Both the position numbers and the translations under genes were made by a program. Source: Planctomycetales bacterium (GTDB lineage: Bacteria; 4484-113). From it: a stretch of 64,000 bases of DNA. Where the stretch lies: positions 101,428-165,427 of the forward strand of contig JBBIRS010000001.1 of NCBI GenBank assembly GCA_037441675.1. The letters are read 5' to 3'. The notes beneath the pieces were generated by a model. That model was not told where the DNA came from, made no database searches, and was given only the letters and a program-made list of their open reading frames with translations. Of the stretch, positions 1 to 64,000 are shown piece after piece (positions within the stretch are counted from its first letter, which is position 1; each line of letters begins with the position of its first letter).

Positions 1-169
1 TAAAATGCTTAATCAAATGAGCGACACGGTATGTTATTACGGTAGTCTTTCCAGTTCCCGCTCCGGAAAGCACAAGCACCCTGCTTTCAGGCGCAGTGAC
101 TGCGGCAAACTGTTGCTCATTCAGTTTAGCTTCTAATTTTAGATGCTGATATTGTCTAACGAGCTTCAT
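1..169 (-). CDS. UvrD/PcrA/Rep-family DNA helicase, N-terminal fragment; the gene continues beyond the window start
   Basis: Reverse-complement translation from the ATG at 169 gives [56 protein letters not shown], which carries the Walker A motif GAGTGKT typical of SF1 helicases. Confidence 0.7.
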
Positions 170-359
170 CTACCCAACCCGTATTAAATAAAGATTATTT
201 CATACTACTATTAAATAAACTGGGAGAAATGACGCCCCAATTTGGTTTGATAGCCTATGATACTGTCTATGAAACTTTTAGGATAATCTTTGTTGGCAGT
301 GAACTCAAAATACTAGAAAAATTTCAGTTACATAGTCTTGATATAATTCTAAATTGTTT

Positions 360-433
360 GGGGAGGTAGCTCAGCTGGCTAGAGCGCTGGTCTGTGGAAC
401 CAGAGGTCGAGGGTTCGATCCCCTCCCTCCCTA
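360..433 (+). tRNA. tRNA-His (anticodon GTG)
   Basis: Manually folded cloverleaf: acceptor GGGGAGG/CCTCCCT with a G1-U72 wobble, U8, D-stem GCTC/GAGC, anticodon stem CTGGT/ACCAG, loop CTGTGGA (anticodon GTG), T-arm GAGGG-TTCGATC-CCCTC, discriminator A; no CCA is encoded. Confidence 0.75.
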
Positions 434-524
434 GTTGAGGCTGTCTTAATAAAAGCTAGGCTGATGAATAGCCCTTTATTTTTAACCTTTTAGCTGGATT
501 TCTCTCTTGAAGACGGATAATCCA

Positions 525-1910
525 ATGGACAAAGTGAAAATCAAACCCAGGTTAATTCGGGGCTTCAAGGATCATTCACCTTATGAGGTTAAGGTTCTTC
601 ATCACATAATTAACGCCTTTGAAAAAACTTTTTTGCTTTATGGTTTTACACCATTGGAGACATCCGTAATTGAACATCAAGATATTCTACTTTCAGAGCT
701 AGGTGTTGATCCGAACAAGCAGATCTATCGCTTTTATGACCTAGAGAGGACACCTGTTGGCTTGCGTTTTGATTTAACTTTGTCCTTAGCTAGGTTCGTT
801 GCAATGAATATAAATGAGCTATCCTTTCCATTCAAGCGTTTTCAGGTTGGCAAAGTTTGGCGATTTGATAAGCCAAAACGCGGACGCTTGCGGGAATTTT
901 TTCAACTGGATGCTGATGTTCTTGGTGCCCCGCCCTATGAACCAGAGGTGGAGATTGTGACCGCGGTTTCTCAGGCATTTCATCGGCTAGGGATTGATTG
1001 CTACTACTTCAAAATTAATGACAGGAAGTATTTATCCAGCCTTCTTAATGAACTAGGTGTCGAGGAGAAAAAGCATAAGGATATATTCCGGGTTCTTGAC
1101 AAACTTTCTGTTCAAGGCGAATCTAAAGTTTTTAAGGAAATAACGGGACAACTTCTTCTTCAGGATTTTGATTCATCCCTTGAGTTTGAGAGGATGCAAG
1201 AGGTCAAAATAGATGTTGAGACAGGTAAATCTTTACTAAACAAGATTCGTAATCCTGAGCCGTTAAAGACTCACTTGAAAGAATTCTTTCAAAGGGTGCT
1301 TGAAGAGGGCGTTGATGAGAGAAAAATACTCTTCTCGCCATCTCTAACGCGTGGGCTGGATTACTACACTGGTTTCATTTGTGAAATAATGCTTGAGGGA
1401 GCTGAAAAAATAGGAAGCATCGGTGGTGGCGGTCGCTATGACAATCTTGTTGGTAAATACTGTGATAGAGTAATCAGTGGATTTGGACTAAGCGTTGGAC
1501 TGGATAGACTGTTGGGAGGTTTAGAGCTCTGCCCTCAGGAAATTACATCTATCTTTCCCCAAATATCCAAGCAATCATCAGCAGTTGTTTTGGTAACAGT
1601 TTTTGACGACTCTCTGCGTAGTGAGAGCTCACGAATTGCCAGAATGTTGCGGGAGGCTGGCATTTCAACTGAAACTTGGCTTATACCTCATTGCGAAAAA
1701 GGTAAAACCCTCTCCGGTCAGCTTAAATTCGCAGACAAGGCGGGAATACCCATTGCTGTTATTCCAGGTGAGGAAGAACTTAGGAAAAATCCACAAACTG
1801 TCCAAGTCAAGGATTTAAGAACTGAGTTTGGAGAGTCGCACAAGCAATTTGAAGTACCATTAGACAGGTTAGTTGAAACAATTCAAAGTCTACTTGATAG
1901 AAAATCCTAG
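525..1910 (+). CDS. hisS: histidyl-tRNA synthetase (class II); the ORF opens at a TTG at 507 but the likely start is the ATG at 525
   Basis: HisRS-specific GGRYD motif (GGGGRYDNLV), N-terminal KPRLIRGFKDHSPYE, class II aaRS motifs and a C-terminal anticodon-binding domain. Confidence 0.9.
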   Translation: MDKVKIKPRLIRGFKDHSPYEVKVLHHIINAFEKTFLLYGFTPLETSVIEHQDILLSELGVDPNKQIYRFYDLERTPVGLRFDLTLSLARFVAMNINELSFPFKRFQVGKVWRFDKPKRGRLREFFQLDADVLGAPPYEPEVEIVTAVSQAFHRLGIDCYYFKINDRKYLSSLLNELGVEEKKHKDIFRVLDKLSVQGESKVFKEITGQLLLQDFDSSLEFERMQEVKIDVETGKSLLNKIRNPEPLKTHLKEFFQRVLEEGVDERKILFSPSLTRGLDYYTGFICEIMLEGAEKIGSIGGGGRYDNLVGKYCDRVISGFGLSVGLDRLLGGLELCPQEITSIFPQISKQSSAVVLVTVFDDSLRSESSRIARMLREAGISTETWLIPHCEKGKTLSGQLKFADKAGIPIAVIPGEEELRKNPQTVQVKDLRTEFGESHKQFEVPLDRLVETIQSLLDRKS

Positions 1911-3232
1911 TTGCGTCTCTTTTTATTCTTTCTTCTACCAAGGGGCATCTTCAACGCCTCAACTGTGCTTTGCATTTGCTCAAATTGTTTCAAGAAAAGG
2001 TTCACCTGCTGAACGGTAGTTCCACTTCCCCTAGCGATCCGTCTCTTTCTGCTTGCGTTAAGAATAGAAGGTTTTTGCCTTTCAGCTTTAGTCATTGAAA
2101 GCGCAATTGCTTCAAATTGCTTCATCCGCAAAATTCCTTCCTCCATTTGTTCTTTGCTGATATTAACTCCCGGTAAGTAATTGATTAATGAAATCAAATT
2201 CCCAACCGTTTTAGTTGTTTTCAAAGTTTTGAGAAAACTTTCAATGGTGAATTTTGAAGAAAGGATATCCTCCTGAAGATTTTGGATATCGTTCTTACTT
2301 AGTTCCATTGATACTTTTTCGGCAAAAGTTTCCAAATCTCCAAGTCCTATAAGTCTCTTTGCCCATCTTTTAGGCTCAAATTCTTCAAGGTCATCAATCT
2401 TCTCGCCAGTCCCAATGTAACGAATCGGTTTACCGATGGCATAGTAGATAGAAAGGGCTGCGCCACCTTTAGCATCACTATCCGCTTTCGTTAGAATTAT
2501 GCCAGTAAGTCCCACCTTCTCCTCATAGGTCTTGGCAATATTGACCGCATCCTGACCGGTACTTGCGTCTGCGACAAGTAGTGCTTCACCTGGGGCAACA
2601 AGAGACTTAATTTCTCGAAGTTGAGAAATCTCTTCCTCATCTATATGAAGTCTTCCAGCGGTGTCAAAAATGACAGGCTTAAACTTTTGGGAATCCGCGT
2701 AATCTTGTGCGCTCTTTATCATTTCGGTTAATTCCCCTGAATGGTAGGAGAATGAATCTACTCCTGCATTTCTAGCTAAGATGTTCAGTTGTTTGAGAGC
2801 TGCAGGTCGTTTAGTATCTAGGCAAACAAGTATGGGTCGGAAACCTTGATTTTTCAATCGGTAAGCTAGCTTTACCGCGGTGGTGGTCTTTCCGGAGCCC
2901 TGAAGTCCCATTATTAAAATGGGATTATCTCTCCTCAAGCTAAGTGATGTTCCAGTTCCGTCATTGTCACCACCTAAAGCGCGAACTATCTCATCTTGTA
3001 TTAATCTCGTGAGCGATTCTGCAGAAGTCAAATTACCTTCCCGGTACAGGTTTTCCGCTTCATGCCGTATATTTGCAACAAAGGCTCTCGCTACAGCAAG
3101 ATTAACATCCGCTTCAAGAAGGGCAATTCTCAACTTTGTAATTTCTTCCTCCATCTCGTGAGGCGAAAGACGGACTTTGCCCTTTATCCGACGTAAGACG
3201 GATGTCAGCTTTTCTGAAAGGACATGAAACAT
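1907..3232 (-). CDS. ffh: signal recognition particle protein Ffh
   Basis: SRP54 N-domain, GTPase G-domain GLQGSGKTTT...DTAGR...TKADSDAKGG, and a Met-rich M-domain with a basic C-terminus. Confidence 0.92.
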   Translation of the reverse strand: MFHVLSEKLTSVLRRIKGKVRLSPHEMEEEITKLRIALLEADVNLAVARAFVANIRHEAENLYREGNLTSAESLTRLIQDEIVRALGGDNDGTGTSLSLRRDNPILIMGLQGSGKTTTAVKLAYRLKNQGFRPILVCLDTKRPAALKQLNILARNAGVDSFSYHSGELTEMIKSAQDYADSQKFKPVIFDTAGRLHIDEEEISQLREIKSLVAPGEALLVADASTGQDAVNIAKTYEEKVGLTGIILTKADSDAKGGAALSIYYAIGKPIRYIGTGEKIDDLEEFEPKRWAKRLIGLGDLETFAEKVSMELSKNDIQNLQEDILSSKFTIESFLKTLKTTKTVGNLISLINYLPGVNISKEQMEEGILRMKQFEAIALSMTKAERQKPSILNASRKRRIARGSGTTVQQVNLFLKQFEQMQSTVEALKMPLGRRKNKKRRN

Positions 3233-3325
3233 ACTTTCAGTAAATATTACATGAAATTCTTAAATCTCTATAACTCAAATTATGCTAAAGATGAGTTATT
3301 ATGATAAAATTTAGCCTGAATAACT

Positions 3326-3565
3326 ATGTTAGGTTCTCTTTTCTTAACCTTTTCGTTTATTGTGATGGCGCTTATCGCTGTTTCAATGATAGTAGTTACC
3401 CTTTCACTAAACACTAAGAGTGAAGGATTAGGAGCTGCAATCACAGGTGCTGGCGATTCGTATCGGGGTGCGGTTGGAGTTGAGGAGAAGAAGCGCCAGC
3501 TTTTAAGGCGTCTTGGTTACACGTTTCTTATAGTCACATTTCTCTTTGCGCTTTTCAATAGGTAG
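3326..3565 (+). CDS. secG: preprotein translocase subunit SecG (small membrane protein)
   Basis: 79 aa with two TM helices flanking a Gly-rich loop (GLGAAITGAGDSYRG), matching the SecG architecture. Confidence 0.55.
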   Translation: MLGSLFLTFSFIVMALIAVSMIVVTLSLNTKSEGLGAAITGAGDSYRGAVGVEEKKRQLLRRLGYTFLIVTFLFALFNR

Positions 3566-3584
3566 GGTGCTGTCCACCCTTTTG
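3565..3584 (+). terminator. putative rho-independent terminator after secG
   Basis: Stem GGGTG/CACCC with loop CTGTC, followed by TTTTG. Confidence 0.35.
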
Positions 3585-3652
3585 TAACTGGTTTTGGGTT
3601 CACTACTTGATTCTCGCAGGGTAAGCAAAGTCATTTATATTAGATATATTAG

Positions 3653-4975
3653 ATGCGGACAGATAAAAAGAGACTTCTCCTGCCAATTCCCTCATTTTTG
3701 TTCTCCCTCTTATTTTTTGGACCTTTAACTTTTCTGCCCTTTACCTCAAATCCTTATCATCCGTTCATTTGTTCTGTCTCGCTTATCGTTCTCAGCTTAG
3801 GAGTAATAGACCTCCTTCTTGCACTGTTTGAAGAGGTGCCTTTAATAAGCAGGAAATTACCTCCCCTTTGGGTCGTAGGCGTTAAAGGGAACTACGAAGT
3901 TTTACTCTTTAATCCTCTCAGGCGTCCTCTCCTAATTGAGTTTGCTGAAGACACCCTAGATTACATGAAGAAGCTCTATAGTGTAGGAAGAATAAAACTG
4001 CAATCGCAAGCGGAAGTAACGATCTCCGTTAATTTCATAGCTTTCGCTAGAGGGAATCTAGGGCTCGGCTCGATCTATTTGAGATACCCTACAAGATTAA
4101 GTTTCTGGTATAAGAGCGTTAAACTTGAGAGTACCGATTCAATTAGGATATACCCCTATATTAGGGATTACATAGTGTTTGATCCTTTCCAGCATCGTCG
4201 TCGGCAATTTCAGATTGGGCAGAAGAAAGTGCTGATACAGGGGGAAGGAGCTGACTTTGACAGATTGAGGTTGTATCAACCGGGAGATGACTACAAAAAG
4301 ATTAACTGGAAGGCTACAGCAAGATTGTATCGTCCAGTGGTTTCAGTGTTCTCTGCTGAACAAAACAAGGAAATAATGGTTTTACTGGACCGAGGCAGGC
4401 ATATGCACGCAGATATTAGCGGAAGGACTAGATTTGATAGATTTTTAGATGCCGTCGTTCAGCTTGCTTACGCTGTCCAAATTGAGAATGATAGGTTAGG
4501 CTTCCTTTTATTTGATGATGATGTCAGGAAGTTTTTCCCACCAAGGAAGAATCGAAATATCCTCTCCGAATTATACGACATTCAGCCAGTCCATATTGAG
4601 CCTGACTATATTAGAATGGTCAGGTTTTTGAACAAACACTTTAGGCGTAGGTCGCTCATCCTTCTTTTTACCGAAGTCGGAGATTCTCTGACTGGTGAAC
4701 GTCTTATTCTTGCGTTAACGGAGCTCGTAAAGTATGGGCAAGTTACTCTAATACTTCTTGATAATCCGAAAGTTCTAAAGCTTTCTTCTACCCCTCCAGT
4801 AGATGAGGCTTCATTTTACACTCATACCGCCGCCCTCTCCAACCTAAAGAGTAAAAGGTTGCTCTGTGAACGTATTAGAAGAATGGGAGTGGACGTTGTA
4901 AGGGCATATTCAGAGACCCTAAACCTTGAACTTGTGAATAAATACCTTGGATACAAAATTGCAAGATATGGTTAG
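3653..4975 (+). CDS. DUF58 family membrane protein (MoxR-associated vWA-like); an orphan copy
   Basis: N-terminal TM helices; DUF58 core LRLYQPGDDYKKINWKATARLYRPVVSVFSAEQNKEIMVLLD, similar to the second DUF58 at 39508. Confidence 0.7.
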   Translation: MRTDKKRLLLPIPSFLFSLLFFGPLTFLPFTSNPYHPFICSVSLIVLSLGVIDLLLALFEEVPLISRKLPPLWVVGVKGNYEVLLFNPLRRPLLIEFAEDTLDYMKKLYSVGRIKLQSQAEVTISVNFIAFARGNLGLGSIYLRYPTRLSFWYKSVKLESTDSIRIYPYIRDYIVFDPFQHRRRQFQIGQKKVLIQGEGADFDRLRLYQPGDDYKKINWKATARLYRPVVSVFSAEQNKEIMVLLDRGRHMHADISGRTRFDRFLDAVVQLAYAVQIENDRLGFLLFDDDVRKFFPPRKNRNILSELYDIQPVHIEPDYIRMVRFLNKHFRRRSLILLFTEVGDSLTGERLILALTELVKYGQVTLILLDNPKVLKLSSTPPVDEASFYTHTAALSNLKSKRLLCERIRRMGVDVVRAYSETLNLELVNKYLGYKIARYG

Positions 4976-5272
4976 AATTCAGACTAGCCTAATATTAGTA
5001 TAGTAAGATTTTTCTAATTACTTTAAGTCTAATCTTACCCGTGTAAATTATTTAGCCTAACTTCTAAAAATTCTAAATAGCCGAATTATGTGAAAAGATT
5101 GTTTGGTAGATATTTTTGCTTATTACAGCTGACTTATTCGCTTCTTATGTAGGCAATCTACATTAGACACACCAATTTCACCGCAAGGCGCAGTCTTTAT
5201 TGCAAAGTAAAAGTTTGGTAGCTTTAATTTTAGGGTATAATCAAAGGTGGGTTAAGCGAAAAAACTTGTTGC

Positions 5273-5302
5273 TTGACTCAAGTTTCAAAATTGAAGGATA
5301 AT
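5273..5302 (+). promoter_or_regulatory. candidate sigma70 promoter upstream of the PLD-like lipoprotein gene
   Basis: TTGACT, an 18-nt spacer, then GATAAT, about 40 nt upstream of the ATG at 5344; it lies in a 368-bp AT-rich intergenic region. Confidence 0.3.
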
Positions 5303-5343
5303 TTTGGGTTGAACCGACAAGAAAGCCTTAATGGAGTTGAACT

Positions 5344-7110
5344 ATGACGTTCATGAGAAAACTAGTCTTACTGATAGGGGGAGTTTTTTTTGTCTTTGTG
5401 TTGGCTAGTTGTGGAGGAGGCGATTCCACGACCACTACGCCCAGCGACGGTCAAGAGCCTGGCTCTAATCCACACCCTTGGGGTATTTACTCCGGGGTTT
5501 CGGTTGACTTTGTTGACCGTACATTCAGAGTTAGCGGTGGAGGGACAGATGATCCAAAGGACACTGATCCCATCTTTCTACATCTAGCCTCCGCCACACA
5601 AAGTTTAGACATAGCAGTTCCCAAAATTGATAGACAAGAGGTCGTAGATGTTATTTTAAGCACTGCCGATAGGGTTCACGTACGAGTGTTAACCGAGAAA
5701 GCTTTTGCAGAGGATCCGCATTATCGTCCCTACCTGGAGCAACTCAGGTTACATCCTAACATTGAGGTTCGCACAGACCAGGATGGTGAGCCGAGGATAA
5801 TGCACGCTAGGTTTCTAATAATTGATGGGGCTAGGGTAGTTACCGGTAGTTACAATTGGAGCGAGGAGGCTAGCGAGAGGACTATCGGTGATTTACTGGT
5901 AATTAACGATTCAAGAATTGCATCAACATTTACAAACCAATTTAACCAGATGTTTGTAGAAGGCAAGTTTGGCACCGCGAAGCGCGATGCAACCCCGCAT
6001 AGCTTTCCAGTATTCGGTAATTTAGGAGTGATTGACGTTTACTTTGGTCCAACTAACAAGTTTGATCAAATCCTTCAAGGCGAAATAGAGCAATCAAGAC
6101 ATGTCGCTAGTGTGGTTGAGCAGTTCTCTAACTTTGGTTTTGCCAACTTTCTGGTTCAGTGGCTAGGCGGAACAATTGGGCTTGGAGACCCCTCCACAAG
6201 GTCAATGGTGCTCATTATTGATGATATTGGCCAGTATGGTGATACAGATGAAAATCTCGTTTACGAATCGCTTTTAGGATTATTATCTGAAAGTGAAGAT
6301 GTTGGAAGTGGAGGAATCCCGGCTACTTTAACCATTAATTCTGCCCCAGATTTAAATTGGGCGAGCATAGGAGTTCATACAAGTGAAAAATTATTATTTG
6401 CAGACCATGCGTTTGGAACCGGAATCCCAGCAGTAGTAGTAAGTACTGCGAACTGGACTGAACAAGGCTTCTCTCTCAATGACGAGGTAATGGTCATTCT
6501 AAGGGGGTCTATTCTCGCGACAAAGTACCATTTTATCACGACATTTCAAGTTCCCCACTTTGGGAGGGACTTTATTACAAATGACGTCAGAGAGATAGAA
6601 CAACTAAGCTTGATGTATCCATTCGTGACGAATGGGACCGATACAATGGTGCCCCGTGATCCCGCTCTTAGCGATATTTCTACTGGAGTAATTCACGGAA
6701 CAGTTGATAACTTCCGTCGTGAGTATTCTTATCAAGATAGCGATGGTAATATGATTACCCAGCTTCTAGATATAATGTGGGAAATTGAAGGCGAATATTA
6801 CTTTGGCGGTCCTATTAATGGATACATAAATCCCACATTTGACGAAAACGAAGCTACCAATCCTGGGAAAAACTATGTGCTGGTAATTCCTGCAGGCAAA
6901 ATGACGGTTAGGGCGGTCGTTGTAGACGCCGATGGTAATGCCATTGAGGGTTTTGTGCCTAATGAAAAGATTGTAGAGGTAAGTCCAGGTGGAGTCGTCA
7001 ATGTGAAATTTAGTATTACCGCACCGACGATAACTCCGGGCACTGGAGGCACAACCGGCGGTGGCCCCGGAGGCGGTGGCGGTGGTGGGGGCGGTGGAGG
7101 GCTATCTTAG
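5344..7110 (+). CDS. lipoprotein with a tandem phospholipase-D-like (HKD) fold whose motifs are degenerate; C-terminal poly-Gly tail
   Basis: Signal peptide plus lipobox LASC; first motif HARFLIIDGARVVTGSYNWS fits HxRx4Dx6GSxN with K replaced by R; second motif HAFGTGIP...STANW has lost both K and D; ends GTGGTTGGGPGGGGGGGGGGGLS. Confidence 0.6.
   Translation: MTFMRKLVLLIGGVFFVFVLASCGGGDSTTTTPSDGQEPGSNPHPWGIYSGVSVDFVDRTFRVSGGGTDDPKDTDPIFLHLASATQSLDIAVPKIDRQEVVDVILSTADRVHVRVLTEKAFAEDPHYRPYLEQLRLHPNIEVRTDQDGEPRIMHARFLIIDGARVVTGSYNWSEEASERTIGDLLVINDSRIASTFTNQFNQMFVEGKFGTAKRDATPHSFPVFGNLGVIDVYFGPTNKFDQILQGEIEQSRHVASVVEQFSNFGFANFLVQWLGGTIGLGDPSTRSMVLIIDDIGQYGDTDENLVYESLLGLLSESEDVGSGGIPATLTINSAPDLNWASIGVHTSEKLLFADHAFGTGIPAVVVSTANWTEQGFSLNDEVMVILRGSILATKYHFITTFQVPHFGRDFITNDVREIEQLSLMYPFVTNGTDTMVPRDPALSDISTGVIHGTVDNFRREYSYQDSDGNMITQLLDIMWEIEGEYYFGGPINGYINPTFDENEATNPGKNYVLVIPAGKMTVRAVVVDADGNAIEGFVPNEKIVEVSPGGVVNVKFSITAPTITPGTGGTTGGGPGGGGGGGGGGGLS
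7057..7101 (+). repeat. GGN codon microsatellite encoding a C-terminal poly-Gly tract (11 consecutive Gly codons)
   Basis: ggc ggt ggc ccc gga ggc ggt ggc ggt ggt ggg ggc ggt gga ggg, read directly from the sequence. Confidence 0.8.
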
Positions 7111-7180
7111 CTTTCCTTCCGCAAATACTTTTGTATGCTCTTTAGTTTGCTTGCAATTTAGGTGATAATTGGGAGCAATT

Positions 7181-9151
7181 ATGAGTGAGAAACTGAAATT
7201 AATTAGAATTACGCTGGCTCTTTTTCTTGCGATTTTCTTGATTGTAAGCTGTGGAGGAGGTGACGGGGATCAGCGGCAAAATGGCTTTGGTCCTCCACCC
7301 CCTGGTGGTCTAGAAGGTGGTGATTCCGAGGAAGAAACCCCATTTACTCTTGGTAATTTCACGCTTCCAGGAGGCACTCCTTTTGGGGATATTCGTGGAA
7401 TTGCTGCAAGTTCTCGGTACGTTTATGTTGCTGAAACAAATGCGATACATGCCTTTGATCTGCTCGGTAATTACGTTAACACTGCCTCAGCAGCTAACAT
7501 TACTGGTATGGTAGTGATTCCACCAGATCCGAAGCCCCAGGATGGCGATACTACCCATTATCCCTATCCAGAGTTTCCCGTTATCGTTTACGAACCTACC
7601 GAGAATAGTTTCATTTCTATTTTTGCTCCCAACTTGGACGACTTAGTCACTGTGGAGCATCAAGATTATCCAGACCTGGTTAAGCGGATTGATTTACCGT
7701 TTATAGAAGATTACGTTAGATACAGAGTTCAGCCTACTAGCCCTGTACCGGATCCACCCGATCCTTGCCCCCTCCTAATTGTTCGAACCTACGATGTTGA
7801 TATAACTAGGGAAGGAACTATTGTAGTACTTACCGATACCGACCTCCCCTGCACAACTCCTTTCCCCGATTTCCCAATGACAATGTACTTTTTTGATCCC
7901 CATGAGGGTTATCTAATTTCTCCGCGGCGAACTGGAACAGTAGGGGTTCCAGATGAGAACGGAAACCCTCAACCGGTTCAAGCTCCTTTCCGTTTTGCTG
8001 GAACTTTTGGAGACCAAACCGGAAGCCTCGGACAGCTTGCTATAGCTAACAAATATCCTCCTAATAGAACAGATAGTCAGACACTATATCTAGGTGGCGA
8101 TGTTAGAGCCATTCCAGATATTCGTTTAATGCTTGGCATCTCGGAGTGGAATATTGAAGTTGATTTTGTAGGTGTCAATTTTCTCCAAGTAGATACAACT
8201 TTTCCGCCCTATATTTATGAAATTGGTGGAATTGTTAACAATCGTTACGGGTATAACCGTGTAATTGGGCTTCCGGGCGGTTCACTACCTGGGAGTTTTG
8301 CTCTAACCCCACCGATCGGCCCAGGTGGTGACTTGGAAGACCCAGATTTAACAGCGGGTGGTCCATCCGGAATGGCAATTAATCCCAGGACCGACGACTT
8401 ATATGTTTGTGATCCGGGCAATAGAAGGGTTCAGGTTTTTGATAAAAACTTAAATTTTGTTCGCCAGATTGGTGATGGAATAAGGGGCACTTCAGGAAAT
8501 CATCTCGTTGCTCCTAGCGAAGTGCATATTACCCTGGATGGCAAAATTTTTATTGGAGATACACTTGGGGATGGAAGCGGAATTGGTTGGCTAAGGATAT
8601 TTGGTGAAACCGCTCCGCCCGAGTTTGGTTCCGTAGGTGGAACTGTTATGAACCCCACGACGGTTCCTCCTTCTCCTATAGTTGAAGCAACTGTTACCAT
8701 CCTTAACGCCAACGGCGTGGTTGCCATTCAAAACACTAACGTAAATGGTGAATATCGTTTTGACAATCTCCCGCTTGGAACATACTTCCTAACCGCGGAT
8801 AAGTTCGGTTATAGTACAGATTCAACCTCAGTTGATCTCGTTGCAGACCAGCACGTAATTGTCAACTTTAACTTATACCCAGGTGTTCCTCCCACGCTTG
8901 GTTTCTACGTTGGTGCTGTTTATGATGAAGTGACAAATCAGGCTATCGCTGGTGTAAGGGTTAGGATAATTGGTACTTCCATTCAGACTTATACAGACGG
9001 ATCTGGAACATTCTTCATTTCCGACTTACCTGCAGGTGATTACCAGGTAGAGTTTACCCATGAGGATTACATCACGAAGACCCTTGACTTGCACATAACC
9101 GCTGGTCAAACCACGAGGCACGATGCGGTTAAATTGATACCTCTGCCATAA
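7181..9151 (+). CDS. lipoprotein with NHL repeats and two carboxypeptidase-regulatory-like beta-sandwich domains; the likely start is the ATG at 7181 with RBS GGGAG
   Basis: Lipobox IVSC plus a Gly/Pro-rich linker; NHL-like YVCDPGNRRVQVFDKNLNFVRQIG; CarbopepD_reg-like segments GEYRFDNLPLGTYFLTADKFGY and SGTFFISDLPAGDYQVEFTHEDY. Confidence 0.6.
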   Translation: MSEKLKLIRITLALFLAIFLIVSCGGGDGDQRQNGFGPPPPGGLEGGDSEEETPFTLGNFTLPGGTPFGDIRGIAASSRYVYVAETNAIHAFDLLGNYVNTASAANITGMVVIPPDPKPQDGDTTHYPYPEFPVIVYEPTENSFISIFAPNLDDLVTVEHQDYPDLVKRIDLPFIEDYVRYRVQPTSPVPDPPDPCPLLIVRTYDVDITREGTIVVLTDTDLPCTTPFPDFPMTMYFFDPHEGYLISPRRTGTVGVPDENGNPQPVQAPFRFAGTFGDQTGSLGQLAIANKYPPNRTDSQTLYLGGDVRAIPDIRLMLGISEWNIEVDFVGVNFLQVDTTFPPYIYEIGGIVNNRYGYNRVIGLPGGSLPGSFALTPPIGPGGDLEDPDLTAGGPSGMAINPRTDDLYVCDPGNRRVQVFDKNLNFVRQIGDGIRGTSGNHLVAPSEVHITLDGKIFIGDTLGDGSGIGWLRIFGETAPPEFGSVGGTVMNPTTVPPSPIVEATVTILNANGVVAIQNTNVNGEYRFDNLPLGTYFLTADKFGYSTDSTSVDLVADQHVIVNFNLYPGVPPTLGFYVGAVYDEVTNQAIAGVRVRIIGTSIQTYTDGSGTFFISDLPAGDYQVEFTHEDYITKTLDLHITAGQTTRHDAVKLIPLP

Positions 9152-9323
9152 TCCTTACTTGCTGTTTAGCCTTTTCTAAGGGTTTCCAGAGGGTTGCCTT
9201 GCTCTCATTCAAGCTAAAGCTTTGGATCAAACACGCTTACTTAGGCAACGATTGAAAGGATGTCTTCAACCAATTACCATATATTCTCCCAAACCGTTGG
9301 AGTGGAGGGAGGGATAGGCAAAA

Positions 9324-10205
9324 ATGGATCTTTCAGTCATTATCCCCAACTATAACGGAGAGAAACTCCTAATACCATTGATAAGCCGACTTGAAGAGTT
9401 ACTCGCCAAATCAGGCTTAAACTACGAAATAATCCTTGCTGATGATTGTTCTAATGATGAAAGTGTTACTTTAGTAAAGAGTACTTTTCCGTGGGTGAGA
9501 GTTGAGGCTGGTGGGGAGAGGAAAGGTTTTGGAGGCAACTGCAACAGAGGCGCAAAAGCAAGTAATGGTAATTATCTTGCTTTTGTAAACACTGATATTG
9601 AATTTGAAGGGGATATCTTCAACCAACTTATAAAGTCTCTATCAGATTCAAGGGTATTTGCAGTGATGCCTCTGATATTTGCTGAAAGATTAGGACGCGT
9701 GGAAAATTACACGTTCCTTTGGAAGCATCGCGGACTTGTCTGGTTAAAGCCAAGGGGAGAAATTGAGCTAACATCTGCGGAAGAAGTTGCTAAGAAACTA
9801 GAGCCCAATCCGATTGGTGGTGTTCCACTCTGCGGTGCATTTTTTATCTGTAAAAAGGATATTTTCAACACCCTTGGTGGATTTGACGAAATTTTTTCTC
9901 CAGCTTATTGGGAAGATGTGGACTTAGGGTTCAGAGCGGAAGAACTTGGCTATGACATACTGCTTGTCCCAGGAGTAAAAGTTCTGCATAAGCACTCTAT
10001 AACTATAGATATATCTTTCGGGGGATCCCTAAAGAAAAGGCTTCTGCTCAGGAATCAGGCACTATTTATAAAGAAGCATCTTAATCGGCTAGCGCCAATT
10101 CCCAATTTCCGCATTTGGCTTTCTCTAAGGATTTTCCAGCGTCTCTTTCAAGGCTATCAAGAGCTTATCCCAATTTATCTCTCCATAATCCTTTCGAGGC
10201 AGTAG
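9324..10205 (+). CDS. family 2 glycosyltransferase
   Basis: N-terminal VIIPNYNGEKLL...DDCSNDES, with DxD-type GT-A motifs. Confidence 0.8.
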   Translation: MDLSVIIPNYNGEKLLIPLISRLEELLAKSGLNYEIILADDCSNDESVTLVKSTFPWVRVEAGGERKGFGGNCNRGAKASNGNYLAFVNTDIEFEGDIFNQLIKSLSDSRVFAVMPLIFAERLGRVENYTFLWKHRGLVWLKPRGEIELTSAEEVAKKLEPNPIGGVPLCGAFFICKKDIFNTLGGFDEIFSPAYWEDVDLGFRAEELGYDILLVPGVKVLHKHSITIDISFGGSLKKRLLLRNQALFIKKHLNRLAPIPNFRIWLSLRIFQRLFQGYQELIPIYLSIILSRQ

Positions 10206-10277
10206 TTAGCTCACTAGTATAAGGCAAAAGAATATGTTAAAATTTTCACAGGTTAATAAACTTACGAGGTGATAATA

Positions 10278-11456
10278 ATGACTGATGTCGTTATCTTGGA
10301 TGGCACAAGGACTCCGATAGGAAAGTACGGGGGAACGCTCAAAGATGTTCCAGCGGTAGATTTGGGCGCCCATTGCATTCGGACGATTATTGAGAGAAAC
10401 AAAATAGATCCAACAAGCGTGGATGACGTTATAATGGGGATTGTTGTTAATGCGGGGGTTGGGCAGATACCTTCAAGGCAGTCTGCAATCCGGGCTGGTT
10501 TGCCGGAGACTGTTCCTTCGCTTACAGTCCACAAGGTTTGCGCTTCTGGTATGCGAGCAATAACTCTAGCAGACACAATGATTCGTGCTGGTCAGGCAAA
10601 GCTTATTGTCGCAGGCGGAATGGAATCAATGAGTCAGGTCCCCTACGCTTCTTTTGGAACTAGATGGGGTAAAAGAATGGGAGACGAAAAGCTTGTAGAT
10701 TTGATGATTCACGACGGGCTTTGGTGTGCCTTTGACAATGTTCATATGGGTAATGATGGTGACCGTATCGCGAAGGAATTTAATCTATCACGTGAGGAGC
10801 AGGATGAGTACGCCTGTCGGAGCCAGAATCTAGCAGAAGCAGCTATAAAAGAAGGAAGACTCGCTGAGGAAATCACCCCATACCCAGTTCCTCAAGCTAA
10901 GGGTGAGCCTATACTTTTCTCTCAAGACGAATTTCCTCGCTTTGGAACAACCGTAGAAGCGTTAAGTAAGTTAAAGCCCGCCTTCTCCCCCGATGGCACT
11001 ATCACCGCAGGAAACGCTCCAGGAGTGAACGATGGCGCTGCCGCCGTTATCGTTACTACTCGTGAAATGGCTGAGGCTCTTGGGATAAAGCCACTTGCAA
11101 GAATCGTAGATTACGCTTGGGTCGCTATGAAACCTTACCAATTCCCGATTGCACCAGCTTACTCCACTCTTAAGCTCTTAGAAAAAACAGGGAAGAAGCT
11201 TGAAGACATCCACCTCTTTGAATTTAACGAAGCATTTGCCGCAGTTGTTCTTGCCTGTGGAAAAATTTTGAATTGGGACTTAAACAAAGTTAACGTGAAT
11301 GGTGGTGCGATAGCACTGGGACACCCAATAGGGATGAGCGGCACGCGTATAACACTAACACTGGCGTATGAGCTTAGAAGAAGAGGCGGTGGTCTCGGTA
11401 TTGCTTCTATTTGTTCTGGTTCGGGACAGGGAGATTCTATTCTGCTTGAAGTATAG
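10278..11456 (+). CDS. acetyl-CoA C-acetyltransferase (thiolase II); the ORF opens at a GTG at 10269 but the likely start is the ATG at 10278 after RBS GAGGTGA
   Basis: VILDGTRTPIGKYGG, active-site Cys in VHKVCASGMRA, C-terminal NVNGGAIALGHPIGMSG and CSGSGQG. Confidence 0.9.
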   Translation: MTDVVILDGTRTPIGKYGGTLKDVPAVDLGAHCIRTIIERNKIDPTSVDDVIMGIVVNAGVGQIPSRQSAIRAGLPETVPSLTVHKVCASGMRAITLADTMIRAGQAKLIVAGGMESMSQVPYASFGTRWGKRMGDEKLVDLMIHDGLWCAFDNVHMGNDGDRIAKEFNLSREEQDEYACRSQNLAEAAIKEGRLAEEITPYPVPQAKGEPILFSQDEFPRFGTTVEALSKLKPAFSPDGTITAGNAPGVNDGAAAVIVTTREMAEALGIKPLARIVDYAWVAMKPYQFPIAPAYSTLKLLEKTGKKLEDIHLFEFNEAFAAVVLACGKILNWDLNKVNVNGGAIALGHPIGMSGTRITLTLAYELRRRGGGLGIASICSGSGQGDSILLEV

Positions 11457-11489
11457 GCATAACGAGCTAAAGTTTATAAAACTCTTAGC

Positions 11490-12473
11490 TCAAAGGTTGT
11501 TAACCAAGAATCTATACCAATTTTCGCCCATTATTCCCCTGATTGTTTCAGGTTTTACCCCCTCTCTAGCAAGTTCATCAGCTAGCAAGGATAGATCGGA
11601 AACGCTGTTCATCCCCGCTGGGGTATCACTAGCTGAAATTCCACCGTCAAAGTCTGATCCAATTCCTAATCCCTCATCTCCTACTATCTCCAATATATGA
11701 AGAGCATGTCTAACCGTTTCCTTGATTGGCACTTGTGGGTCTTCTTCTTTCCAATCGGGTTTAAGAAATCCATTGTATAGAAGAAGTCCAATGACACCAC
11801 CCCTTTGTGCTAGTGCCTCAATTTGCTGGTCTTTAAGATTCCTTGGATGGGGACAGAGGGAATAGCTGTTGCTATGGGTTGCGACTACGGGACCGCTCCA
11901 AACATCCATTACTTGCCAAAAACTTTTTTCGTTCAGGTGAGAGATATCAAGAATGAAACCGAGATTGTGCATTTCCCTTAAAAAGGATACCCCCTCCTCC
12001 GTAAGCCCTTCATCTGTCCTAGCACCTCCTGCCCACTGATTTGCTTCATTCCAGGTAAGGCTCAATACCCGAACGTTTCTTTCATGTAATTGAGCCAATT
12101 CCGCAGGGCTATCTATTAAATCTGCTCCTTCCAACATCAAACAGAAGCCCCATACCTTTTCACCATTAAGAAAATCAAGTCTCAGTCTCATAAGATCTTC
12201 ATGGGCAAGGATCTCACGCACCTGATTGAAACTAGACACTATATCCCTATACAGTGCGAACTGTTCAGATAGTATCTCCTTTCTCCTTCGCCGATCTAAG
12301 TCATGTTCAACAAATAATGACGCTATGGAAGCCATTACCCCTCCCCTTAAAAGTCCCTCAAGAGTAATCATGGCGTCTCCAGGGTTTTCCGCTTCAGAAA
12401 AAGTTCTCTTATGTGTCAAAATGTGCCACGCTAGATCCTCGTGTGCGTCAACTATGTACAACCTTTCACTCAT
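11490..12473 (-). CDS. membrane dipeptidase, peptidase family M19
   Basis: VDAHEDL near the N-terminus, LEGADLIDSPAELAQLHERNVRVLSLTWNEAN matching the renal-dipeptidase signature, and HSNSYSLCPHPRNL. Confidence 0.7.
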   Translation of the reverse strand: MSERLYIVDAHEDLAWHILTHKRTFSEAENPGDAMITLEGLLRGGVMASIASLFVEHDLDRRRRKEILSEQFALYRDIVSSFNQVREILAHEDLMRLRLDFLNGEKVWGFCLMLEGADLIDSPAELAQLHERNVRVLSLTWNEANQWAGGARTDEGLTEEGVSFLREMHNLGFILDISHLNEKSFWQVMDVWSGPVVATHSNSYSLCPHPRNLKDQQIEALAQRGGVIGLLLYNGFLKPDWKEEDPQVPIKETVRHALHILEIVGDEGLGIGSDFDGGISASDTPAGMNSVSDLSLLADELAREGVKPETIRGIMGENWYRFLVNNL

Positions 12474-12514
12474 GTCTTTATTCCCTCCACAGAAGAACTC
12501 TAGTTAGAGAAAGC

Positions 12515-14929
12515 TTAAAAATCATTTGCAAGGATAAAATCATAAACTTTTCTATATTTGAGAACTTTTTTCACAAATTGTTTTGTTTCAAAATTGGGAA
12601 GTAACTCTACAACAATTTGGGGATAATTTGAATTAATATTTCTAAGCCAATTCCTTAAGTTGCCAGGTCCAGCGTTGTAAGCAGCAATTGCTAAGTATTC
12701 CTCACCAAACATTCTTAGTTGTTCTGCAATATAAGCACATCCTATATGAATGTTTTTTTCAGGATCCGTAAGTGGTCTTAGATGTAGATGCTGAGGAATC
12801 TTGGTTTCATAAAGCTTAGCAGTTGAAGGTAGAATCTGCATTAGCCCCACCGCTTGAGCGGAAGATACTGCCTTGGGGTTGAAGTTGCTCTCTTTCGCTA
12901 TCAATGCATAAATAAGAGCTTTAGATATTTTGTACCGCGCAGAGGCTTCTTCAACAATCTCCTTATAAGGAGTGGGAAAGGCAATCTTTAAGACCAGCCA
13001 TACTAGTCTTCTATCCATCCTTGTGTGTAGTCCTTGTTCAAGCATTAACAGGACTTTCCATCTGCTAATTGGGATTTCGGCTGTTTGATCAAGGTTGTAC
13101 GCATACATAGCTGGTATTATCGAATCACTTGCGGTATTAGTATTTAATTCTTCCATCTCAATCACGAAATCCGTCATAAATAGACTAAGCAAGTATTCTT
13201 CTTCCAACTCTTTGCTAAATAGAAAACTATCATTAGTATAAAGGGGCTCTAAATTCTTCCATCCTAATTTACCAAGCGGGCAGAGCTCGTAATAACTTAG
13301 TTTTTGAACATTGTAGCTAATCGTTGAAATATTCCTATCTTCAGCTTTTGAGATGCCCGCTAAAAATTCTTTCCAATAGTTAGACACAGATGGTTCTTTT
13401 TCTTCTACTTTAGAAATCGCCCAGTTTGCGGTTTTCATATCAGATGAATAAATGAGAAGCGGAATAAGCTCTTCGGCGCTTTGGACTGTATCTGTTCCTC
13501 CTTTCAAAAGGTTATCTCGTAAGAGTTGAATTTGTTTGTTTTGACTAGAGAAAGGCTCTCTCTCTTTTAGAAGCTGATACAACTTATACCGCAAGGTATT
13601 CGTGTAACGACCTTCTAGCTGAATAGCCTTTGATAATTCAACCTTTGCCTTTTGCCAATCACCCATCTTTTCTAAAAAGTTCGCATAGTTTAGTGATATA
13701 AGCTGAAGCGCCTCCTCAGCCAGACCAGAGCGATTCTTCTCAGCGATACTCTTTGCTTGGTTGACAAGCTCGCTTATTGATGCCTCGTTCATTTGTGGTG
13801 TTGACACACCGGTGGCTATTGCGATTAACAGCAGTCTAAATCTTTCGTCTATTCCTTCGGTAGTTATTAACTTCTTCAGTGTTTCTAAACTTTTTCTCTT
13901 GAATTCTACATCTTCATTGGCGATTTGTTCACTTAACCTAAGAAAGTACTCCATTGGTAGGTCAATCAGTTCGCTACTTAGTTTTGGAGTAATTTCACTT
14001 AGGCTATCAATTAGGTTTTTCACAGCAATCCTCGTTGTGTTCTTGGCATTTGAACTAAGTGCCTGAAGAAAATATTTGCAGGCAAAATCAATCTTGCCTA
14101 TCTTTTTGTAATATTCCCCTAGCTCAATGTAAGCCTTTGATGTTATCCAACTGGAGTTAAGTTTTGCATCCTTCTCCAAAGAGAGTAATAAGTTGAGGCA
14201 AGAAAGTGCGTTATTAATCCTCCCCTTTATTAGTTCATTTTCAAGCAAATTCAAAACAGCTCGTTTCCTTATGGGTATATATGTGCTTTTGAGTAGACGT
14301 TTCATTTGAGCCAATCCAGACTTCGCTTCGCGTTGGTCACCGACAATGATTTTGGCTCTCGCATTGTAATAGGCTAGGTAATCGTTAAGCTGAGGGGAGA
14401 CACCATTCTTTATTGCTTCATTGAAATAGCTTTTAGCCCCATTCCAATCGCCAAGCAGGGCAAGTTGGTAACCTGCGAACATCTTTAAGTTGCCATATAC
14501 AGGGTAGTTTCTTAATTCAGCGTAAGTCCCGCTCTGAAATGGGTTATCTATCATGCCTTTGCTTTTAGCTTGGTTGAGGATATCAAGCCGAAGCTCATTA
14601 ACAAGATCCACAGTGTCCTCGTGAAATCCGTAAATTGCGCTCATCAATTGCGCCTTTCCTATGTTTCCAGAGAGGGCGTAAATCCGAGCCAATGCCTGTA
14701 GCGTTTCCCTTGTATTTTTATTTCTCAAATTGTGGATGGTTTCCTGCTTGGCTAGTGAGAGATAATTCCTCTTGATTTTCTCGCTGAGGGGGAGCATTTC
14801 CCGATACATGCTTCTTACCAATAAGAACCCTCCCCACAGGCTTAACATAACTAAAGCTATTACTAAAAACCGTCCGATACTTTTGGTAGTGAAAATCATT
14901 CTCCCATAAGGACCAAAGTGTTTATTCAA
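12515..14929 (-). CDS. soluble lytic murein transglycosylase (Slt70-like): N-terminal TM helix, TPR/superhelical domain, C-terminal SLT domain
   Basis: C-terminal SLT motifs ESNFNPKAVSSAQAVGLMQILPSTA and AYNAGPGN; long helical-repeat N-terminal region. Confidence 0.85.
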   Translation of the reverse strand: MNKHFGPYGRMIFTTKSIGRFLVIALVMLSLWGGFLLVRSMYREMLPLSEKIKRNYLSLAKQETIHNLRNKNTRETLQALARIYALSGNIGKAQLMSAIYGFHEDTVDLVNELRLDILNQAKSKGMIDNPFQSGTYAELRNYPVYGNLKMFAGYQLALLGDWNGAKSYFNEAIKNGVSPQLNDYLAYYNARAKIIVGDQREAKSGLAQMKRLLKSTYIPIRKRAVLNLLENELIKGRINNALSCLNLLLSLEKDAKLNSSWITSKAYIELGEYYKKIGKIDFACKYFLQALSSNAKNTTRIAVKNLIDSLSEITPKLSSELIDLPMEYFLRLSEQIANEDVEFKRKSLETLKKLITTEGIDERFRLLLIAIATGVSTPQMNEASISELVNQAKSIAEKNRSGLAEEALQLISLNYANFLEKMGDWQKAKVELSKAIQLEGRYTNTLRYKLYQLLKEREPFSSQNKQIQLLRDNLLKGGTDTVQSAEELIPLLIYSSDMKTANWAISKVEEKEPSVSNYWKEFLAGISKAEDRNISTISYNVQKLSYYELCPLGKLGWKNLEPLYTNDSFLFSKELEEEYLLSLFMTDFVIEMEELNTNTASDSIIPAMYAYNLDQTAEIPISRWKVLLMLEQGLHTRMDRRLVWLVLKIAFPTPYKEIVEEASARYKISKALIYALIAKESNFNPKAVSSAQAVGLMQILPSTAKLYETKIPQHLHLRPLTDPEKNIHIGCAYIAEQLRMFGEEYLAIAAYNAGPGNLRNWLRNINSNYPQIVVELLPNFETKQFVKKVLKYRKVYDFILANDF

Positions 14930-14958
14930 AGACCTTTAACTGCAAAAGCTTTATCCTC

Positions 14959-16083
14959 TCAAAAATTTCTAATAGGTATGACCTCTCTTTTCACGCGGCG
15001 ACCTATTCTGCATATGATGTCGTAGTTATTAGTTCCGCACCAAGTTGCAAATTCGTCCAAAGTGATTTCTTCATCCTTCTGTCTTCCAATCAGCACAGCT
15101 TCTGCACCCGGGTATACACTCTCATCTTTTCCTACGTCTAAAATTACATAGTCCATATTAACTGCTCCTGCGACGGTTCTTCTCTTACCGTTGATTAGAA
15201 CTTGTCCCTTTGGAAAGAATTGCGTTGGTATGCCATCTGCATATCCGAGAGGGATAGTTGCCAAGTTTGTCTCTTCCTTTGTGGTATATAAATGCCCGTA
15301 TGAAACACCAGTGCCTGCGGGAACTCTCCTCACATCAACCACCATTGTTTTCCAGGTAAATACTGGCATTACACCTGGTTTTATCCCCTCGTATCCCGGA
15401 GGATAGTATCCTAGAGCAAGAATACCTATTCTTACCATATCAAGCCTGCTCTCAGGAAATGAAAGAGTTCCAAGGGAATTCGCTAAATGTTTAGTAACAC
15501 TTCTCTTAAGTCTTTTTTCAATCCGTTCGGCGCATTCGGTAAACAACCTTATTTGCTCAGGAATAATTCTGTCTTTGGAGTTAGCAGTCCCGGCAAGATG
15601 GGAGAAGATACCTTCTACAGAAATATGAGGATTATCAACAAGGCAATCAACAAAATCATCCAACCCCTCAGGTGTTACGCCCGCTCTTCGCATTCCCGTG
15701 TCTAGCTTGATATGGACCTTGGCTATCGTTCCTAATTCAGCTGCGGCATCTTCAAGTTGCTGGATAGTTTCAGGCCTAAAAATACTAAGGTCTAAGAAAT
15801 GTCGCAACGCCAGTTTGTATTGTTCCGGAGGCGTGTATCCCATTACAAGAATACTTCCAAGGTAATCAGACTGTCTAAGCTCAAGCGCCTCATCAACAAC
15901 TGCCACTCCGCATACAATATCAGGAAGTTCGGTTAACACTGGGATTAATTGGACTGCACCTATCCCATATCCATTTGCCTTCATTACAAAGAGAAGCTTG
16001 CGATTAACGTACTTTTTTATCAGCTTGAGATTTTCTAACAGCTGGTTAAGGTCTACTATTAGTTTGGAGTAAGAATGTTGCAT
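14959..16083 (-). CDS. alr: alanine racemase
   Basis: PLP-lysine motif FVMKANGYGIGA; fold-type III PLP enzyme length and C-terminal domain. Confidence 0.85.
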   Translation of the reverse strand: MQHSYSKLIVDLNQLLENLKLIKKYVNRKLLFVMKANGYGIGAVQLIPVLTELPDIVCGVAVVDEALELRQSDYLGSILVMGYTPPEQYKLALRHFLDLSIFRPETIQQLEDAAAELGTIAKVHIKLDTGMRRAGVTPEGLDDFVDCLVDNPHISVEGIFSHLAGTANSKDRIIPEQIRLFTECAERIEKRLKRSVTKHLANSLGTLSFPESRLDMVRIGILALGYYPPGYEGIKPGVMPVFTWKTMVVDVRRVPAGTGVSYGHLYTTKEETNLATIPLGYADGIPTQFFPKGQVLINGKRRTVAGAVNMDYVILDVGKDESVYPGAEAVLIGRQKDEEITLDEFATWCGTNNYDIICRIGRRVKREVIPIRNF

Positions 16084-16085
16084 TC

Positions 16086-17519
16086 CTAAATAGAGCTATG
16101 CCACCTCTTCTTGCGTAAAAGTTTAGAATAAACCGATATTATGAATTCTCTCTCCGTTCGGTTTAATTCTCCATTTTCCCTCAAGATTCTCTGAATCGCA
16201 ATAAACTCCTCATCGGACATTTCAATTTCATTTGTGAGATACGCCAAAAGGTTAAGCTGTTCATTATCTGTACGTGGGGATTTGCCCGATAATGCTGAAA
16301 GAGCGAATAAGAAAGCTCCTTCAAAATCATCAGTTTTATACATTTGGTTACCAAGGGCGATAATCCTTTCAGTCTCCGGTGGGAATTTATCTATGGGTAA
16401 GGATAATCTACGTCCAAGGGGAAAAACTCTCGGCAATAGTGCAACTAAAGCAATTAGGATCAGAATAGACAAGGCTCTTCCCCCTTTGGTTGATACCAGT
16501 AGGCTCGTGACGCTAACTGTTGGAAGGTAAAATCTTGCATTTTCGTGGAAAAAGTAAAGTGGCATCTCACCCCTAAGTTGGAGGAGGTTATTAGCAAATA
16601 CAACGTTATCCACAAGCCCAATTTCTTCATTGGTCAATATATCTGAGATAAACAGGATAGTTAACCTTGCGCTTTCAATAGACTTCGCACCAAGCAATGG
16701 AACAAGCGTTCCCTTTAGAATGTAAACTTCATCAAGGCTATCAAGTAAGTTTTGATAATATGTTGAGACATATTCCAATTCTTCAATGTTTCTCTTTATG
16801 TAAATGTGGGTAACTTCATTAAAGAGAGCCGAGGTCTTTGGTAAGAATATGTGCATTCCCCCCTTCTCATCTTTCTCCCACGCTACTTCGTAAATCTTAC
16901 TATGTATTTGTTCCTTTTGTCTTTGCTCTGCTCTCCGCTCCTCAATATTATGTAAATTTGTGCTTATTTTCACCTCTCTATCACTCTCTCTTGCTCCATG
17001 TTCATTTGATTTTAATTTCAGCATATTCTCTTTTGCTTCTACGTTCGGTATGCTTTCATTCTTAATCAACAAATTCTTATCATTCTTCTCACTTTTCGTC
17101 TCCACCTTAGACCTTTTAACTGATTGGGGTCCTGTTGAGGATATATCTACTGTTTCATTTGGTAATGGCATTAAGAGCAAAAAACTTGTCCCTTTCTCCA
17201 TTTGACTAGTAATACTCTGAAGATCATAGAAGGGGTAGGGGGCAAATAATTTATGAGACTGGTTTTTGGCACTACCCGTTAAGACAACGAATGCTCCGCG
17301 GGGAATAAGAACCAGTGGACGATTATGTATAACAGGTCTCATCTTTAGTCTTTTAGCTAACAGATATAGAGCGCGAATACCCTTAGCGCCGGTACTGTAT
17401 GCTGAGAGTGGTTCGCCATCCGCCTTATGAGGTTGTGCCTTTATTGAAAGGGAAAAAACTAGGCTCACTATTATCGCTGTAAGTAGCCATATACCAGTGC
17501 TTTGCGGTGCTGTTTTCAT
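16086..17519 (-). CDS. DUF4350-like membrane protein (MoxR/BatA-system accessory) with a Lys/Glu-rich low-complexity insert
   Basis: Signal/TM helix, then YSTGAKGIRALYLLAKRLKMRPV, typical of DUF4350; a second TM near the C-terminus; 2-nt gap to alr and 4-nt gap to the DUF4129 gene. Confidence 0.4.
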   Translation of the reverse strand: MKTAPQSTGIWLLTAIIVSLVFSLSIKAQPHKADGEPLSAYSTGAKGIRALYLLAKRLKMRPVIHNRPLVLIPRGAFVVLTGSAKNQSHKLFAPYPFYDLQSITSQMEKGTSFLLLMPLPNETVDISSTGPQSVKRSKVETKSEKNDKNLLIKNESIPNVEAKENMLKLKSNEHGARESDREVKISTNLHNIEERRAEQRQKEQIHSKIYEVAWEKDEKGGMHIFLPKTSALFNEVTHIYIKRNIEELEYVSTYYQNLLDSLDEVYILKGTLVPLLGAKSIESARLTILFISDILTNEEIGLVDNVVFANNLLQLRGEMPLYFFHENARFYLPTVSVTSLLVSTKGGRALSILILIALVALLPRVFPLGRRLSLPIDKFPPETERIIALGNQMYKTDDFEGAFLFALSALSGKSPRTDNEQLNLLAYLTNEIEMSDEEFIAIQRILRENGELNRTEREFIISVYSKLLRKKRWHSSI

Positions 17520-17523
17520 CTTC

Positions 17524-18288
17524 CTATTCGCGATTCCCCTCTTGGGATAAAAGTTGAAATGCCCTTTTGAATTCAGCGAATTTGTCTATACTTATGGAGC
17601 GTTCCCCATAAAAGGTTTCATTGAAAATCATAGTTAAATATCTAAAGGCGGTTGTTCTTTCTGGCTTTCTAAATTTGAAAGACTGGATTAAAAGGGAAGT
17701 GGGAAGCGTTTTGGCATAAGCTGGAAATAAGATATTTAAGCTTTCCTGATATAGACACCTAATCGCCTCAATTAAATTTCCCTGCATTTCAGCTTTTTCC
17801 GCCAATTCTAACCAACCATTTCCTGATTGTGACTTTGCAGGTGATCGTTTCTTTCTCCTGTGAATTTGAAAAACCTCCAGACAGCTTTTGACTACGAAGG
17901 CAAGTAACCCCAAGCCTAAGATTAGTGAAAATAGCCTAAAGATGGTGAATGCTGTGGGATTTTCACCTTCCGAACCTTGTGATAAGTTCTTTAACCATTC
18001 CACGATTGGTGTGAGTATTCCCCATTCATTATCGAGGGAACTTCTACCCTCTTGCCGAAAAGCCCTGCTTGAAAGAATGCTATTTATCATTGAGTGAAGC
18101 TCGTTAGCATCAACTCCTTCATTTTGTATCTTTCGAGAATTGTTTGCGTCGTGAGGGACATAACTAGTTTGCCCTGAAGAACTCTCCTGTATGTTAAAAA
18201 TGAAGGCGTAAGAACTTCTAGCAAGAATGAGTAAAAATACTAGCACTAGGATATATCTAAATTTCCAATTCTTAAGGTTGTATACCAT
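17524..18288 (-). CDS. DUF4129 domain membrane protein
   Basis: Two TM helices, then a C-terminal WLELAEKAEMQGNLIEAIRCLYQESL...AFRYLTMIFNETFYGERSIS resembling DUF4129; the same domain type sits at the C-terminus of TgpA at 40753. Confidence 0.45.
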   Translation of the reverse strand: MVYNLKNWKFRYILVLVFLLILARSSYAFIFNIQESSSGQTSYVPHDANNSRKIQNEGVDANELHSMINSILSSRAFRQEGRSSLDNEWGILTPIVEWLKNLSQGSEGENPTAFTIFRLFSLILGLGLLAFVVKSCLEVFQIHRRKKRSPAKSQSGNGWLELAEKAEMQGNLIEAIRCLYQESLNILFPAYAKTLPTSLLIQSFKFRKPERTTAFRYLTMIFNETFYGERSISIDKFAEFKRAFQLLSQEGNRE

Positions 18289-18302
18289 GACATCTAGTTC
18301 AG

Positions 18303-19976
18303 TTAGTAGTATCTAGGTGAGAAAACGATATCAACCTTCTTATTTTTTGCTGACGCCCTAAAGTCCAGCAAGTGGTTGTAATTAACATCGCTGGTAAGAA
18401 ATTTTCCGTGCGCTACCCATCTATTTGAATGACTTGAAAGCCGAACATCAGATACTTCATACATACTTGCACTCTGTATAAACTCAATTTCCCCTAAGAG
18501 TTTACCAACTTCCTTTTCGAGTTCTTTCTTTCCAGTGGAGTATGCTGAAAAATTAATAATAACCCCAAAAGGTGGAAGCTTAAAATCTTCCTTCAGTTTC
18601 TCTATGTCAGCAAGGGTTTTCTTCCTATCGGGCCCAATCCTAGCGAAAATTGCATCAGTAATTTGTTTTGGGCCTAGAAGTTGAATATTTACTGAATTTC
18701 TTCCGTAAAGAGAGTATAGACGATAGATTTGATCCTCTACGAATTCCTCAACAAAGGGAGCCTGCGAAACCGATATAAATTCCCTTAGGATGAAAACGAT
18801 TTTCTTCGGTTTATAGAAGCTTAAAGGTGAGAAAAGTGTGCTTGTCCCAATCAATACGTCCGTTCTACCCAGATTCGCTTCCCTAATTTCACCTCTACGT
18901 GCTTGGTATAATGCTCCTACACGTGGCGTATGTGGAAGATTTCGTTTCTTAAGCTCAGCTCTAACTAGTTTCGCCAAGCCTTCAACTCCAACAAGTTGAA
19001 TAGAAAGCTCTCTTCCTTGACATTCTTGACACGCAACATTTCTGCTTCTAAAGCCACAATTGGTGCAGGCGAAATGCTCCGTATCTGCACTGTAAAGAAG
19101 ATATCTTCCGCAATTGGGGCAGTACACCATACTATCACAACTTTCACATTTAATATGTTGCCCAATGCCCAAGGCATCGTTAAGGACCAGCATTTTCACG
19201 CCACTTCTTGCTTGCGAGGCAATTGTTCTTGAGAGTTTTATTATTCTCTCATTACTAGTGCCGGATACAGGTTTTGGAGTTGAATGCAATTCATCCGCGG
19301 AATAACACGGATAAGTGGAAGTTAGGGGGATTAACCTCAACACCATTGGTGTAACCATTGAGTAGAAGTATAAATTTAGTAGCGTGTTGTATCTTGGGTA
19401 ATCTTGAGATTGAAAATGTGGGTTAGTTGGGTCAAAGATAATTACCTCGTCAAAGAGAGAGTAAAGGCAAAGGAAATTGCTAGCCCTTTTTCCAACTATA
19501 ACAATGGACTGCGAGCTTTTGAGAGATTGCTCCAACTTAACAAGTTCGGAAGAAGGCATATCAGAAGAAAAGGTTAATACTCTATCCGCACCCCTTTTTG
19601 GAAGCGCATTTTTGAACGCTTCAACAAAGCTCTCTTCGGGCAAAAGCACGAGAATTTTACTTTTCTTATTCAAAAGAGTCCTGACAAATGATTTGCGAAA
19701 AAAGTCACGCCAATTCACATTTTCAACTCTTATGCAAGGGCTAGAGATGCATCCATCATTCAAAGAGAGTTCAGAAAAGAAACTACTAACTTGCCTGAAA
19801 AAGGAGTGTCCTTCGGGGAATTTGGCTTCTTCTCCTTTAAGTGGAATGGCGAGAACTTGCTGAATCGGTGTTTCAACCTCTTTCCATGTCTTATGAACGA
19901 CCGTTGACAAGGATAATGTTCCTACTACCCTTAACTGCCCACTCTCTAGTATGTCCCATAACTGACTAGGCTCCAT
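18303..19976 (-). CDS. priA: primosomal protein N' (PriA), C-terminal 557-aa portion; the helicase ATPase motifs are degenerate
   Basis: PriA-specific Cys-rich zinc region CESCDSMVYCPNCGRY...CTNCGF...CQEC; region KILVLLPEES...IVIVGKRASNF...LFDEVIIFDPTNPH aligns to PriA motifs I-II but lacks GxGKT and DEEH. Confidence 0.7.
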   Translation of the reverse strand: MEPSQLWDILESGQLRVVGTLSLSTVVHKTWKEVETPIQQVLAIPLKGEEAKFPEGHSFFRQVSSFFSELSLNDGCISSPCIRVENVNWRDFFRKSFVRTLLNKKSKILVLLPEESFVEAFKNALPKRGADRVLTFSSDMPSSELVKLEQSLKSSQSIVIVGKRASNFLCLYSLFDEVIIFDPTNPHFQSQDYPRYNTLLNLYFYSMVTPMVLRLIPLTSTYPCYSADELHSTPKPVSGTSNERIIKLSRTIASQARSGVKMLVLNDALGIGQHIKCESCDSMVYCPNCGRYLLYSADTEHFACTNCGFRSRNVACQECQGRELSIQLVGVEGLAKLVRAELKKRNLPHTPRVGALYQARRGEIREANLGRTDVLIGTSTLFSPLSFYKPKKIVFILREFISVSQAPFVEEFVEDQIYRLYSLYGRNSVNIQLLGPKQITDAIFARIGPDRKKTLADIEKLKEDFKLPPFGVIINFSAYSTGKKELEKEVGKLLGEIEFIQSASMYEVSDVRLSSHSNRWVAHGKFLTSDVNYNHLLDFRASAKNKKVDIVFSPRYY

Positions 19977-20068
19977 ATGACTAAGTAGTTTTTTGAGAAG
20001 GGATGACGATATTCTAGTGCCGTCTCTTGGTAGAAGGATTTTGAGTATCGCCCCAATTTTCTTTGATT

Positions 20069-20428
20069 TTAATGTCTCTTCCCATTTCTCACCGTAAAAA
20101 AAAACAGATTTATCCTTCTTTGAGCCTGGCCAAAGGTTACAAGATCAAATATCTCAGCGGGAGAACAAAGATACAAACGGGAAAGCGCAAGTATCATCTT
20201 TCCAATGTGCACTACTGGTGACGTAGTCAATCTCAATCTTCCCACAATAGGCAATAGCCCATTCAAGTTGCCATTCGTAAGCTCGGCAATTATTCCCGCC
20301 ACTAGCTTCTCTCTGAATGGCACAATTACCAACTCTCCCTTATCGTAGGACTTATCTAACGGGACTCTATACGAGAAATAACGGAAACGCGGGTCTTGCC
20401 CAAGAAGATATATTTTCGCAATTCTCAT
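20069..20428 (-). CDS. priA: PriA N-terminal 3'-DNA-binding domain fragment (119 aa), out of frame with the 18303-19976 ORF
   Basis: YRVPLDKSYDKGELVIVPFREKLVAGII matches the PriA N-terminal domain; ends just after a T9 run; the downstream ORF continues in another frame. Confidence 0.6.
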   Translation of the reverse strand: MRIAKIYLLGQDPRFRYFSYRVPLDKSYDKGELVIVPFREKLVAGIIAELTNGNLNGLLPIVGRLRLTTSPVVHIGKMILALSRLYLCSPAEIFDLVTFGQAQRRINLFFFTVRNGKRH

Positions 20429-20515
20429 CTCTAAAATACCCTTGCGGGATTTTGCTCTTCAAATTGCTTATCCAGAAATTCTCTGCGTCAATTAATAGAA
20501 TAAAAGTCCTTCGAG

Positions 20516-21442
20516 TTAACTTTGTTGATTAGATTCTACTTCTTCTCCCACCTTAAATAGTTTTGCCTTTATCTCAAAACGTGGTAACTCCCGCTTGTAG
20601 AGCTCATTCAAATATTCAGCAATATGCTCATTTACAAGTTCCCCAAGAAGATACTCTCGTATATCCTCCTTCACCTCTTCCAATGTGTGATTCTCTGCGG
20701 GTAATTTCTTGTGGACAAAAACAATGTGGAATAGAGATCCTCTGATTATCTGAGAGTACTTGCCCTCTTCCAATGAAAATGCAACTAACTCTAAAGGAGC
20801 TGGCAACCCACGCCCTTTTCCGATAATCCCGACGTATCCACCCCTTGCGCGTAATTCCTCATCATCATTATAGATAGATGCAAGTTGATTAAAATCTTCA
20901 CCCTTTTCCAGCCTTCCCAATACCTCTTTAGCTCTTTCCTCGGTATCTACACTTATAATTGACATCTGCACTCGCTCGGGTAATTGGAACTGGTCAATGT
21001 TTTTTAGATAATACTTCTTAACATCGTCATCGCTGACCTTGAGATTCTTCTCCTTTATAAACTTGTCCTCAAGCAACCTTCTATACTTGCGGTTCATAAT
21101 GTTGTAATCCACAAACCTTTCCACCGCCGCAGCAGAATAAAGCTCCTTGAAACCGTCATAGATTTCTTGGGTCATTTCGTCCTTGATGAAATCTTGTCTT
21201 TCTTCTTGCGTAGGTGAAAGTCCAAGCTTTGCAGCTTCCTTGTAGACTACAATTTGCTGAAGAAATGTGACGAGACCCTGCGCACCGAGCATCTTCATAA
21301 AGAAAATGTCAAAATCCTCGAGCGTTATGGTTTCACCATTGTATACAGCTAAGGGGTTGCTGCTCTCTGCTTTTATGGGGTAGGAGCCAAGCAGAAGAGC
21401 ACAAATGCTTATCAAAATTGTTGCTATGGTTCTAGTTTTCAT
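20516..21442 (-). CDS. peptidyl-prolyl cis-trans isomerase with a PpiC/parvulin-type domain (SurA/PrsA-like), secreted
   Basis: Signal peptide MKTRTIATILISICALLLG; parvulin domain GGYVGIIGKGRGLPAPLELVAFSLEEGKYSQIIRGSLFHIVFV. Confidence 0.7.
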   Translation of the reverse strand: MKTRTIATILISICALLLGSYPIKAESSNPLAVYNGETITLEDFDIFFMKMLGAQGLVTFLQQIVVYKEAAKLGLSPTQEERQDFIKDEMTQEIYDGFKELYSAAAVERFVDYNIMNRKYRRLLEDKFIKEKNLKVSDDDVKKYYLKNIDQFQLPERVQMSIISVDTEERAKEVLGRLEKGEDFNQLASIYNDDEELRARGGYVGIIGKGRGLPAPLELVAFSLEEGKYSQIIRGSLFHIVFVHKKLPAENHTLEEVKEDIREYLLGELVNEHIAEYLNELYKRELPRFEIKAKLFKVGEEVESNQQS

Positions 21443-21447
21443 TAATG

Positions 21448-22689
21448 TTATTTCTCCCTTCTTAATCGTTTTACCATAGAGCATATTAAAGTTACCAATG
21501 CTTCCCCAATTTCCTCTTTACTATGATAGCCAAAAGGAATTACAGCACCATCTGTTGTAAGTAAGGCTGACTTCATAGAAGCCTCCCCGAAGGGACTTTG
21601 CCCTTCCTCTAAGGATACAGCAATTATTCCACTAAGATCTTTTTCCAAAAGTTTGTTCTTTGCAGAATTCAGCACATCTGAAGTGTCAAGTGATACACCA
21701 ATTCTGATTGATGGCATATTTATTTTTTTAAGTGATTGTAAAATATCATCGGTTCTTGTAAGAGAGAGCGAAAGCTTTTCGTGCTTATCCTTTTTTATCT
21801 TAGAATTTGAAATAGGTGAAGTATAATCCGCCACACCAGCTAGCATTACCAGCACATCATTTTCCTGAGCAGATTCTGTAACAACTTCATACATTTCTTT
21901 GGCGCTTGTAATTCGACGAAAGTTGTAGCCCCTTTGTTCTAACTCCCGATTAGGAATACTTGGACTCGCGACAAAGGTAACTTTTGCTCCTTGAAGGAAC
22001 AGCATATCCGCACATATTAGTGCCAAAGTTCCCGTTGATGAATTGGAAACGAACCGAACGGGGTCTATAAATTCGCGAGTTGCTCCTCCAGTGACAAGCA
22101 CATTCACGCCTGATAGTGGACCCTCGAGCAGGTTAAGCTGATTAAGTAAAACTTGTAAGATTTTTCTTGGTTCTGCAAGTCTTCCAGGTCCCACCTCGCC
22201 ACATGCTAGGTATCCAGTTCCCGGTTCAACCATAATCATTCCTCTTTGCTGTAACTTTGTGACATTTTCTTGTGTTACCGGATTTTCCCACATTGCACTG
22301 TTCATTGTAGGTGCGAAAACAATTGGACCGCGAAAGGCAAGAGCAGTTGAAGTCAATAGATTATCAGCAATTCCATGTGCAAGTTTAGCGATTGTATTTA
22401 CGGTTGCGGGAGCAATCAAAAATATTTCAGACCCTCTCGCCTCTTGTATATGATACATGGAGCCCGAATCGTAGTCGTCTGGCATTTTATAGTCTGCAAA
22501 TTCATCAACAAGTACTCTATTACCCGTTAGAGCGGTGAAAGTTAAGGGGCTTATGAATTTAGTCGCATTTGGCGTCATTATTATATGCACGTCAAGTCCA
22601 TTTTCTACGAGTTCTCTTGCAACCTCGCAGATTTTGTAGACTGCTATACCCCCACTTACTCCTATCAGAACTCTTCTACTCTTCCTCAA
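21448..22689 (-). CDS. coaBC: bifunctional phosphopantothenoylcysteine decarboxylase / phosphopantothenate-cysteine ligase; likely TTG start at 22689 preceded by AGGAAGGAG, while the longest ORF runs to 22773
   Basis: Flavoprotein N-domain VLIGVSGGIAVYK; CoaB domain with GGATREFIDPVRFVSNSSTG. Confidence 0.85.
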   Translation of the reverse strand: MRKSRRVLIGVSGGIAVYKICEVARELVENGLDVHIIMTPNATKFISPLTFTALTGNRVLVDEFADYKMPDDYDSGSMYHIQEARGSEIFLIAPATVNTIAKLAHGIADNLLTSTALAFRGPIVFAPTMNSAMWENPVTQENVTKLQQRGMIMVEPGTGYLACGEVGPGRLAEPRKILQVLLNQLNLLEGPLSGVNVLVTGGATREFIDPVRFVSNSSTGTLALICADMLFLQGAKVTFVASPSIPNRELEQRGYNFRRITSAKEMYEVVTESAQENDVLVMLAGVADYTSPISNSKIKKDKHEKLSLSLTRTDDILQSLKKINMPSIRIGVSLDTSDVLNSAKNKLLEKDLSGIIAVSLEEGQSPFGEASMKSALLTTDGAVIPFGYHSKEEIGEALVTLICSMVKRLRREK

Positions 22690-23122
22690 GTTCTCCTTCC
22701 TCAAAGAACTCACCCTCTTCCTCAGAAGAAGCGTCCTGTTCAACCACGATTTCCTCCGAAGGGACAAATTCAAACTCAGTCTTTGCAGTGCCTTTTGTAG
22801 TTAGATGAATGTTTTCGCCTCCCTTCCTAAAGCCTTCCAAATACTCAAAAAAGTAAAGTTTTTCTCTTTCCAGTTTACTCTCTGCGATTTCATAGAGTGC
22901 TTGTGTGAGTGGCTTTAAGGTAGATTTCTGTTCATTACTTTCTTCATCAAGCCCAGTTTCTGACATCTGCAACCTTCTTGATTTATACACGATTTGTTTC
23001 GCTCGCAAAGCCGCCAGTAAAACTAACTCATACTTATTCGGTACATGCTTTAGCAAGTCATCCATAAGTGGATATAAAAGAGTTTCCTTTTCCTCCATTC
23101 CTTTGGTTTCATGTTTGTTCAT
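22676..23122 (-). CDS. rpoZ: DNA-directed RNA polymerase subunit omega with an extended acidic C-terminal tail
   Basis: LLKHVPNKYELVLLAALRAKQI core; ATGA overlap with the gmk stop; C-terminal SSEEEGEFFEEGELEEE. Confidence 0.8.
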   Translation of the reverse strand: MNKHETKGMEEKETLLYPLMDDLLKHVPNKYELVLLAALRAKQIVYKSRRLQMSETGLDEESNEQKSTLKPLTQALYEIAESKLEREKLYFFEYLEGFRKGGENIHLTTKGTAKTEFEFVPSEEIVVEQDASSEEEGEFFEEGELEEE

Positions 23123-23733
23123 ATATTAAATTCCTCCGTTTCCTTTATTAAACAGTCTATATGATCTTGAACAATATCAGACTTAAACCTCTGGGCAGAT
23201 ATTATTACATCTAGATACTTTACAGCAGTCTTTAAGTCATCATTTATAATGCAATAATCCAAATTAGCCAATCTGTGTATTTCTTCTCCAACCATTTTCC
23301 ATCTCGTCATAGTATCTTCCGGCGTATCAGTTCCACGTTCCTTTAAGCGTTCAAGCATTACTTTTATGCTAGGTGGTAGTATAGCTACCGCGGTGAACTG
23401 AGGGAATTTTTCCTTTAGGTTCAAGGCTCCCTTTGAGTCCAGCTCAAATATTACTGTTTGAGTTGAGTTTTTCTTACTTTCCACGATGCTACGGGGTGTT
23501 CCATAATAATTCCCATAAACCTCTTCCCACTCTATGAAAAAGTGCTCCTTAATCTTTTTTTCAAACTCCTCTTTAGAGATAAAGGTATAGTCCGCACCAT
23601 CCACTTCGCCCGCCCTCTTACTTCGCGTAGTGTGGCTAACGGAAAAAATGAACTCAGGATGAAGAGCCAACAATTCGCGGATTATTGTGGACTTTCCTAC
23701 TCCCGAGCAACCTGAAACAATTATTCCAATCAT
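23119..23733 (-). CDS. gmk: guanylate kinase
   Basis: P-loop GCSGVGKST; SVSHTTRSKRAGEVDGADYTF. Confidence 0.9.
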   Translation of the reverse strand: MIGIIVSGCSGVGKSTIIRELLALHPEFIFSVSHTTRSKRAGEVDGADYTFISKEEFEKKIKEHFFIEWEEVYGNYYGTPRSIVESKKNSTQTVIFELDSKGALNLKEKFPQFTAVAILPPSIKVMLERLKERGTDTPEDTMTRWKMVGEEIHRLANLDYCIINDDLKTAVKYLDVIISAQRFKSDIVQDHIDCLIKETEEFNI

Positions 23734-23823
23734 GCCTAATATCTTCTCTTAATATTAAAATTAAAAATTCTTCTCAGCAAACGGCTATTCCACTACTCCC
23801 ACCATCTTATTAAAACATCTGAT

Positions 23824-24678
23824 CTAAGCTTTCTCATTAACCCTAGCAGCAATTACGTCAGTAGCATTTGCTATCATTCCTTTACAAAATATCTCTTCAA
23901 TAACTTTATACATGTACTCTTCTAATTCGGCGCGTTCAGAGGATGATAGCTCAACAGTCCTAGCTTCCGAAGATGGGAGATTCACTCTTATCCTTACTCT
24001 TGCCGGATTACTGAAAAAGTCAACGCAAATAGTATTTCTTCCACTAATTGGAACATTATCCTTATACACAATAATATACTGAACATCAGTCTGGAAAGGC
24101 AAAAACTTTAAATCTACAATTTTCTCGTAGGTAAACGCCCCGGATGTGTGGTCAATACTTTTCCTATCCTCACCAAAGCGGAATCTTTCGCCCTCTATTT
24201 GTAAGTCAGTAGTGCCTGCTCTACTCCATATAGATCTAAAAAACCTAATTGCCGTCTCGGCATCAATAGTTCTAGTAGTCCTTTGGATGCTAATCCAAAG
24301 TATAGCGTCAAGTGCTTGCTGTAATAGGTCAAAATCAATACCCCTTATGTACATGTGATGGAATGTCTGCATTCTAAACGCTGAAGGGAAGCTTGCTCTA
24401 TCAAAATCCCATCTTAACCTTTGATAAACCTTCATTAATTGCTTTTCCTTTGGATGCAGTGCAAATCTGGCTAATCTGTGCTCTGTATATCTTGCAACTT
24501 CGGTGCTGTCTTTCATCATTTCGGGCGTGTCACCAAGATTGGTAACTAGGGGATACAGCCGAAAATATAAGTTTTCCTCTCTTATCATTCTATGTGCCAA
24601 AATGATTTGGCGAAAGAAATCCATTAAACTAACGCCTAAATTATTAATTATAGCCTTAGGAAGTAGGACTGTTAGCAT
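23824..24678 (-). CDS. hypothetical protein (284 aa) sitting where Firmicutes carry yicC/remA upstream of gmk
   Basis: Long ORF with sensible codon usage; no motif I can recognise; it does not match YicC signatures. Confidence 0.4.
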   Translation of the reverse strand: MLTVLLPKAIINNLGVSLMDFFRQIILAHRMIREENLYFRLYPLVTNLGDTPEMMKDSTEVARYTEHRLARFALHPKEKQLMKVYQRLRWDFDRASFPSAFRMQTFHHMYIRGIDFDLLQQALDAILWISIQRTTRTIDAETAIRFFRSIWSRAGTTDLQIEGERFRFGEDRKSIDHTSGAFTYEKIVDLKFLPFQTDVQYIIVYKDNVPISGRNTICVDFFSNPARVRIRVNLPSSEARTVELSSSERAELEEYMYKVIEEIFCKGMIANATDVIAARVNEKA

Positions 24679-24852
24679 TGGTTATTATTAAAGATTGAAC
24701 CTTTATTATACTGAATATTTAATTAGCCATTCAAATATTTTTTCTGCCCCAAATATTACTCTTGAGATAACAGATAATTGCTCACTTAGATTTTTAATCA
24801 TTTAAGGTCATTGTTAAGGGAGTTAAAAAGATGATGTTAGAATGTAACCACT

Positions 24853-25491
24853 ATGAAGCGTGAAAGTAGAATCAAACCAAACCTGAGAGATGGCCGTGCA
24901 TTTGCCTATCTTGTAGGTCTGCAGGAGTATCTCTTGTCCGAGAAGGGTTGTCCTTGGGATAGGGAACAAGACCTTAAAAGCCTAAGGCATTACGTAATGC
25001 AAGAAGCCGAGGAAGTTGTCAGCGCCATAGATAATCTTCTAATTCTTGAGAAGAAGCTTAAAAGGGCTCTTTCCCTGGAATCTGCGCAGCAGATTGTTCG
25101 TGAGCATCATAAGGCAAGTGGGGGTAAGTTTTCCATAACCCGGAGGAGTAAGTTAAAGGAGCCTTCCAATAATTATTCAGCTTTAGAAAGAAATCTCAAT
25201 AAAACTACGCGAGAGCTTTTGAATAGATGGCAAGAAGCCAGGGATGCGCTAAAAGAGGAAATAGGCGATCTCCTAATGCAGCCCATTTTTGAAAGCAAGG
25301 TGGCGGAGAAGCTAGGTTATTTCTCCCTTTGTGATGTCATCAACTCACTCTACGAGAAGCTAATACGTCGGCATCCCCACGTTTTTCATGAAATAAAAGC
25401 CAAAACATCCAAAGAAGTTCTAAAAAAATGGCGCGAAATCAAGAAAGAAGAGAAAAAGAATCGACGAGATTACCTGTCACCATTGGGGTAA
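24853..25491 (+). CDS. MazG-family nucleoside triphosphate pyrophosphohydrolase
   Basis: GCPWDREQDLKSLRHYVMQEAEEVVSAID and EEIGDLLMQ...KLIRRHPHVF. Confidence 0.75.
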   Translation: MKRESRIKPNLRDGRAFAYLVGLQEYLLSEKGCPWDREQDLKSLRHYVMQEAEEVVSAIDNLLILEKKLKRALSLESAQQIVREHHKASGGKFSITRRSKLKEPSNNYSALERNLNKTTRELLNRWQEARDALKEEIGDLLMQPIFESKVAEKLGYFSLCDVINSLYEKLIRRHPHVFHEIKAKTSKEVLKKWREIKKEEKKNRRDYLSPLG

Positions 25492-25545
25492 ATACTTGTT
25501 TAGTTGATATGTATAACTCGTAAGGCATTTCAGCTAAGCTTAGCG

Positions 25546-26616
25546 TTACTTTTCATCTCCAAACAGGTTAGCTTCGCCCTTAAACGACGTTGAAGAGAAT
25601 TTTGCTTGCGTCTTGAAGTATTCATAAGCTTTTCTTGTAGCTACCCTTCCTCTGGGTGTCTTCTCTAGGTATCCTTCCTTTAGCAGATAAGGTTCGTAAA
25701 CGTCTTCAATGGTGTCTCTCTCTTCGTTGAGGACCGCAGAGATGCTATCAATACCCACAGGTCCACCTTGAAAATTATTGAGAACCGCCAAAAGAACGCG
25801 ACGATCCATCTCGTCCAATCCATCTTCGGAGATACCTAGCTGATTTAGGGCTTTCTCCGCAACCTCAGGAGTGATACTTTCAAATCCGGCGACCGTTGCA
25901 TAATCCCATACGCGTTTTAACAATCTAAGGGCAACCCGAGGTGTCCCCCGTGCTCTTTTGGCAATAGCTATGATACTTGAGGGCTCAATAGAAATCCTGC
26001 TCTCCCCAATCTTTCTTTCAAGTATCTGTACAATTTCTGCTTCATCATAGAAGTTTAGGTGAAAAACTGCGCCGAACCTATCTCTTAGTGGTGCGGTCAA
26101 AAGTCCGCTTCTAGTAGTCGCTCCTATGAGTGTGAATTTACATAGATTTAGTGGGATGATTCGGGCTCCAGGTCCTTTCCCAATTACGACGTCCACTCGG
26201 AAATCCTCCATTGCGCTATATAGGGTTTCCTCTACAGGCCTACTAAGGCGATGTATTTCATCGATAAACAAAACTTGCTTCTCCTTCAAGCTAGTAAGGA
26301 TTGCAACCAAGTCGCCCGCACGCTCAAGTAGTGGACCAGTTGTAACGCTTATGGGAACAGACATTTCGTTTGCCAAGATATGAGCCAAAGTGGTCTTCCC
26401 AAGACCAGGAGGACCAGAAAATAGAATATGCTCTAGAGAAGTGCCTCTCTTTTTAGCCGCCTCAAGCATTATTCGGACGTTTGAGACGACGCGCTTTTGC
26501 CCAACGAAATCCTCAATTCTCGCGGGTCTTGCGGTGCTTAATGCATCTGCCTCTTCTTTATTTGGCGAAACTAACCTCTCCTTCGTTGGCGTGCTTTTAC
26601 CACTATCCTTTGCCAT
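25546..26616 (-). CDS. ruvB: Holliday junction branch migration ATPase RuvB
   Basis: LRPARIEDFVGQ..., Walker A GPPGLGKTTLA, sensor and C-terminal winged-helix regions. Confidence 0.92.
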   Translation of the reverse strand: MAKDSGKSTPTKERLVSPNKEEADALSTARPARIEDFVGQKRVVSNVRIMLEAAKKRGTSLEHILFSGPPGLGKTTLAHILANEMSVPISVTTGPLLERAGDLVAILTSLKEKQVLFIDEIHRLSRPVEETLYSAMEDFRVDVVIGKGPGARIIPLNLCKFTLIGATTRSGLLTAPLRDRFGAVFHLNFYDEAEIVQILERKIGESRISIEPSSIIAIAKRARGTPRVALRLLKRVWDYATVAGFESITPEVAEKALNQLGISEDGLDEMDRRVLLAVLNNFQGGPVGIDSISAVLNEERDTIEDVYEPYLLKEGYLEKTPRGRVATRKAYEYFKTQAKFSSTSFKGEANLFGDEK

Positions 26617-26686
26617 GCAATTAGTTTAACATATGCTAAGTGTTTTGCGGTTTGCTCAAACGCAACTCACCGTGTTTGACTTAGAC

Positions 26687-27196
26687 CTACCCCATTACCT
26701 CAACTCTGCTAGTACTTTCTCTTTCCTCTACCTTTGGCTTATAAAGCTCCACCACCGATCTATCCTTTATGGTGATTCCGTTTAAGTGGTCTATCTCATG
26801 CTGGACAATCCTTGCGGAAAGCCCGTCAAGGACGGCTACATTCTCTTTAAGGGAAGTATCACAGTATTTCACTTTAATCTTAGTCGCACGTGGTATAAGT
26901 CCAACTAATCCTCTGAAGGATAGGCATCCTTCCTCTCCCAACTCCTCTCCTTCTGAAGCAACAATTGTAGGATTGATGTAAACCTCTAGTTGTTCACGTT
27001 CAAGATTGAAGGCAAGCATAACCCTGTACGGAGCTCCAATCTGCGGAGCTGCCAATCCGACACCCTTTTCAGCTTCAACGGTATCTTTCATATCCTGAAT
27101 CAAAGCTGGCAGGTCAATTAATTCCTTCTTTCCAACCCTCTTGACTGGCTTCATAAGAATTTTGGCTGGGTACTGGATAACGTTTCTAACTGCCAT
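26687..27196 (-). CDS. def: peptide deformylase
   Basis: GVGLAAPQIG, EGCLSF and HEIDHLNG motifs. Confidence 0.92.
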   Translation of the reverse strand: MAVRNVIQYPAKILMKPVKRVGKKELIDLPALIQDMKDTVEAEKGVGLAAPQIGAPYRVMLAFNLEREQLEVYINPTIVASEGEELGEEGCLSFRGLVGLIPRATKIKVKYCDTSLKENVAVLDGLSARIVQHEIDHLNGITIKDRSVVELYKPKVEERESTSRVEVMG

Positions 27197-27349
27197 TTTG
27201 GTATCCTAAAAAGGTTATCCCAGTATAATACCTTTAGAATTGGTTATATTTTCCAATTTATTACTATAACCTCTTGCAAACGTATTTATGCAAAATTAAG
27301 ATAAGCTTATTTAAGAGCAAATTTTTATTATAAGGGAGTGCAGTGAGAA

Positions 27350-28543
27350 ATGGTTTCAAATTCTTCATTGATAAGTGGAATCTCTGTGGAAGTCAGGAAG
27401 ATTTATGATGATGTGGTCAAATATCGTCGTTACTTTCATAAAAACCCCGAGCTATCGCTCAAAGAATTCGAAACAGCAAGTTTCATAGAGAAAGAACTCA
27501 AACGGATGGGATATTCTCCAAAGAGACTTATTGGGACTGATGTTGTAGCGGTTTTAGATTCTAGGAAAAGCGGGCCGACAATTATGCTTCGGGCGGATAT
27601 GGATGCGCTTCCAGTAGTTGAAGAAAATTCACACAGTTTTGTAAGTTGCTCCAGAGGTGTAATGCACGCCTGTGGACATGACGCTCATATGGCAATGCTT
27701 CTTGGGCTTGCCTCATACTTTAGGAAAAATGGGATTCCCCGCGGTAAGATTAAGTTCTGTTTTCAACCAGGGGAGGAGGGAGCTGATGGTGCAGGAAAGA
27801 TGGTTGAGGCGGGGGTGCTCAATTCTCCAAAGGTTAATTTCGCATTCGGAATGCATGTCTGGTCTCCTTTACCAGTTGGTGAAGTAGCTGTTCTATCCGG
27901 TCCCTGTATGGCAGCAGTAGATGAGTTCGAAGTGACAGTTCTCGGAAGCGGAGGTCATGCCGCATATCCACAGACTGCAGTTGACCCCGTCTTCGTCAGT
28001 TCAATGATCATTCAATCACTTCAAGGTATAGTTTCTAGAAATGTAAACCCACTCCAGCCAGCTGTCTTAACCGTTAGCTCCATTCAAGCAGGTAATGCCT
28101 TTAATGTGATACCTAGTCAAGCAGTTCTAAAAGGCACTGTTAGAACCTTTCAGAAAGAAACCCGGAAACTTATTAAGAGAAGGTTCAAGGAGATTGTAGA
28201 AGGGGTAGCAAAGGCTCACAACTGCACAGCCAAAATCTCATATTTTGACAAGGTGCCGGCAACCATTAATCATCCAGAAATGTCCGATTTTGTTAGGAAA
28301 ATTGCGGCTAAACTATTTGGTTCTAAAAATCTTAGGGATGTTGAGCCGACTATGGGTGGGGAGGATTTTTCCCGTTATGCTGAAAAAGTTCCAGCTGTTT
28401 TCGCCTGGATAGGAGCAGGAAATGAAAAGTTGGGTGCAAAGTATCCTCATCACCACCCCAAATTTAACATTGATGAAATTTCGATGCTTATCGGTATGGA
28501 ACTTGGCAAAGAAGTTGCTTTGACTTATCTTGAGACTCATTGA
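27350..28543 (+). CDS. M20D-family amidohydrolase (N-acyl-amino acid / hippurate hydrolase-like)
   Basis: YRRYFHKNPELS, RADMDALPV and MHACGHDAHMAML metal-binding motifs. Confidence 0.8.
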   Translation: MVSNSSLISGISVEVRKIYDDVVKYRRYFHKNPELSLKEFETASFIEKELKRMGYSPKRLIGTDVVAVLDSRKSGPTIMLRADMDALPVVEENSHSFVSCSRGVMHACGHDAHMAMLLGLASYFRKNGIPRGKIKFCFQPGEEGADGAGKMVEAGVLNSPKVNFAFGMHVWSPLPVGEVAVLSGPCMAAVDEFEVTVLGSGGHAAYPQTAVDPVFVSSMIIQSLQGIVSRNVNPLQPAVLTVSSIQAGNAFNVIPSQAVLKGTVRTFQKETRKLIKRRFKEIVEGVAKAHNCTAKISYFDKVPATINHPEMSDFVRKIAAKLFGSKNLRDVEPTMGGEDFSRYAEKVPAVFAWIGAGNEKLGAKYPHHHPKFNIDEISMLIGMELGKEVALTYLETH

Positions 28544-28561
28544 GGAGTTACCTTTTCAGGT

Positions 28562-31500
28562 ATGGATGGATTCGTTCATCTTCATAATCACTCGGAGTAT
28601 TCGCTACTTGATGGGATAGCGACATTTGATTCAATAGTCAAAAGACTACGCGATACTGGGATGGACGCGTTTGCCCTTACTGATCATGGAGCACTTTACA
28701 GCGCAGTAGGTTTTTTCACTCGGCTTAAGTCTGAAGGTCTTCATCCAATATTAGGTTGTGAGGTTTATGTCGCCCCAAGGCGATGTAACGATAAGGTAAA
28801 TGATGTTGATAAATTAAACAGACACTTAATTCTTCTCGCTGAAAATTCAACTGGCTACAAGAATTTGATGAAGCTTGTGTCTCTCGCTTGGACCATCGGA
28901 TATTACTACCGCCCAAGGATTGACTTTGATATTTTGAAGGAACATAAGGAAGGTTTAATAGCGCTCTCTGCTTGTCTTCAAGGTATTGCTTCTGCGCCTT
29001 TTAGATATGAAGGTGAAGAGATAGCGTTAGGTGAGATAATTCGCTATGCAAATCTATTTGGGGAGAACCACTTCTACTTGGAACTACAGAATCACAATCT
29101 TCCTGAGGAAGCACAGGTTCGCCAATTTCTAATTGATTCTGCACAGAGGTTAGGTTTACCACTAGTCGCTACGAATGACTGCCATTACTCACTTCCCGAG
29201 GATGCCGGAGCACATGACATTGCCCTTTGCCTTCAAACAAGGGCAAGCTTGGATGACCCAAATAGACTGAAATTTGCAACAAATGAATACTTCATCAAAA
29301 CACCTTCAGATATGCGAGCTTTGTTCAAGGATGTCCCAAGCGCTTGCGATAATACTCTTGAAATTGCCAAAAGATGTGAGGTGGAGATAACTGACAATAA
29401 GATTCATTTTCCCTTCTTTGAGCTTCCGAAAGATAAGGCGGGCTTGAGCCATTTTGAATTTCTTAGAGAAAAGTGCTTTGAAGGAGCGAAAAGCAGGTAC
29501 GGTGAGGAACTACCAAAGCCAGTAATTGATAGGTTGGAGGAAGAGCTTTCGGTGATTGAGTCTACAGGATTTTCAACTCTTTTTCTGATAGTATGGGACC
29601 TTCTGCGATACGCTAGGGAAAGGGGAATTCCGGTGGGTCCGGGTAGGGGCTCCGCCGCCGGTAGTCTTGTTGCCTATTGCCTCTTTATCACGAATCTTGA
29701 CCCTCTAAAGCACGGTCTATTCTTTGAGCGTTTCCTCAATAAAGAGCGTGTTGAGTTGCCCGATTTTGATTTGGACTTCTGCTTTGAACGGCGTGACGAA
29801 ATGATTGAATATGTTAGGCAGAAGTATGGAGAAGATTGCGTAGCTCAAATAATTACTTTCTCTACGCTCAAGGCAAGGGCTGTGATAAAAGCGGTTGGTA
29901 GAGTGAAAAACCTTGAGTTCGCTTATGTGGATAGGCTTACAAAGAAGATAAGTGGATTAAATGTCCGCATTTCGGAAGCTCTAAATTCAAACGCGGAGCT
30001 TGCAAACATTGTAGCGAGGGATCCCACTGCCAGGCAATTATTTCTTGACGCATCTAAACTAGAAGGGCTCGTCTCACACGTAAGTGTCCACGCAGCAGGC
30101 GTTGTTATTAGTGATGTTGATCTTACTGAATATGTTCCTTTAAGAAGTGTTAAAGATAGCCCAATGCTAGTTACCCAGTACGATATGGATGCCATAGCTA
30201 AGGTTGGTCTTCTTAAGTTTGACTTTCTAGGGCTAAAAACTCTAACAGTTATAGATAAATGTCTCAAATACGTAAGAGATATTGAAGGGATAACTATTGA
30301 GTTAAATTCCATACCCTTAGATGATCAGGCGGTTTTTGAGAATATCTACACAAAGGGTAATACTTTCGGCGTATTTCAGTTTGAAGCTCCGCATATAGTT
30401 AGGATAATGCGAGAGACGCGCCCAAGGTCAATTGAAGACCTAACCGCCTTAAATGCGCTCAACCGACCAGGCCCTATGGACAGCGGAATGGTTGAGCTAT
30501 ACGTTAGTAATTCCAAGGGTACTCAAAAACGCAAAGATACCCTTCCGCAATTGCAATCGATCCTTTCACCAACTGGCGGTGTTCTCTTATACCAGGAACA
30601 GGTTATGCAAATTGCAAGAGAGTTAGCGGGATACACTCTCGGTGAGGCTGATTTGCTAAGAAAGGCAATGGGCAAGAAGATACCTTCTCTGATGCAGAAG
30701 CAGAGGGATGAATTCTGTCGGCGAGCTGTTGAAAGAGGTATCAAGAAGAAGAAAGCCGAAGAAATCTGGGAGATGATGGAGAAATTTGCACGCTACGGTT
30801 TCAACAAAGCTCATTCCGCCTGCTACGCCTATCTCTCCTATCGGTCCGCATATTTGAAGTTCTACTATCCGCAATATTTCCTTGCAGCTTTTCTAAACTG
30901 TTATATGTCTGATCCAGACAAAGTGGCAGGTGCTCTGAATGAATGCAACTCCCTCTCAGTTGGAATAATCTCCCCCTCGGTGAACTTATCTGAATATGAT
31001 TTCGTTCCCACAAAAGACAGAAAGATTATTTTTGGATTAGGTGGAATTAAGCATTTGGGACATTCCGCAGTTGAGGAGATTGTAGCTGAACGAAAGAATG
31101 GCAAGTTCAAGTCAATTGAAGATTTTGTAGCTAGAGTTAATAGCACTGCGGTTAATCGAACTTCTCTTGAATTTCTTATTAAGGCAGGAGCCTTCGAAGA
31201 GTTCAATGTGGATAGAAAGACCCTGTTAAAGAACCTAGACTGGTATCTGTCACGGAAACACCACTCAACCCAGATAGGGATATTTGTTGAGGAACCGCCT
31301 ATTTCTACAGTTGCCAGCACGCCTATTCCTGTTGAGATAGCCAAGTTTGAGCGTGAAAGTATCGGGATCTACCTAACCCATAATCCTTTTGAGAATGCTC
31401 ATGTTCTGCGAGATAGCAGAATCCAACAGATACCTTACCTCTATAATCTCCTAGAACAAAAGAGAGGTGCTTTAAGTGGTGATAGGCTAACAATTGGTGG

Positions 31501-32074
31501 AGTTTTAGATGAGGTTGAAGTAAGAGTTTCTAAGAAAAAACAAAGATACGCAACTGGCAAGCTCTGCTCAATGAGTCACTCTGTAAATTTTATTTTGGGT
31601 CCAACTGTTCTTGCTAGATGTGAAAACTTATTGAGAAATGGGAACGAAGTTGTAATGACTGGAAGGGTTAGCTTGGATGAAGCTGGTGAAGAGAGCATTG
31701 AAGAGTTATCCCAATCACTGAAACTTTTCGTTGATAGGCTTGAGCTGTATATCCCATTCAATCAAGGCGCCACTAATGCAACCTTACAGGCGACTCCTTC
31801 AGGCACAAATGACAAGCGGCTTATATCTCAGGCTATAGAAGAAGCAATTTTCATAATTCCACCAGGGCAATCTACGGAAGTCTTAAGAAAGTTACGTGAA
31901 AGCTTACAAAAAGCTCCGGGGAATACTCCTGTTTCTATCCTAGTTAAGTTGCGAGGTGAAAAGCCCTTCAAACTCTATCTAGGAAGAGAATTCAACTCCG
32001 CAAGTGAAGCTCTATCTGGAATAAGTGCGAACTTAGGGCTAAAACTTCATCTGATTTATTCACATACCCATTAG
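28562..32074 (+). CDS. dnaE: DNA polymerase III alpha subunit (DnaE-type)
   Basis: N-terminal PHP domain HLHNHSEYSLLDG, polymerase core GPGRGSAAGSLVAY and DFDLDF, and an OB-fold region. Confidence 0.92.
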   Translation: MDGFVHLHNHSEYSLLDGIATFDSIVKRLRDTGMDAFALTDHGALYSAVGFFTRLKSEGLHPILGCEVYVAPRRCNDKVNDVDKLNRHLILLAENSTGYKNLMKLVSLAWTIGYYYRPRIDFDILKEHKEGLIALSACLQGIASAPFRYEGEEIALGEIIRYANLFGENHFYLELQNHNLPEEAQVRQFLIDSAQRLGLPLVATNDCHYSLPEDAGAHDIALCLQTRASLDDPNRLKFATNEYFIKTPSDMRALFKDVPSACDNTLEIAKRCEVEITDNKIHFPFFELPKDKAGLSHFEFLREKCFEGAKSRYGEELPKPVIDRLEEELSVIESTGFSTLFLIVWDLLRYARERGIPVGPGRGSAAGSLVAYCLFITNLDPLKHGLFFERFLNKERVELPDFDLDFCFERRDEMIEYVRQKYGEDCVAQIITFSTLKARAVIKAVGRVKNLEFAYVDRLTKKISGLNVRISEALNSNAELANIVARDPTARQLFLDASKLEGLVSHVSVHAAGVVISDVDLTEYVPLRSVKDSPMLVTQYDMDAIAKVGLLKFDFLGLKTLTVIDKCLKYVRDIEGITIELNSIPLDDQAVFENIYTKGNTFGVFQFEAPHIVRIMRETRPRSIEDLTALNALNRPGPMDSGMVELYVSNSKGTQKRKDTLPQLQSILSPTGGVLLYQEQVMQIARELAGYTLGEADLLRKAMGKKIPSLMQKQRDEFCRRAVERGIKKKKAEEIWEMMEKFARYGFNKAHSACYAYLSYRSAYLKFYYPQYFLAAFLNCYMSDPDKVAGALNECNSLSVGIISPSVNLSEYDFVPTKDRKIIFGLGGIKHLGHSAVEEIVAERKNGKFKSIEDFVARVNSTAVNRTSLEFLIKAGAFEEFNVDRKTLLKNLDWYLSRKHHSTQIGIFVEEPPISTVASTPIPVEIAKFERESIGIYLTHNPFENAHVLRDSRIQQIPYLYNLLEQKRGALSGDRLTIGGVLDEVEVRVSKKKQRYATGKLCSMSHSVNFILGPTVLARCENLLRNGNEVVMTGRVSLDEAGEESIEELSQSLKLFVDRLELYIPFNQGATNATLQATPSGTNDKRLISQAIEEAIFIIPPGQSTEVLRKLRESLQKAPGNTPVSILVKLRGEKPFKLYLGREFNSASEALSGISANLGLKLHLIYSHTH

Positions 32075-32232
32075 GTGGAATGCATTCATAGGTAGAGGTA
32101 AACCTTTAAGTAAGGTTCAACATCTGAACTGCCACACAAGGAATTGGTCGGATGACAATCCTATCAACGGCTATTTAGGATAAATTCTGCTATAATGGTT
32201 AATAACTTATCACTGCCACTTAGGTCACCAAT

Positions 32233-34719
32233 ATGACCCGCACAGACCGTATAGAATTTGACGAAAAAATCCGACCTCGTGAAATTGTTGAGGAGCTTGA
32301 AGAAAGCTACTTAGATTACGCGATGAGCGTAATAATAGGTAGAGCCATTCCTTCGGTTAAGGATGGCTTGAAAGTCATCCATCGTCGCATTATTTACAGT
32401 ATGTTTGACGCGGGGTACACCTCAAATAAGCCCACAAACAAGAGCGCAAAAATCGTAGGGGAGGTTATGGGTAAGTTCCACCCACACGGTGATGCTGCAA
32501 TTTACGACGCTCTGGTGAGGCTAGCTCAGCCTTGGAGTATTCGCTACCCGCTGATTGAAGGGCAGGGGAACTTTGGCTCCATTGATGGTGATGAACCTGC
32601 TGCAATGAGATATACGGAAGTTAGGCTTTCTCCCCTCGCGGAGTATTTAATGCGGGACATTCGTAAGCGAACGGTGGACTTTGTCCCAACCTTTGATGGT
32701 AAAGAACTAGAACCAGTTGTATTACCCGCCCTTTTGCCAATTCTCCTTATGAATGGAACAGAGGGTATCGCAGTTGGTATGGCTACCCGTATACCTCCGC
32801 ATAACTTAAATGAACTAGTTAACGCATGTAAAGTGTTAATACAAAATCCCAAGGCAACCAATGAAGAGCTATTACGTCACGTAACCGGTCCGGACTTTCC
32901 AACTGGTGGTTTGATACTTGGCACCGATGGAATAACTAAAGCTTACACCGAAGGTAGAGGCACTATAACTATAAGGGGTCGGGCAAGTGTAGAGCAGGAT
33001 AAGAGGGAACGCTTTAGGATAGTTATCACCGAAGTGCCGTATCAGATAAACAAGTCAGCGCTCGTGGAGAAGATTGCGGAACTTGCCTCCCAAAGCAAGG
33101 GTGCTCTTTCGGGAATCTCAGATATTCGTGACGAATCTGATAGAACTGGCATACGGGTTGTTCTAGAGTTAAAAAGGGATGCAAATCCCCAGGTCATCCT
33201 AAACAACCTTTACAAATATACCCCTCTTCAAACAACCTACGGCATTATTCAACTGGCTCTGGTAGATGGAGTACCCAAGGCTCTATCCCTAAAGGACATT
33301 CTTGAGCTCAATATTAATCACGGTAGGATAGTCTTAACTAAGAGAATAGAGTTTGAACTAGAGCAAGCGGAGAAGAGGGCGCATGTGCTTGAGGGCTTTA
33401 AGATTGTCCTTGATAATCTTGATGTAGTAATTAAGATTATTAGGTCAAGCGCAGATCATAAAGAAGCCTCAAACCTTCTAATTGCGAGGTTCAAGTTTAC
33501 CGAGGAGCAAGTAAAGGCTATCTTGGATATGAGGCTTAGCCAGCTGACGAATCTTGAACGCAAGAAAGTTCTTGATGAGCTAGCAGAGCTGAAAAAATCA
33601 ATAAAAGAGTTCAAGTCAATCTTATCCACCCCCAAGAAAATTGATGAAATTCTCATAGAGGAGCTAGAAGAATCAGTTAAGAGGTTTGGTGATGAAAGAC
33701 GGACAACTATTGTTCAGACCGACGAGAAAGGTGAGTTCAAGGAAGAAGATCTGGTGAGAAGTGAATCGGTTGTGGTAACTATAAGCAGAAACAGCTACAT
33801 TAAACGAGTGCCTTTATCAAGTTTTAGAGTTCAGGCAAGGGGAGGACGTGGGCTAATTGGAGCCGGCTTAAAGTCTGACGATGCGGTTAGCGGTCTCGTT
33901 TTGACTAACACTTTGGATACTATACTTTGCTTCACCAACAGAGGGAACGTTTACTCATTGAAAGTTTACAAAATTCCAGCTTTTGATAGAACCGCAAAGG
34001 GTACTCCGATTGTGAATTGTATTGGGCTGGGAAATCCTGAAGAAAGAGTAACCGCAATCGCATCATTGAAAGAGTTCTCCGAGCCTTATCTTTTTATGTG
34101 CACTAGGAAGGGGCGAGTAAAGAAATGCGCGCTTTCTGAATTCACGAACCTTAGGATAACAGGCAAGCGCTCCATTACCCTAGAAGGCACTGACACTTTG
34201 GAGTTTGTTATTCCTACTAGTGGCAAGGACACGCTTATTATCAGCACTCGAAAAGGCTTTTCAGTTTGTTTCAATGAGGGTGAAGTAAAACCAGTGGGGA
34301 CATCCGCCCAGGGCGTTATTGGGATTAGGCTTCAAGGAGAGGACGATGAAGTTGTCGGACTTGGCAGAATAAAACCTTCCAGCGAGCTTCTCGTCGTAAG
34401 TGAACTTGGATATGGCAAGAGAACCCCACTCTCAGAATTCCGAATAACTCATCGGGCTACCAAGGGAATTATAAGTATGAAAGTGCGTGAAAAAACGGGG
34501 GATGTTATTTCCGCGAGGGTGGTTAGCGAGAATGATGAGGTGATTCTGATTTCAGTTGACGGAATGGTTATCAGGACTGAAGTTAGACAGATTTCCCAAC
34601 AGGGGCGTAGCACTATGGGCGTTAAGGTTATGAATTTAAGGGAAGGAGACAAGGTTTCCGCAGTAGAAGTGGTTCCCTCAGATTTTGGTGGAGAGTCGCT
34701 TTTTGAGCCTAATAGTTGA
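32233..34719 (+). CDS. gyrA: DNA gyrase subunit A
   Basis: HPHGDAAIYDALVRLAQPW, active-site region, and a GyrA-box-like QARGGRG at the start of the beta-pinwheel CTD. Confidence 0.85.
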   Translation: MTRTDRIEFDEKIRPREIVEELEESYLDYAMSVIIGRAIPSVKDGLKVIHRRIIYSMFDAGYTSNKPTNKSAKIVGEVMGKFHPHGDAAIYDALVRLAQPWSIRYPLIEGQGNFGSIDGDEPAAMRYTEVRLSPLAEYLMRDIRKRTVDFVPTFDGKELEPVVLPALLPILLMNGTEGIAVGMATRIPPHNLNELVNACKVLIQNPKATNEELLRHVTGPDFPTGGLILGTDGITKAYTEGRGTITIRGRASVEQDKRERFRIVITEVPYQINKSALVEKIAELASQSKGALSGISDIRDESDRTGIRVVLELKRDANPQVILNNLYKYTPLQTTYGIIQLALVDGVPKALSLKDILELNINHGRIVLTKRIEFELEQAEKRAHVLEGFKIVLDNLDVVIKIIRSSADHKEASNLLIARFKFTEEQVKAILDMRLSQLTNLERKKVLDELAELKKSIKEFKSILSTPKKIDEILIEELEESVKRFGDERRTTIVQTDEKGEFKEEDLVRSESVVVTISRNSYIKRVPLSSFRVQARGGRGLIGAGLKSDDAVSGLVLTNTLDTILCFTNRGNVYSLKVYKIPAFDRTAKGTPIVNCIGLGNPEERVTAIASLKEFSEPYLFMCTRKGRVKKCALSEFTNLRITGKRSITLEGTDTLEFVIPTSGKDTLIISTRKGFSVCFNEGEVKPVGTSAQGVIGIRLQGEDDEVVGLGRIKPSSELLVVSELGYGKRTPLSEFRITHRATKGIISMKVREKTGDVISARVVSENDEVILISVDGMVIRTEVRQISQQGRSTMGVKVMNLREGDKVSAVEVVPSDFGGESLFEPNS

Positions 34720-34841
34720 TTGTGTAAAGTTTCATTGGTTACAGGGGCGATGGTTCCTTAGTATTAAGATTAAAGTTATGTAATTAGACTTTTAAGACAT
34801 TACAAATTACGTTTTCATTATTCAAATAGCGTTTCTAACTT

Positions 34842-35288
34842 TTGATTATGAGGATACTGGTGTTAAACGGTCCGAATCTGGACTTACTTGGAGAACGGGA
34901 AGCTGAGATATACGGCTCAACTAACCTAAAGTCCATTGAAGGTTCGCTCTTTAGCTGGCTTGAGAATAATCATCCTGAGGTAGGGCTAGATTTCCTCCAA
35001 ACAAACAGTGAGAGTGTCTTAATTGACAAACTGAACTCATCCCATAATGCCTATAATGGCTTAATTATCAATCCAGGTGCGTTAGCTCATTATTCAGTAG
35101 CCCTTAGGGACAGCCTTAAAGCTTTTCCTGCGCCTAAGGTAGAAGTGCACATTTCCAACCCCATTGCCCGTGAGAATTTCAGGCAGACAATGTTGACCGC
35201 TGGAGCGGTGAATGCGGTTATTCTTGGGATGGGTGCATATGGTTACCTCCTAGCCCTTCAATATCTTCTAAAAACATACCAACATTGA
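34842..35288 (+). CDS. aroQ: 3-dehydroquinate dehydratase, type II
   Basis: ILVLNGPNLDLLGERE...NPGALAHYS...HISNPIARE. Confidence 0.9.
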   Translation: MIMRILVLNGPNLDLLGEREAEIYGSTNLKSIEGSLFSWLENNHPEVGLDFLQTNSESVLIDKLNSSHNAYNGLIINPGALAHYSVALRDSLKAFPAPKVEVHISNPIARENFRQTMLTAGAVNAVILGMGAYGYLLALQYLLKTYQH

Positions 35289-35449
35289 TGTTTTGGCAAG
35301 TTAACTCACATTCTGCTTACATCTGCAAACTTTGCCAGGAAGCTACCACAAATTGCCCACGTACCCCTTGGGAAGACCTCAATGTTCAATTGAGCATTCT
35401 ATTTGGAATTTGCGTATTTTTTAGCTCGCAAAGGCGCATTCAGCTGGAC

Positions 35450-35480
35450 TTGACAGAATACCCGCTTAGTGGTATATAAT
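35450..35480 (+). promoter_or_regulatory. near-consensus sigma70 promoter
   Basis: TTGACA, a 17-nt spacer, then a TGgTATATAAT extended -10, immediately upstream of the ATG at 35493. Confidence 0.5.
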
Positions 35481-35492
35481 TTACTTAACAGG

Positions 35493-35882
35493 ATGAGGGT
35501 AGCGATTGACCCAGGTACTTATAAGTGCGGATGGGCTATAAGTGTACCGGGCGCCAGTCGGTTCCTAAAGGGAACAGTGGACCTTGAAATGCTGAAGGAT
35601 TGTTTGTCGTTGATTAAACGTAACTTTTCCGTAGAACTTGTCCTTGTTGGCTCTGGAACAAACTCTAAGAACGTATATAGCACCATTGTGGAGGTTTTTG
35701 GAAGTAAAAAATCGTTGCTGGTGTCTGAAACAGGTTCCACCGACGAGGCTAAGCGTTTATACCTTCAAGATTGTGGGGGAAGTTCGCTTTTAAAGCTTAT
35801 TAGGTTACTATTTCTATTGTTTTTTAATCCCCCGCTGGATGGTTATGCCGCTGTAAGCTTACTTAAACGGCATACACCCTAA
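35493..35882 (+). CDS. putative YqgF/RuvX-like RNase H-fold nuclease; the ORF opens at 35469 but the promoter position favours the start at 35493
   Basis: MRVAIDPGTYKCGWAIS, LVLVGSGTNSKNVYS and ETGSTDEAKRLY resemble RuvX motifs; weak. Confidence 0.4.
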   Translation: MRVAIDPGTYKCGWAISVPGASRFLKGTVDLEMLKDCLSLIKRNFSVELVLVGSGTNSKNVYSTIVEVFGSKKSLLVSETGSTDEAKRLYLQDCGGSSLLKLIRLLFLLFFNPPLDGYAAVSLLKRHTP

Positions 35883-36086
35883 ATTTGGTTACTATACCGT
35901 TGTTCGCCTTGTAAAAGGAGGTGAGAAAACTTGGTCAAGGCGATGCAACGAGGTAAAAATTTATTTTTATTGGCAGGCTCTGAAAATCTGGGTTATCTAA
36001 TGGCAAAGGTAACTAGGCAACTTTGCTATAAGAGTTTCCAGAGGTAAGGAGCTGAGCCAAAATCTAGTATCACCAAGGAGTAACTT

Positions 36087-37763
36087 ATGCGCAGTTTAAT
36101 TTTCACTTTAGCGTTGGTTCTCTCCCTGGCTCTATCCACAGGAGCTTTTGCTCAGATGTTTAGGGATGTTCCACCGGATCACTGGGCATACGAAGCCATT
36201 GATTATCTCCAGCAAGAGGGCCTTGTAGAGGGTTACCCAGATGGTACCTTCCAGGGTCAGCGCTCCTTTACCCGTTACGAAATGGCTATGGTTGTCGCAC
36301 GTATCTACTCCAAGCTGGATGAGAAGCTTTCAGCTTTTGATCCTGCTAAGCTGGACGAGATTAACTCTCGCTTGGATCAGCTTGCCAATGAGTTCAAGGA
36401 CGAATTGGCAGAGTTGGGTGTCCGTTTGGACCAGCTTGAGAGCACAGTCTCTCAGCATGGTAAGGACATTGACCAGCTCAAAGCTCTTATCCGCGAGTCA
36501 AATTTAAGTGGCGTTTATCGTGTGCGAACCGGTGCGTACGTAGATACCGGAGTTGTTGATATGTCCAACGACTTCGGTCACGAGCAGTGGATTGAACTCC
36601 ACTATGGCTTCCAGCCAGAGGAGAACATTCGCTTTGATTTCAGCCTAACATCGGCTGAGGCTCAGGGTGCTGTAGGAACGGGCATCATTCCAGGTGCTGG
36701 AAACGAGACTGCCTTTACGACCATTGCCACTCCTCCCAACTTCTACTCTCAAGCAGCTTCCAGCTTCGTTCTTGACAAGGCAATGGCAACAATTGACCTG
36801 ACACCTTACACTGATGCATTTGGTGACACTCCCACGCTGACTGTTGGTCGTCAATACTTCAGTGAGGGCGAGTTTGGGCTAGCTGGCGATAACGGCTTCC
36901 GTTCCAACTTCGGTTACCGTTTTGACACAACGTGGGAGGATGGTGAATGGGCGTTCTATGTTGGTGCATACCGCGTGGAGTCCGCGCCAGCAACTTTCGC
37001 ACCATTCTTTAACCCCTTCACTAGAAGCTTCATGTCCAGTGCCATCAATGCTCCATTTGACAGTGATGATTACGTAAATCTCGGTTTCAAGTACAGAGGG
37101 CGCGAGGGCAAGTTCCCCGGACACGATTACGATCTCGCTATTAACATTGATGGTAGCCCCAATGGTTACGGTGCTGAGCAGTTTCTAAGCATTTCTGGAA
37201 ACGCGGAAATTCCGTGGTTTGATGACGAATGGCTTAACGGCATCCGTGCTGAGTGGGTTTGGGTACCAAACAACGTTAGCGACTTCGACGCGGAGGATAT
37301 CGGGCTTGAGGATATGAACACAATCGTTGGGCTTGACATCTACAACGATGGCAGAACAAAGTTCACCCTCTACGGTGCAAGCATTGCCCAGCTCGAAGGT
37401 CTACCAGTTTTTGCCAACGTTGATAACGATCCCTTCAGCGAGTGGGACTACACTGTGAACGGTCCAGGTGATGCCTTTAACTTTAGCCGTGAGGGTAAGA
37501 ACTTCTTCCCGTCAGACTTTGAAGGTATTGGTGTTACCTTTGAACACACCTTCCCCAACGATCTTTACGGGAAACTCACGTGGTACACTGGAGAGCGTAT
37601 TAATGCGTTCTTTGATGCACGTCCTGACCTCCTGAAGTTCAATTTCCGTTACCCATTTGCTAAGAATGCTTCACTTGGGTTGGACGTGATTACTTCTGGT
37701 CAGAGCGATGGTCTTGAAGACGCTATTACTCTCGTTCGTGGTGAGTTCTTACTTCACTTCTAG
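36087..37763 (+). CDS. SLH-domain outer-membrane porin (OmpM/Slp-type): signal peptide, SLH domain, coiled coil and C-terminal beta-barrel ending in Phe
   Basis: Signal peptide ...GAFA; SLH motif FRDVPPDHWAYEAIDYLQQEGLVEGYPDGTFQGQRSFTRYEMAMVVARI; heptad-rich segment; beta-strand-rich, aromatic-rich C-terminal half ending ...FLLHF. Confidence 0.8.
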   Translation: MRSLIFTLALVLSLALSTGAFAQMFRDVPPDHWAYEAIDYLQQEGLVEGYPDGTFQGQRSFTRYEMAMVVARIYSKLDEKLSAFDPAKLDEINSRLDQLANEFKDELAELGVRLDQLESTVSQHGKDIDQLKALIRESNLSGVYRVRTGAYVDTGVVDMSNDFGHEQWIELHYGFQPEENIRFDFSLTSAEAQGAVGTGIIPGAGNETAFTTIATPPNFYSQAASSFVLDKAMATIDLTPYTDAFGDTPTLTVGRQYFSEGEFGLAGDNGFRSNFGYRFDTTWEDGEWAFYVGAYRVESAPATFAPFFNPFTRSFMSSAINAPFDSDDYVNLGFKYRGREGKFPGHDYDLAINIDGSPNGYGAEQFLSISGNAEIPWFDDEWLNGIRAEWVWVPNNVSDFDAEDIGLEDMNTIVGLDIYNDGRTKFTLYGASIAQLEGLPVFANVDNDPFSEWDYTVNGPGDAFNFSREGKNFFPSDFEGIGVTFEHTFPNDLYGKLTWYTGERINAFFDARPDLLKFNFRYPFAKNASLGLDVITSGQSDGLEDAITLVRGEFLLHF

Positions 37764-37784
37764 TTCTTAATTCTTCCCCCGTCG

Positions 37785-37824
37785 AAAAAAAGGGTTCCAG
37801 CCCGCAGGCTGGAACCCTTTTTTG
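37785..37824. terminator. bidirectional rho-independent terminator between the porin gene and yraN
   Basis: A7, then a perfect 11-bp stem GGGTTCCAGCC/GGCTGGAACCC with loop CGCA, then T6. Confidence 0.85.
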
Positions 37825-37858
37825 TTGGGAGAGTTAGGGACTAGTCAGAACATTTAGT

Positions 37859-38224
37859 TTAGACCCCACCCTCTAAATGAAAAATTTGAGGTTGCCTATC
37901 ATTAACATCGCGAAAATTCACCTCAATTAAATCAAACCTGATAGGTTTCCCATATAGACGGTGCTTGCGCAAGTAAATTTCTGCTACCGTTTCAATCTTT
38001 TGAGCCTTTTCACGGTTCACCCTGTCACGAGGCGAGAATCCCGGATGGATTACGCCGGACTTAACCTCTGTGAAGACGATTAGCTCCTTGTGGCTTGTAA
38101 TTATGTCTATCTCGCCTTTCTTGGTAGTAAAGTTTCTAGCTAAGAGCTTGTGTCCTTTTCGTTTAAGGTGTAAGACAGCTAAACGCTCAGCCCTGTTCCC
38201 AAGGCGAAGGTGAGTGGGGGTCAT
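37859..38224 (-). CDS. YraN-family (UPF0102) endonuclease; likely start at the Met at 38224
   Basis: GNRAERLAVLHLKRKGHKLLARNFTTKKGEIDIIT...VFTEVK. Confidence 0.7.
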   Translation of the reverse strand: MTPTHLRLGNRAERLAVLHLKRKGHKLLARNFTTKKGEIDIITSHKELIVFTEVKSGVIHPGFSPRDRVNREKAQKIETVAEIYLRKHRLYGKPIRFDLIEVNFRDVNDRQPQIFHLEGGV

Positions 38225-38405
38225 CAACTGTAAAGGGGCTCTTCTTTTTAAGAACCCCAACAAAAACTGTAAGGGGTTCAAGGGAAAACGTTGCCAGACA
38301 GAAAGGACACTCCATTTCTTCGCCTTCTTTTTTATCATCACCTATCAAAAGGAGTCTACTACAATCTGGGCAGAATACTTTACCAGCCGTGCGTGGAAGT
38401 TTCAT
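38187..38405 (-). CDS. putative small zinc-ribbon protein (72 aa); possibly leaderless
   Basis: CPDC...CPFC spaced as in a zinc ribbon; a TGgTATAAT extended -10 lies 6 nt upstream of its ATG on the minus strand. Confidence 0.3.
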   Translation of the reverse strand: MKLPRTAGKVFCPDCSRLLLIGDDKKEGEEMECPFCLATFSLEPLTVFVGVLKKKSPFTVDDPHSPSPWEQG

Positions 38406-38411
38406 TGATTT

Positions 38412-38453
38412 ATTATACCACTGGTAGTCTGATAAAGCTATAAAATGATATAA
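38412..38453. promoter_or_regulatory. divergent extended -10 promoters in the yraN/moxR intergenic region
   Basis: Plus strand: TGaTATAAT at 38445-38453, 33 nt upstream of moxR. Minus strand: TGgTATAAT, the complement of 38412-38420. Confidence 0.4.
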
Positions 38454-38485
38454 TCATCAGCACTTGGAATTAGGAAACTCACAAA

Positions 38486-39484
38486 ATGTTAGAAAGGCTT
38501 GTAGAGCAAAAAGGCGCTGAATCGCCAGGCATCCCACAAGATGAACTTATGGTCGCAAACCAAGGGATTCAACGCATCATTGACAATGTTGAGAAGGTTA
38601 TATTTGGCAAATCAGAGGTAATCAGGAGAATTATAGGTGCAGTACTGGTAGATGGGCACGTTTTACTAGACGATGTGCCTGGCATTGGCAAGACTATGCT
38701 AGCTAAGGCTTTAGCAAAATCAATTTCCGCTGAATTCCGACGTATTCAATTCACACCTGATTTGTTACCATCGGACATTACTGGAAGCTATATTTTTAAC
38801 CAGAAAACCGGCGAGTTCACGTTTAGAGCCGGTCCTATTTTCGCAAATATTGTACTTGCAGATGAGATAAATCGCGCTTCACCGAGAACCCAGTCATCGC
38901 TCCTTGAAGCCATGGAGGAAAGACAGGTCACGGTTGATGGTGTCTCCCATGCTCTTCCTCAGCCATTTATTGTTATCGCAACTCAAAACCCGATTGAACA
39001 TGAAGGAACCTACGACCTACCGGAGGCTCAGCTGGATAGGTTCCTAATTCGGGTAAAAATAGGTTACCCTCCTTCTGATGAGGAGGCAGAAATACTAGAA
39101 GCGCAAAGAGAGGAGCATCCAATTCACTCGCTAAAGTCTGTGATTGACCTGCAAACCCTTGAAAAGTATAGAATTATGGCGAGAAAGGTATATGTCAAAC
39201 CAAGCATCAGGAGGTATATTGTAAGTATAAGTAACGAAACTCGTAGTCATCCGGATGTTCTGGTAGGAGCATCAATTCGCGGTAGTCTAGCCCTTATGCG
39301 TTCTGCTCAAGCAAAAGCTCTCATTGAGGGTAGAGATTACATTACGCCGGAAGACGTTAAGGAAATGGCGCCGTTAGTTTTGAGTCACAGGATAATTTTA
39401 CTTCCATCCGCATCGCTCTCTGGGCTTAAAAGTGAGACTACTATCCAAAATGTTCTAAAAAGAGTTCCAGTTCCTCTGCAATAA
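38486..39484 (+). CDS. MoxR-family AAA+ ATPase
   Basis: Walker A GIGKTMLAKALAKS, RIQFTPDLLPSDITG and Walker B LADEINRA. Confidence 0.9.
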   Translation: MLERLVEQKGAESPGIPQDELMVANQGIQRIIDNVEKVIFGKSEVIRRIIGAVLVDGHVLLDDVPGIGKTMLAKALAKSISAEFRRIQFTPDLLPSDITGSYIFNQKTGEFTFRAGPIFANIVLADEINRASPRTQSSLLEAMEERQVTVDGVSHALPQPFIVIATQNPIEHEGTYDLPEAQLDRFLIRVKIGYPPSDEEAEILEAQREEHPIHSLKSVIDLQTLEKYRIMARKVYVKPSIRRYIVSISNETRSHPDVLVGASIRGSLALMRSAQAKALIEGRDYITPEDVKEMAPLVLSHRIILLPSASLSGLKSETTIQNVLKRVPVPLQ

Positions 39485-39507
39485 GTTTATAGTAAGATTT
39501 ATTTGAG

Positions 39508-40749
39508 TTGAGCTTTCTTACCCCAAATTCTAAGGTTTTAATTGCTTTAACCGCATTCACAGGTGTCTTAGCACTCATATTTCAGGGGCACCTATTAGTC
39601 TACACCGGCATTTTGTTGTTGACCACATGTGTAACTCTCTTCATCTGGTCTTTCCAATGCACTAAGGGACTAACCATTGAGAGAGAACATACTCAAATAT
39701 GTATGAAGGGGCAGAACGTTTTAGTTACGTTAAAGCTCATAAACCGCAGCAAATATCCAAGATTTTTAGTCTTCGGATACGATTACTTTCCTGCCGAAAG
39801 AGCTGGAGACACTTATAAATCTGTTATCTTTCCATCGGTGGCAAAGCACTCTGAAGCCCTTTATAGATACCAAGCCTATGCAGCAAGACGAGGGGTTTAT
39901 AATGTGGGTCCATTTTATTTCTATTCAGGCGACCCACTCGGTTTCTTTCGCCATGTAAGAAAAGTTGATGTTTATACGAAGATTACGGTTGTTCCTGTTC
40001 CTCTGCCTACAAGGTTAAATTACCTACAGTCCCGTTCAAGGATCCAAAAGGACGAGTATTCAACCATTGCAGTTCCAGGTCAATCAACCGAATTTCTTGG
40101 AGTTAGGGAGTACCAGCATGGTGACCCACTTCGCAAGATTCATTGGATGTCCACTGCAAGGACAGGAGAGCTTATCACAAAGCAGTTTGAGAAAAACGTG
40201 GCTTCTTCGTTGTCCATACTGTTAATAAACTATCCAGAACTCTCAAATGGCAAATTTGAGGAGCATACACCCCTTGAATACTCCATAACCATAATCTCAA
40301 CTCTAGCCAACGAAGTCAGTCGTCGTAGAAGTTATGTTTCATTCAAAGAACTAAATGGGAACTCCCCTCGCTCTGCCTCGGGAATGGGTGAGAGCTTCTT
40401 TGAAACTCTCTCTTATACTTTAGCATCGGTCACAAAGGGGGAACCATTTGAGCTGAAAAGCTATTACGAAGAAATTATGCGTTCTTTACCTTCCAGCTCA
40501 GATTTAATAGTTATTATCCCAACGCTTTCCAGTATAGACGCTGAAATTCTCTCTCATTTGCGCCTGAATTTCAAAAGCTTATCAGTTCTTACCTTTGACT
40601 TAAATAGTTTTATCACTGCTGTTCCTAGAAGAGCAGAAAAAACCCGCTTTACCTTCGCAAGGAACTTTATGGCTTTTGAAATTGCATTTGGCGATGATTT
40701 GACTTCAAAGTTAGAACAATTTATTGGGAAAGCTGGTCTGATTAAATAG
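39508..40749 (+). CDS. DUF58 family protein (vWA-like), MoxR partner
   Basis: N-terminal TM helices; REYQHGDPLRKIHWMSTARTGELITKQFE core motif. Confidence 0.8.
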   Translation: MSFLTPNSKVLIALTAFTGVLALIFQGHLLVYTGILLLTTCVTLFIWSFQCTKGLTIEREHTQICMKGQNVLVTLKLINRSKYPRFLVFGYDYFPAERAGDTYKSVIFPSVAKHSEALYRYQAYAARRGVYNVGPFYFYSGDPLGFFRHVRKVDVYTKITVVPVPLPTRLNYLQSRSRIQKDEYSTIAVPGQSTEFLGVREYQHGDPLRKIHWMSTARTGELITKQFEKNVASSLSILLINYPELSNGKFEEHTPLEYSITIISTLANEVSRRRSYVSFKELNGNSPRSASGMGESFFETLSYTLASVTKGEPFELKSYYEEIMRSLPSSSDLIVIIPTLSSIDAEILSHLRLNFKSLSVLTFDLNSFITAVPRRAEKTRFTFARNFMAFEIAFGDDLTSKLEQFIGKAGLIK

Positions 40750-40752
40750 ATA

Positions 40753-43158
40753 ATGAGTACATCTCAGTTCACTGGCGTAATAGATAATAGGCGCAAAGGC
40801 GAAAGAATAGCGCTATTTCTAATAACCTGTCTGGCAAGCTTATTAGGCTTACATATCCTCGATCTTGGTCTTGACAACCTGCATTTCAAGTTAACGCTTG
40901 TGCCCATTCTAATAGCAGGTTTTGCCTTCAGTTACTCTCTTGACGAAAGGTACCATCGCGTCACCCGTGTAATCGTCAACATCCTTGCAGTCGTTTCAAC
41001 CTTCTATTTCTTTCGGCAGATAATTAACGACCCAACTTCCCTCGGTAACTGGTTGGGTATGCTACTTGGCGTCCTGATGGTTCTTCTCAGTTTTGTAGCG
41101 TTTGCACCGGTTACTCACAGGATGTTTGCAACCATTGGAATAGTCTTCACTCTATTTTCTGCAGCAGCTAGCTATGAGTTAAAGATTGTCATATTCTTTC
41201 CGATATTTATGGCATTAGCGGGGTGTCTTCTTTATTTTTCATATTCCTTGGAACTGGCTGAAAAGGCTCAGGGCTTTACCGTAAGTGAGGATAATCTCAA
41301 TGAGAAGGCATCTCTACGATGGTTCTCAGCTCTAAGAATTATCATTCAACTTGTGTTTGGTGTATTTATTCTGTCTATTATTGTTTACGTTATTGTTCCG
41401 CATTACACTGACGTTAACCGCCCAGCTTTTCTATTACCAAGAAGCGGAAGTCTTGGCGATACCTTTAATGCTCTTAACTTAGAAGACGGACTAGACGAAA
41501 CCGAAAGGACAGGTGAGGCATTGAATATCACTCGCTTTTCAGAGGAGTTTGATCTTTCCGGTTCTTCTTCAATCTTTGGTGATAGGCGATTGTTCGAGAG
41601 TGATGAGCCAGCCATTGCAATGCGTAGCTCACAAAATTCTTATCTCAGAGGAGTGGTGTTTGATCTTTACACCGGCAGGCGTTGGATGACTTCTACTGAT
41701 GCTGAAGCAGTTCGCATTAGACCGATCGGTGGTAGAAAATTTTATCTTCTCACAAACGTGTTCGGCTTCCCACTTTTGGATTTTCCCTCGCGTACACTAG
41801 AGAAAAATTACCTCTCTAGGATTAACGTCAGTGTAGTTGAAGGAAATCAATATTCATCAACTCAGAATATAGAACTAAATTATGACCTGCACACACAAGA
41901 AATTGAGTTTCTAAAGGATCATCCGCCAGTGATTTTCACTGCCTATCAACCAATTAGGATTGAAAACCTTAGCGCCGTTAGAAGGGCAAACGAACTGGCA
42001 GAAAGCCCCGTTCCCTTTATGGATGCTTTCTCTATCGTAAGAACTAGGCTTTCCAGACATCCCGCAGGATTTAGATACAATGCAACGGTCTTAAGCCCAA
42101 GGTATACTCGGTCAGCTTTAGTGCTAGCGGGTGATGGAGTTCCAGAAGGGATACGTAAGCTATACCTCCAGTTGCCGACCGAAGAGAATCTAAAAGCACT
42201 CAAAGAGATTTATGGTGATGATGTCGCGCCAGTATCCGAGAGAGTTCGTCGGCTAGCGAGAACGATAGTTTCCGAAAGCCAAAATGTTTACGAAAAGGTT
42301 CAAAAGATTTACGATTATCTAATGAGCGAGCTAACTTACACGCTGGACTTTCCTCCACTTCCAGCTGGAGCAGAAGCAACAGAGTACTTTCTTTTTAAGA
42401 CGCAGAATGGTTTCTGTATGCAGTTTGCTTCTGCAATGGCGGTTCTTTTAAGGCTCAATGACATACCCGCACGAGTGGTTGCCGGCTATGCTCCAGGACA
42501 ATATTCAATAATTCAGAACAAATATATATTCAAAGATAAAAATGCTCATGCGTGGGTGGAGGTATACTTTGATGGCATTGGCTGGGTGCCCTTTGACCCC
42601 TCACCAACCTCCTCGGATATCTTCACTCTTTCCGGTGTCAAGGCTATTGGTTCCACACTCCTTAATTTCCTTGAAAACCTCTTCGTAATTGACCCCCAAG
42701 GTGCTAGGCTTACCCTTTTGAAATTTCTTAAGGGCGTTTACACCATAATAGCGCCAATTGCGCTGAAGTTCTGGTATATTCCAGTGGTATTGGTTGGCTT
42801 CCTGCTCTTTTTAGTTATCGCTTTACATTTTCATAAAAGGATAAAAAGATTCAAACAGTTTTACGCCGAGAATGAAATAGTAGAATGCTTCAGAGAATTT
42901 CAAGAAACTCTTAGTAGATATGCAATGCCCCGTGAGGCTTATGAAACCGCTGGAGAATACTACGGAAGAATTTCTTATGTCTTTACTCCATTAAGGGACA
43001 GCTTAAAAGAATTTATTGACATCTACAGTCGAGCAGCATTCTCAGGAAGAATACCAACAGAACGGGATATCTCATTCGCTAGGGAATTCACTTCAAAGGC
43101 AAGGGAGTATATTGCCTCAGCTTCGGGGGACGAGATTAAAGATGCAAGTAGTATTTAA
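40753..43158 (+). CDS. membrane protein with a transglutaminase-like domain (TgpA-like) and a C-terminal DUF4129 domain
   Basis: Several N-terminal TM helices; Cys-His-Asp core FCMQFASAMAVLLRLNDIPARVVAGY...AHAWVEVYFDGIGWVPFDP; C-terminal TM followed by a DUF4129-like segment. Confidence 0.85.
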   Translation: MSTSQFTGVIDNRRKGERIALFLITCLASLLGLHILDLGLDNLHFKLTLVPILIAGFAFSYSLDERYHRVTRVIVNILAVVSTFYFFRQIINDPTSLGNWLGMLLGVLMVLLSFVAFAPVTHRMFATIGIVFTLFSAAASYELKIVIFFPIFMALAGCLLYFSYSLELAEKAQGFTVSEDNLNEKASLRWFSALRIIIQLVFGVFILSIIVYVIVPHYTDVNRPAFLLPRSGSLGDTFNALNLEDGLDETERTGEALNITRFSEEFDLSGSSSIFGDRRLFESDEPAIAMRSSQNSYLRGVVFDLYTGRRWMTSTDAEAVRIRPIGGRKFYLLTNVFGFPLLDFPSRTLEKNYLSRINVSVVEGNQYSSTQNIELNYDLHTQEIEFLKDHPPVIFTAYQPIRIENLSAVRRANELAESPVPFMDAFSIVRTRLSRHPAGFRYNATVLSPRYTRSALVLAGDGVPEGIRKLYLQLPTEENLKALKEIYGDDVAPVSERVRRLARTIVSESQNVYEKVQKIYDYLMSELTYTLDFPPLPAGAEATEYFLFKTQNGFCMQFASAMAVLLRLNDIPARVVAGYAPGQYSIIQNKYIFKDKNAHAWVEVYFDGIGWVPFDPSPTSSDIFTLSGVKAIGSTLLNFLENLFVIDPQGARLTLLKFLKGVYTIIAPIALKFWYIPVVLVGFLLFLVIALHFHKRIKRFKQFYAENEIVECFREFQETLSRYAMPREAYETAGEYYGRISYVFTPLRDSLKEFIDIYSRAAFSGRIPTERDISFAREFTSKAREYIASASGDEIKDASSI

Positions 43159-43900
43159 CGCGGATGACTTTGGCTTACATCCCGTGATTTCAGAAGGGAT
43201 ATTGAGGGCGCTTGATGCTGGTATCGTTCGTTCTACCTCGGTTCTGGCTACAACGGTAAGCTTGGATGAGCTAAACTCCTTTGAGAGGCTGAAAATAAGG
43301 GGAGGTTCTCTAGGCATCCATCTTTCCCTTACGCAGGGGAAACCCCTCACGGATTTTCCAGATGAATTTCTGAACGAAGACAAGAAATTCAAGAAAGAAA
43401 TTATGTTTTCTCCGATGGGTATTCCCCGTTTAGCCGAGGATATTCTTGAAAAAGAAATTCAAGCCCAGGTTGAAGCAATTATGCCATACGGTCCAACTCA
43501 CATTGATTCTCATCATCACATTCATTCGTTCCACTCAGTCCTTCAGATTGTTGCGAGATTCGCGCAAAAGTATGGCTTAGCGGTCAGAGCTCTTTCTGAA
43601 AGTATGCGCGGTTATCTTATCTCACAAGGGGTTCGATGCTGTGATGTTTTTATAGATGGCTTTTTTGGGAAAAATAACTTGACCGAGATGAAGTTACTAG
43701 CCTTGATAGAGGATGTATTACTTAAAGGCGCAAAAAAGGTAGAAGTTATGTGTCATCCTGGTTTCTCTAACAATCTCCCAAGGGGATTGACCTCATATGC
43801 AGATGAGAGAGAAATAGAACTCGGCATTCTAACCTCATCAGAACTTGCCAGCGAACTGAAACGAAGAGGGATTGAAATTATTAGCTATGACGCGGTTTAG
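43142..43900 (+). CDS. YdjC/ChbG-family carbohydrate deacetylase; its start overlaps the TgpA stop by 17 nt
   Basis: MQVVFNADDFGLHPVISEGILRALDAGIVRSTSVLATT, plus downstream His-rich metal-binding segments. Confidence 0.7.
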   Translation: MQVVFNADDFGLHPVISEGILRALDAGIVRSTSVLATTVSLDELNSFERLKIRGGSLGIHLSLTQGKPLTDFPDEFLNEDKKFKKEIMFSPMGIPRLAEDILEKEIQAQVEAIMPYGPTHIDSHHHIHSFHSVLQIVARFAQKYGLAVRALSESMRGYLISQGVRCCDVFIDGFFGKNNLTEMKLLALIEDVLLKGAKKVEVMCHPGFSNNLPRGLTSYADEREIELGILTSSELASELKRRGIEIISYDAV

Positions 43901-46556
43901 TATTTATCTAGAAGCTCTCGTAATCGTCACGGTTATGCCGTTATTCTTTTCTTGCGCTAGTGAAACTTCTGTGAGTGGCAGTAATCTTAGTTCTAGGGTT
44001 AATTATTCTCGACCTGGTGCCCATCCAATTGCGTCGGAACTTTCATCCCTAGACTCTGCGCTCAGGATTGGTTCATTCTATTTAATCTTTGGTAAGAATT
44101 CACCCTTGCGCGCAGAACTTGAGGAAGAAAATATAATTTTCTCTACCGTCTCAAGTGGCGAGCTTAGGATAAACGTAGTCCAGAAAATTTCATCCCCACT
44201 TGAATTTCAGATTTTATCTGATGATGGTTTAGTCGCGGATTACGTGTCTGTGATGAACATTGATGAAGCCGATCAGAGTACTTTTGGTGTTTTAATATCG
44301 GATGATAAGCGTGGTATTTCAGAGATTTATTTTTCGTCAGTAAGAAGGGCGGAAGTTCCTCCATCAACACTACTTGTAATTTTTAGAAAGCAGGCTTCGC
44401 ATGAAAGAAGTATAAGCTACAAGGTATTTGGCAACCCTGTGGGAAAAGCTTCATCCAAAGTCGTCTCTAGGGCATTTGAAGGTTCTAAAAACCAAGTTAC
44501 AGACCTTTCAGCCTCACCATCAGATGGCGGCTTTAGCCTCAGATGGAAAGAAAAAAATAAGGGTGATTACAACAATGACGGGAAAGTGACAATTGCAGAC
44601 GTTAGACCATTAGCTCTTCATTTTTTCCACACTTCTCCCTATAACGGAAATGAGCCAAGAGATGCGCTGGACGCATTAATTGATGGAAATGAGGATGGCG
44701 AAATCGACATTCAAGATGTTCAAGAAATTGCTCTGAACTTCTTTTCCTTCATAGCTGGCTATGATGTGTTCATTGTTCCACTTGAGTCTATTGATGATGA
44801 AGTAACTGAGAAGGATTTTCTCGCAAGTGGCTCAATTGCCAATCCGTACGATCCCAATAATCCACGTCCCACTGTTCCTCGTAGCAACTTCTACACAGAT
44901 GGGCTACCTCCAAGCGAATTAATAGAATACACCTTTAATTATCCACTTTCTCCGGGTATTTACGCCGTTGCAGTTCGCTCTTATTCCGATGAAGATGATA
45001 ACTATGATAGCGTCCCATTTTCCAACTTTGAGAAGTTTGAGATTTCTTCACTGCCGGTAAATCAGCCTCCACAGTGGACAAACCCCTCGGAGCCTGGCGT
45101 GTTGAGTTTTACCTCCCTAGATGGCGGGGCTAGAATAACCTTTGGTGATTCTTTTGATCCTGACGGTGATGAAATTATTTATAGAATTTTCATCAAGCAA
45201 GGACCATCACTTGATCCTTCTGACCCAACGGTAACAAGAATTGATGTTCTAAGAAGCGACTTGACGAGTACCCAAACACCCCCATTCACTTACGACGTAG
45301 GTGCTCTTGTTAATGGCTTATTTTACTCAGCAATGGTTAGAATTTACGATGCACATGGATTGGAAGAGAGCCCACCCAACTCAGTTGTTGCAACTTTTGT
45401 TCCACATTCAAGTGCCCCAAATCCCCTCCCCTGGCCATACTTTAGAAAGGATGAAGCAAGAACAGGGTTAAGTGTGTTGAATTCTCTACATGAGCCGCTG
45501 GAGGAAGTTTGGCGCAGAACTTATAAGGATTTCGGGTCTTTTAGCGGTGCTTCACCAGTGTTGGATGAAGCACTGGTTTATATAGCTTCCGTAGATGGCG
45601 CAGTTTGGGCTTTTGACCAGATTACTGGTGAGCTCAAGCTGAAACAAACTTTATCTCCAGGTTCAATTGAATCGACAAGCGCACTTTACGGCGATTACCT
45701 TATTCAAGGCGTGAGAGGCAGGTATCTCATCCTAACACGAGATGAAGATGGGGGTATGGTTCAGTTTTCACAATTCTCACTTGAGAGTCCTCTCGTGGTT
45801 CATTCGTCGCCGGTGATTATTGGTGGACTCATTTATGCAGGCAGTAACGAAGGCGATGTTTATGCGTTCAGCCTAGACGGTTTTCAACTCTGGAGGCAAG
45901 ACCTAGGAGTTAGCAGGATTTCTTCAAGCCCCACTACCGACGGAGAGTTCTTATACGTGGCGAACGACGAAGGTTTTGTTTTCAAACTGAGCTTGGATAG
46001 CGGTGAAATCGTAGATTTTTCCAACGACCTTGGGGATATTAGCTTTACTTCTCCTATCCCATTTCCACCTGAAAATCCAAGTTACATTCTAATCGGAAGC
46101 GACTATGATGGGCAGGGGGATAATGGTGTTTTTAGGCTTAATGCCCAAGATTTCAAGGATTCAGTCAAGCTTGCGACCAATCGCGGTATTAGGTGCACGC
46201 CGTTGGTTATCCAAAATGGCGCTACTACAACAGTTGTCGTAGGCGACTTCAACCCAGGGCTTGTTCCTGATCCAGAAACCAGGATTTACGCGTTTAACCT
46301 GGAAACTGGCGAAAAACTTTGGGAAACTCCTCCAACAACAAATATCGGAGGAGTAGTTTCATCTCCGGTTGCGACGGGGGACAGAATCTTTGTAGCTACT
46401 GCTACTGGGTTACTCTATGTTTTTGATTATGATGGAAACCAAATGGGGCAGGCCCTGAATGTCGGAGGGGCAGTTTACACTACACCTGCGATTAGAGAAA
46501 ATTGGATTTACCTCACGAATAGCCTAGCCGAGATAGTGGCTTTTAGAACCCAATAA
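43872..46556 (+). CDS. secreted, possibly lipoprotein, multidomain protein: dockerin-like Ca-binding repeats, an FN3-like region and a PQQ/BamB-like beta-propeller
   Basis: Signal peptide ending ...LFFSCAS; dockerin-like GDYNNDGKVTIADVRPLALHFF and DGNEDGEIDIQDVQEIALNFF; repeated PQQ-type blades such as ALVYIASVDGAVWAFD, GLIYAGSNEGDVYAF, EFLYVANDEGFVFKL and RIFVATATGLLYVFD. Confidence 0.6.
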   Translation: MKLLAMTRFSIYLEALVIVTVMPLFFSCASETSVSGSNLSSRVNYSRPGAHPIASELSSLDSALRIGSFYLIFGKNSPLRAELEEENIIFSTVSSGELRINVVQKISSPLEFQILSDDGLVADYVSVMNIDEADQSTFGVLISDDKRGISEIYFSSVRRAEVPPSTLLVIFRKQASHERSISYKVFGNPVGKASSKVVSRAFEGSKNQVTDLSASPSDGGFSLRWKEKNKGDYNNDGKVTIADVRPLALHFFHTSPYNGNEPRDALDALIDGNEDGEIDIQDVQEIALNFFSFIAGYDVFIVPLESIDDEVTEKDFLASGSIANPYDPNNPRPTVPRSNFYTDGLPPSELIEYTFNYPLSPGIYAVAVRSYSDEDDNYDSVPFSNFEKFEISSLPVNQPPQWTNPSEPGVLSFTSLDGGARITFGDSFDPDGDEIIYRIFIKQGPSLDPSDPTVTRIDVLRSDLTSTQTPPFTYDVGALVNGLFYSAMVRIYDAHGLEESPPNSVVATFVPHSSAPNPLPWPYFRKDEARTGLSVLNSLHEPLEEVWRRTYKDFGSFSGASPVLDEALVYIASVDGAVWAFDQITGELKLKQTLSPGSIESTSALYGDYLIQGVRGRYLILTRDEDGGMVQFSQFSLESPLVVHSSPVIIGGLIYAGSNEGDVYAFSLDGFQLWRQDLGVSRISSSPTTDGEFLYVANDEGFVFKLSLDSGEIVDFSNDLGDISFTSPIPFPPENPSYILIGSDYDGQGDNGVFRLNAQDFKDSVKLATNRGIRCTPLVIQNGATTTVVVGDFNPGLVPDPETRIYAFNLETGEKLWETPPTTNIGGVVSSPVATGDRIFVATATGLLYVFDYDGNQMGQALNVGGAVYTTPAIRENWIYLTNSLAEIVAFRTQ

Positions 46557-46679
46557 CAGTCAGCATTTTCAATTACCGCTAACTAAATCGTGTAATGATA
46601 CTCCTCATTTTGTAATAATGCCCTAAAGCTTTAAACTTTACTAATAGTTTTTTAGCCAATATACTAATAAATAATCAGG

Positions 46680-47426
46680 ATGAAGTACGCTCTGAATGCG
46701 CTGGATTTTGTGGGTGGCTTAGGTGTGTATTTGTGGAGGACTTTATACTTTCTCGCCACAGGGAAACTTAACTACAGACTAACTACTCGCCAAATGGATC
46801 TGCTCGGGATTAATTCAGTTCCCCTTGCTATGTTAGTATTAGCTTTTGTCGGGGCGACTGTAACTTATCTACTCGTTGAAGAACTTGGTAAACGTGGTCT
46901 TAGTTCTTACATTGGTGGATTTCTTCTCGTGGGATTACTGAGAGAACTTATCCCAATACTTACCGGGGTTGTTTTGGCAGGCAAGGCTGGAGCTGCAATT
47001 ACTAGTGAAATTGGGTCGATGAAAATAACCTCGCAGATTGATGCCCTTGAAGCGCTTTCCACTGACCCACATTGGTTTCTAACCGCTCCCCGAGTAATAG
47101 CTCTTATCATCACAACACCTGTAGTGGGAACGTTTGCAGGTTTTGCTGGTTTTTATGCTGGCTACTTTATGGTTTACGCCAAGCTTGGTATGCCATTTGC
47201 GGGTTATGTCGCTAATATAGATAAGTTTGTAACTGATAACGACTTCTTTGCCTGTTTAATAAAGCTCATTATCTTCGGTGCCGTTGTAGCTATAACTGGC
47301 TGTTTTATGGGCTATCGCGTGGAAGGTGGCGCTGAAGGCGTGGGCAAGTATGTCACATTGTCTGTTGTCTTGAGTATAGTTTTAATCTTTGGCCTTGACC
47401 TTCTCTTATTGCCAGTACTATTTTAA
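46680..47426 (+). CDS. mlaE: MlaE-family ABC transporter permease
   Basis: YrbE/MlaE-like topology and conserved N-terminal LDFVGGLG...[13 protein letters not shown]. Confidence 0.8.
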
Positions 47427-47427
47427 G

Positions 47428-48210
47428 ATGTTGGAACTTAGAAAAGTTAGCGCTGGCTATAATGGCCAGGTAGTCCTTAAAGATATTAACCTAAATGTCC
47501 CCGAGCAAAGCATAACTGCCATCATAGGAACTTCTGGCTCCGGCAAAAGCACTCTCTTGCGAGTGATAATGGGCTTCTTAAAGCCTTACTCCGGAGAAGT
47601 GCTCGTTGATAACGAAGACATAGCAAATAGTAGCCCCGCTTCAGTTGCCAAGCTTCGGGAGAAGATGGGATTGGTTTTCCAGGAGCTAGCTCTCTTTGAT
47701 TCATTAACGGTGGAAGAAAACGTTGCTTTCTACCCACATTACCGCCAGAAACGCAAATGGAGGGAAGTTGTCCCCCTTGTGAAAGGGATACTAAAGGAGT
47801 TGGGTCTTGAAGGTTTGGAGAAGAAATATCCTTCAGAGCTTTCGGGGGGAATGAAACGGAGGGTTGCAATTGCCCGTTCTCTCATATATCGCCCAAAGAT
47901 ACTACTTTACGATGAACCAACAGCTGGTTTGGATCCTACAACAACCGCATTGGTTAACGACCTAGTTGTTGAAATGCGCACCAAGTTCAAGGTCAGCTCC
48001 TTAATCGTGACTCACGATTTGGAAAGTGTTCTTAACATTGCGGATAATGTTTATCTACTATCAAATGGCACTGCCAGTTTTATTGGCGCTCCCATATCAC
48101 TGCTTGTTAGCAATGACGAGCGGGTGGTTAAATTTACCGCCTCTTGGCGTAAGTATTTCAGAGAAATCCAAGGTATAGTTGAAAGAGAGGAGAGTGGAAC
48201 CATCAATTAG
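47428..48210 (+). CDS. mlaF: MlaF-like ABC transporter ATP-binding protein
   Basis: Walker [13 protein letters not shown] signature LSGGMKRR and Walker B LLYDEPT. Confidence 0.85.
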
Positions 48211-48229
48211 TTAATACTAGGAGTGGAAT

Positions 48230-49573
48230 ATGAGAGGCATATCGGAACAGGTGAAAATTGGAATTTTTATTGTTATTGCGGTTGGATTAGCCTACTTCGG
48301 CTACAACTCAGTTATAAAAATTACAAAACCTAGTACTTACTCAGTTAAAGTTGAATTTAAGGATGCACGTGGAATTTCAAAAGGGACGCCTGTGCGTCGG
48401 GCGGGAACCGACATTGGCTGGGTAGAAAGTGTTAGCCTTGATTCGGAAAGGGGAATCGCCGTTGCTGACGTTAGGATATTATCAAGAGCAACATTTCCCA
48501 AAGATGCCATATTCTACATAGTTTCGGAAGGGTTGATTGAGGAAAAGTTTCTCCTGATTCGTGATAGTCCAAAACCCACTCCTGGACTTGGATACGCTGA
48601 GGAAGGAGATATTTTTCAGGGTGAGCTTGCCCCAGGCTTTACCGATATACTGAGAAGCGCAAACGAGGCACTAATACAAGTAAACCGAATACTGAATGTA
48701 GCTGGCTCCTTTATGAGTGAAGAAAAACTGGGAGGAATAGTTCAGGAGCTACTTTCTGAGCTTAATTCTACTATAGGTTCAGCGAGGGTAGTTTTGGAGC
48801 GAATAAGCTCGCTTCTAGGCTCAACTCAAGGAGATATAACCGATACAGTTAAAAATATTCAACAAGCCACTTCCGACTTGAGCGAGGTTTCAAGGGAAGT
48901 TAAGTTAGCGGTTCAACAGACCGACTTACCAAATAGAGTGGAAGCACTTCTTATGCAGATTGATGCTAGCCTTTCTTTGATAAATAAAATCGCCTCAGAT
49001 ATAGCAGAGCTTACCTCTGATGAGCAGTTCAAGGACGATATTAAGGGGGTTTTCCATGAGGGGAAAGAAGCTCTGACGGAAAGTAAAGAAACCCTAAAAA
49101 CGCTGAGGGGAACTTTAGAGAAGGTGGACAAAAAGCTAGAAAGATTTGGAGGTTTGGGGTTTGAGGGAAAGTTGAATATTAGAAATGAAAGTACTCACAA
49201 TAAGAGTAGAAGTGATAATGCCTATATTGATGTCAAAACGAGGGTAACTGTGGGTGAAAATAGCCTTGACCTCGGTGTAGAAAATCTTAGCGAAGACACC
49301 CCTGAAGACGCAGGAATGGTTCTACAAGTTGGAAAGAAAGCTGGGGATTCTATTCTTGTTCGTGGAGGGGTTTATCGTGATGAGCTTGGAGTAGGTGTTG
49401 ATCTTTTTGGTGGAGATTCTGTTTCGCTCTCATTAGATGCTTTTAATCTAAACAATCCCGCTCTGAATTCATATCTCACTTTACCCTTTCCGCGTAGGTT
49501 CAAACTTCTCCTGGGAGTGGAGGATGTAGGAGACCGCAATCAATACAACGCAGGTATACAGGTGCACTTTTAG
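48230..49573 (+). CDS. mlaD: MlaD-like MCE-domain protein with a long helical extension and a C-terminal beta-rich segment ending in Phe
   Basis: N-terminal TM helix; MCE domain YSVKVEFKDARGISKGTPVRRAGTDIGWVESVSL; about 250 aa of coiled coil; C-terminus ...YNAGIQVHF. Confidence 0.75.
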   Translation: MRGISEQVKIGIFIVIAVGLAYFGYNSVIKITKPSTYSVKVEFKDARGISKGTPVRRAGTDIGWVESVSLDSERGIAVADVRILSRATFPKDAIFYIVSEGLIEEKFLLIRDSPKPTPGLGYAEEGDIFQGELAPGFTDILRSANEALIQVNRILNVAGSFMSEEKLGGIVQELLSELNSTIGSARVVLERISSLLGSTQGDITDTVKNIQQATSDLSEVSREVKLAVQQTDLPNRVEALLMQIDASLSLINKIASDIAELTSDEQFKDDIKGVFHEGKEALTESKETLKTLRGTLEKVDKKLERFGGLGFEGKLNIRNESTHNKSRSDNAYIDVKTRVTVGENSLDLGVENLSEDTPEDAGMVLQVGKKAGDSILVRGGVYRDELGVGVDLFGGDSVSLSLDAFNLNNPALNSYLTLPFPRRFKLLLGVEDVGDRNQYNAGIQVHF

Positions 49574-49576
49574 GTC

Positions 49577-52500
49577 GTGAAAAAAAAACCTAAAATACCT
49601 CGCTTCATCATCATTCTGTTCTCGTTTCTACTCATACTTTCTTCTGTTCTCTTATACCTTCTTTGGCTGAAAGTTCCGAAAATATTGGAGGAGAAAACAA
49701 AGGCGCTGATAAACGATTTTGTGCAGAAAAGCGAAATTGGAGAGCTTAAATTCGATTCAATAAGCCTTAGACTTGCTTTTCCATCTTCAATTATTCTAAG
49801 AAATGTTGAATTAAGAATACCAGAGCAAAATGAATCGCTTCTCACTGCCAAATCAGTTAGGCTGAGCTTACCTCTCGTTAAAGTCCTAAGGGGAAAGTAT
49901 CCAATCAATGTCAACTTAACTTTTGAGAAAGCAAAAATCACGATTCACTACTTTGGCAATGGTAAATTCAGCATTTCCCCTATGATCGAAAGCTTGCTGA
50001 GAAAAAAGAAAAAGGTCACAGAAGTATCGAGTATTCGAGCGTCTTCTCAAAACTTATCTATGATAATCTTGATGGATGAGGGTAGTTCTTCTGATATCTC
50101 AACTGCTATAAAGAATAATATTTTGCCTAGAAGGGCTTCCCTGCTAAAGAACTTAGACAAGATTTCTAAAATGTATCATGTAAAGTGGGAAGGGGGAGCG
50201 GTTTCAATAGTTGACGAACTATTAACGAGTTTGAGTTTTATTAAACCACGAAAGGCTGTTAACTTTAATCTCACATTTAGCTTCAATCATATCTTCCAAA
50301 CGGGAATGAGCTATGTTCACCTGCGTTTAACCTCTCCTGTTAAAGCTGAATTCAAATCAACCCTTTCCTTTATATCAGGGAAGTATGAAATCAACGGGAA
50401 AGTGAATGAGTTAATACCTTCAGATTTGCCATTGTCTCTTCCAAGAATTTTAGAAAAATCGATGGAAAAGACTGTCTTGTCTCTTTCCGGCGTTCAGATT
50501 AGTATTTCACCTAAAAAGAGAAAAGTGTTGTTTGATACTCTGCTAAAAGACCTCACAATTCCCCTTGGCGGTAATAATGAGATAAAAGTGCCAACTATTA
50601 CGGTAGTGAAAAAGGCGCAAGGATATTTTCTTAAAAGTAAGCTAAGCATAGTTGAAGGCATAGCTGATGTAAGTTTAACTTGGGGCAAAACTCCACTCCT
50701 AGCGCTTAAATTCAACGATTTTCCTTTCAGCAGTATTGCGAAATCAATCGGTGCCTTTAGTGTTGCCTCTATGGATGGAGAGCTAACGTTGAAAAAGACG
50801 AACTCCCAATGGTTGAGTAACCTTAACCTCAATCTAACGGACTTAGAAGCAGAGACTAAAAAAGTTTTGGACATACTAGAACTAAAGGGTCAGGTTTCTA
50901 ATCAATTAAATCTAAGGCTAAATGGTTTTAAGCAAAGAAGGAGGAATTTCTCCCTACTTGTAAGTGGTAATAGCAAAGCTTTCAAATATAAAGCTAGTTT
51001 CTCCTTCACAGGGGGGGAAATAGATTTAGCTCAAAGTATCCAATTAGAATTCCCTATATCCCTCTCTCATTTACATGGGCTCACAGAGGGGGAGATAAAG
51101 ATTTCTCCCCTTCGTATTGAAGGGTCATTTAAGGATACAAGGGCAGAATTTCCCGATTTTTCGGTTCTTTTAAGTAAGGGAGAAGTTTCAATTACCTCTC
51201 AAGCATTTTCGCTCTCACTCAGTGAAGGTGCGCTAATTTTATCTGCTCCATTCAAAGACCAGCATATCCTTCAAGAGTTGTTGCCCACAAGATTCAAATT
51301 AGCAGGTGGTTTCTTTGGAAGTAGAAAGAAGGATTCTTGGCAATTTGGCTGTAATTTATCTGGCGAAGGAAAAGGCTTGAAGTTCCCAATTAGATACAGA
51401 CTTGAAGCTAAAGGCGAAGCCTCTGAGATAAAAACAAACCTGACATTTTATGGTTTTTTTCGTGATGAACCTCTTTTTGGCGTGGCAAACGCCATCGCTA
51501 CTTTCGCTGGCTTAAAAGGCTTCTCCCTTGAGGGTAACCTTGGGAGAACAGAGTTTACCGCGTTTGGTGATATTCCCATTGGCGGTTCATTAAATCTGGG
51601 CTTCAACGCACGTGGCGTGCGCTTTAACGTAAACAATGCAATTGTGAAGCAAATAGGGGAAGCAACTATAGGTGGGCAAGTATCAGGAACTTGGTCAAAG
51701 CCGATTATCTCCGCCATTATTAGTATTCCTAGGGTGTATCTTAGAGAGATAAAATCCGCCGATAAAGAATTTAGCCTTATACGAAACGTTAGCCTGCCAA
51801 TCAGCTGGAATAATAATCAATTAACTTTTCACGAGGGCACCTTCTTTTATAATGGCTCTCTCTGTTACTTTCAAGGCATAGTTCAAGGGGGAAAGTCAGA
51901 TTTCAGCATAACCTCACCAGCTTTTAGCCTAGCTCCTGTTTTGAAAGCGCTCTTCGTAAATCAAACATTTCAATGGGTCGGTAATGGCGAATTTTCAGCT
52001 AGGATAATTTCTCAGAACTCTTCCACTATCTATAAAGCTTCCTTTTCGCAGAGAACGGGAACGTGGGAAGATGTTGGCATTAAGCGAGTGAACTTTCGCA
52101 TAAGTGGCGATAACAACCATTTACGGGTTAGTCAAGGAGAGATTAATCTTGACAAAGGGGGAGCTAAAATCTCAGGCATCCTTTATTTTGGAAGTGGGCG
52201 AGAAAGTGAAGTCACTGCCATATTTGATGATTTCCCATTGTTCGCCGACTTGAGAGGTGCAATAGTCACCCCCTTCAGTGACATTAAAGGTTATCTCTCA
52301 GGCACTATTAGGCTAGCTAATGTTGGTGGTGAATTTCTTGTCTCTGGTGACGTTTCATTGCGCGATGCAAAACTTCTTGGAACTAATTTTGATACGTTTA
52401 AGGTACGCTTTTTCCAGGAAAGAAATGGCGTTCAAATTGATGAATTAGTTCTTTTTAATAACGAGAACTACCTACAAGGTTACGGCTTTTGGGGGGAGAA

Positions 52501-54223
52501 CCCCGCAGATACATTGATAAACCTAGAGGTTCCCCTTATCAATATGGCAATCTTTTCGCCATTTGTTCCAGTTTATCTTTCCCCACTGGAAGGGAATTTT
52601 GGAGCAAATTTAGTCGTTAGACAGAGAAAAACTGGTGAAGCCGAGATAGTGGGAAGTTTCCAGAGCGCTGGAGAGCGGGTTAAACTTGCAGGAGTTGAAT
52701 TTGACAGAATCGAGGGGAGACTGCGTTACTTTAACGGCGTCATTGAAGCTGATAACATTGCCTTAAGGATGGGTTCTTCTAACCTAAAGGCTAGTGGGTC
52801 AATTCCAATTGTCAAGGGTAGCAGGAATCTTCACTTGAGTATAGAAGCAAGTAAGCTAAGTGCTCAATCTATTACCGAAACTCTTCACTATAACAATTTC
52901 AAGAGCGATGGTTATGTGTCTTTTAACCTATCAGTAAGTGGAAGCCTAGAACATCCAGAGTTTGCAGGGACAGCTCTTCTCAATTTGCAGGACGTTCGCA
53001 TACTTGACTTAATTTCACTTCCACGGTTGGATGGTGATTTTCGGATTGAAGAAAATGAGGTATTTATTGATTCACTCAGGGCTTATACTGCCACGCCACC
53101 CATAAACGTGAAAGATGAAGGAAGTTTTGCTGAAGTATCAGGGAAGCTTAAACTTGATCCGTCGCAGAGTAGTATTGACTCAGCTAACCTCATTATTCAA
53201 CTTGATGATACGAACTACATCAAAGTCAAGGGTTACATTGATGGCGGTCTTTCGGGTAGATTGCAACTGGTGAAGCTATCTTCAAAGGATGCCCCCTTGT
53301 TACAAGGTGAAGTAACGCTAAAGAAAGGCTCTGAAGCGAGAATACCTTCCTTACCGCTATCCGCAGTGCCAATCCTTAATAAGGATGCACTGTTAGACAT
53401 TTCACTTACCGTTGAGAAATCCAGCCTCCTAAAGTATCCAGCTGGCGCAATGGAGGCAGAGTTCTATGGAGCTCTCAAGCTTAACGGGTCTCTGTCCTCT
53501 CCACTAATCACAGGCGAACTTATCCTGCCATCTGGTTCAATGGTGGTTTATCATCATTTAGTTCGTCTTATTGAACCAGCGACCATTACATTTTCTCCCG
53601 GTGCTGGCTTTATACCCTTTATAACCGGTGTTGCGTCAACGCATATTCCGGGTGTCCTTGCAGAAACAGCGTCTCCTGTGGTAGATGAGGCAGCTTCCCA
53701 TTTGCTACCTATGTTTCCCCATGCTGATTCAGACCTTACAATTTTCTTCCACTTCAACAACCTGCTTACAGAGGAATCTCTAAATGCAGTTCAGCTTTCA
53801 TCTTCTCCTCCCCTTCCGCAGGAAACCATTCGTTCTTATCTTGTAGGCGAGATGCCGGGGCAGGTCACTAGGAGCTCGCTTGAAACATTGGTGGAAAAGG
53901 AGGCATTGCTCTTTTCTTCAAGCAGATTGTCCAGGTTCCTAGAGGAAACCTTAGAATTCAAAAGATTTGAATTGAGAGCCTATTCAACGCGGGAGGGTAC
54001 TCCACTATACCTAAATGTTGAAAAGAATCTAACAAGTGAGTTATCAGCAAGGTATCTGCAGACCTTCTTTACTACGCTTGACGAGAGGCAAGAACTTGCT
54101 CTCAAATACTTAATTAACAAGAATCCCGCTTATCGCTCATCTCTGGAGGTGTTATTAAGAAGAAGAGCTCAGTTACAGGAAGAATTTGCTATAAATGCTG
54201 AAATTGAACGAAAATTCAAGTGA
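49577..54223 (+). CDS. TamB/AsmA-like giant protein (1548 aa) with an N-terminal TM anchor and a DUF490-like C-terminus
   Basis: Single N-terminal TM helix, a very long beta-rich body, and a C-terminal segment ...YLNVEKNLTSELSARYLQTFF... typical of TamB; 3-nt gap after mlaD. Confidence 0.65.
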   Translation: MKKKPKIPRFIIILFSFLLILSSVLLYLLWLKVPKILEEKTKALINDFVQKSEIGELKFDSISLRLAFPSSIILRNVELRIPEQNESLLTAKSVRLSLPLVKVLRGKYPINVNLTFEKAKITIHYFGNGKFSISPMIESLLRKKKKVTEVSSIRASSQNLSMIILMDEGSSSDISTAIKNNILPRRASLLKNLDKISKMYHVKWEGGAVSIVDELLTSLSFIKPRKAVNFNLTFSFNHIFQTGMSYVHLRLTSPVKAEFKSTLSFISGKYEINGKVNELIPSDLPLSLPRILEKSMEKTVLSLSGVQISISPKKRKVLFDTLLKDLTIPLGGNNEIKVPTITVVKKAQGYFLKSKLSIVEGIADVSLTWGKTPLLALKFNDFPFSSIAKSIGAFSVASMDGELTLKKTNSQWLSNLNLNLTDLEAETKKVLDILELKGQVSNQLNLRLNGFKQRRRNFSLLVSGNSKAFKYKASFSFTGGEIDLAQSIQLEFPISLSHLHGLTEGEIKISPLRIEGSFKDTRAEFPDFSVLLSKGEVSITSQAFSLSLSEGALILSAPFKDQHILQELLPTRFKLAGGFFGSRKKDSWQFGCNLSGEGKGLKFPIRYRLEAKGEASEIKTNLTFYGFFRDEPLFGVANAIATFAGLKGFSLEGNLGRTEFTAFGDIPIGGSLNLGFNARGVRFNVNNAIVKQIGEATIGGQVSGTWSKPIISAIISIPRVYLREIKSADKEFSLIRNVSLPISWNNNQLTFHEGTFFYNGSLCYFQGIVQGGKSDFSITSPAFSLAPVLKALFVNQTFQWVGNGEFSARIISQNSSTIYKASFSQRTGTWEDVGIKRVNFRISGDNNHLRVSQGEINLDKGGAKISGILYFGSGRESEVTAIFDDFPLFADLRGAIVTPFSDIKGYLSGTIRLANVGGEFLVSGDVSLRDAKLLGTNFDTFKVRFFQERNGVQIDELVLFNNENYLQGYGFWGENPADTLINLEVPLINMAIFSPFVPVYLSPLEGNFGANLVVRQRKTGEAEIVGSFQSAGERVKLAGVEFDRIEGRLRYFNGVIEADNIALRMGSSNLKASGSIPIVKGSRNLHLSIEASKLSAQSITETLHYNNFKSDGYVSFNLSVSGSLEHPEFAGTALLNLQDVRILDLISLPRLDGDFRIEENEVFIDSLRAYTATPPINVKDEGSFAEVSGKLKLDPSQSSIDSANLIIQLDDTNYIKVKGYIDGGLSGRLQLVKLSSKDAPLLQGEVTLKKGSEARIPSLPLSAVPILNKDALLDISLTVEKSSLLKYPAGAMEAEFYGALKLNGSLSSPLITGELILPSGSMVVYHHLVRLIEPATITFSPGAGFIPFITGVASTHIPGVLAETASPVVDEAASHLLPMFPHADSDLTIFFHFNNLLTEESLNAVQLSSSPPLPQETIRSYLVGEMPGQVTRSSLETLVEKEALLFSSSRLSRFLEETLEFKRFELRAYSTREGTPLYLNVEKNLTSELSARYLQTFFTTLDERQELALKYLINKNPAYRSSLEVLLRRRAQLQEEFAINAEIERKFK

Positions 54224-54230
54224 GGATAGG

Positions 54231-54659
54231 ATGGAGACCAAATTCGAATACAGTGATTACTGCTTTGCTTGCGGTGGCTTAAATCCTCTAGGTTTGCACT
54301 TGCAATTCTCTTTTGAAGATGGCAAGTTAAAGACCGAATTTCTTCCCCATCAACAATTTCAAGGCTATCAAGGATTGTTGCACGGCGGACTTGTTTGCAC
54401 GATTCTAGATGAGTTGATGGTTCACTTAGTAACTCGTCTCTTTAGTAAGGTTGTGGTGACTGCTGAGCTTTCAGTTCGGTTCAAGCGTCCTGTGGAAGTT
54501 GGCAGATTACTAATTGCACAAGCAACTTTAATTAAGCATCGGAAGAAGGTTTATCATTGCACGGGAGAGCTCCTTGAAGCTGAAAACTCTAACCTTATCG
54601 CCGAGGGTAAAGCAATGCTGGTAGAACCTGCGTCACATACTGAAGTTAATGTATGCTGA
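54231..54659 (+). CDS. hotdog-fold thioesterase (PaaI/4HBT-like); start at METKF, overlapping the tamB-like gene's 3' end
   Basis: GLLHGGLVCTILDELMVHLV motif and hotdog length. Confidence 0.65.
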   Translation: METKFEYSDYCFACGGLNPLGLHLQFSFEDGKLKTEFLPHQQFQGYQGLLHGGLVCTILDELMVHLVTRLFSKVVVTAELSVRFKRPVEVGRLLIAQATLIKHRKKVYHCTGELLEAENSNLIAEGKAMLVEPASHTEVNVC

Positions 54660-55275
54660 ACTTTCCTCCTTCTATCATATAAAGTTGCTCCAGGTTTCTA
54701 ATCCCCAAATGATCAAGGTAGCTTAACATTCTGCTGAGAATTCTTGCAGTTGCCAGTGCATCACCGTAGGCTCTATGCCTATCCCTTACGTCAAAACCTA
54801 GAAAAGTTGCGATAGTTCCAAGGTTATAGCCCGGAAGCCAGGGGAAGATTCTTCTTGCGAGTTTTCTCGTGCACAAAACACCGTTTCTAATCTGTTTATT
54901 CAAGTGCTCATTGCAGGCAAGTCCAAGAAGCTGGGTATCAAAACTTGCATTGTGCGCAACTATGATTGCACCTTCAAGAAATTCTAATAGTTCAGCTATT
55001 ATCTCTTTGATGGTAGGTTTACCAGCCACCATCTCATTAGTAATGCCTGTTAATTTAGTTATAAAGGGTGGAATTGGCTTTTCGGGGTTAACCAAAGTGT
55101 GGTAGTGCTTCTCAATTTGGTTTCCCCGCATTAAGAAGCCAGTAATTTCTATAATCCGCTCGTAAAGTGGATTTCCACCCGTGGCTTCAATATCAATGAC
55201 CGCGAAGAGAATATGAAAAAGGGTGCCATCCTCAGTGGATGTACTATTTACGTATGAAGCATTCATTACGGACAC
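54646..55275 (-). CDS. DnaQ-like 3'-5' exonuclease (DEDDh)
   Basis: Exo I FAVIDIEATG, Exo II AIIVAHNASFD and Exo III HRAYGDALATARI. Confidence 0.8.
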   Translation of the reverse strand: MSVMNASYVNSTSTEDGTLFHILFAVIDIEATGGNPLYERIIEITGFLMRGNQIEKHYHTLVNPEKPIPPFITKLTGITNEMVAGKPTIKEIIAELLEFLEGAIIVAHNASFDTQLLGLACNEHLNKQIRNGVLCTRKLARRIFPWLPGYNLGTIATFLGFDVRDRHRAYGDALATARILSRMLSYLDHLGIRNLEQLYMIEGGKFSIH

Positions 55276-55323
55276 AGCTTAAAAGTTTACCATAGGTTTA
55301 ATCTGTAAGTATAATGTTAGATT

Positions 55324-55971
55324 GTGGTAGGAAAAACTTCCCCCATTCTGGAGGCAATAAAGCGGTTGACCAATCGCTATAAGAGACATCCGCTAGGCAT
55401 TGATCGAACTACAGATCCATTCAGGACTTTAGTGTCAACTCTTATGAGTGCTCGCACCAAAGACCCTGTTACCGTTGAGGCGACTGAAAGGCTTTTTTCT
55501 ATCATTTCCACTCCTGAGGAACTACTCTCTCTCCCTGAGACGGAATTAGCTAGGCTCATTTATCCCGTTGGGTTTTATCGGAATAAAGCCAAACAGCTTA
55601 AAAAGACTGCGAAAGTTCTAATTGAGAAGTTTAACGGGATAGTTCCAATGACGCTGGAAGAACTCACAGAGCTTCCAGGTGTTGGAAGGAAGACCGCGAA
55701 CTTGATACTCTCAGTAACTTTCAACAAGCCCGCTATTTGCGTTGATACCCACGTTCACCGAATTAGTAACCGATTGGGTTGGGTGAAAACTAACGACGTA
55801 ATTGACACTGAAGAGGAACTAATGAAAGTAGTGCCAAAGAAACATTGGTCAACCCTGAATCTAGTTCTTGTAAATCTTGGTCAACAGATATGCCATCCAA
55901 CTTCCCCAAAGTGTAGTGAATGTTTCTTGGCTGATATTTGTCCCAAGATTGGTGTTAAGAGGAGCAGGTAG
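55324..55971 (+). CDS. nth: endonuclease III
   Basis: HhH-GPD motif LPGVGRKTANLIL, catalytic region VDTHVHRISNRLGW and FeS cluster loop CHPTSPKCSECFLADIC. Confidence 0.88.
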   Translation: MVGKTSPILEAIKRLTNRYKRHPLGIDRTTDPFRTLVSTLMSARTKDPVTVEATERLFSIISTPEELLSLPETELARLIYPVGFYRNKAKQLKKTAKVLIEKFNGIVPMTLEELTELPGVGRKTANLILSVTFNKPAICVDTHVHRISNRLGWVKTNDVIDTEEELMKVVPKKHWSTLNLVLVNLGQQICHPTSPKCSECFLADICPKIGVKRSR

Positions 55972-56050
55972 AAGTATTTCCATTGGTGGTTTAATAATCT
56001 CTTTTTGCTAACCGCAATTTATCTTTTCATTCACGAATCTAGTGGTAGTT

Positions 56051-56629
56051 TCATTTTCTCCTTTCCTGTCTTTGGTCCTTTTGCTCTTCTCTTTTTTCTT
56101 CCGCTCTATCCCTCAACTCACCTTTTTCTCTCTTTTCTTCACTTGGGATCACCCTAGGGATAGGCCTTTCCGTTGGGATCAATTCCACAGGGTAAGTCCC
56201 GTATTTTTCAACTTGCTCCGGTGTAGCGTAATAGAGATACCAAATTCTCCCTTCTTTTACCCACTTCACTGGTTTAGTCTGTGCAAGTGGTAAATCTCCT
56301 CTTTTCACAATCCAAGTAACTCCAAAATGACCCGAAATTCTATACATAACATCCTTGAGCTTAACCTCTTCCTTTCTCCCCAGTGGGCTTTCGCTGATTC
56401 TTTTCTGAAATTCTTCAATAATCTCAAAAGCTTCACCCTCCGCCTTTTTACTAACGGAAGGTGGCAGAAAGTCGCTTAACCTATCCCTTGTGTTCTTGCC
56501 AGTGAAAAGGTTGTAAAAAGAGACAGCTCTATTTGGTAGATTAGTGGTAGAACTATCGCAGGAAACTAAGATTATCAGTGAAATTCCTAAAACGGAAAAT
56601 AGAAATAGGATTAATTTTTTAATCCTCAC
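56051..56629 (-). CDS. hypothetical lipoprotein with a Lys/Glu/Arg-rich C-terminal tail
   Basis: Signal peptide plus lipobox LVSC; the low-complexity basic/acidic C-terminus has no match I recognise. Confidence 0.45.
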   Translation of the reverse strand: MRIKKLILFLFSVLGISLIILVSCDSSTTNLPNRAVSFYNLFTGKNTRDRLSDFLPPSVSKKAEGEAFEIIEEFQKRISESPLGRKEEVKLKDVMYRISGHFGVTWIVKRGDLPLAQTKPVKWVKEGRIWYLYYATPEQVEKYGTYPVELIPTERPIPRVIPSEEKREKGELRDRAEEKREEQKDQRQERRK

Positions 56630-56632
56630 TTC

Positions 56633-58303
56633 TTAAATATTACCACTTACTTTCAGTCCGTATTTCTTAGCGGTAGCAATTGCTTCCTCATATCCCGCAT
56701 CTGCGTGGCGCATAATTCCTGTCCAGGGGTCAGAATTTAGCACCTTCTCAATCTTTTTCGCCTGCTCATTGGTCCCATCTGCGACAACGACCATTCCAGC
56801 GTGAAGCGAGTAGCCTATCCCAACACCGCCTCCATGGTGAAAGCTTACCCAACTTGCTCCACATACCGCATTTAATAGCGCATTGAGCACAGGCCAATCT
56901 CCAATAGCATCACTTCCATCCTTCATTCCCTCTGTTTCACGATTTGGACTAGCCACGCTACCCGAATCAAGATGGTCTCTTCCTATAACGATAGGCGCTT
57001 TGACCTTACCCTTTTTGACTAGCTCGTTGAACAAAAGCCCAGCCTTATCCCTCTCATAATATCCCAACCAGCATATCCGTGAAGGTAATCCCTGAAACTT
57101 AACTTTCTCTCCCGCCAGCTTAAGCCATCTTTTCAGATGCTCTTTCTCTGGGAAAAGTTCTGCAAGAGCTCTGTCGCTTTCTTATATATATTGAGGATCA
57201 CGTCAAAGTGCACCCCATCTAAATGGACCCTCACCACGGCAGAATAGTGGTCTTATATAAGCCTGCACGAAGCCGGGGAACTTAAATGCATCCTTTAGCC
57301 CTCTATTTTCCGCCACCTGCCCACGAATATTGTTCCCGTAGTCAAATACAACAGCTCCGCTATCTTGAAAAGCAAGCATTGCTTTCACCTGTTTTGCCAT
57401 GCTATCGTAGGCAAGCTCACGGTACTTTTCCGGTGACGTGTGTCGAAGTTCTAGCGCCTCTTCATAGGGAATACCTGCAGGTACATAGCCATTCAGCTCA
57501 TCATGGGCGCTTGTTTGGTCAGTGACCACATCCGGGATAATCCCCCTTCTCACAAGCTCCGGATGGGTATCTGCGGCATTAGCAGTTAGTCCAATTGAGA
57601 GAGCCTCACCTTTTTCTTTCGCCCTCAAAGCCATTTCCACCGCTTCGTCAAGATTGTCTGCAACCGTATCCAAATACCCTGTTTTCAGCCTTCGTTCAAC
57701 TCTATCCTTATCAACCTCAACGCAAATACCGACACCACCGTTCATAGTTATTGCTAAAGGTTGAGCACCACCCATTCCACCAAGACCTGCGGTCAGAACA
57801 AGCTTGCCCTTTAGGCTTCCATCAAAATGCTTATTAGCCACAGCGGCTAATGTTTCATACGTTCCTTGCAGGATTCCTTGGGTGCCAATATAAATCCAGC
57901 TCCCGGCGGTCATCTGGCCAAACATAGTCAAGCCCATTCTCTCGTATTTTCTGAAATTCTCCCAAGTTGCCCAAGCGGGGACAATAACACTATTCACTAT
58001 CAAAACTCTTGGCGCCCATTCGCTGGTTGGGAATATGCCCACCGCCTTTCCTGATTGGACCAAAAGGGTTTCGTCGTTTTCAAGATGCCTTAGCGCTCTT
58101 AATATCCCTTCAAAGCATTCCCAATTTCTTGCAGCTTTTCCAGTCCCGCCATAAACAATAAGCTCTTCAGGCTTTTCAGCAACTTCAGGGCTTAAGTTGT
58201 GCTGTATCATTCTATAAGCCGCCTCTTGCACCCACCCCTTGCAGTTAAGTTGATTTCCAGTAGGGGGGGTAACCACTCGGTGTTCTGTCTTCATCATAGC
58301 CAT
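56633..58303 (-). pseudogene. hutU: urocanate hydratase (hutU) interrupted by two in-frame stop codons
   Basis: N-terminal ORF 57203-58303 and C-terminal ORF 56633-57067 are in the same frame and together align to full-length urocanase (...[36 protein letters not shown]...). TGA at 57203-57205 replaces a Ser codon and TAA at 57182-57184 replaces a Tyr codon. Confidence 0.75.
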
Positions 58304-58337
58304 ATGAATTTCTCAAAAAATAATTTACATATTTTTT

Positions 58338-59666
58338 TTAGCCAACTTCCTCATCTAACTCCGCTTGAACAAGTCTAATACGATTTCTCTCAACCAAAAG
58401 AATCGTAAATTTAACTCCCGCAAAATAAACTACGTCCCCTTTCTTGGGTATTTTGCCGAACTTAGCGTAAAGAAGCCCGCCAATGGTGTCATACTCATCA
58501 CTATCTATGTTTACGCCCGTAATTTCGTTAAACTCATCAATAGAAACTATTGCGTTCACTACAAAACTGCCATCCGAGTTTTTCTGTATTAGTTCAGCTT
58601 CTGGCATATCGTATTCATCATGAATTTCTCCGACGATTTCCTCTAAAATGTCTTCAATTGTAACGAGCCCGGAGACGCCTCCATATTCGTCAGAAACAAT
58701 TGCCATATGCGTCTTATCGCGCTGTAAATCGTGTAATAGCTCATCAATAGGTTTGCTCTCAGGGACGAACATCGCCGGTGCTAATATATCCTCTATCTTA
58801 CCCATTTCCCGATTCTTTGCTATCGCTTTCATAAGGTTGCGTATGTGTAATATGCCAATAATGTTGTCAATTGAGTGGCTATATACGGGAAATCTCGAGT
58901 AAGGTGCTTCGGAGATTTCGCTAAGTATCTTTTCAGGCTCATCTTCAGCATCAATGGCAATAATGTCAACCCGCGGTGTCATAATTTCTTTTGCGGTTTT
59001 CTCACCCATTTCAAATATGGCTGAAATCATTTCCTTTTCTCTATGCTCTAGTTCCTCTTCTTCAGCTGCGGTTGTCTCATAAATGTTCAAATCGTGCATA
59101 CCTAGCTTTTCTGGAAGCTTAGCCAGGTTGCTTGTAAGATTCGCTAGGCTTGCTGGAATTGCGACAAGAGGGCTTAAAGCTTTTTGCAAGAGATAGATTA
59201 ACTTGGCATTCTTTATTAAGAAATCTGTTCCTGCAAGAAGAAGTATCGGCAGAAGGCATCCAAATAAACCAAAGACAAACCCCGAGAGTAAGAAAGCAAT
59301 TAAACCAATTAGCGCTAAATGAATGCCCGCCTCAATTCCGCCACGGCTGATTAGATAAAAAAGGCCCAAGGTCATAAGTAGAACCCCAAGAGTTAGAGAT
59401 ATGAAAGCTCCTCCAGCAATAGCTAAAGTGGTTCTAGCGGGCTTGCGAAGCATTCGCCGTAGACGATTAATGTCCTTATTTTCGCCCGTTTCTTCAAAGG
59501 GTGCGATTTCGCCTGGGTCAACACTAAGCAGGCTTGCAAAGGCTGTAGAGGTAAAGGCAGAAACCAGAAGCAATAGCACTATCCCACCCCCAACCATTAG
59601 GCTGTTAAGTGCAGTAGTCTGCACGATTCCCACAGCGATGATTGTTTCTAAGGGCTCAGTGTCCAA
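58338..59666 (-). CDS. CorC/HlyC-family (CNNM-type) transporter: DUF21, CBS pair and CorC_HlyC domain
   Basis: N-terminal TM DUF21, CBS pair KEIMTPRVDII...IIGILHIRNL, and C-terminal transporter-associated domain. Confidence 0.8.
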   Translation of the reverse strand: MDTEPLETIIAVGIVQTTALNSLMVGGGIVLLLLVSAFTSTAFASLLSVDPGEIAPFEETGENKDINRLRRMLRKPARTTLAIAGGAFISLTLGVLLMTLGLFYLISRGGIEAGIHLALIGLIAFLLSGFVFGLFGCLLPILLLAGTDFLIKNAKLIYLLQKALSPLVAIPASLANLTSNLAKLPEKLGMHDLNIYETTAAEEEELEHREKEMISAIFEMGEKTAKEIMTPRVDIIAIDAEDEPEKILSEISEAPYSRFPVYSHSIDNIIGILHIRNLMKAIAKNREMGKIEDILAPAMFVPESKPIDELLHDLQRDKTHMAIVSDEYGGVSGLVTIEDILEEIVGEIHDEYDMPEAELIQKNSDGSFVVNAIVSIDEFNEITGVNIDSDEYDTIGGLLYAKFGKIPKKGDVVYFAGVKFTILLVERNRIRLVQAELDEEVG

Positions 59667-60153
59667 AGTTTTCTACCTCTACCTTGAAATACTCAAATAT
59701 CTTCCTCTCTAGTTTGCTCATCTTATGGTAATCAGCCTTTCTATGATGGTCTAACCCAAGTAAATGAAGAATACCATGACAACATACCGCAAAGAACTCA
59801 TCCTCTTCACTGTTCTTGTTTCTATTAGCTTGCCTTCTCACTTGACTGAGATTCACAACAACATCTCCCAATAAAAGCGGGTTTCTATGAGCCTTAATCC
59901 TAACGCCAAGTTTGCCCTCTTCTTCCAAATGGTTTTCTATATTATCCATAGGAAAGGATAGAATATCCGTAATCGCATCTTTACCGCAAAATTCCTTATT
60001 CAAACTCCGTATGTACTTATCCCCGCATACCATAATGCCCAATTCGTCATCAGAGCTCATTCCTAGTTTACCTATAAGATTTCTAATCTTTTCCTCAATA
60101 CATTTTCTAAAACTAGGGATTTTTCTTATTTGCCATCGGAAGATTAGCCCCAT
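59656..60153 (-). CDS. ybeY: rRNA maturation endoribonuclease YbeY
   Basis: HGILHLLGLDH zinc-binding motif; conserved ybeY-corC gene pair. Confidence 0.85.
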   Translation of the reverse strand: MGLIFRWQIRKIPSFRKCIEEKIRNLIGKLGMSSDDELGIMVCGDKYIRSLNKEFCGKDAITDILSFPMDNIENHLEEEGKLGVRIKAHRNPLLLGDVVVNLSQVRRQANRNKNSEEDEFFAVCCHGILHLLGLDHHRKADYHKMSKLERKIFEYFKVEVENFGH

Positions 60154-60197
60154 CGTTCAGATTTAATTATACACGACCATTTTCTAAATATCTAAGG

Positions 60198-61499
60198 ATG
60201 TATCATAAGTATAATCCTATGCCAAATCTTTCTATTCCATACGGCAAGAGCTACTCCATCTTCCCTCTAGAATGTACTGGCTTGCAAATTGTTGAGTTAA
60301 AACCCGACATCACAACATTTTCGAGTGACTTCGTTTCTAATCTGCGTGAATCCTTAAGCTTCCCCGTTGGTTCTACTCCGCTTACCCACTTTATGCGTGA
60401 AGCCAAAAAAGTTCTTCTAGTTCTTTCTGACCCAACTCGTAAACTATCGTATGAATGCTGGCTTCATATTCTTCTTGAAGAAATTAGGAGAAGCATTTCC
60501 TCTTCTTCTCGGGTATTTTCAATAATTGGAACTGGCACTCACAGGGCATACTCTCATCAAAATATCCTAGAATTCCTGGGAACTGAAATTGATTATCTGA
60601 TACACGATTGCGATAATGAGCCCTCACTTGTTTATCTTGGAAAGAGCTCCAGAGGCACCGAGTTTGTCGTTAACAAGCTACTTACAGAAGTAGACGCCAT
60701 TGTTACAACGGCTAGTATCACTTTTCATTACTTCTCGGGCTTTACCGGTGGCATTAAGGCAATATTTCCCGGCTTAGGTGGTCGTGACGCAATAACGTAC
60801 AACCATAGCTTGTCCCTAGTTCCGCAAAAGGGAGAGTTTCATCCCGCCTGCCGTCCAGGCAACCTGAATAACAATCCTGTTTACGAAGATTTCCTAGAGA
60901 TAGTTAAGCTACTGCCACCTATATTTTCCGTTAATGTCATTCTTGACCTTGCTGGCAATCCCATTGCGTTTTTCTCAGGCGACCCAATTTCCGCACACCG
61001 GGAAGGGTGCATGTATTATTCAAGGCACTTTTCCGCAAGAACTTCAGAGGCTCTTCAATACGTAATTTTGAGTGCTGGTGGATACCCCAGGGATATAAGC
61101 CTTTACCAAGCCCACAAAGCCCTCAAATCCGTTGAGTTTGCCTTAGCAGAACAAGCTGAGATTTTTTTCTTTGCAGAATGCACCGAGGGGCTAGGACATC
61201 CTGCCTTTCACCGATGGGAAGGTAGCACAAAGGTAGACGTTGTAAAACGACTTAAGAAGGGTTACGAGCCTTTAGCTCACCTAGTTCTCTCCCTTCTAAA
61301 CTTGGCAGAGAAGCACAATATCTATGTCATTTCTTCCCTACCTCCAGACGATCTTTTGTCCTTTGGAATGATCCCATTGGGGAAAGATGAGATTGGGCGT
61401 GAAATAGCTAAGAGTATAGCCATCTCCTCAAGAAGCGAGAAGATATTTGTTCAGCCTTTTGGGGCAGAAGTGTTAGTGAGCAGAGAGATAATGAATTAG
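60198..61499 (+). CDS. LarA-family (DUF2088) nickel-pincer-dependent racemase/epimerase homolog
   Basis: GTGTHRAY, FHYFSGFTGGIKAIFPG (an HxxxGFSGGxK-type motif with the cofactor-tethering Lys) and a downstream NHS. Confidence 0.55.
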   Translation: MYHKYNPMPNLSIPYGKSYSIFPLECTGLQIVELKPDITTFSSDFVSNLRESLSFPVGSTPLTHFMREAKKVLLVLSDPTRKLSYECWLHILLEEIRRSISSSSRVFSIIGTGTHRAYSHQNILEFLGTEIDYLIHDCDNEPSLVYLGKSSRGTEFVVNKLLTEVDAIVTTASITFHYFSGFTGGIKAIFPGLGGRDAITYNHSLSLVPQKGEFHPACRPGNLNNNPVYEDFLEIVKLLPPIFSVNVILDLAGNPIAFFSGDPISAHREGCMYYSRHFSARTSEALQYVILSAGGYPRDISLYQAHKALKSVEFALAEQAEIFFFAECTEGLGHPAFHRWEGSTKVDVVKRLKKGYEPLAHLVLSLLNLAEKHNIYVISSLPPDDLLSFGMIPLGKDEIGREIAKSIAISSRSEKIFVQPFGAEVLVSREIMN

Positions 61500-61566
61500 T
61501 CCTTTATTAAATTCACGAACATTCTCGCAACCAAGCTAAGTTTCCATTTTTCTAACGCGCTTTCGC

Positions 61567-61595
61567 TTTACATCACACAAATCTCAGGGTAATAT
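61567..61595 (+). promoter_or_regulatory. candidate promoter for tRNA-Gln
   Basis: TTTACA, a 17-nt spacer, then TAATAT, ending 13 nt upstream of the tRNA 5' end. Confidence 0.4.
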
Positions 61596-61608
61596 AACTC
61601 AAGGTGGT

Positions 61609-61679
61609 TGGGGAGTCGTCTAATGGTAGGACAGTGGACTCTGGATCCATTAGTCGGGGTTCGAATCCCTGCTCCCCAG
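61609..61679 (+). tRNA. tRNA-Gln (anticodon CTG)
   Basis: Manual fold: acceptor TGGGGAG/CTCCCCA with the U1-A72 typical of bacterial tRNA-Gln, discriminator G, anticodon stem GTGGA/TCCAT, loop CTCTGGA, T-arm CGGGG-TTCGAAT-CCCTG. Confidence 0.7.
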
Positions 61680-61762
61680 CGCCGAATACCTTCAATCCTC
61701 TTTTTTGCAATGGGTAATAGGTGTGAATTCCTAGTTTCTAGGACTATTCTAAATTACATAAC

Positions 61763-62923
61763 TTAATTACATAACTTATGAGCATTTTTTTCGAGCCAAA
61801 CCTCAGCCCCCCCACAACTTCTTACCCTAAAACTTCTTATTTTCAATCCATACTTCTCAAAGTATTCATTTGAAAGAATTGGCAGATAGCCCTCTATACT
61901 TCCTTGTTCAACCAGGGCAAGAGCGGAACCACCAAATCCGCCTCCAACAATTCTACTACCAAAGACAGCTTCCTTTGCGTTGAGCCAATCAACTATAAAG
62001 TCTATCTCAGGAGTGCTCACCTCGTAATCAATTTTCAAGCTATTATGTGATTCTGATAAGAGTTTTCCCATTCGAGAAACATCTCCATTTTCTAGCGCTT
62101 CTGCAAAGTGCAGCACGCGATTATCCTCTGTAATGACGTGCCTTAATCTCCTAGCGGAGATATTATCAAGAGTAGGGAGAAGTTCAAGCGTTTCATTCTT
62201 GACCTCCCACAAAGACTTACCCTTCGGAAAATTAGTCATGATCTTCATAATAGCTTCTTCTGTCTCAGCCCTTCTCTTGTTGTATCCGCTTTGCGCGAGA
62301 GCTCTTGGTTTTCCACTATCAATTACAAAAAGTTCAGCTGTTCCAAAATTTGCGGGAATTTTCACATAGGTATTGTCATGACAGTTTAGAACAATAGCCA
62401 TATTTTCTTCGCCTAATATTGAGACAAAAGGGTCCATCAACCCGCACTTTGTCCCTAGAGCCCTATATTCTGCATTAACGCACAACTCCGTCAATGCAAC
62501 TGGACTTAGCTCTTTCTCGCCTTTCAAGGCTATAGCCGCTTCCACAACTGCCACACTGAACGCAGCTGAACTAGACAAGCCAGCCCCTATTGGCAGGTCA
62601 CTGTCAACATAAATATGAATCGGAGGAAACTTTAATTCTTCCAAGATTTCTTCAACCAACTCTCTAGCTGACCGGAGGTTATCCTCATCGGCTGGTATAT
62701 TTTTTGAGCTCAGTTGTCTGCTGAAGAGTATTGTTTTACCGTCCTTGGCTATACCAATAGCCGCACCCACACCCAAATTTATTGACATAGGTAGAACATG
62801 TCCGCCCACGTAATCTATATGTTCTCCGATGAGATTTATTCTTCCTGGCGCCCTTGCCATCACTTGAGGTTTAACGCCAAAATGCCTCTTGAAACCAGCT
62901 TCTAGCTTTTCCCACGATATCAT
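61763..62923 (-). CDS. galK: galactokinase
   Basis: Galactokinase signature APGRINLIGEHIDY; GHMP kinase motif PIGAGLSSSAA. Confidence 0.88.
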   Translation of the reverse strand: MISWEKLEAGFKRHFGVKPQVMARAPGRINLIGEHIDYVGGHVLPMSINLGVGAAIGIAKDGKTILFSRQLSSKNIPADEDNLRSARELVEEILEELKFPPIHIYVDSDLPIGAGLSSSAAFSVAVVEAAIALKGEKELSPVALTELCVNAEYRALGTKCGLMDPFVSILGEENMAIVLNCHDNTYVKIPANFGTAELFVIDSGKPRALAQSGYNKRRAETEEAIMKIMTNFPKGKSLWEVKNETLELLPTLDNISARRLRHVITEDNRVLHFAEALENGDVSRMGKLLSESHNSLKIDYEVSTPEIDFIVDWLNAKEAVFGSRIVGGGFGGSALALVEQGSIEGYLPILSNEYFEKYGLKIRSFRVRSCGGAEVWLEKNAHKLCN

Positions 62924-64000
62924 TCCGCGAAGTATAAGATGCCCATATCCCAGTACTTCCAGACAATGCTACCGCCCGATGCCGGCCATTTCATGAAAAA
63001 CATCATTTCGCTTATCGCATCGTCCCAATCCGTGTAGAAGGTGACAAATCCTGCTACCGAGTGAGGACTATTATTCAAGTGTGGCAGGGACTTAAACGGC
63101 ATACGGAGAATGAATCTATACTTCTCATTAGTAATTTCTGTTTGAGCAGTAGCGTCTTTGACCTGTCCCCAAAAGCCTAGCCCACCACTTGGCGTCTCTC
63201 CGCCCATCCTCGTTACCTCTGGTTTTTCCATTAGTAAGTTGGCAAAAACCCAAAAGTCGTCTTTATTCCACTTATTGAACCCAGTTGGACCCTCGGAATA
63301 ATCCCATTCCGTCGTATTATTTAGAGCATTAAATACAAAATTTATTCGGTCGCTATCCCAGGTTCCTCCAACTCGGATTTTGTCATCTACAATCTCTCCC
63401 CATACGTAAAGATTTTCATCATCATATCCAAAGCAAATCTTACCAAGAAGGTCTTTCTCGCCATCCCGTTCACCCTGCACAGAGTGAGAAAATTCTTGAG
63501 TGAAAACATCTCGCATCACCAAATTTGAAAATTCTTCTATTTTTGGTTCAAAAGTTACCTTGCGAGCTACTAGCATTACTCGTGACGATTTTTCATCAAC
63601 CTGTGACCATTCAATTCTCGCTGTTTCAGCTGATTCAACGGTTTTCATTTTTATCTTTACCGGTATTCTTCCTCCTCTATACAGATACACGTATTGAGGG
63701 ATTTTGCCCTCGGAAATGATATAGGTTTCACCCCTAATAGGTAAAAATCTCACAGTGCCCTCTGCCTCCCAGATAACTGGTGCTAGTGGTTCTAGCCTTT
63801 TCTCATTACGGATCAGTCTCGCAGTTCCCGGGGGATCACCGTAACAGCCCACGACAAATTCAACTCCCTCCGCAGTTATCTCCAATGGTAGTCGATGAAT
63901 GAAACTAAAGCTTCCACCTCTAGATAGCCGTGTAACGTTGATGAGAAGTGTATGCATTCCCGGAGGCAGTTCTGGAAGAGTGCAAGAAAAGACATTTCTT
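62920..64000 (-). CDS. hypothetical protein with a CBM9/DOMON-like carbohydrate-binding segment; the ORF stays open to the window edge, so the N-terminus is probably outside the window
   Basis: DLLGKICFGYDDENLYVWGEIVDDKIRVGGTWDSDRINFVFNA resembles family 9 carbohydrate-binding modules; no stop codon upstream of the Met at 63957 within the window. Confidence 0.35.
   Translation of the reverse strand, partial: RNVFSCTLPELPPGMHTLLINVTRLSRGGSFSFIHRLPLEITAEGVEFVVGCYGDPPGTARLIRNEKRLEPLAPVIWEAEGTVRFLPIRGETYIISEGKIPQYVYLYRGGRIPVKIKMKTVESAETARIEWSQVDEKSSRVMLVARKVTFEPKIEEFSNLVMRDVFTQEFSHSVQGERDGEKDLLGKICFGYDDENLYVWGEIVDDKIRVGGTWDSDRINFVFNALNNTTEWDYSEGPTGFNKWNKDDFWVFANLLMEKPEVTRMGGETPSGGLGFWGQVKDATAQTEITNEKYRFILRMPFKSLPHLNNSPHSVAGFVTFYTDWDDAISEMMFFMKWPASGGSIVWKYWDMGILYFAE

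Follow-up and report, generated by a model that had tools for sequence, protein, structure and literature searches.

Two features define the PLD superfamily: an HKD motif present in duplicate and a mechanism that uses two histidines. In the two-lobed enzymes the N-terminal histidine is the nucleophile and the C-terminal histidine serves as the acid/base, as described for SpPLD (PMC8004604) and TDP1 (PMC5349943). Exchange of the motif lysine for arginine rendered human PLD1 (K898R) catalytically inactive (PMC2172799), and mutants of TDP1 in the acid/base histidine show slow turnover and a trapped intermediate (PMC5349943). Pseudo-PLD domains serving as binding modules exist as well, e.g. in FAM83 (PMC6008594). 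A literature search on bacterial PLD pseudoenzymes returned no papers, and the UBP7 literature gave nothing on the PLD-fold lipoprotein described here or on its partner.

Results

The window, i.e. the whole stretch of 64,000 nucleotides of a Planctomycetales bacterium that was analysed, contains a gene for a PLD-fold lipoprotein with the following layout:

5344..7110, + strand: coding sequence of the PLD-fold lipoprotein, ATG start, 588 aa plus stop
5344..5412, + strand: lipoprotein signal peptide, aa 1-23, from sequence reading, a lipobox scan and conservation among 39 homologues
5413..5475, + strand: disordered Gly/Thr/Pro-rich tether, aa 24-44 (pLDDT < 50 for aa 18-40)
5476..5988, + strand: PLD lobe 1, aa 45-215, highly conserved
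5989..6528, + strand: PLD lobe 2, aa 216-395, relaxed, assigned by hhalign to canonical two-HKD proteins
6529..7041, + strand: C-terminal region, aa 396-566, a short helical linker and then a beta-sandwich of about 8 strands (aa 447-553)
7042..7107, + strand: disordered Gly-rich C-terminal tail, TPGTGGTTGGGPGGGGGGGGGGGLS (pLDDT < 50 for aa 567-588)

The gene is a real one, present in the list of open reading frames and having full-length homologues (n = 39), and the AF2 model of its product has a pLDDT of 85.6. The initial annotation called this product a lipoprotein, and the N-terminus agrees with that: a charged n-region (R5/K6) is followed by a hydrophobic core and the lipobox L20-A-S-C23, the segment being MTFMRKLVLLIGGVFFVFVLAS-C23, as expected of SPase II lipoproteins with a lipobox [LVI][ASTVI][GAS]C. 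C23 is invariant in 39/39 homologues and would be the acylation site, and G24-26 are nearly invariant, while the tether as a whole shows low conservation in the homologue alignment. A secreted surface protein had also been proposed. This is narrower than the locus allows, since Mla and TamB-like proteins encoded in the window indicate an outer membrane and the lipoprotein may equally well face the periplasm. The mature protein is strongly acidic (predicted pI 4.5; family median 4.3), a charge that speaks against non-specific binding of DNA and other polyanions.

The profile search suggested at the outset gave a PLDc_2 (PF13091) match to aa 80-203 with E = 3e-25 and 89 bits, above the Pfam gathering score of 27; lobe 2 by itself reached 21.8 bits, which is under this cut-off. 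In profile-profile comparison (hhalign) with 72 canonical two-HKD proteins the probability was 100 % (E = 1e-46, 334 columns), in line with the double PLD fold claimed earlier, a two-lobed alpha/beta pseudo-dimer. The protein is predicted to be lipid-anchored and extracytoplasmic, with a two-lobed PLD fold. Lobe 2 is far less constrained than lobe 1, with 4 invariant positions compared to 21. In sequence, the protein is closest to PLDs of the nuclease type (Zucchini/MitoPLD, Nuc and NucT), and the best structural match is to the PLD3/PLD4 exonucleases. The clusters of the nearest canonical relatives carry no protein names. The FAM83/SACK1 pseudo-PLD family (PF07894) was considered and rejected at 17.4 bits, its gathering cut-off being 21.4. 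A scan of the window found no second, canonical HKD gene.

The C-terminal sequence, left unassigned in the initial annotation, stays so: the approximately 170 aa after the PLD lobes had no Pfam match even at E <= 10. The beta-sandwich does not belong by sequence to the CarboxypepD_reg or transthyretin-like families (PF13620 / PF13715), and no homology with the CarboxypepD_reg domains of the partner protein was detected (hhalign probability 0.3 %). The Gly-rich tail occurs in most core members and in 6/6 remote-clade proteins of the family, and the PLD-fold lipoprotein is the sole ORF in the window bearing one.

For the motif analysis the family was taken as 47 core and 6 remote-clade members (53), and 17 canonical relatives were used as the outgroup. 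The family is small, with members in MAGs labelled UBP7 or "Planctomycetales" only. The two motifs are located as follows:

5803..5856, + strand: motif 1, H154-A-R156-FLII-D161-GARVVT-G168-S169-Y-N171, from the alignment with canonical relatives
6382..6453, + strand: motif 2, S347-E-K349-LLFA-D354-(12 residues)-S367-T-A-N370, register corrected by alignments

Neither of them has the intact form HxK(x)4D(x)6G(G/S)xN, as motif 1 reads HxR...D...GSYN and motif 2 SxK...D...(12)...STAN. Motif 1 is exactly as first described, with Arg for Lys and with H, D and GSxN kept (H154-x-R156-x4-D161-x6-G168-S-Y-N171). Arg occupies position 156 in 47/47 core members, compared to Lys in 17/17 outgroup proteins, and the best 135 non-family representatives have Lys at the HxK position in every HKD-type motif that the scan found. 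HxR is thus routine in this family; the initial annotation had named this, in combination with activity of the family, as a finding that would count against its own reading. The nucleophile-position His154 persists in 41/47 core members and in 6/6 of the remote clade (47/53); the other six core members have N (3), Q (2) or G (1) in its place. The Q-type genes were checked in two MAGs (L014, L015), where they are intact and the partner gene is kept.

Motif 2 had been read from H355 ('HAFGTGIP') and considered fully degenerate, with Lys, Asp and Gly lost. Three independent alignments oppose this register, H355 being the residue after the motif Asp. The MAFFT alignment with canonical relatives sets the motif at S347-E-K349-L-L-F-A-D354 ... 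S367-T-A-N370-W, the profile-profile alignment pairs 'mNHKllfaD' of the family with the canonical 'mHHKviIID', and the Pfam match of lobe 2 alone begins at K349, in agreement with the corrected register. The loss of Gly therefore stands (it is replaced in S367-T-A-N370), whereas Lys and Asp are present as K349 and D354. With Asn kept too, the motif is of the NxK type and not fully degenerate; among the 47 core members K349 is retained in 46, D354 in 42 and N370 in 45. The motif 2 His is absent in all 53/53 members (N51, S1, T1): position 347 is Asn in 45/47 core and 6/6 remote members and Ser in the window protein, compared to His in 17/17 outgroup proteins. At position 348, the middle residue of NxK, 39/47 core members have His and the window protein has Glu, and a family-specific insertion of about 6 residues lies between the motif 2 Asp and S/T-x-N.

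R156, D161, G168 and D380 of the pocket are invariant in the core members, and S169 is found in 43/47. D58, R62, R151 and K213 are invariant in 53/53 members but not in the outgroup, R151 being rare in canonical relatives. Placed by homology, the composite pocket at the lobe interface would now be asymmetric, with His154, Arg156 (for Lys), Ser169, Asn171 and the invariant Arg151 contributed by lobe 1, and Ser347 (Asn in the family, His in canonical proteins), Lys349 and Asn370 by lobe 2.

The gene is accompanied by a second lipoprotein gene, and a promoter-like site precedes it:

7181..9151, + strand: partner gene, NHL-propeller/CarboxypepD_reg lipoprotein, co-conserved downstream; alternative TTG start at 7169
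5273..5302, + strand: promoter-like site TTGACT-18-GATAAT, consensus scan 10/12, about 40 nt upstream of the start codon

The partner protein has a lipobox V-S-C, a six-bladed NHL beta-propeller and two CarboxypepD_reg beta-sandwich domains, and its family is similar in size, with roughly 40 full-length members. Housekeeping genes make up the neighbourhood, in which the NHL lipoprotein is the conserved neighbour. The two-gene cassette persists at loci that have lost the synteny around it (L008-L016, L019) and is kept at 5/6 remote-clade loci at about 25 % identity, and the two genes diverge from their homologues in parallel (r = 0.98). The PLD-like gene and its NHL partner probably form one operon. 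The promoter-like site, within the 368-bp intergenic region upstream of the start codon, is a tentative candidate, such sites being no commoner there than in shuffled sequence.

Discussion

The PLD-fold lipoprotein very probably does not carry out the canonical ping-pong hydrolysis with two histidines, since the family has no acid/base His, carries a Lys to Arg exchange of an inactivating type and can dispense with His154. The single-site or non-catalytic variant proposed in the initial annotation fits these observations. We favour, at a probability of about one half, a non-catalytic or very slow phosphate-ester-binding protein of the envelope that works with the NHL partner. In every family member the C-terminal motif lacks its general acid/base His, and the nucleophile-position His is itself dispensable in several lineages. 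The retained cationic pocket would hold a phosphate mono- or diester group, with no turnover or with very slow turnover, and the conservation of the remaining pocket residues fits such a maintained, putative binding site. The ligand could be an envelope or extracellular molecule, candidates being a phospholipid head group, a nucleic-acid phosphate or a phosphorylated glycan. From the gene linkage we infer that the PLD-like protein probably acts jointly with the NHL-propeller lipoprotein encoded just downstream, and the beta-sandwich and the Gly-rich tail may serve as spacer or interaction elements.

The pocket is, however, more conserved than a pure scaffold would need, and this would also fit an enzyme that works by a changed mechanism. 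An active single-histidine PLD-type enzyme of the envelope, be it a phosphodiesterase, nuclease, phospholipase or head-group transferase, is possible but on the whole doubtful. In such an enzyme His154 would form the phospho-histidine, Arg156, Lys349 and the family-specific Arg151 would hold the phosphate, and the lost acid/base His would be replaced by His348 (Glu348 here) or by the acceptor alcohol. The frequent retention of His154 and the high conservation of R156, D161, G168, S169, K349, N370 and D380 speak for this, as do the nuclease-type relatives and the structural match to PLD3/PLD4, and the family-wide invariant charged residues D58, R62, R151 and K213 could rebuild a catalytic centre. 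Poxvirus F13 also shows that an NxK motif can occur within a functional PLD-family protein (PMC12751290). On the other hand, replacement of the acid/base His lowers the activity of TDP1 and traps its covalent intermediate (PMC5349943), and the Lys to Arg exchange inactivates PLD1 (PMC2172799). Moreover, His154 has been replaced in three ways, with intact Q-type genes next to their partner, and the substitute candidate H348 is not conserved in the window protein. To our knowledge, turnover with one His has no example among the characterised PLD-superfamily enzymes, which counts against this explanation as well.

It seems improbable that the protein is a stalled ping-pong enzyme for covalent capture, i.e. 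a self-anchoring or trapping device. His154 would then attack a phosphodiester of an envelope polymer, lipid or nucleic acid and, as no acid/base His is there to activate water, the protein would stay attached through a long-lived phospho-histidine bond. The same motif pattern stabilises the covalent enzyme-DNA intermediate in TDP1 H493R/N (PMC5349943), and the replacement of the acid/base His is fixed in the whole family (53/53). For the intermediate to form, however, the missing His would also have to protonate the leaving group, and both the Lys to Arg exchange in the nucleophile motif and the 6/47 members without His oppose an essential His chemistry. We know of no precedent for covalent capture as a natural function, a further point against it. 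Whether the function were the stalled link or a phosphoryl transfer only to an acceptor presented by the NHL partner, we consider it unlikely to be realised here.

Membership of a known intracellular PLD-type system would be suggested by the automatic JGI names 'cardiolipin hydrolase' and 'cardiolipin synthase-like' on some homologues and by weak matches to DISARM DrmC (NCBIfam 25.6 bits; PADLOC matches weak and partial, E = 8e-9), to the NucT nuclease (best model 32.6 bits) and to cardiolipin synthase (11.3 bits). These scores are far under the curated cut-offs of 133, 297 and 787, respectively. Nuc and NucT are single-lobe homodimers with HKD, whereas the present protein is of the two-lobed monomer type with an altered motif, and the intact HKD pair of the cardiolipin and phosphatidylserine synthases is not found either. 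No defence-system matches were found for the two flanking genes, the context being one of housekeeping genes and the NHL lipoprotein. Judged by the scores together with the predicted lipoprotein export signal, such a system is effectively refuted.

The lipoprotein family represents a natural experiment that spans its lineage: one His is gone, the Lys of the neighbouring motif is Arg and the other His is optional. Despite the altered motifs, the pocket residues and a dedicated partner gene remain conserved. If it is a binding protein, as we favour, the bacterial envelope would have its own equivalent of the eukaryotic pseudo-PLDs (FAM83), and an uncharacterised two-lipoprotein complex would be indicated in UBP7, a candidate lineage about which little is known. 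Should it be active, PLD chemistry would be possible on a different set of residues, with a bearing on the long debate over whether poxvirus F13 is active. For now, with the host organisms uncultured, the practical impact is limited.

The nearest sequence neighbours are canonical bacterial two-HKD PLDc_2 proteins of about 350-450 aa, Serratia plymuthica SpPLD (PDB 7e0m) being a solved example. These have HxK in both motifs (17/17 aligned) and lack the C-terminal beta-sandwich, the poly-Gly tail, the motif 2 insertion of about 6 residues and the family-specific invariant set D58, R62, R151 and K213. Human and mouse PLD3 and PLD4, with 14-17 % identity to the PLD-fold lipoprotein, are active lysosomal 5'-3' exonucleases with complete HKD motifs. 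The FAM83/SACK1 proteins (DUF1669) are pseudo-PLDs, yet they are single-lobe, vertebrate and cytoplasmic, and they bind CK1. Poxvirus F13/p37 has 10-12 % identity and is viral, cytoplasm-facing and palmitoylated; its N-terminal motif is different, and it is without HxR, the beta-sandwich and the NHL partner. The C-terminal motif of F13 is reportedly required for its function. In that motif (PDB 9fhk) His is changed to Asn, as in the lipoprotein family (PMC12751290). TDP1 H493R (SCAN1) and H493N resemble the lipoprotein family in the same way, the His of the nucleophile motif being present and that of the C-terminal motif replaced.

Gene, fold and cellular context

The PLD-fold gene and the features discussed with it are located as follows.

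5273-5302, promoter-like TTGACT-18-GATAAT in the intergenic region ahead of the PLD-fold gene
5344..7110, + strand, ORF of the PLD-fold lipoprotein, 588 aa, ATG start
7042-7107 (aa 567-588), disordered Gly-rich C-terminal tail of this protein, seen also among its homologues from loci L001-L025
7181-9151, same strand, lipoprotein with an NHL six-bladed propeller and two CarboxypepD_reg domains (the partner)

The intergenic region is 368 bp long and has a GGAG 9 nt 5' of the ATG. Promoter-like sites are not more frequent in it than in shuffled sequence, and thus the TTGACT-18-GATAAT element is weak evidence.

The N-terminus (MTFMRKLVLLIGGVFFVFVLAS-C23-GGG, lipobox L-A-S-C) is a textbook lipoprotein signal and Cys23 is invariant in 39/39 full-length homologues, which bears out the lipoprotein assignment of the initial annotation. 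The double PLD fold proposed there is also confirmed: aa 80-203 are covered by a Pfam PLDc_2 match (E = 3e-25) whose 89 bits exceed the cut-off of 27, the AlphaFold2 model from the alignment of 39 sequences has high confidence (pLDDT 85.6, pTM 0.83), with disorder limited to aa 18-40 (signal and tether) and aa 567-588 (tail), and Foldseek ranked the PLD proteins PLD3, PLD4, SpPLD and F13 highest. The sequence following the PLD lobes belongs, as had been noted, to no assigned family; it contains an unclassified beta-sandwich and the Gly-rich tail. Such a tail, with up to ~14 Gly in a row, occurs in most members of the core family and in 6/6 proteins of the remote clade at ~25 % identity, and among the window ORFs in the PLD-fold ORF alone. 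To our knowledge it corresponds to no nameable C-terminal sorting signal.

The window has a chromosomal housekeeping context of a diderm organism, with genes for HisRS, Ffh, alanine racemase, Dfp, DnaE, GyrA, a SurA-like PPIase, MlaEFD and a giant TamB-like protein. Given the lipoprotein signal and this gene content, the PLD-fold protein is predicted to be extracytoplasmic and lipid-anchored. At 46680-54223 a phospholipid-transport set (MlaE, an MlaF-like ABC ATPase and an MlaD-domain protein) precedes the gene for a protein of 1548 aa bearing a TamB C-terminal domain, and indicates an outer membrane.

Several other features of the window were observed. The histidyl-tRNA synthetase gene (507-1910) is immediately preceded, on the same strand, by a tRNA-His (GTG) gene (359-434). 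There are two DUF58/VWA genes, one (3653-4975) directly upstream of the PLD-fold gene, where synteny is limited to close relatives, and the other within a cluster at 38486-46556 encoding a MoxR AAA+ ATPase, DUF58, a TgpA-like transglutaminase and a BamB/PQQ-like propeller. Three consecutive ORFs of 477, 254 and 557 aa (16086-19976, - strand), between the alanine racemase and SurA-like PPIase genes, had no Pfam match at E <= 1e-5. The only Pfam match of a 558-aa protein (36087-37763) is an SLH (S-layer homology) domain at its N-terminus.

The two motifs and their conservation

Motif 1 reads H154-A-R156-FLII-D161-GARVVT-G168-S-Y-N171, i.e. the HxR...D...GSYN originally described. Motif 2 differs from the original description, which began it at H355 and considered Lys, Asp and Gly lost. 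It reads S347-E-K349-L-L-F-A-D354, 12 residues including a family-specific insertion of ~6, and S367-T-A-N370-W: the Gly of 'GS' is indeed replaced by Ser and the His is lost, but Lys and Asp are present in the right register and Asn is retained. H355 as the motif 2 His was ruled out by three independent alignments, all placing the motif eight residues upstream. MAFFT (47 core, 6 remote and 17 canonical sequences) set the family 'M-N-H-K-L-L-F-A-D' opposite the canonical 'M-H-H-K-V-I-I-I-D', profile-profile alignment against 72 canonical two-HKD proteins gave the same register (probability 100 %, E = 1e-46, 334 columns), and the PLDc_2 match to lobe 2 alone begins at K349 (21.8 bits).

Residues at motif positions in the core family (47 sequences), the remote clade (6) and the canonical outgroup (17)
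Position	Core	Remote	Outgroup
154 (motif 1 His)	H41, N3, Q2, G1	H6	H17
156 (motif 1 Lys/Arg)	R47	R4, A1, N1	K17
347 (motif 2 His)	N45, S1 (window protein), T1	N6	H17
349 (motif 2 Lys)	K46, R1	K6	K17
354 (motif 2 Asp)	D42, N4, P1	D6	D17
370 (motif 2 Asn)	N45, S2	N6	N17

Judged by these alignments, the altered motifs are a family trait rather than a one-off. Every HKD-type motif detected by scan in the 135 best non-family representatives has Lys at the position equivalent to 156, and D58, R62, R151 and K213 are invariant in 53/53 family members, not in the outgroup. Invariant positions number 21 in lobe 1 but only 4 in lobe 2. The variants without His154 are of three types (N, Q and G) with motif 2 further eroded, D354N in the Q type and N370S in two of the N type; the Q-type genes at L014 and L015, which belong to separate MAGs, are intact and still have the partner gene.

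The family is small. A word-indexed search found 39 full-length homologues. Of 1.84 billion cluster representatives scanned exhaustively with HMMER just 12 had E < 1e-30, past which ordinary double-PLDc_2 proteins follow (3,151 matches at E <= 1e-3). Each named locus is from a MAG labelled Planctomycetales, UBP7 or 'bacterium', and the complete UBP7_A genome CP060262 is among these.

The partner gene

A same-strand homologue of the partner follows the family gene in 23 of 25 loci; no hit was obtained at L022 or at L018, whose contig is cut off within the PLD gene. The pairing is found also where the remaining flanks differ wholly (L008-L016, L019) and in most of the remote clade at ~25 % identity (L020, L021, L023-L025). 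Across the 23 loci, identity to the window copy rises and falls together for the two proteins (r = 0.98), and the partner family, with roughly 40 full-length members, is about equal in size to the PLD-fold family. Since the gap between the window genes is short (58-70 bp) and no terminator-like site was found in it, the two genes likely form one operon. The fold matches of the partner are generic.

In CP060262 (L009) a 406-aa ORF, transposase-like by eye (L009 13741-14961), abuts the cassette, and the flanking genes there, for GAPDH and a sugar reductase, are unrelated to those of the window, which shows that the two genes move or persist as one unit. At the remote-clade locus L023 the PLD-like gene is directly preceded by one for an additional protein of 155 aa (9438-9905), which carries a lipoprotein-like signal and by eye resembles a CarboxypepD_reg domain; here the cassette may include a third gene.

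Discussion

Two-lobed PLD enzymes use the N-terminal-motif His as nucleophile, on which the phospho-histidine forms (SpPLD H116, PMC8004604; TDP1 H263, PMC5349943), and the C-terminal-motif His as general acid/base for the activation of water (SpPLD H311, PMC8004604; TDP1 H493, PMC5349943). In TDP1, activity falls and the covalent intermediate becomes more stable when the acid/base His is changed to Arg or Asn (PMC5349943), and PLD1-K898R, a Lys to Arg change in an HKD motif, is the standard catalytically dead allele (PMC2172799). In the present family loss of the acid/base His and the Lys to Arg change are fixed together, and even the remaining His can be lost. The most economical interpretation, to which we assign a probability of about 0.5, is loss of canonical turnover and retention of a conserved cationic pocket, predicted to comprise R151, R156, K349, S169, N171 and N370, which would bind a phosphate ester.

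An active enzyme with a rebuilt single-His centre is the main rival, which we regard as possible but doubtful. The motif 1 His is present in 47/53 members, the predicted pocket residues are strongly conserved, and poxvirus F13 has the same His to Asn substitution (N312-x-K314, PMC12751290); the fixed R156 and the intact Q-type genes have to be set beside these. Covalent capture, for which the stabilised TDP1 intermediate is a model, is conceivable but quite unlikely. The nearest relatives by sequence and structure are nuclease-type PLDs (Zucchini, Nuc, NucT, PLD3/4), and the very acidic character of the protein (pI 4.5) counts against general polyanion binding. The single-site or non-catalytic interpretation of the initial annotation is supported in part, by the family-wide loss of the motif 2 His and the fixed Lys to Arg change.

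By fold and PLDc_2 score the protein is in the PLD superfamily, although the duplicated HKD motif defining that superfamily is not intact in it. The specific family models tested all scored below their cut-offs: NucT (32.6 bits against 297), DrmC (25.6 against 133), cardiolipin synthase (11.3 against 787) and SACK1 (17.4 against 21.4). It is best described as a lineage-restricted variant with an HxR/NxK two-lobed PLD core, an unclassified beta-sandwich, a Gly-rich tail and an NHL-propeller lipoprotein partner. The host organisms are uncultured and pseudo-PLDs already have precedents; as a natural example the family is clean, in that its PLD site is asymmetric and probably disabled and its partner is conserved. 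The eukaryotic FAM83 proteins with their pseudo-PLD domains (PMC6008594) offer a parallel to the binding-only function proposed here.

Follow-up and report, generated by a model that had tools for sequence, protein, structure and literature searches.

The priA-like locus of the 64-kb stretch of DNA analysed here (the window) encodes a true but very divergent homologue of the replication-restart protein PriA, and nine consecutive T residues (T9) break its reading frame after codon 111. An ATPase-dead PriA has a precedent in Deinococcus; the novelty lies in the break itself, at a T9 run that four distantly related species have in common. We consider it likely that this conserved break is a recoding site, through which a motif-less PriA would be expressed both as a short 3' DNA-binding domain (3'BD) protein and as a 708-aa pseudohelicase. 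From the sequences compared, the break looks programmed. It changes which products are made, and nothing else at the locus is as distinctive.

The initial annotation had read the gene as a single unit without a break. Analysis of the reading frames showed instead two ORFs in different frames (Table 1), which are joined only via a -1 shift at the T9 run. Standard decoding of the first of them, ORF A, gives the 119-aa product, whose eight-residue tail is non-conserved. In the window, the first 40 codons of the downstream frame contain no ATG, GTG or TTG; counted from its first ATG, the downstream ORF covers 18303-19976 (557 aa). The repaired 708-aa product reads INLFFFYGEK across the junction and is colinear with intact orthologues of 700-715 aa. 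In a form interrupted by TTC, the T run would read TTCTTCTTT. Gene callers annotated two ORFs at all four loci carrying the T9 run. The gmk-rpoZ-coaBC neighbourhood is the same as that of canonical PriA, as had been described, except that a gene for a SurA-like PPIase (20516-21484) intervenes between coaBC and the priA-like gene.

Table 1. Features of the priA-like gene and their positions in the window.
Feature	Position	Strand	Description and basis
Whole priA-like gene	18303..20428	-	Two frames; 708-aa PriA-family protein after a -1 shift (equal to one extra U) at T9
ORF A, zero frame	20069..20428	-	119 aa: 3' DNA-binding domain, L-F-F-F and tail TVRNGKRH, then stop
3' DNA-binding domain, residues 1-105	20114..20428	-	PF17764; alignment to residues 30-103 of K. 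pneumoniae PriA (4NL4)
T9 run (A9 on the plus strand)	20096..20104	-	Encodes F109-F111; proposed recoding site
Downstream coding frame, shifted by -1 from ORF A	18303..20096	-	Residues 112-708 and stop
Winged-helix-like second DNA-binding domain, about residues 106-172	19914..20113	-	AlphaFold secondary structure of orthologue P0003, residues 112-178
Site of the lost Walker A motif (P-loop), GCISSPCIRVENVNWRDFFRKSFV	19683..19754	-	No GK[ST]
Motif II equivalent, FDPT instead of DEEH	19425..19436	-	Alignment; F/L-D-P-T/M/S in the family
Motif III equivalent, PLT instead of SAT	19320..19328	-	Alignment
Cysteine-rich zinc region, four CxxC pairs, C428-C470	19020..19148	-	Aligns to the PriA cysteine-rich region (CRR) of 4NL4
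Motif VI equivalent, RLYSLYGR instead of QxxGRxGR	18699..18722	-	Alignment

The assignment of the minus-strand gene to the PriA family, already made in the initial annotation, was confirmed at the level of sequence profiles. Pfam returned a match to the PriA 3'BD (PF17764) above threshold (24.9 bits, with the cutoff at 22.7; residues 16-95; E = 1.9e-5), and profile-profile alignment to canonical PriAs with hhalign gave a probability of 100% and E = 1e-39 over columns 5-657. None of PF00270, PF00271, PF18319 and PF18074 was detected by Pfam in the priA-like protein, so that among the HMMs suggested for verification PF17764 was found and PF00270 and PF18319 were not. The NCBIfam priA models matched far below their cutoffs (TIGR00595, 71.2 bits against 230), and the curated equivalog thresholds of TIGR00595 and PRK05580 were not reached.

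The structural comparison was performed on an AlphaFold model of the intact orthologue P0003, not of the window protein (pLDDT 88.6, pTM 0.89). The nine best PDB matches of this model were all PriA (E = 4e-30 to 2e-17, TM 0.5-0.65), and generic SF2 helicases came only after a gap, at about 2e-6. Judged on the same model, the overall PriA fold is present, including the C-terminal domain, and the RecA-like lobes are kept as a fold despite the loss of their motifs. The domain order, winged helix included, agrees with that of PriA structures; the first beta-strand of the winged-helix-like domain is the one encoded by T9. As in PriA, a cysteine-rich region with two predicted zinc sites is inserted in lobe 2, and all eight of its cysteines are invariant across the family. 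The full PriA architecture is kept, namely the 3'BD, the winged helix, two RecA-like lobes, the Cys4-Cys4 zinc region and the C-terminal domain, and the earlier proposal that the first, the fourth and the last of these are retained holds.

The same annotation had claimed that every ATPase motif is degenerate, and this was borne out: Walker A, DExH and SAT are absent, and the arginines of the motif VI equivalent are altered and not conserved across the family. No Walker A occurs anywhere in the priA-like protein, and GxGKT and DEEH are missing as predicted. The exact placement of Walker A opposite NWRDFFRKSF could not be upheld in the same way. In the hhalign alignment, GSGKTEVY lies opposite ISSPCIRVE and NVNWRDFFR is an insertion, so that the equivalent is placed only to within about 10 residues, with no GK[ST] under either placement. 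A pairing of GSGKTEV with 'ESGQLRVV' produced by MAFFT was rejected as a misalignment, because this segment lies in the winged-helix domain and the hhalign P-loop about 60 residues further on. The replacement of DEEH in motif II was verified; for motif III, SAT aligns with PLT rather than with the MVT proposed earlier. No intact Walker A or DExH was found elsewhere in the protein, a 'DELH' (residues ~379-382) being a chance match in a non-conserved linker and rejected as motif II. Motif Ia (PE) and motif Ib (GxRSA) are retained in the hhalign alignment to canonical PriA. The same degenerate form occurs in the relatives, motifs I, II, III and VI being replaced in all eight family members. From these substitutions, the protein is predicted to have lost both DNA-dependent ATPase and 3'-5' helicase activity.

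These proteins constitute a distinct, conserved family. Seven representatives scored at least 440 bits, after which scores fell to 116 bits, and synteny is identical in eight loci. Word-indexed searches with the full protein, the family profile and an N-terminal profile gave three to five matches each and no additional family members; the family-profile search was run at an E cutoff of 1e-15, which may have hidden short fragments, and repeating the search with the N-terminus at 1e-3 gave nothing new. For the proteins of the window, exact look-ups returned no record, and the literature contained no match to the accessions.

Four sequences from three deep lineages were compared at the break. The window, L002 (ENA ERZ27245902), L008 (NCBI GCA_900174565.1) and L009 (JGI 3300010938) all contain exactly T9 at homologous L-F-F-F codons, with an identical -1 offset. 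These carriers form a clade (86% bootstrap) whose members share about 40% pairwise identity. In four GC-rich orthologues, the T run is absent and the gene is in frame. The fragment P0012, which ends at a contig edge, is uninformative on the junction and was set aside. At the T9 loci, addition of one T gives proteins of 707-710 aa that are colinear with the intact orthologues, and over ~2.1 kb none of the four contains any other stop or indel. All three Phe codons of the run are TTT, a choice with a joint probability of ~1e-3, and none of the other FFF triplets in these loci is all TTT. Since FFF encodes a hydrophobic beta-strand, selection on the protein could account for part of its conservation. 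In the L002, L008 and L009 loci, no other homopolymer is as long as T9, the remaining runs being of 7 nt or less; the window has one further run of 9 nt and none longer, an A9 at 49580-49588. The latter was considered as a second frameshift site and rejected, as it lies in frame in codons 2-4 of a TamB-like gene. Its presence indicates that nine-base runs are not visibly avoided in this genome, and the RNA polymerase of this genome might be less slippage-prone than assumed.

The segment that follows the run is conserved at the protein level with the in-frame orthologues. For the split pair L002/L009, dN/dS was 0.14 in the N-terminal part, 0.21 for the 45 codons past T9 and 0.17 in the rest; for an unsplit pair, the corresponding segments gave 0.11, 0.22 and 0.14. 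Values of 0.14-0.21 denote purifying selection, so the gene is not decaying. Together, the shared T9 run, the in-frame GC-rich orthologues and the dN/dS of 0.14-0.21 argue against a pseudogene, an assembly error and two independently translated genes.

In the recoding scenario, standard decoding would produce the 119-aa protein, essentially a free 3'BD. By the mechanism that we prefer, RNA polymerase would slip on T9 and release an mRNA with one extra U, from which the 708-aa protein would be translated. As the full-length protein could be made only via slippage, two products would be expected in a ratio set by the slippage efficiency. The features expected of transcriptional slippage are present: a stretch of nine or more A or T residues lies in the overlap of two ORFs, one added nucleotide fuses these ORFs into a full-length homologue of uninterrupted genes, and the run and the ORF organisation are conserved among diverged homologues. 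Runs of 9A or 9T are slippage-prone (PMC1088944), and the same source describes the long product of mxiE as requiring one extra U. A literature search found no report of recoding in priA. On these sequence features, transcriptional slippage appears the likeliest mechanism, with -1 ribosomal frameshifting as the alternative; we infer both the level at which slippage would occur and any separate role of the short product.

In the case of ribosomal frameshifting, the ribosome would slip by -1 on U_UUU_UUU and give the same 708-aa protein. Within the recoding scenario, we assign it a minor share. An in-phase heptamer of the X_XXY_YYZ type is indeed contained in the run, with U_UUU_UUU in the zero frame, and dnaX relies on such frameshifting in E. 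coli and on transcriptional slippage in Thermus (PMC1088944). However, neither of the usual stimulators is conserved. Folding z-scores around the junction ranged from -2.1 to +1.7 and were inconsistent between loci, revealing no conserved downstream structure or hairpin; upstream, no conserved Shine-Dalgarno (SD)-like element was found, AAGGA being present in the window only. This absence fits slippage on the run itself. Furthermore, seven Us suffice for tandem slippage, yet exactly nine are conserved, and transcriptional slippage becomes efficient at just this length. No terminator-like site was detected at the T run.

A more specific reading of the preferred recoding scenario is that T9 is a programmed device resembling that of dnaX tau/gamma, delivering an abundant free 3'BD with a role of its own and a scarce full-length pseudohelicase in a fixed ratio. 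We put this forward as a tentative proposal, rather doubtful in its full form. The free 3'BD would act, for example, by capping or marking nascent leading-strand 3' ends or by competing with the full-length protein. If true, this would be the first reported recoding in a replication-restart gene, and selection would have preserved it from the common ancestor of a deep bacterial clade onwards.

Among the explanations without recoding, a homopolymer error of sequencing or assembly would mean that the real DNA contains T10 and an ordinary uninterrupted ORF for a motif-less PriA. Several sequencing platforms are prone to errors in homopolymers of 9-10 nt, and a single added T restores the colinear 708-aa protein. 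Yet exactly T9 was found in four of four assemblies from four sources or pipelines (two NCBI, ENA megahit and JGI), the other long genes of the window are intact, including those for DnaE (1170 aa) and GyrA (828 aa), and 59 runs of 6-7 A or T in the window are without evident breaks. A conserved coding T10 would be highly prone to slippage in its own right and would call for an explanation as well. We therefore regard this explanation as improbable.

Hardly any better placed, and if anything slightly less so, is a split gene, in which a free 3'BD and an internally started protein comprising the winged-helix, helicase, CRR and C-terminal domains would assemble non-covalently. E. coli PriA split in the winged-helix domain at 154/157 retains almost full function as long as the cell has both pieces (PMC5778457). 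Two ORFs are annotated at all four loci, and in L002 a GTG occurs four codons after T9. Against this, the downstream frame starts with a stretch free of start-like codons (40 codons in the window, 28 in L008 and 76 in L009), which is nevertheless conserved with a dN/dS of 0.21, and a split gene accounts neither for the retention of exactly T9 nor for the use of TTT at all three Phe positions.

A pseudogene or a phase-variable locus in the OFF state, with restart ensured by another priA or pathway, is very improbable: the frame is disrupted at a mutable homopolymer and a second priA could exist elsewhere in the genome (none that is intact lies within the 64-kb window), but purifying selection acts on both halves as in the unsplit orthologues, the four loci are free of other stops or indels over ~2.1 kb, the 'OFF' length is identical in all four species and the break has been retained over divergence to ~40% identity.

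With respect to function, one of the closest known systems is the PriA of D. radiodurans. Experiments identified it as a pseudohelicase, which neither hydrolyses ATP nor unwinds DNA but has kept its binding to fork DNA and its interaction with DnaB (Lopper, Boone and Morrow 2015, PMC4504706). The window protein shares with it degenerate Walker A and B motifs, DNA-binding domains and a zinc region that are kept, and maintenance by selection; non-consensus Walker motifs under such maintenance are one mark of a Deinococcus-type pseudohelicase. By analogy, we infer a pseudohelicase that would recognise abandoned forks and recruit the replicative helicase without unwinding; for Deinococcus, the role proposed is likewise fork recognition and DnaB recruitment without unwinding, whereas for the window protein it is predicted only. 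The protein may reasonably be expected to act non-catalytically, in recognising forks or in loading the helicase. The degeneration is more advanced than in Deinococcus-Thermus, where the P-loop is still recognisable (GKT to GRT), while the window protein has had the whole P-loop, DExH, SAT and its motif VI arginines replaced. Moreover, Deinococcus priA is not reported to be frameshifted, unlike the window gene, and its product has measured activity, whereas the window protein is known from its sequence. The view that a naturally inactive PriA would be unusual did not stand, given the D. radiodurans precedent (PMC4504706) and the ~60 of the 150 closest PriA-like cluster representatives that are without Walker A, DExH and motif VI.

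Compared with canonical PriA (E. coli and K. pneumoniae; PDB 4NL4, 6DGD, 8FAK), the domain order, the fold and the four CxxC pairs are the same, whereas identity in structural alignments is 15-17%, the ATPase motifs are missing and the gene is frameshifted. The engineered E. coli PriA carrying an insertion at residue 154 and a new start at 157 (PMC5778457) withstands a cut between its N-terminal DNA-binding part and the rest of the protein. This split is a laboratory suppressor located inside the winged-helix domain; in contrast, the window break lies at the 3'BD/winged-helix boundary and its downstream part has no start codon of its own.

As for the arrangement of the two frames, the window gene resembles Shigella flexneri mxiE, in which, as described by Penno et al. 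2005 and reported in PMC1088944, two overlapping ORFs are joined by one non-templated U at a U run. According to that description, slippage is required for the longer functional product of mxiE, and the same is predicted for the window gene. The mxiE gene is a plasmid-borne virulence regulator of one genus, whereas the window gene is a chromosomal replication-restart gene; in addition, the T9 site, where slippage is predicted, is conserved across lineages that share only ~40% identity, unlike that of mxiE. The likeness to dnaX tau/gamma (slippage on A9 in Thermus, -1 frameshift in E. coli) lies in a replication gene whose long and short products stand, or here would stand, in a proportion that slippage at a homopolymer or slippery site determines. 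However, standard decoding of dnaX yields the long product and slippage the truncated one, the reverse of what is expected here, and the window site lies near the N-terminus, at the 3'BD/winged-helix boundary.

If slippage at T9 is real, a core genome-maintenance gene joins the few cellular, non-mobile genes that rely on recoding, by way of a simple site held over very long evolutionary time. The T9 arrangement also suggests that a free PriA 3'BD may have its own function. Motif-less PriAs appear to be widespread and not a Deinococcus oddity, which bears on how far replication restart needs the PriA motor. Since the genes are annotated as two unnamed ORFs, the PriA of the T9 clade is effectively missing from databases.

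The span 18303-20428 (-), which carries the priA-like gene, was taken in the initial annotation as one uninterrupted frame. This proved to be wrong: the ORF list and the three-frame translation showed more than one open reading frame, the N-terminal portion lying in one frame and the remainder in the -1 frame, and the two are joined at a run of nine T (T9). Addition of one T (equivalently, a -1 shift) gave a single 708-aa product, ...RRINLFFF-YGEKWEE.... By standard decoding, only 119 residues are obtained, corresponding to the 3' DNA-binding domain (3'BD), the first strand of the winged-helix (WH) domain and an 8-residue tail without conservation. The frame break must have been read across unnoticed, and the interest of the locus lies in this missed feature, a conserved frameshift that would have to be bypassed to make the protein.

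Coordinates of the priA-like locus (window positions unless stated otherwise)
Feature	Position	Strand	Description
ORF A	20069-20428	-	119 aa (ORF list)
Downstream ORF	18303-19976	-	557 aa (ORF list)
T9	20096-20104	-	coding strand: ctg ttt ttt ttt acg; plus strand: A9
Motif I (Walker A)	19683-19754	-	canonical GxGKT, family none; lost
Motif Ia			canonical PE, family PE; retained
Motif Ib			canonical GxRSAxF, family GxRSAxF; retained
Motif II	19425-19436	-	canonical DEEH, family FDPT; lost
Motif III	19320-19328	-	canonical SAT, family PLT; lost
Motif V			canonical GTQ, family GTS; altered
Motif VI	18699-18722	-	canonical QxxGRxGR, family RLYSLYGR; arginines not conserved
SurA-like PPIase gene	20516-21484	-	separates coaBC from the priA-like gene in all family loci
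Two genes directly downstream of the priA-like gene	16086-18288	-	254 aa and 477 aa
Counterparts of these two genes in L003	7262-9365 of L003		

The assignment of the locus to PriA was borne out. The repaired protein scored 24.9 bits against Pfam PriA_3primeBD (threshold 22.7) and, weakly, 71 bits against the NCBIfam priA models (cutoff 230). An HMM comparison had been proposed earlier; the 3'BD passed the threshold, the DEAD/helicase-C, cysteine-rich region (CRR) and C-terminal PriA models were not detected by Pfam, and the alignments showed neither GxGKT nor DEEH. The family profile matched the solved PriA structures 4NL4, 6DGD and 8FAK in colinear pieces (E ~6e-10), and profile-profile alignment with 14 canonical PriAs gave E = 1e-39 at 100% probability across columns 5-657. 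Furthermore, AlphaFold gave a confident model of P0003, an intact orthologue (pLDDT 88.6, pTM 0.89); PriA structures took the first nine places among its PDB matches (E = 4e-30 to 2e-17), well ahead of generic SF2 helicases at E ~2e-6. In this model, the residues matching T9 form the β-strand that opens the WH domain, immediately after the 3'BD.

The helicase motifs were mapped with the family alignment and a profile-profile alignment to canonical PriA, and the coordinates were verified. Both alignments upheld in substance the loss of the ATPase motifs, although the MVT proposed as motif III lies about ten residues from the aligned equivalent. The Cys4-Cys4 zinc region is indeed kept, all eight cysteines being invariant in the family. 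The tetrapeptide DELH (18961-18972 (-), residues ~379-382), which a motif scan could misread as a DExH box, was rejected as a displaced motif II, since it is a chance occurrence in an inter-lobe linker without conservation.

Thus, from sequence and model comparisons, the protein is very probably a PriA pseudohelicase. A non-catalytic PriA was a reasonable reading but not a new one: Deinococcus radiodurans PriA neither hydrolyzes ATP nor unwinds DNA, while binding fork DNA and DnaB (PMC4504706), and a 2018 review of replication restart lists Deinococcus as the exception to helicase conservation (PMC5778457). In Deinococcus GKT is replaced by GRT, whereas the degeneration in the present family goes further. 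About 60 of the best 150 PriA-like cluster representatives lacked Walker A, DExH and motif VI and kept the four CxxC pairs. Motif-less PriA-like proteins appear common, and PriA pseudohelicases seem far more widespread than the single phylum described, Deinococcus-Thermus.

In an exhaustive HMM search over 1.84 billion cluster representatives, the family was sharply bounded (seven representatives at or above 440 bits, the next match at 116 bits). DNA was available for eight loci: the window and the relatives L001, L002, L005 and L008-L011. The gene was also called as two ORFs in L002 (ENA, megahit), L008 (NCBI GCA_900174565.1) and L009 (JGI), in each, the homologous Leu-Phe-Phe-Phe codons carry exactly T9 and the downstream frame is at -1. 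One added T per split gene gave proteins of 707-710 aa, colinear with the intact orthologues of 700-715 aa. Four GC-rich orthologues (58-62% GC) have LLFS, LLLT, LFLS and LELS at this position, without the run and in frame. The T9 carriers form one clade (86% bootstrap) with 39-42% identity between lineages (75% for L002 and L009); a single origin followed by exact retention would be the simplest history. In these loci, 43-64% of the Phe codons are TTT, and three successive TTT in all four has a joint probability of ~1e-3 (~5e-3 if L002 and L009 are one lineage); no other FFF triplet is all-TTT. As the easy frame-restoring mutation to T10 was taken by no lineage, we infer that the broken frame is maintained by selection. 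It is likely that the frameshift at T9 is both conserved and bypassed.

If so, RNA polymerase would slip on T9 and one extra U would yield the full-length 708-aa protein, while mRNA made without slippage would give the 119-aa protein. Ribosomal -1 slippage on U_UUU_UUU would yield the same two products. In many bacteria, transcriptional slippage becomes efficient once a run of A or T reaches nine nucleotides; in Shigella mxiE two overlapping ORFs are likewise fused by one non-templated U added at a U run, which is a direct precedent, and Thermus dnaX resembles our case as a replication gene with an A9 run (PMC1088944). Neither an RNA structure downstream of T9 nor an SD-like element upstream was conserved. 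Given the run length, these precedents and the missing signals, slippage of the polymerase is favoured, and is probably the mechanism if the frameshift is bypassed. No terminator-like site was found at T9. Because E. coli PriA tolerates a split within the WH domain (PMC5778457), a free N-terminal piece as a stable entity is not implausible. No report of recoding in priA was found in the open-access literature, an absence that is not proof; both priA and the primosome are missing from a large review of recoding published in 2016.

Two separately translated genes were ruled against: after T9, possible start codons (ATG, GTG or TTG) are absent from the -1 frame over 40 codons in the window, 28 in L008 and 76 in L009, yet this stretch aligns with in-frame orthologues (e.g. 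LPRxxTRISSxLxKKL) and is therefore translatable only by entering the frame at T9. A decaying pseudogene was also ruled against by dN/dS. For the split pair L002/L009 and the unsplit pair L001/L005, respectively, the values were 0.14 and 0.11 in the N-terminal part, 0.21 and 0.22 in the 45 codons after T9 (-1 frame) and 0.17 and 0.14 in the remainder. A sequencing or assembly error is contradicted by the identical T9 in four independent assemblies. Other window genes are uninterrupted (DnaE 1170 aa, GyrA 828 aa, a TamB-like protein 1548 aa). T9 is the longest homopolymer in L002, L008 and L009 (other runs at most 7 nt) and ties in the window with one further 9-nt run, A9 at 49580-49588. The latter follows the GTG start of the TamB-like gene (49577-49588 (+)) in frame as codons 2-4 (KKK), and would also be slippage-prone.

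All eight family loci share the order gmk, rpoZ, coaBC, SurA-like PPIase, priA-like gene, genes of ~253 and ~450 aa, alr and SLT transglycosylase; the gmk-rpoZ-coaBC-priA context described initially thus holds for its genes, but not for the direct adjacency of coaBC and priA. The same degenerate form was found throughout the family alignment. L003, a Planctomycetales MAG, encodes a related motif-less PriA (FDEVILLDPTHPQF), and the two genes that lie downstream in the family come after it there as well. These two genes, syntenic in all eight loci, had no family match in the window (orthologues weakly match DUF4350), and may form a conserved operon partnership with the priA-like gene. The rpoZ ORF (22676-23122 (-)) is unusually long, with 148 aa (140-154 aa in orthologous loci). 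Upstream of gmk, a 284-aa ORF (23824-24678 (-)) without Pfam or NCBIfam match has counterparts of similar length (281-294 aa) at the same position in L001 and L008-L011.

Follow-up and report, generated by a model that had tools for sequence, protein, structure and literature searches.

Gene organization of the locus

We detected five genes in close succession on the forward strand of a 64,000-nucleotide stretch of DNA (hereafter the 64-kb window; positions are counted from its first letter). They are predicted to encode three Mla-type proteins, a giant TamB-like protein and a small hotdog thioesterase, and a gene on the opposite strand runs into the last of them.

46637..46665, forward strand: candidate sigma-70-like promoter, TTTACT-17-TATACT
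46680..47426, forward strand: mlaE, ABC permease, 248 aa (Pfam MlaE, E 1.5e-61; TIGR00056, E 6.8e-54)
47428..48210, forward strand: mlaF-like ABC ATPase, 260 aa (Pfam ABC_tran, E 1e-37), with its ATG 1 nt past the mlaE stop
48230..49573, forward strand: long mlaD, 447 aa (Pfam MlaD at residues 36-108, E 4.7e-13)
49571..49579, forward strand: mlaD-tamB junction, with the TAG stop at 49571-49573, 3 nt (GTC) and a GTG at 49577
49577..54223, forward strand: TamB-family AsmA-like protein, 1548 aa, GTG start (Pfam PF04357, profile and structure matches)
54221..54233, forward strand: tamB-thioesterase junction, with the TGA stop at 54221-54223, a GAGGA Shine-Dalgarno site, a 7-nt gap and an ATG at 54231
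54231..54659, forward strand: hotdog thioesterase, TIGR00369 / THEM2-PaaI-like, 142 aa (Pfam 4HBT, PF03061; TIGR00369)
54646-55275, reverse strand: convergent exonuclease gene (exo), sharing 14 nt with the 3' end of the thioesterase gene

The intergenic gaps in the series mlaE-mlaF-mlaD-tamB-thioesterase are 1, 19, 3 and 7 nt. From this packing we infer that the five genes are co-transcribed, and we describe them as a tightly packed operon that is a probable transcription unit. The thioesterase gene is almost certainly co-transcribed with tamB, because it follows after 7 nt, has its own Shine-Dalgarno site and is succeeded by a convergent gene. The convergent overlap with exo would therefore mark the end of the unit. 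At the 5' side, the putative promoter lies in the 123-nt gap before mlaE and matches the consensus at 9 of 12 positions; a consensus scan of the region found 20 promoter-like sites against 22.5 expected from shuffled sequences, and the site is thus a positional candidate. Counts in the terminator scan were at shuffle level and were given no evidential weight.

On its flanks the operon has a PQQ-propeller gene and genes of DNA repair, and the only Rfam matches were two tRNAs. Open reading frames antisense to tamB (49570-49941, 50494-50874, 51448-51717 and 53554-53760) were taken as chance frames within a conserved coding region. At 36087-37763 the window also encodes an OmpM-like SLH protein, compatible with a Terrabacteria-type envelope. 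The source organism is probably an uncultured diderm from the lineage of the metagenome-assembled genome "Planctomycetales bacterium 4484_113" (GTDB phylum 4484-113 / Ca. Niteriota), an assignment based on identities to that genome of 67% for GyrA and 51% for MlaD.

A predicted three-component Mla transporter with a long MlaD

The preliminary description of this DNA placed an Mla ABC transporter upstream of the TamB-like gene, and Pfam indeed recovered MlaE, an ABC ATPase and an MlaD/MCE protein there. MlaE shares 66-76% identity with its relatives in the lineage. The ATPase matches the MlaF model PRK11831 (E 5e-51), yet stays under its equivalog cutoff, and the equivalog cutoffs of the MlaE, MlaF and MlaD models were all unreached. 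The longest open reading frame of mlaF begins at a TTG at 47389; we place the start at the ATG at 47428, following the gene calls of orthologues, which start 2 nt past mlaE.

MlaD follows an extended plan, with a transmembrane helix, an MCE domain, a long helical region and a C-terminal region of 10 beta strands that ends in ...IQVHF. In the AlphaFold monomer model, the MCE domain has a pLDDT of 82-90, the helices at 137-304 are of low confidence, and the 10 strands occupy 309-446 (pLDDT 62-75) and run up to the C-terminal F. Foldseek matched the MCE domain to the E. coli MlaD structures (5uw8/8hq9; TM 0.85-0.88, ~2 Å) and also to Mce1. The family PF27164 (Aq_493_lipo) is common to the MlaD orthologues and to Negativicute-like MlaD. 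Genes for MlaA, MlaB and MlaC were found neither in the operon nor in the 64-kb window. Judging from the predicted structure, in which the barrel is of moderate confidence, MlaEFD would here be of the three-component trans-envelope type, with a barrel-bearing MlaD.

A divergent TamB-family protein abutting mlaD

An open frame of 1548 aa at a GC content of 42% would arise by chance with a probability that we estimate at ~1e-41. The protein had been described beforehand as TamB-like, with an N-terminal transmembrane segment and a C-terminal DUF490 domain, and each of these elements was recovered. Its sole hydrophobic segment comprises residues 5-37 (Kyte-Doolittle 2.87), and orthologues keep the same basic-then-hydrophobic N-terminus. 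The TamB/DUF490 domain (PF04357) matches residues 1402-1523 over profile positions 235-365 of 381 (E 3.1e-14, 53.5 bits vs a cutoff of 22.4). A comparison of the lineage TamB profile with a proteobacterial TamB profile by hhalign (99.7%, E 6.9e-26) aligned residues 617-1522 with 489-1284; the homology to TamB therefore extends along the body of the protein and is not confined to its tip. The lineage profile also matched E. coli TamB in the PDB (9xdc_B, E 1.5e-6). The AlphaFold model of residues 849-1548 is nearly all beta (mean pLDDT 80.9, pTM 0.69), and its best PDB matches by Foldseek were 9xdc_B (E 1.2e-8), 9xdd_B and the 5vtg beta-taco. Pfam, hhalign and AlphaFold/Foldseek all supported the assignment to TamB, and not to an unrelated family. 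The score against the NCBIfam TamB equivalog NF047952 was 21.1 bits vs a cutoff of 825. Based on these profiles and the model, the protein is classified as a divergent member of the TamB family, not as the equivalog. A weak GspN/T2SSN match at its N-terminus was attributed to the similarity known for AsmA-like N-termini and not to a role in type II secretion.

HMMER with residues 350-1548 gave only 77 matches at E<1e-3 among 1.84 billion representative proteins, a word-index homologue search with the protein returned the self-match only, and representative GTDB genomes were scanned with the lineage TamB alignment.

The GTG start lies 3 nt past the mlaD stop, as first described, and a stop followed after 1-3 nt by a GTG was found in 8 of the 9 species-level loci of the lineage examined, the window included. 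Abutting genes at this spacing are typical of translational coupling, which bears out the geometry initially proposed; coupling itself we infer from that geometry.

Membership of the TamB family also brings in the classical TAM role, in which the protein would act mainly in the assembly of outer-membrane proteins or autotransporters and its linkage to mla would reflect general envelope biogenesis. An Omp85 gene adjoins tamB in 4 of 7 distant loci (Halanaerobiales and other sampled lineages), which is in favour of such a role. On the other hand, the open reading frames of at least 120 aa scanned in the 64-kb window yielded no Omp85/POTRA protein, nor did an Omp85 gene adjoin tamB in any relative of the lineage, where tamB is locked to the lipid transporter instead. 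In V. parvula, where tolC and tamB lie downstream of mlaEFD, the loss of tamB suppresses the mlaD defect, and these genetics tie tamB to mla via lipid homeostasis (PMC10665443). We consider a primary role in protein assembly decidedly unlikely here.

A predicted cytosolic acyl-thioesterase

The last gene encodes a protein that matches PF03061 (E 8e-11, 42.5 bits vs a cutoff of 20.6) and TIGR00369 (40.0 bits vs a cutoff of 36.6). Its PDB matches were THEM4, THEM2 and PaaI-related chains (E 1e-5 to 6e-5), with THEM4 and THEM2 the best. No signal peptide, transmembrane or hydrophobic segment was found. Ten orthologues share the invariant residues C11, F12, A13, C14, G15, H51, G52, G53, D60 and T77, which include an HGG-x6-D motif (H51, G52, G53, D60) together with T77; their catalytic roles we assign by analogy with human THEM2 and THEM4. 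The protein is accordingly a predicted cytosolic acyl-thioester hydrolase whose active-site residues appear intact. Two other identities were considered and rejected: the N-terminal CFACG motif as a zinc ribbon was dropped, since only two cysteines are conserved, and FapR (E 2e-4, 21 bits vs 183) was ruled out, as the protein is without a DNA-binding domain.

The thioesterase gene had been reported to overlap the 3' end of tamB. The longest open reading frame does so, starting at an ATG at 54195 with a 29-nt overlap and no Shine-Dalgarno site. Nine orthologues begin 9-18 nt past their own tamB stop, with N-termini that align with a start at 54231, and the ATG at that position follows the GAGGA site. 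On these signals the start is ATG 54231, and the overlap is an artefact of the longest open reading frame, to be replaced by a 7-nt gap. The term 'PaaI-type', also used at the outset, is sound at the level of family and domain, as given by TIGR00369, and fails for PaaI itself (equivalog TIGR02286, 19.5 bits vs a cutoff of 118.9).

The TIGR00369 model, which we take to cover PaaI, EntH and YdiI as well, raises the alternative that the protein is a housekeeping enzyme of an aromatic or menaquinone pathway (MenI/YdiI, EntH or PaaI-like) that merely shares the tamB transcript. Relatives at 32-38% identity adjoin UbiE-type methyltransferase genes at 9 loci and UbiA prenyltransferase genes at 4, consistent with such a function, but these neighbours are limited to distant relatives. 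Moreover, the 64-kb window contains no quinone-pathway genes and no paa genes, the PaaI equivalog score is far too low, and the best structural matches are fatty-acyl-CoA thioesterases. A pathway role of this kind appears quite unlikely to us.

Conservation within the lineage and beyond

The order mlaE-mlaF-mlaD-tamB-thioesterase was found throughout the lineage, in each of its 15 species-level clusters (the window and 14 relatives), wherever the contig reaches; some short or incomplete contigs of relatives hold only part of the operon, with tamB and the thioesterase gene adjacent in each one. This order is kept although TamB identity within the lineage has dropped to 22-37%, and the gaps between tamB and the thioesterase gene measure 7-18 nt. 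The downstream genes exo and nth, unrelated in function, match the thioesterase gene in their conservation across the lineage, and because of this the synteny says little on function.

Outside the lineage the association disappears. Among the best 80 thioesterase relatives in metagenomes, 74 had neither tamB nor mla nearby, and the 6 with tamB upstream all came from this lineage; other relatives adjoin nth, UbiE, UbiA, FAD-binding, LysM or kinase genes. None of the 7 distant tamB loci, a Negativicute-type cluster included, had a thioesterase gene beside tamB. In a second lineage a relative directly follows nth, which suggests an older thioesterase-nth neighbourhood. Our literature search yielded no paper joining a TamB/AsmA-like operon with a thioesterase.

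These distributions bear on the proposal that the enzyme serves the system as a dedicated third module; acting in the cytosol on acyl-CoA or acyl-ACP, it would tune the acyl supply or recycle acyl chains of the lipids returned by Mla. Its place directly behind tamB in every cluster, at short gaps, fits this proposal, as do its position at the end of the unit, facing a convergent gene, and the invariance of the HGG...D...T motif, from which it follows that the protein is under selection as an enzyme. Many tol-pal envelope operons offer a precedent in YbgC, likewise a hotdog thioesterase (PMC5479800), though one from another hotdog subfamily and with a function that is itself poorly defined. The adjacency is moreover restricted to one lineage, in which exo and nth are equally syntenic, and neither the 74 other metagenome relatives, nor the distant tamB loci, nor the relative behind nth reproduce it. 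We regard a dedicated module as doubtful. A lineage-specific passenger, or a loosely linked housekeeping enzyme, is considerably likelier than a component dedicated to transport. A constant position behind tamB, a short gap and conserved catalytic residues are also what a genuine functional partner would display, and passenger and partner are not separable by synteny because the lineage is too syntenic. A role of the thioesterase in lipid transport is hypothetical, and at present the enzyme is a neighbour only. The single lipid-trafficking gene set envisaged at first accordingly stands as a probable transcription unit, while the membership of the thioesterase in a lipid-trafficking set derives from adjacency in one lineage.

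Proposed mechanism

Overall, the reading that we favour, with good though not full confidence, is a five-gene operon that combines a three-component Mla system with an outward-acting TamB and carries the thioesterase more likely as a passenger. We propose that MlaE and MlaF would form the inner-membrane ABC transporter, and that the long MlaD would contribute an MCE ring, a helical tunnel and a predicted outer-membrane beta-barrel, giving a trans-envelope Mla of the V. parvula type. If the direction taken from other organisms applies, lipids would flow through it from the outer to the inner membrane. TamB, held in the inner membrane by one helix, would span the periplasm with a hydrophobic beta-taco groove and may carry phospholipid outward, a direction likewise taken from other organisms. 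With its GTG 1-3 nt past the mlaD stop, TamB synthesis could depend on the translation of mlaD, and such coupling might produce the two opposing lipid flows in a fixed ratio. The conserved stop/GTG junction is in this respect a clean case of possible translational coupling between two opposing lipid transporters. The mla-tamB linkage has been interpreted before as a sign of co-regulation of retrograde (Mla) and anterograde (TamB) phospholipid flows. A far-reaching variant would make MlaD and TamB one physically linked bidirectional lipid machine, in which the MlaD barrel helps to dock TamB in place of an adjacent Omp85, the junction fixes the stoichiometry and the thioesterase, as a dedicated third part, modifies or recycles acyl chains on the side of the inner membrane; we consider this highly improbable.

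Comparison with known systems

Compared with the MlaFEDB-MlaC-MlaA system of E. coli, the operon shares the MlaE permease, an MlaF-like ATPase and the MCE domain of MlaD. It differs in the length of MlaD (447 aa vs 183 aa), with a predicted helical needle and barrel, and in being without MlaB, MlaC and MlaA. The TamB-family protein has the single N-terminal anchor, the beta-taco groove and the C-terminal DUF490 of E. coli TamB (9xdc, 9xdd, 5vtg), but exceeds it by ~290 aa and shows an identity of only ~13% in the hhalign alignment. In contrast to TamAB, tamB is encoded here with mla and not with tamA, in a window without an Omp85 gene.

The thioesterase resembles YbgC as a small cytosolic hotdog thioesterase of poorly understood role inside an envelope-maintenance operon. 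While YbgC is of the 4HBT class, is encoded by the first gene of tol-pal and is widespread across Proteobacteria, the enzyme described here is THEM2/PaaI-like (TIGR00369), is encoded by the last gene of its operon and, as a neighbour of tamB, is confined to one lineage.

The closest counterpart has been published for the diderm Firmicutes, in whose Negativicutes mlaEFD with a long, barrel-bearing MlaD lies upstream of tamB (PMC10665443). In V. parvula, MlaD has 419 aa and a 10-strand barrel (Grasekamp et al. [quoted passage not shown] In both arrangements a single strand carries mlaE, mlaF and a long mlaD ahead of tamB, and mlaA, mlaB and mlaC are absent from the operon. MlaD follows the same plan, with a length of 447 aa in the present operon, 419 aa in V. 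parvula and 430 aa at the Negativicute-like locus L016, and the TamB proteins are comparable in size and share the N-terminal anchor and the DUF490 domain at the C-terminus. They differ in that tolC/OEP separates mlaD from tamB in Negativicutes, where the gap here is 3 nt, and in that L016 belongs to a large bamA-skp-lpxD outer-membrane cluster, whereas the present operon has PQQ-propeller and DNA-repair flanks and no OEP, Omp85, OmpH or Lpx genes nearby. No hotdog thioesterase follows tamB at the Negativicute locus, which belongs to another phylum, and TamB is only ~22% identical. The organization had been called characteristic of diderm Terrabacteria; this agrees with the mlaEFD...tamB order of diderm Firmicutes (PMC10665443) and does not hold in general, as the published Negativicute locus has the intervening tolC and no thioesterase and Halanaerobiales and others pair tamB with Omp85.

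The operon is a new example of an arrangement already described in diderm Firmicutes. With it the mla-tamB linkage, here in a more compact form, reaches past that group into a second lineage of phylum rank, an uncultured one, and the idea that three-component MlaEFD systems with a barrel-bearing MlaD are widespread gains support.

Gene organization

A co-directional run on the forward strand was present in the ORF list as longest ORFs at 46680-47426, 47389-48210, 48230-49573, 49577-54223, and 54195-54659. Based on Pfam and NCBIfam matches, and with the thioesterase start discussed below, the following features were assigned:

46680-47426, forward strand: mlaE (MlaE match, E 1.5e-61)
47389-48210 (longest ORF), forward strand: mlaF, ABC ATPase (MlaF among the matches, E 5e-51)
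48230-49573, forward strand: mlaD, MlaD/MCE protein (MCE domain at residues 36-108)
49577-54223, forward strand: tamB (TamB/DUF490 domain PF04357 at residues 1402-1523, E 3.1e-14)
54231-54659, forward strand: thioesterase, 142 aa (4HBT hotdog domain, E 8e-11)
54646-55275, reverse strand: DEDD exonuclease gene, convergent with the thioesterase gene

These matches confirm the Mla ABC transporter genes and the downstream hotdog thioesterase of the preliminary description. As it also stated, the 1548-aa protein starts 3 nt after mlaD, with GTG at 49577 following the stop codon TAG (49571-49573); we estimate that, at 42% GC, an open frame of 1548 codons would arise by chance with a probability of approximately 1e-41. 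On the other hand, the thioesterase gene had been described as overlapping the 3' end of tamB, and this did not hold. No Shine-Dalgarno site precedes the ATG at 54195, while the in-frame ATG at 54231 is preceded by GAGGA and lies 7 nt past the tamB stop codon TGA (54221-54223). Across nine orthologous loci, the distance from the tamB stop to the thioesterase start is 9-18 nt, mostly with a GGAGG-like site ahead of the start, and the orthologue N-termini match the 54231 start, approximately 8-13 residues ahead of an invariant D-x-D-[YF]-CFACG motif. We therefore place the gene at 54231-54659, without tamB overlap, and the overlap is an artefact of choosing the longest ORF. By the same reasoning, and because orthologue starts agree, mlaF most likely starts at the ATG at 47428, 1 nt past the mlaE stop. 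With these revised starts, the intergenic gaps along the five genes are 1, 19, 3, and 7 nt, and judged by this spacing the genes are very likely co-transcribed. The unit is closed by the convergent DEDD exonuclease gene, which overlaps the thioesterase 3' end by 14 nt. Promoter and terminator scans yielded counts at background level.

An elongated MlaD

The MlaD of 447 aa is of the elongated type. Its AlphaFold model contains a transmembrane helix (residues 6-31), an MCE domain (pLDDT 82-90), long helices spanning approximately 170 residues (low confidence), and a C-terminus of ten beta strands (309-446, pLDDT 62-75) ending in ...IQVHF. The well-modelled MCE domain aligns structurally with E. 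coli MlaD (TM scores 0.85-0.88) and with mycobacterial Mce1. PF27164 (Aq_493_lipo) is found at the C-terminus of the MlaD orthologues and also in the 430-aa MlaD of a Negativicute-like locus. The 419-aa MlaD of Veillonella parvula consists of a transmembrane domain, an MCE domain, an extended helical region, and a ten-strand barrel, for which outer-membrane localisation has been shown experimentally (PMC10665443). As modelled, the MlaD encoded in the window follows this V. parvula plan.

A divergent TamB-family protein

The large protein was previously described as TamB-like with an N-terminal transmembrane segment and a C-terminal DUF490 domain, in agreement with the PF04357 match and the one hydrophobic segment detected (residues 5-37). 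While a word-based search returned only the self-match, residues 350-1548, searched exhaustively against 1.84 billion representatives with HMMER, had only 77 matches at E<1e-3, headed by seven full-length orthologues with 26-40% identity. A wider profile, including orthologues and more distant matches, recovered 118 further proteins, among them enterobacterial TamB, the majority being annotated as TamB_N, DUF748, or TamB. In profile-profile comparison, the lineage alignment matched proteobacterial TamBs over residues 617-1522 (99.7% probability, E 6.9e-26), and the lineage profile matched the solved E. coli TamB chain 9xdc_B (E 1.5e-6). The AlphaFold model of residues 849-1548 is nearly all beta (mean pLDDT 80.9, pTM 0.69), with TamB in TamAB complexes and the TamB beta-taco fragment 5vtg as best PDB matches. 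Sequence profile and fold place the large protein in the TamB family, as a very divergent member. The NCBIfam TamB equivalog scored far under its cutoff (21 bits vs 825), and the protein is not an orthologue-level equivalent of E. coli TamB. No Omp85 gene was found within the 64-kb window. In several distant homologues of 2100-2230 aa (P0115, P0121, P0125, P0126, and P0211), a single polypeptide carries TamB domains along with POTRA and Omp85 (Bac_surface_Ag) domains; these proteins appear to be TamB-BamA/TamA fusions.

Conservation within the lineage

Among MlaD homologues with 45-64% identity is one from the MAG 'Planctomycetales bacterium 4484_113', and the GyrA of this MAG is 67% identical to that of the window. 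We take this MAG to be the namesake of the GTDB phylum 4484-113. The phylum appears as Ca. Niteriota in the literature (PMC11382960). The GC content of the window (42%) is well under that of the homologous loci of relatives (L001-L024, 50-62%).

Related loci were obtained from encoding-contig look-ups, a scan of GTDB species representatives, and a metagenome scan; those belonging to the lineage form, together with the window, 15 species-level clusters. Wherever the lineage contigs extend far enough, the order mlaE-mlaF-mlaD-tamB-thioesterase is kept, despite TamB divergence to 22-37% identity. Of 9 species-level loci, the window among them, 8 have a GTG 1-3 nt past the mlaD stop, which is the classical geometry for termination-reinitiation coupling. 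In one relative (L013, CAZXPM010000019.1, 5911-10503) the tamB frame is broken, with the first possible start approximately 1.2 kb past the mlaD stop (1115 aa), probably due to a frameshift or assembly error in that MAG. The convergent exonuclease gene and the following nth are kept in the same lineage loci, and in the 4484_113 MAG the upstream neighbour is gyrA in place of the PQQ-propeller gene. The lineage is broadly syntenic at this locus, and therefore adjacency alone cannot tell functional partners from neighbours.

Directly upstream of mlaE, a large PQQ/BamB-like beta-propeller gene (43872-46556, forward strand) shows a weak dockerin match; propeller proteins of 779-1374 aa are encoded upstream of mlaE in most lineage loci (e.g., L001 5958-8297; L005 4261-8385). 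A co-directional block (38486-43900, forward strand) encoding a MoxR AAA+ ATPase, a DUF58 protein, a TgpA_N/Transglut_core/DUF4129 transglutaminase-like membrane protein, and a YdjC-family deacetylase is kept upstream of the propeller gene in relatives.

The thioesterase and its neighbourhood

The earlier assignment as a PaaI-type thioesterase stands at the level of the TIGR00369 domain model, which was passed, but not at that of the PaaI equivalog model, which failed; the protein is a hotdog enzyme of the THEM2/THEM4/PaaI-like kind. Neither a signal peptide nor a transmembrane segment is present, and HGG-x6-D and Thr residues are invariant in its orthologues; a functional cytosolic enzyme is therefore predicted.

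A metagenome scan with the thioesterase alignment gave 465 confirmed relatives. Among the best 80, tamB lies upstream in no more than six, which head the list (41-49% identity) and all belong to the window's lineage. For the remaining 74 (32-43% identity), neither tamB nor mla lies within reach; FAD-binding, LysM, 2-hydroxyacid dehydrogenase, Ser/Thr kinase, UbiE, and UbiA genes repeatedly occur beside them. No thioesterase was found in seven distant tamB loci inspected, one with the Negativicute pattern mlaE-mlaF-mlaD-tolC-tamB-...-bamA-ompH-lpxD, four with an adjacent Omp85 gene, and two with neither. The tamB-thioesterase pairing is thus specific to the window's lineage. A functional role of the enzyme in the lipid-transport system is unlikely, even though a hotdog thioesterase encoded within an envelope operon has a precedent in YbgC of tol-pal (PMC5479800).

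In ten loci among these best 80 of 465 relatives, nth is directly upstream on the same strand, while the order in the window's lineage is thioesterase, exonuclease (minus strand), nth. These ten loci (L041, L044, L049, L060, L065, L067, L069, L074, L084, and L086) come from metagenome contigs of a second lineage, and their thioesterase relatives, with 33-36% identity, are located immediately 3' of an nth/HhH-GPD gene. The thioesterase-nth neighbourhood recurs independently of tamB, and since it does so in another lineage, this hints that nth rather than tamB was the older neighbour.

Other features of the window

The urocanase gene hutU (56633-58303, reverse strand) is split by in-frame TGA (57205-57203) and TAA (57184-57182) codons; its frame is otherwise well conserved and relatives carry an intact protein of 525-557 aa. 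The split reflects either recent pseudogene formation or a local error in the sequence. At 36087-37763 on the forward strand, a 558-aa protein combines a signal peptide and an SLH domain (residues 25-67) with a coiled-coil stretch and a C-terminus that is rich in beta structure and has LLHF as its last residues. It resembles OmpM-type outer-membrane tethers, which are typical of diderm Terrabacteria (PMC10628300). Four ORFs (477, 254, 557, and 284 aa) at 16086-19976 and 23824-24678, reverse strand, had no Pfam match at E<1e-4.

Proposed mechanism and comparison with known systems

We infer that MlaFE and an MlaD hexamer would form a trans-envelope conduit for retrograde phospholipid transport, without need for MlaA, MlaB, or MlaC, and that TamB would provide an anterograde groove. 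The tamB start abutting the mlaD stop would tie together the synthesis of these two opposing systems. In V. parvula, Mla and TamB are antagonistic: an mlaD mutant is detergent-sensitive and hypervesiculating, and both defects are suppressed when tamB is lost (PMC10665443). That MlaD, TamB, and the thioesterase constitute one physically integrated machine seems improbable.

Within the literature searched, no paper brought TamB, thioesterase, AsmA-like, and operon together. All components are of known kinds, and the mla-tamB linkage with a bridge-type MlaD has already been published; the main text of PMC10665443 gives this arrangement for Negativicutes only. Among described systems, the Negativicute mlaEFD-tolC-tamB locus comes closest. 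Compared with it, tamB in the window directly follows mlaD without an intervening tolC, the gene set lies outside any bamA/lpx cluster, a thioesterase gene trails the unit, and the source is a different, uncultured phylum.

Follow-up and report, generated by a model that had tools for sequence, protein, structure and literature searches.

At this locus a gene for urocanate hydratase (hutU) lies on the minus strand in a row of closely spaced genes, within a window (the whole stretch of DNA analyzed) of 64,000 nucleotides. The gene, its internal features, and its neighbors are as follows.

59656-60153, minus strand: ybeY, upstream, overlapping corC by 11 nt.
58338-59666, minus strand: corC (CNNM-CBS), upstream, separated from hutU by a gap of 34 nt.
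56633..58303, minus strand: hutU (urocanate hydratase) frame, 557 codons including two internal stops and the terminal TAA.
57203..58303, minus strand: 5' ORF of hutU, 366 aa, ending at TGA; Urocanase_N and NAD-binding Rossmann domain.
57761..57787, minus strand: glycine-rich NAD-binding motif GLGGMGGAQ, residues 173-181; intact, invariant columns.
57203..57205, minus strand: in-frame TGA, codon 367; Ser in 120 of 120 homologues.
57182..57184, minus strand: in-frame TAA, codon 374; Tyr in 95 of 120 homologues and Ile in the three closest.
56633..57181, minus strand: 3' remainder of hutU, in frame, encoding Urocanase_C.
56051..56629, minus strand: gene for a 192-aa hypothetical protein, 3 nt after the hutU stop; position conserved in relatives.

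Given their tight spacing, ybeY, corC, and hutU probably form one transcription unit; a promoter-like site upstream of ybeY (60166-60194) is a consensus match only. Along the hutU frame, the Pfam domains Urocanase_N, Rossmann-like, and Urocanase_C follow one another (families PF17391 + PF01175 + PF17392), with E values of 3e-56, 2.4e-91, and 2e-78, respectively. This is the three-domain architecture of HutU (EC 4.2.1.49; structures 1x87, 2fkn, and 1uwk), and the protein is 65 to 70% identical to the solved urocanases 1x87 and 2fkn, with an end-to-end alignment (E of ~1e-245 for 1x87). It also aligns end to end with the Geobacillus and Bacillus urocanases, and it contains the GPFRW and RICWLGY segments. 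When the stops are masked, the NCBIfam hutU equivalog TIGR01228 gives a score of 915 bits against a cutoff of 375. An identity as thiourocanate or S-methyl-thiourocanate hydratase was rejected, since the scores fall below both NCBIfam cutoffs (683 against 880 and 643 against 930, respectively). Residues 173 to 182, the glycine-rich NAD+ motif, correspond to invariant columns of the homologue alignment.

The gene departs from HutU in that the expected uninterrupted frame of ~550 aa is absent: TGA occupies codon 367, directly following the conserved GPFRW segment, and TAA occupies codon 374. In addition, the invariant residues S367, G368, and D372 and the near-invariant residues T376 and G416 are replaced. 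The first canonical start codon 3' of the TAA is a TTG at 57067 (minus strand); initiation there would leave out 46 conserved residues, and therefore no complete C-terminal domain would be made separately. As written, hutU would be unable to yield a urocanase and, judged by its sequence, is a pseudogene. The first-pass annotation of this DNA had described two stops in one frame, 21 nt apart, in a full-length urocanase, and translation, the Pfam domains, and the TIGR01228 score bear this out; it was also right that the glycine region for NAD binding is intact. It had further placed the TGA at an expected Ser and the TAA at an expected Tyr, with each stop one point mutation away from the sense codon. 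For the TGA, this agrees with the uniform Ser at column 367 and with a single change from TCA. For the TAA, it stands only in part: most homologues have Tyr at this position, but the three closest relatives have Ile, and a single point mutation suffices only if the ancestral residue was Tyr.

The same annotation had considered stop-codon reassignment unlikely, and the window as a whole agrees. TAG, TAA, and TGA terminate 19, 18, and 12, respectively, of 49 large ORFs, and long conserved genes, including those for DnaE, GyrA, TamB, RuvB, HisRS, and Ffh, are uninterrupted. The genetic code is standard, and reassignment is excluded. Another way to obtain a product would be recoding (double read-through, selenocysteine at the TGA, or ribosomal bypass) or expression as two polypeptides, for which one can point to the frame, kept across both stops, and to the intact remainder of the gene. 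We consider this extremely improbable for several reasons. (i) All three stop codons end other genes, and the two stops in hutU are different codons. (ii) The only tRNAs in the window are His(GTG) and Gln(CTG), with no suppressor tRNA, and the window holds no Rfam recoding elements. (iii) The neighboring invariant residues G368 and D372 are destroyed too, and a bypass of the segment would remove the conserved SGDPxDI motif. (iv) A split protein starting at the TTG would drop the 46 conserved residues mentioned above. The tRNA-His(GTG) lies directly upstream of the histidyl-tRNA synthetase gene (window positions 359-1910); this pair is the sole other histidine-linked feature in the window and is unrelated to hutU.

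To locate the damage within the gene, hutU was aligned with 120 homologues (68 to 85% identity). The lesions identified are as follows.

57176..57214, minus strand: 39-nt lesion patch, codons 364-376, with V364G, S367stop, G368R, D372Y, 374stop, and T376S.
57056..57058, minus strand: codon 416, TAT (Tyr); Gly in 116 of 120 homologues, at least two base changes needed.

The four substitutions beside the stops (V364G, G368R, D372Y, and T376S) and the more distant G416Y had been overlooked in the first-pass annotation. Conservation reaches 95% or more in 251 columns; the window gene deviates at just 8 of them, and half of these deviations (S367stop, G368R, D372Y, and T376S) fall within ten codons. 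Strictly invariant columns number 166 in the 120 homologues; hutU keeps 163 of them and loses S367, G368, and D372, all within 6 codons, a clustering with a P of ~6e-4 for three invariant columns drawn at random. Intact homologues depart from otherwise-invariant columns at most twice each, and 95 of the 120 do not do so at all. Column 364 is Val in 81 and Ala in 39 homologues and is never Gly, whereas column 374, which holds the second stop, is variable. Outside the patch, Tyr416 is the sole residue of hutU never seen in the homologues. A scan statistic over all lineage-specific changes fell short of significance (P = 0.07), since variable regions naturally lie close together; the signal appears once conservation is considered.

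The base changes in the patch were deduced by codon logic from the amino acid differences and the window DNA. The minimal changes are T>G or C>G, C>G, G>C, G>T, T/C>A, and C>G; each is a transversion, and C:G to G:C changes, the rarest class of spontaneous mutation, account for three or four of the six. Since the two stops sit within a cluster of six changes in 39 nt, they are not independent hits; a single event at this site, or an error in the local consensus, would leave such a cluster. Even with read-through of both stops, G368R and D372Y would be expected to leave a crippled enzyme.

The neighborhood of the gene bears on its history. In canonical hut operons, such as those of Pseudomonas, Klebsiella, and Bacillus, the order is hutH-hutU-hutI-hutG/hutF. 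The window gene likewise encodes the second enzyme of the pathway, but it is a solitary hut gene in a ybeY operon, flanked by corC and a small hypothetical gene. That no hutH, hutI, or hutG is adjacent, as had been stated previously, was corroborated by a domain search (Lyase_aromatic, imidazolonepropionase, and formiminoglutamase), which found none in the ORFs of at least 100 aa across the 64 kb. The comparison with the orthologous locus that had been proposed was carried out, and an intact hutU was found in the same neighborhood in three relatives, namely, GCA_900175145.1 (L001; 85% identity), L083/L084 (78%), and L085 (78%); the disabling lesion is thus present in the window gene against intact orthologues at the syntenic position. 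The gene order around the intact copies is larA / ybeY-corC-hutU-hyp / nth / RNase T / 4HBT / tamB-mlaD-ABC-mlaE, and the L085 locus is visible only from hutU onwards (hutU-hyp-RNase T-4HBT-tamB-mla). None of the relatives has hutH, hutI, or hutG in the sequence read around hutU, which spanned ~10 kb on each side if the contig was long enough (in L085, the upstream part was only 2.5 kb). The solitary arrangement is thus ancestral in the clade, selectively maintained, and compatible with a working gene.

A number of further observations were made at these loci. The closest orthologue (P0001, from GCA_900175145.1, 85% identity) is called 31 codons short, at 525 aa (L001 9881-10000); the in-frame sequence upstream of its start matches the window N terminus, so the true protein is full length. 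L001 and a second locus of the same assembly (L133; contig FWWM01000084.1) together bring the collinearity with the window (positions 22000-64000) to ~45 kb, and about 35 window genes match GCA_900175145.1 genes in length. The second locus likewise has no hutH, hutI, or hutG. Between that assembly and the window, hutU (85%) is more conserved than GyrA (75%). In L083, a 64-aa phage-integrase fragment lies just upstream of hutU (9789-9983) and a DUF4268 gene just downstream (11677-12624), which suggests that the hutU spot has undergone insertion events.

The first-pass annotation had proposed that hutU is the decaying remnant of a lost histidine-utilization pathway, that is, an old pseudogene. 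The absence of hutH, hutI, and hutG domains from the 64-kb window and the presence of two stops instead of one would agree with this proposal. However, since the same solitary hutU is intact in three relatives with the same synteny, its solitary position does not indicate that the pathway was lost, and this part of the proposal fails. The distribution of the damage also speaks against old decay: if six changes in 39 nt had accumulated by neutral drift, a divergence of ~15% would be predicted gene-wide, which is not observed, and invariant columns are kept everywhere outside the patch.

The dN/dS check that had been suggested for the remaining sequence was run and proved uninformative, as synonymous sites are saturated against all three relatives. 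Values of pN ranged from 0.10 to 0.155 and those of pS from 0.81 to 0.88 (a pN of 0.10 beside a pS of 0.85). Low pN next to saturated pS nevertheless makes long-term purifying selection on hutU evident. In place of dN/dS, we used a relative-rate count of amino acid changes with the next relatives as outgroups, which assigned 30 lineage-specific changes to the window gene and 28 to its intact closest orthologue. The excess expected of a decaying pseudogene under relaxed constraint is therefore absent, and the changes outside the patch are conservative (K/E, F/Y, V/I, M/L, and similar). With change outside the patch no faster than in the intact orthologue, a long decay is ruled out, and we regard the old-remnant proposal as very unlikely. 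The earlier view that the inactivation was recent, if there was one, is upheld by the same counts and by departures from invariant columns that are confined to the patch. The lack of excess change would fit either a very recent event or an artefact, so that the options left would be one very recent local event or a consensus error.

The second of these options is that the patch, and possibly codon 416, was miscalled owing to low coverage or quality, a polishing error, or a chimeric join, in which case hutU is intact in the organism. We see this as a substantial possibility, somewhat short of even odds. The confinement of the damage to one short stretch, with perfect conservation in the rest of the gene, and the missing sign of relaxed selection (30 versus 28 changes) both fit it, as does a spectrum of transversions only, rich in C/G swaps, which is atypical of natural mutation; this spectrum resembles base-calling or consensus noise at least as much as biology. 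The window also contains a second lesion, at the following gene.

18303-20428, minus strand: priA-like gene, split into a 119-aa ORF (20428-20069) and a 557-aa ORF (19976-18303).

The 119-aa ORF corresponds to the PriA 3' DNA-binding domain and the 557-aa ORF to a Cys-rich zinc-ribbon region. With one more T in a T9 run (20096-20104), the two become a single protein of 708 aa, as if a T were missing from a T9/T10 run. The joined protein matches the NCBIfam priA model weakly (71 bits against a cutoff of 230), and no Walker-type helicase motif is evident in it; either the consensus is wrong at the homopolymer or a divergent PriA carries a real frameshift. The position of the frameshift, at a T9 run, is a hint of imperfect consensus calling. 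On the other side, the rest of the window is clean: the ~35 genes match the lengths of those in the relative, and in GyrA no conserved column carries a singleton departure, so errors are not widespread in the consensus. Clustered substitutions are rarely invented by short-read assemblers that use de Bruijn graphs. Furthermore, the changes in the patch do not make hutU more like that of other species, and cross-mapped foreign hutU reads are therefore not the cause.

The consensus-error explanation also draws on the source, which is a draft assembly (a contig of 405,660 bp) of an uncultured lineage that was sequenced once. GyrA (gyrA, window positions 32233-34719) is 75% identical to that of GCA_900175145.1, and its closest named matches are from the metagenome-assembled genomes Planctomycetales bacterium 4484_113 (67%) and "Candidatus Riflebacteria bacterium RBG_13_59_9" (64%); the host belongs to an uncultured, sparsely sampled lineage of candidate-phylum level. 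The window proteins occur once in a collection of 15 billion proteins, in which the 192-aa hypothetical protein, CorC, and GyrA have no cluster mates at 90% identity or more. A second copy from the same species was found neither in genome contigs, where the best among the matches listed reached at most 71% identity, nor in metagenome contigs, where a degenerate DNA pattern for a species-specific peptide returned 46 loci, the best at 71%. One 56-aa cluster mate (P0123) lies on a metagenome contig of 1,921 bp (L082; JGI Ga0074076_102457) that carries the urocanase in three small frameshifted ORFs; this contig looks like a low-quality assembly rather than the pseudogene of a relative, and it stops before the region matching the window patch.

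Sequences that might have served as templates for the patch were sought nearby. An imperfect inverted repeat of 18 nt (56995-57012 / 57194-57211, 181 nt apart) has a CTTTGAC that matches the TGA-bearing sequence, and a direct repeat of 9 nt, TATATAAGA, located 71 nt upstream, matches the TAA-bearing sequence. When other bases were substituted at the mutated positions, local matches were equally long (7 to 8 nt), so those observed are not above chance. Templated mutagenesis of the quasi-palindrome or template-switch type thus found no support, and no donor-like sequence for the patch was found elsewhere in the window. Regarding new signals, an internal promoter made by the mutations (TTGACG...TATAAG) was not called, as its spacer is only 10 to 14 nt. 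The Gly-to-Tyr change at codon 416 creates a TATTAT that pairs with a TTCACG over a 16-nt spacer (57056-57083, minus strand; 9/12 consensus match), just upstream of the TTG that opens a residual ORF of 144 aa. This match is probably due to chance, as such sites are more numerous in shuffled sequence than in this region, and a scan of the region found no notable promoter- or terminator-like site created by the mutations.

Taken together, the reading we tentatively prefer, with a rough probability of 0.48, is that hutU would be a genuine, very recent loss-of-function allele, produced by a single local mutational event affecting several bases. Two points here are inferred: the patch would be present in the DNA of the organism, beyond the consensus, and it would have had a single origin. 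The clean GyrA supports such a knockout. Until the lesion, the solitary hutU of the ybeY-corC operon would have been held under strong purifying selection; a single local event, for example, a patch of error-prone repair or synthesis, would then have introduced six transversions in 39 nt, two of which would have created stops, so that translation would end at codon 367. As the outcome of one natural event, six substitutions in 39 nt would be a large number. The narrower proposition, that a real patch represents one localized hypermutation in a natural population, caught before decay and comprising the six transversions together with a change of GG to TA at a distance of 44 codons, is doubtful; if true, it would be an unusually large natural case in which clustered error-prone synthesis inactivated a gene under strong conservation.

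Compared with known cases, hutU resembles recent nonsense-mutation pseudogenes in having in-frame stops in a full-length syntenic gene with intact orthologues, but it has two stops and four missense changes in 39 nt and no other damage. A multinucleotide mutation cluster, or an error in the consensus, matches this damage better than a set of independent point mutations does. Mutation clusters from single events, such as short template switches, are a documented class (PMC5453318). In such clusters, several nearby substitutions occur together on a clean background, and the window gene shows the same pattern; it differs in that its patch has no direct or inverted template nearby that is better than chance. 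No new kind of system is involved, and a hutU knockout and an assembly error would both be ordinary; only the tight clustering of several inactivating substitutions is slightly unusual.

The solitary arrangement being ancestral, the absence of hut neighbors is uninformative here, and the lesson for method is that the distribution of damage separates an old remnant from a single recent event or an error. Beyond annotation, the hutU lesion matters little. If the patch is an artefact, a public draft genome contains a local error here, which might otherwise be passed on as a pseudogene. If it is real, the organism would have just lost its urocanase, and metabolic reconstructions should not credit it with HutU-dependent histidine degradation.
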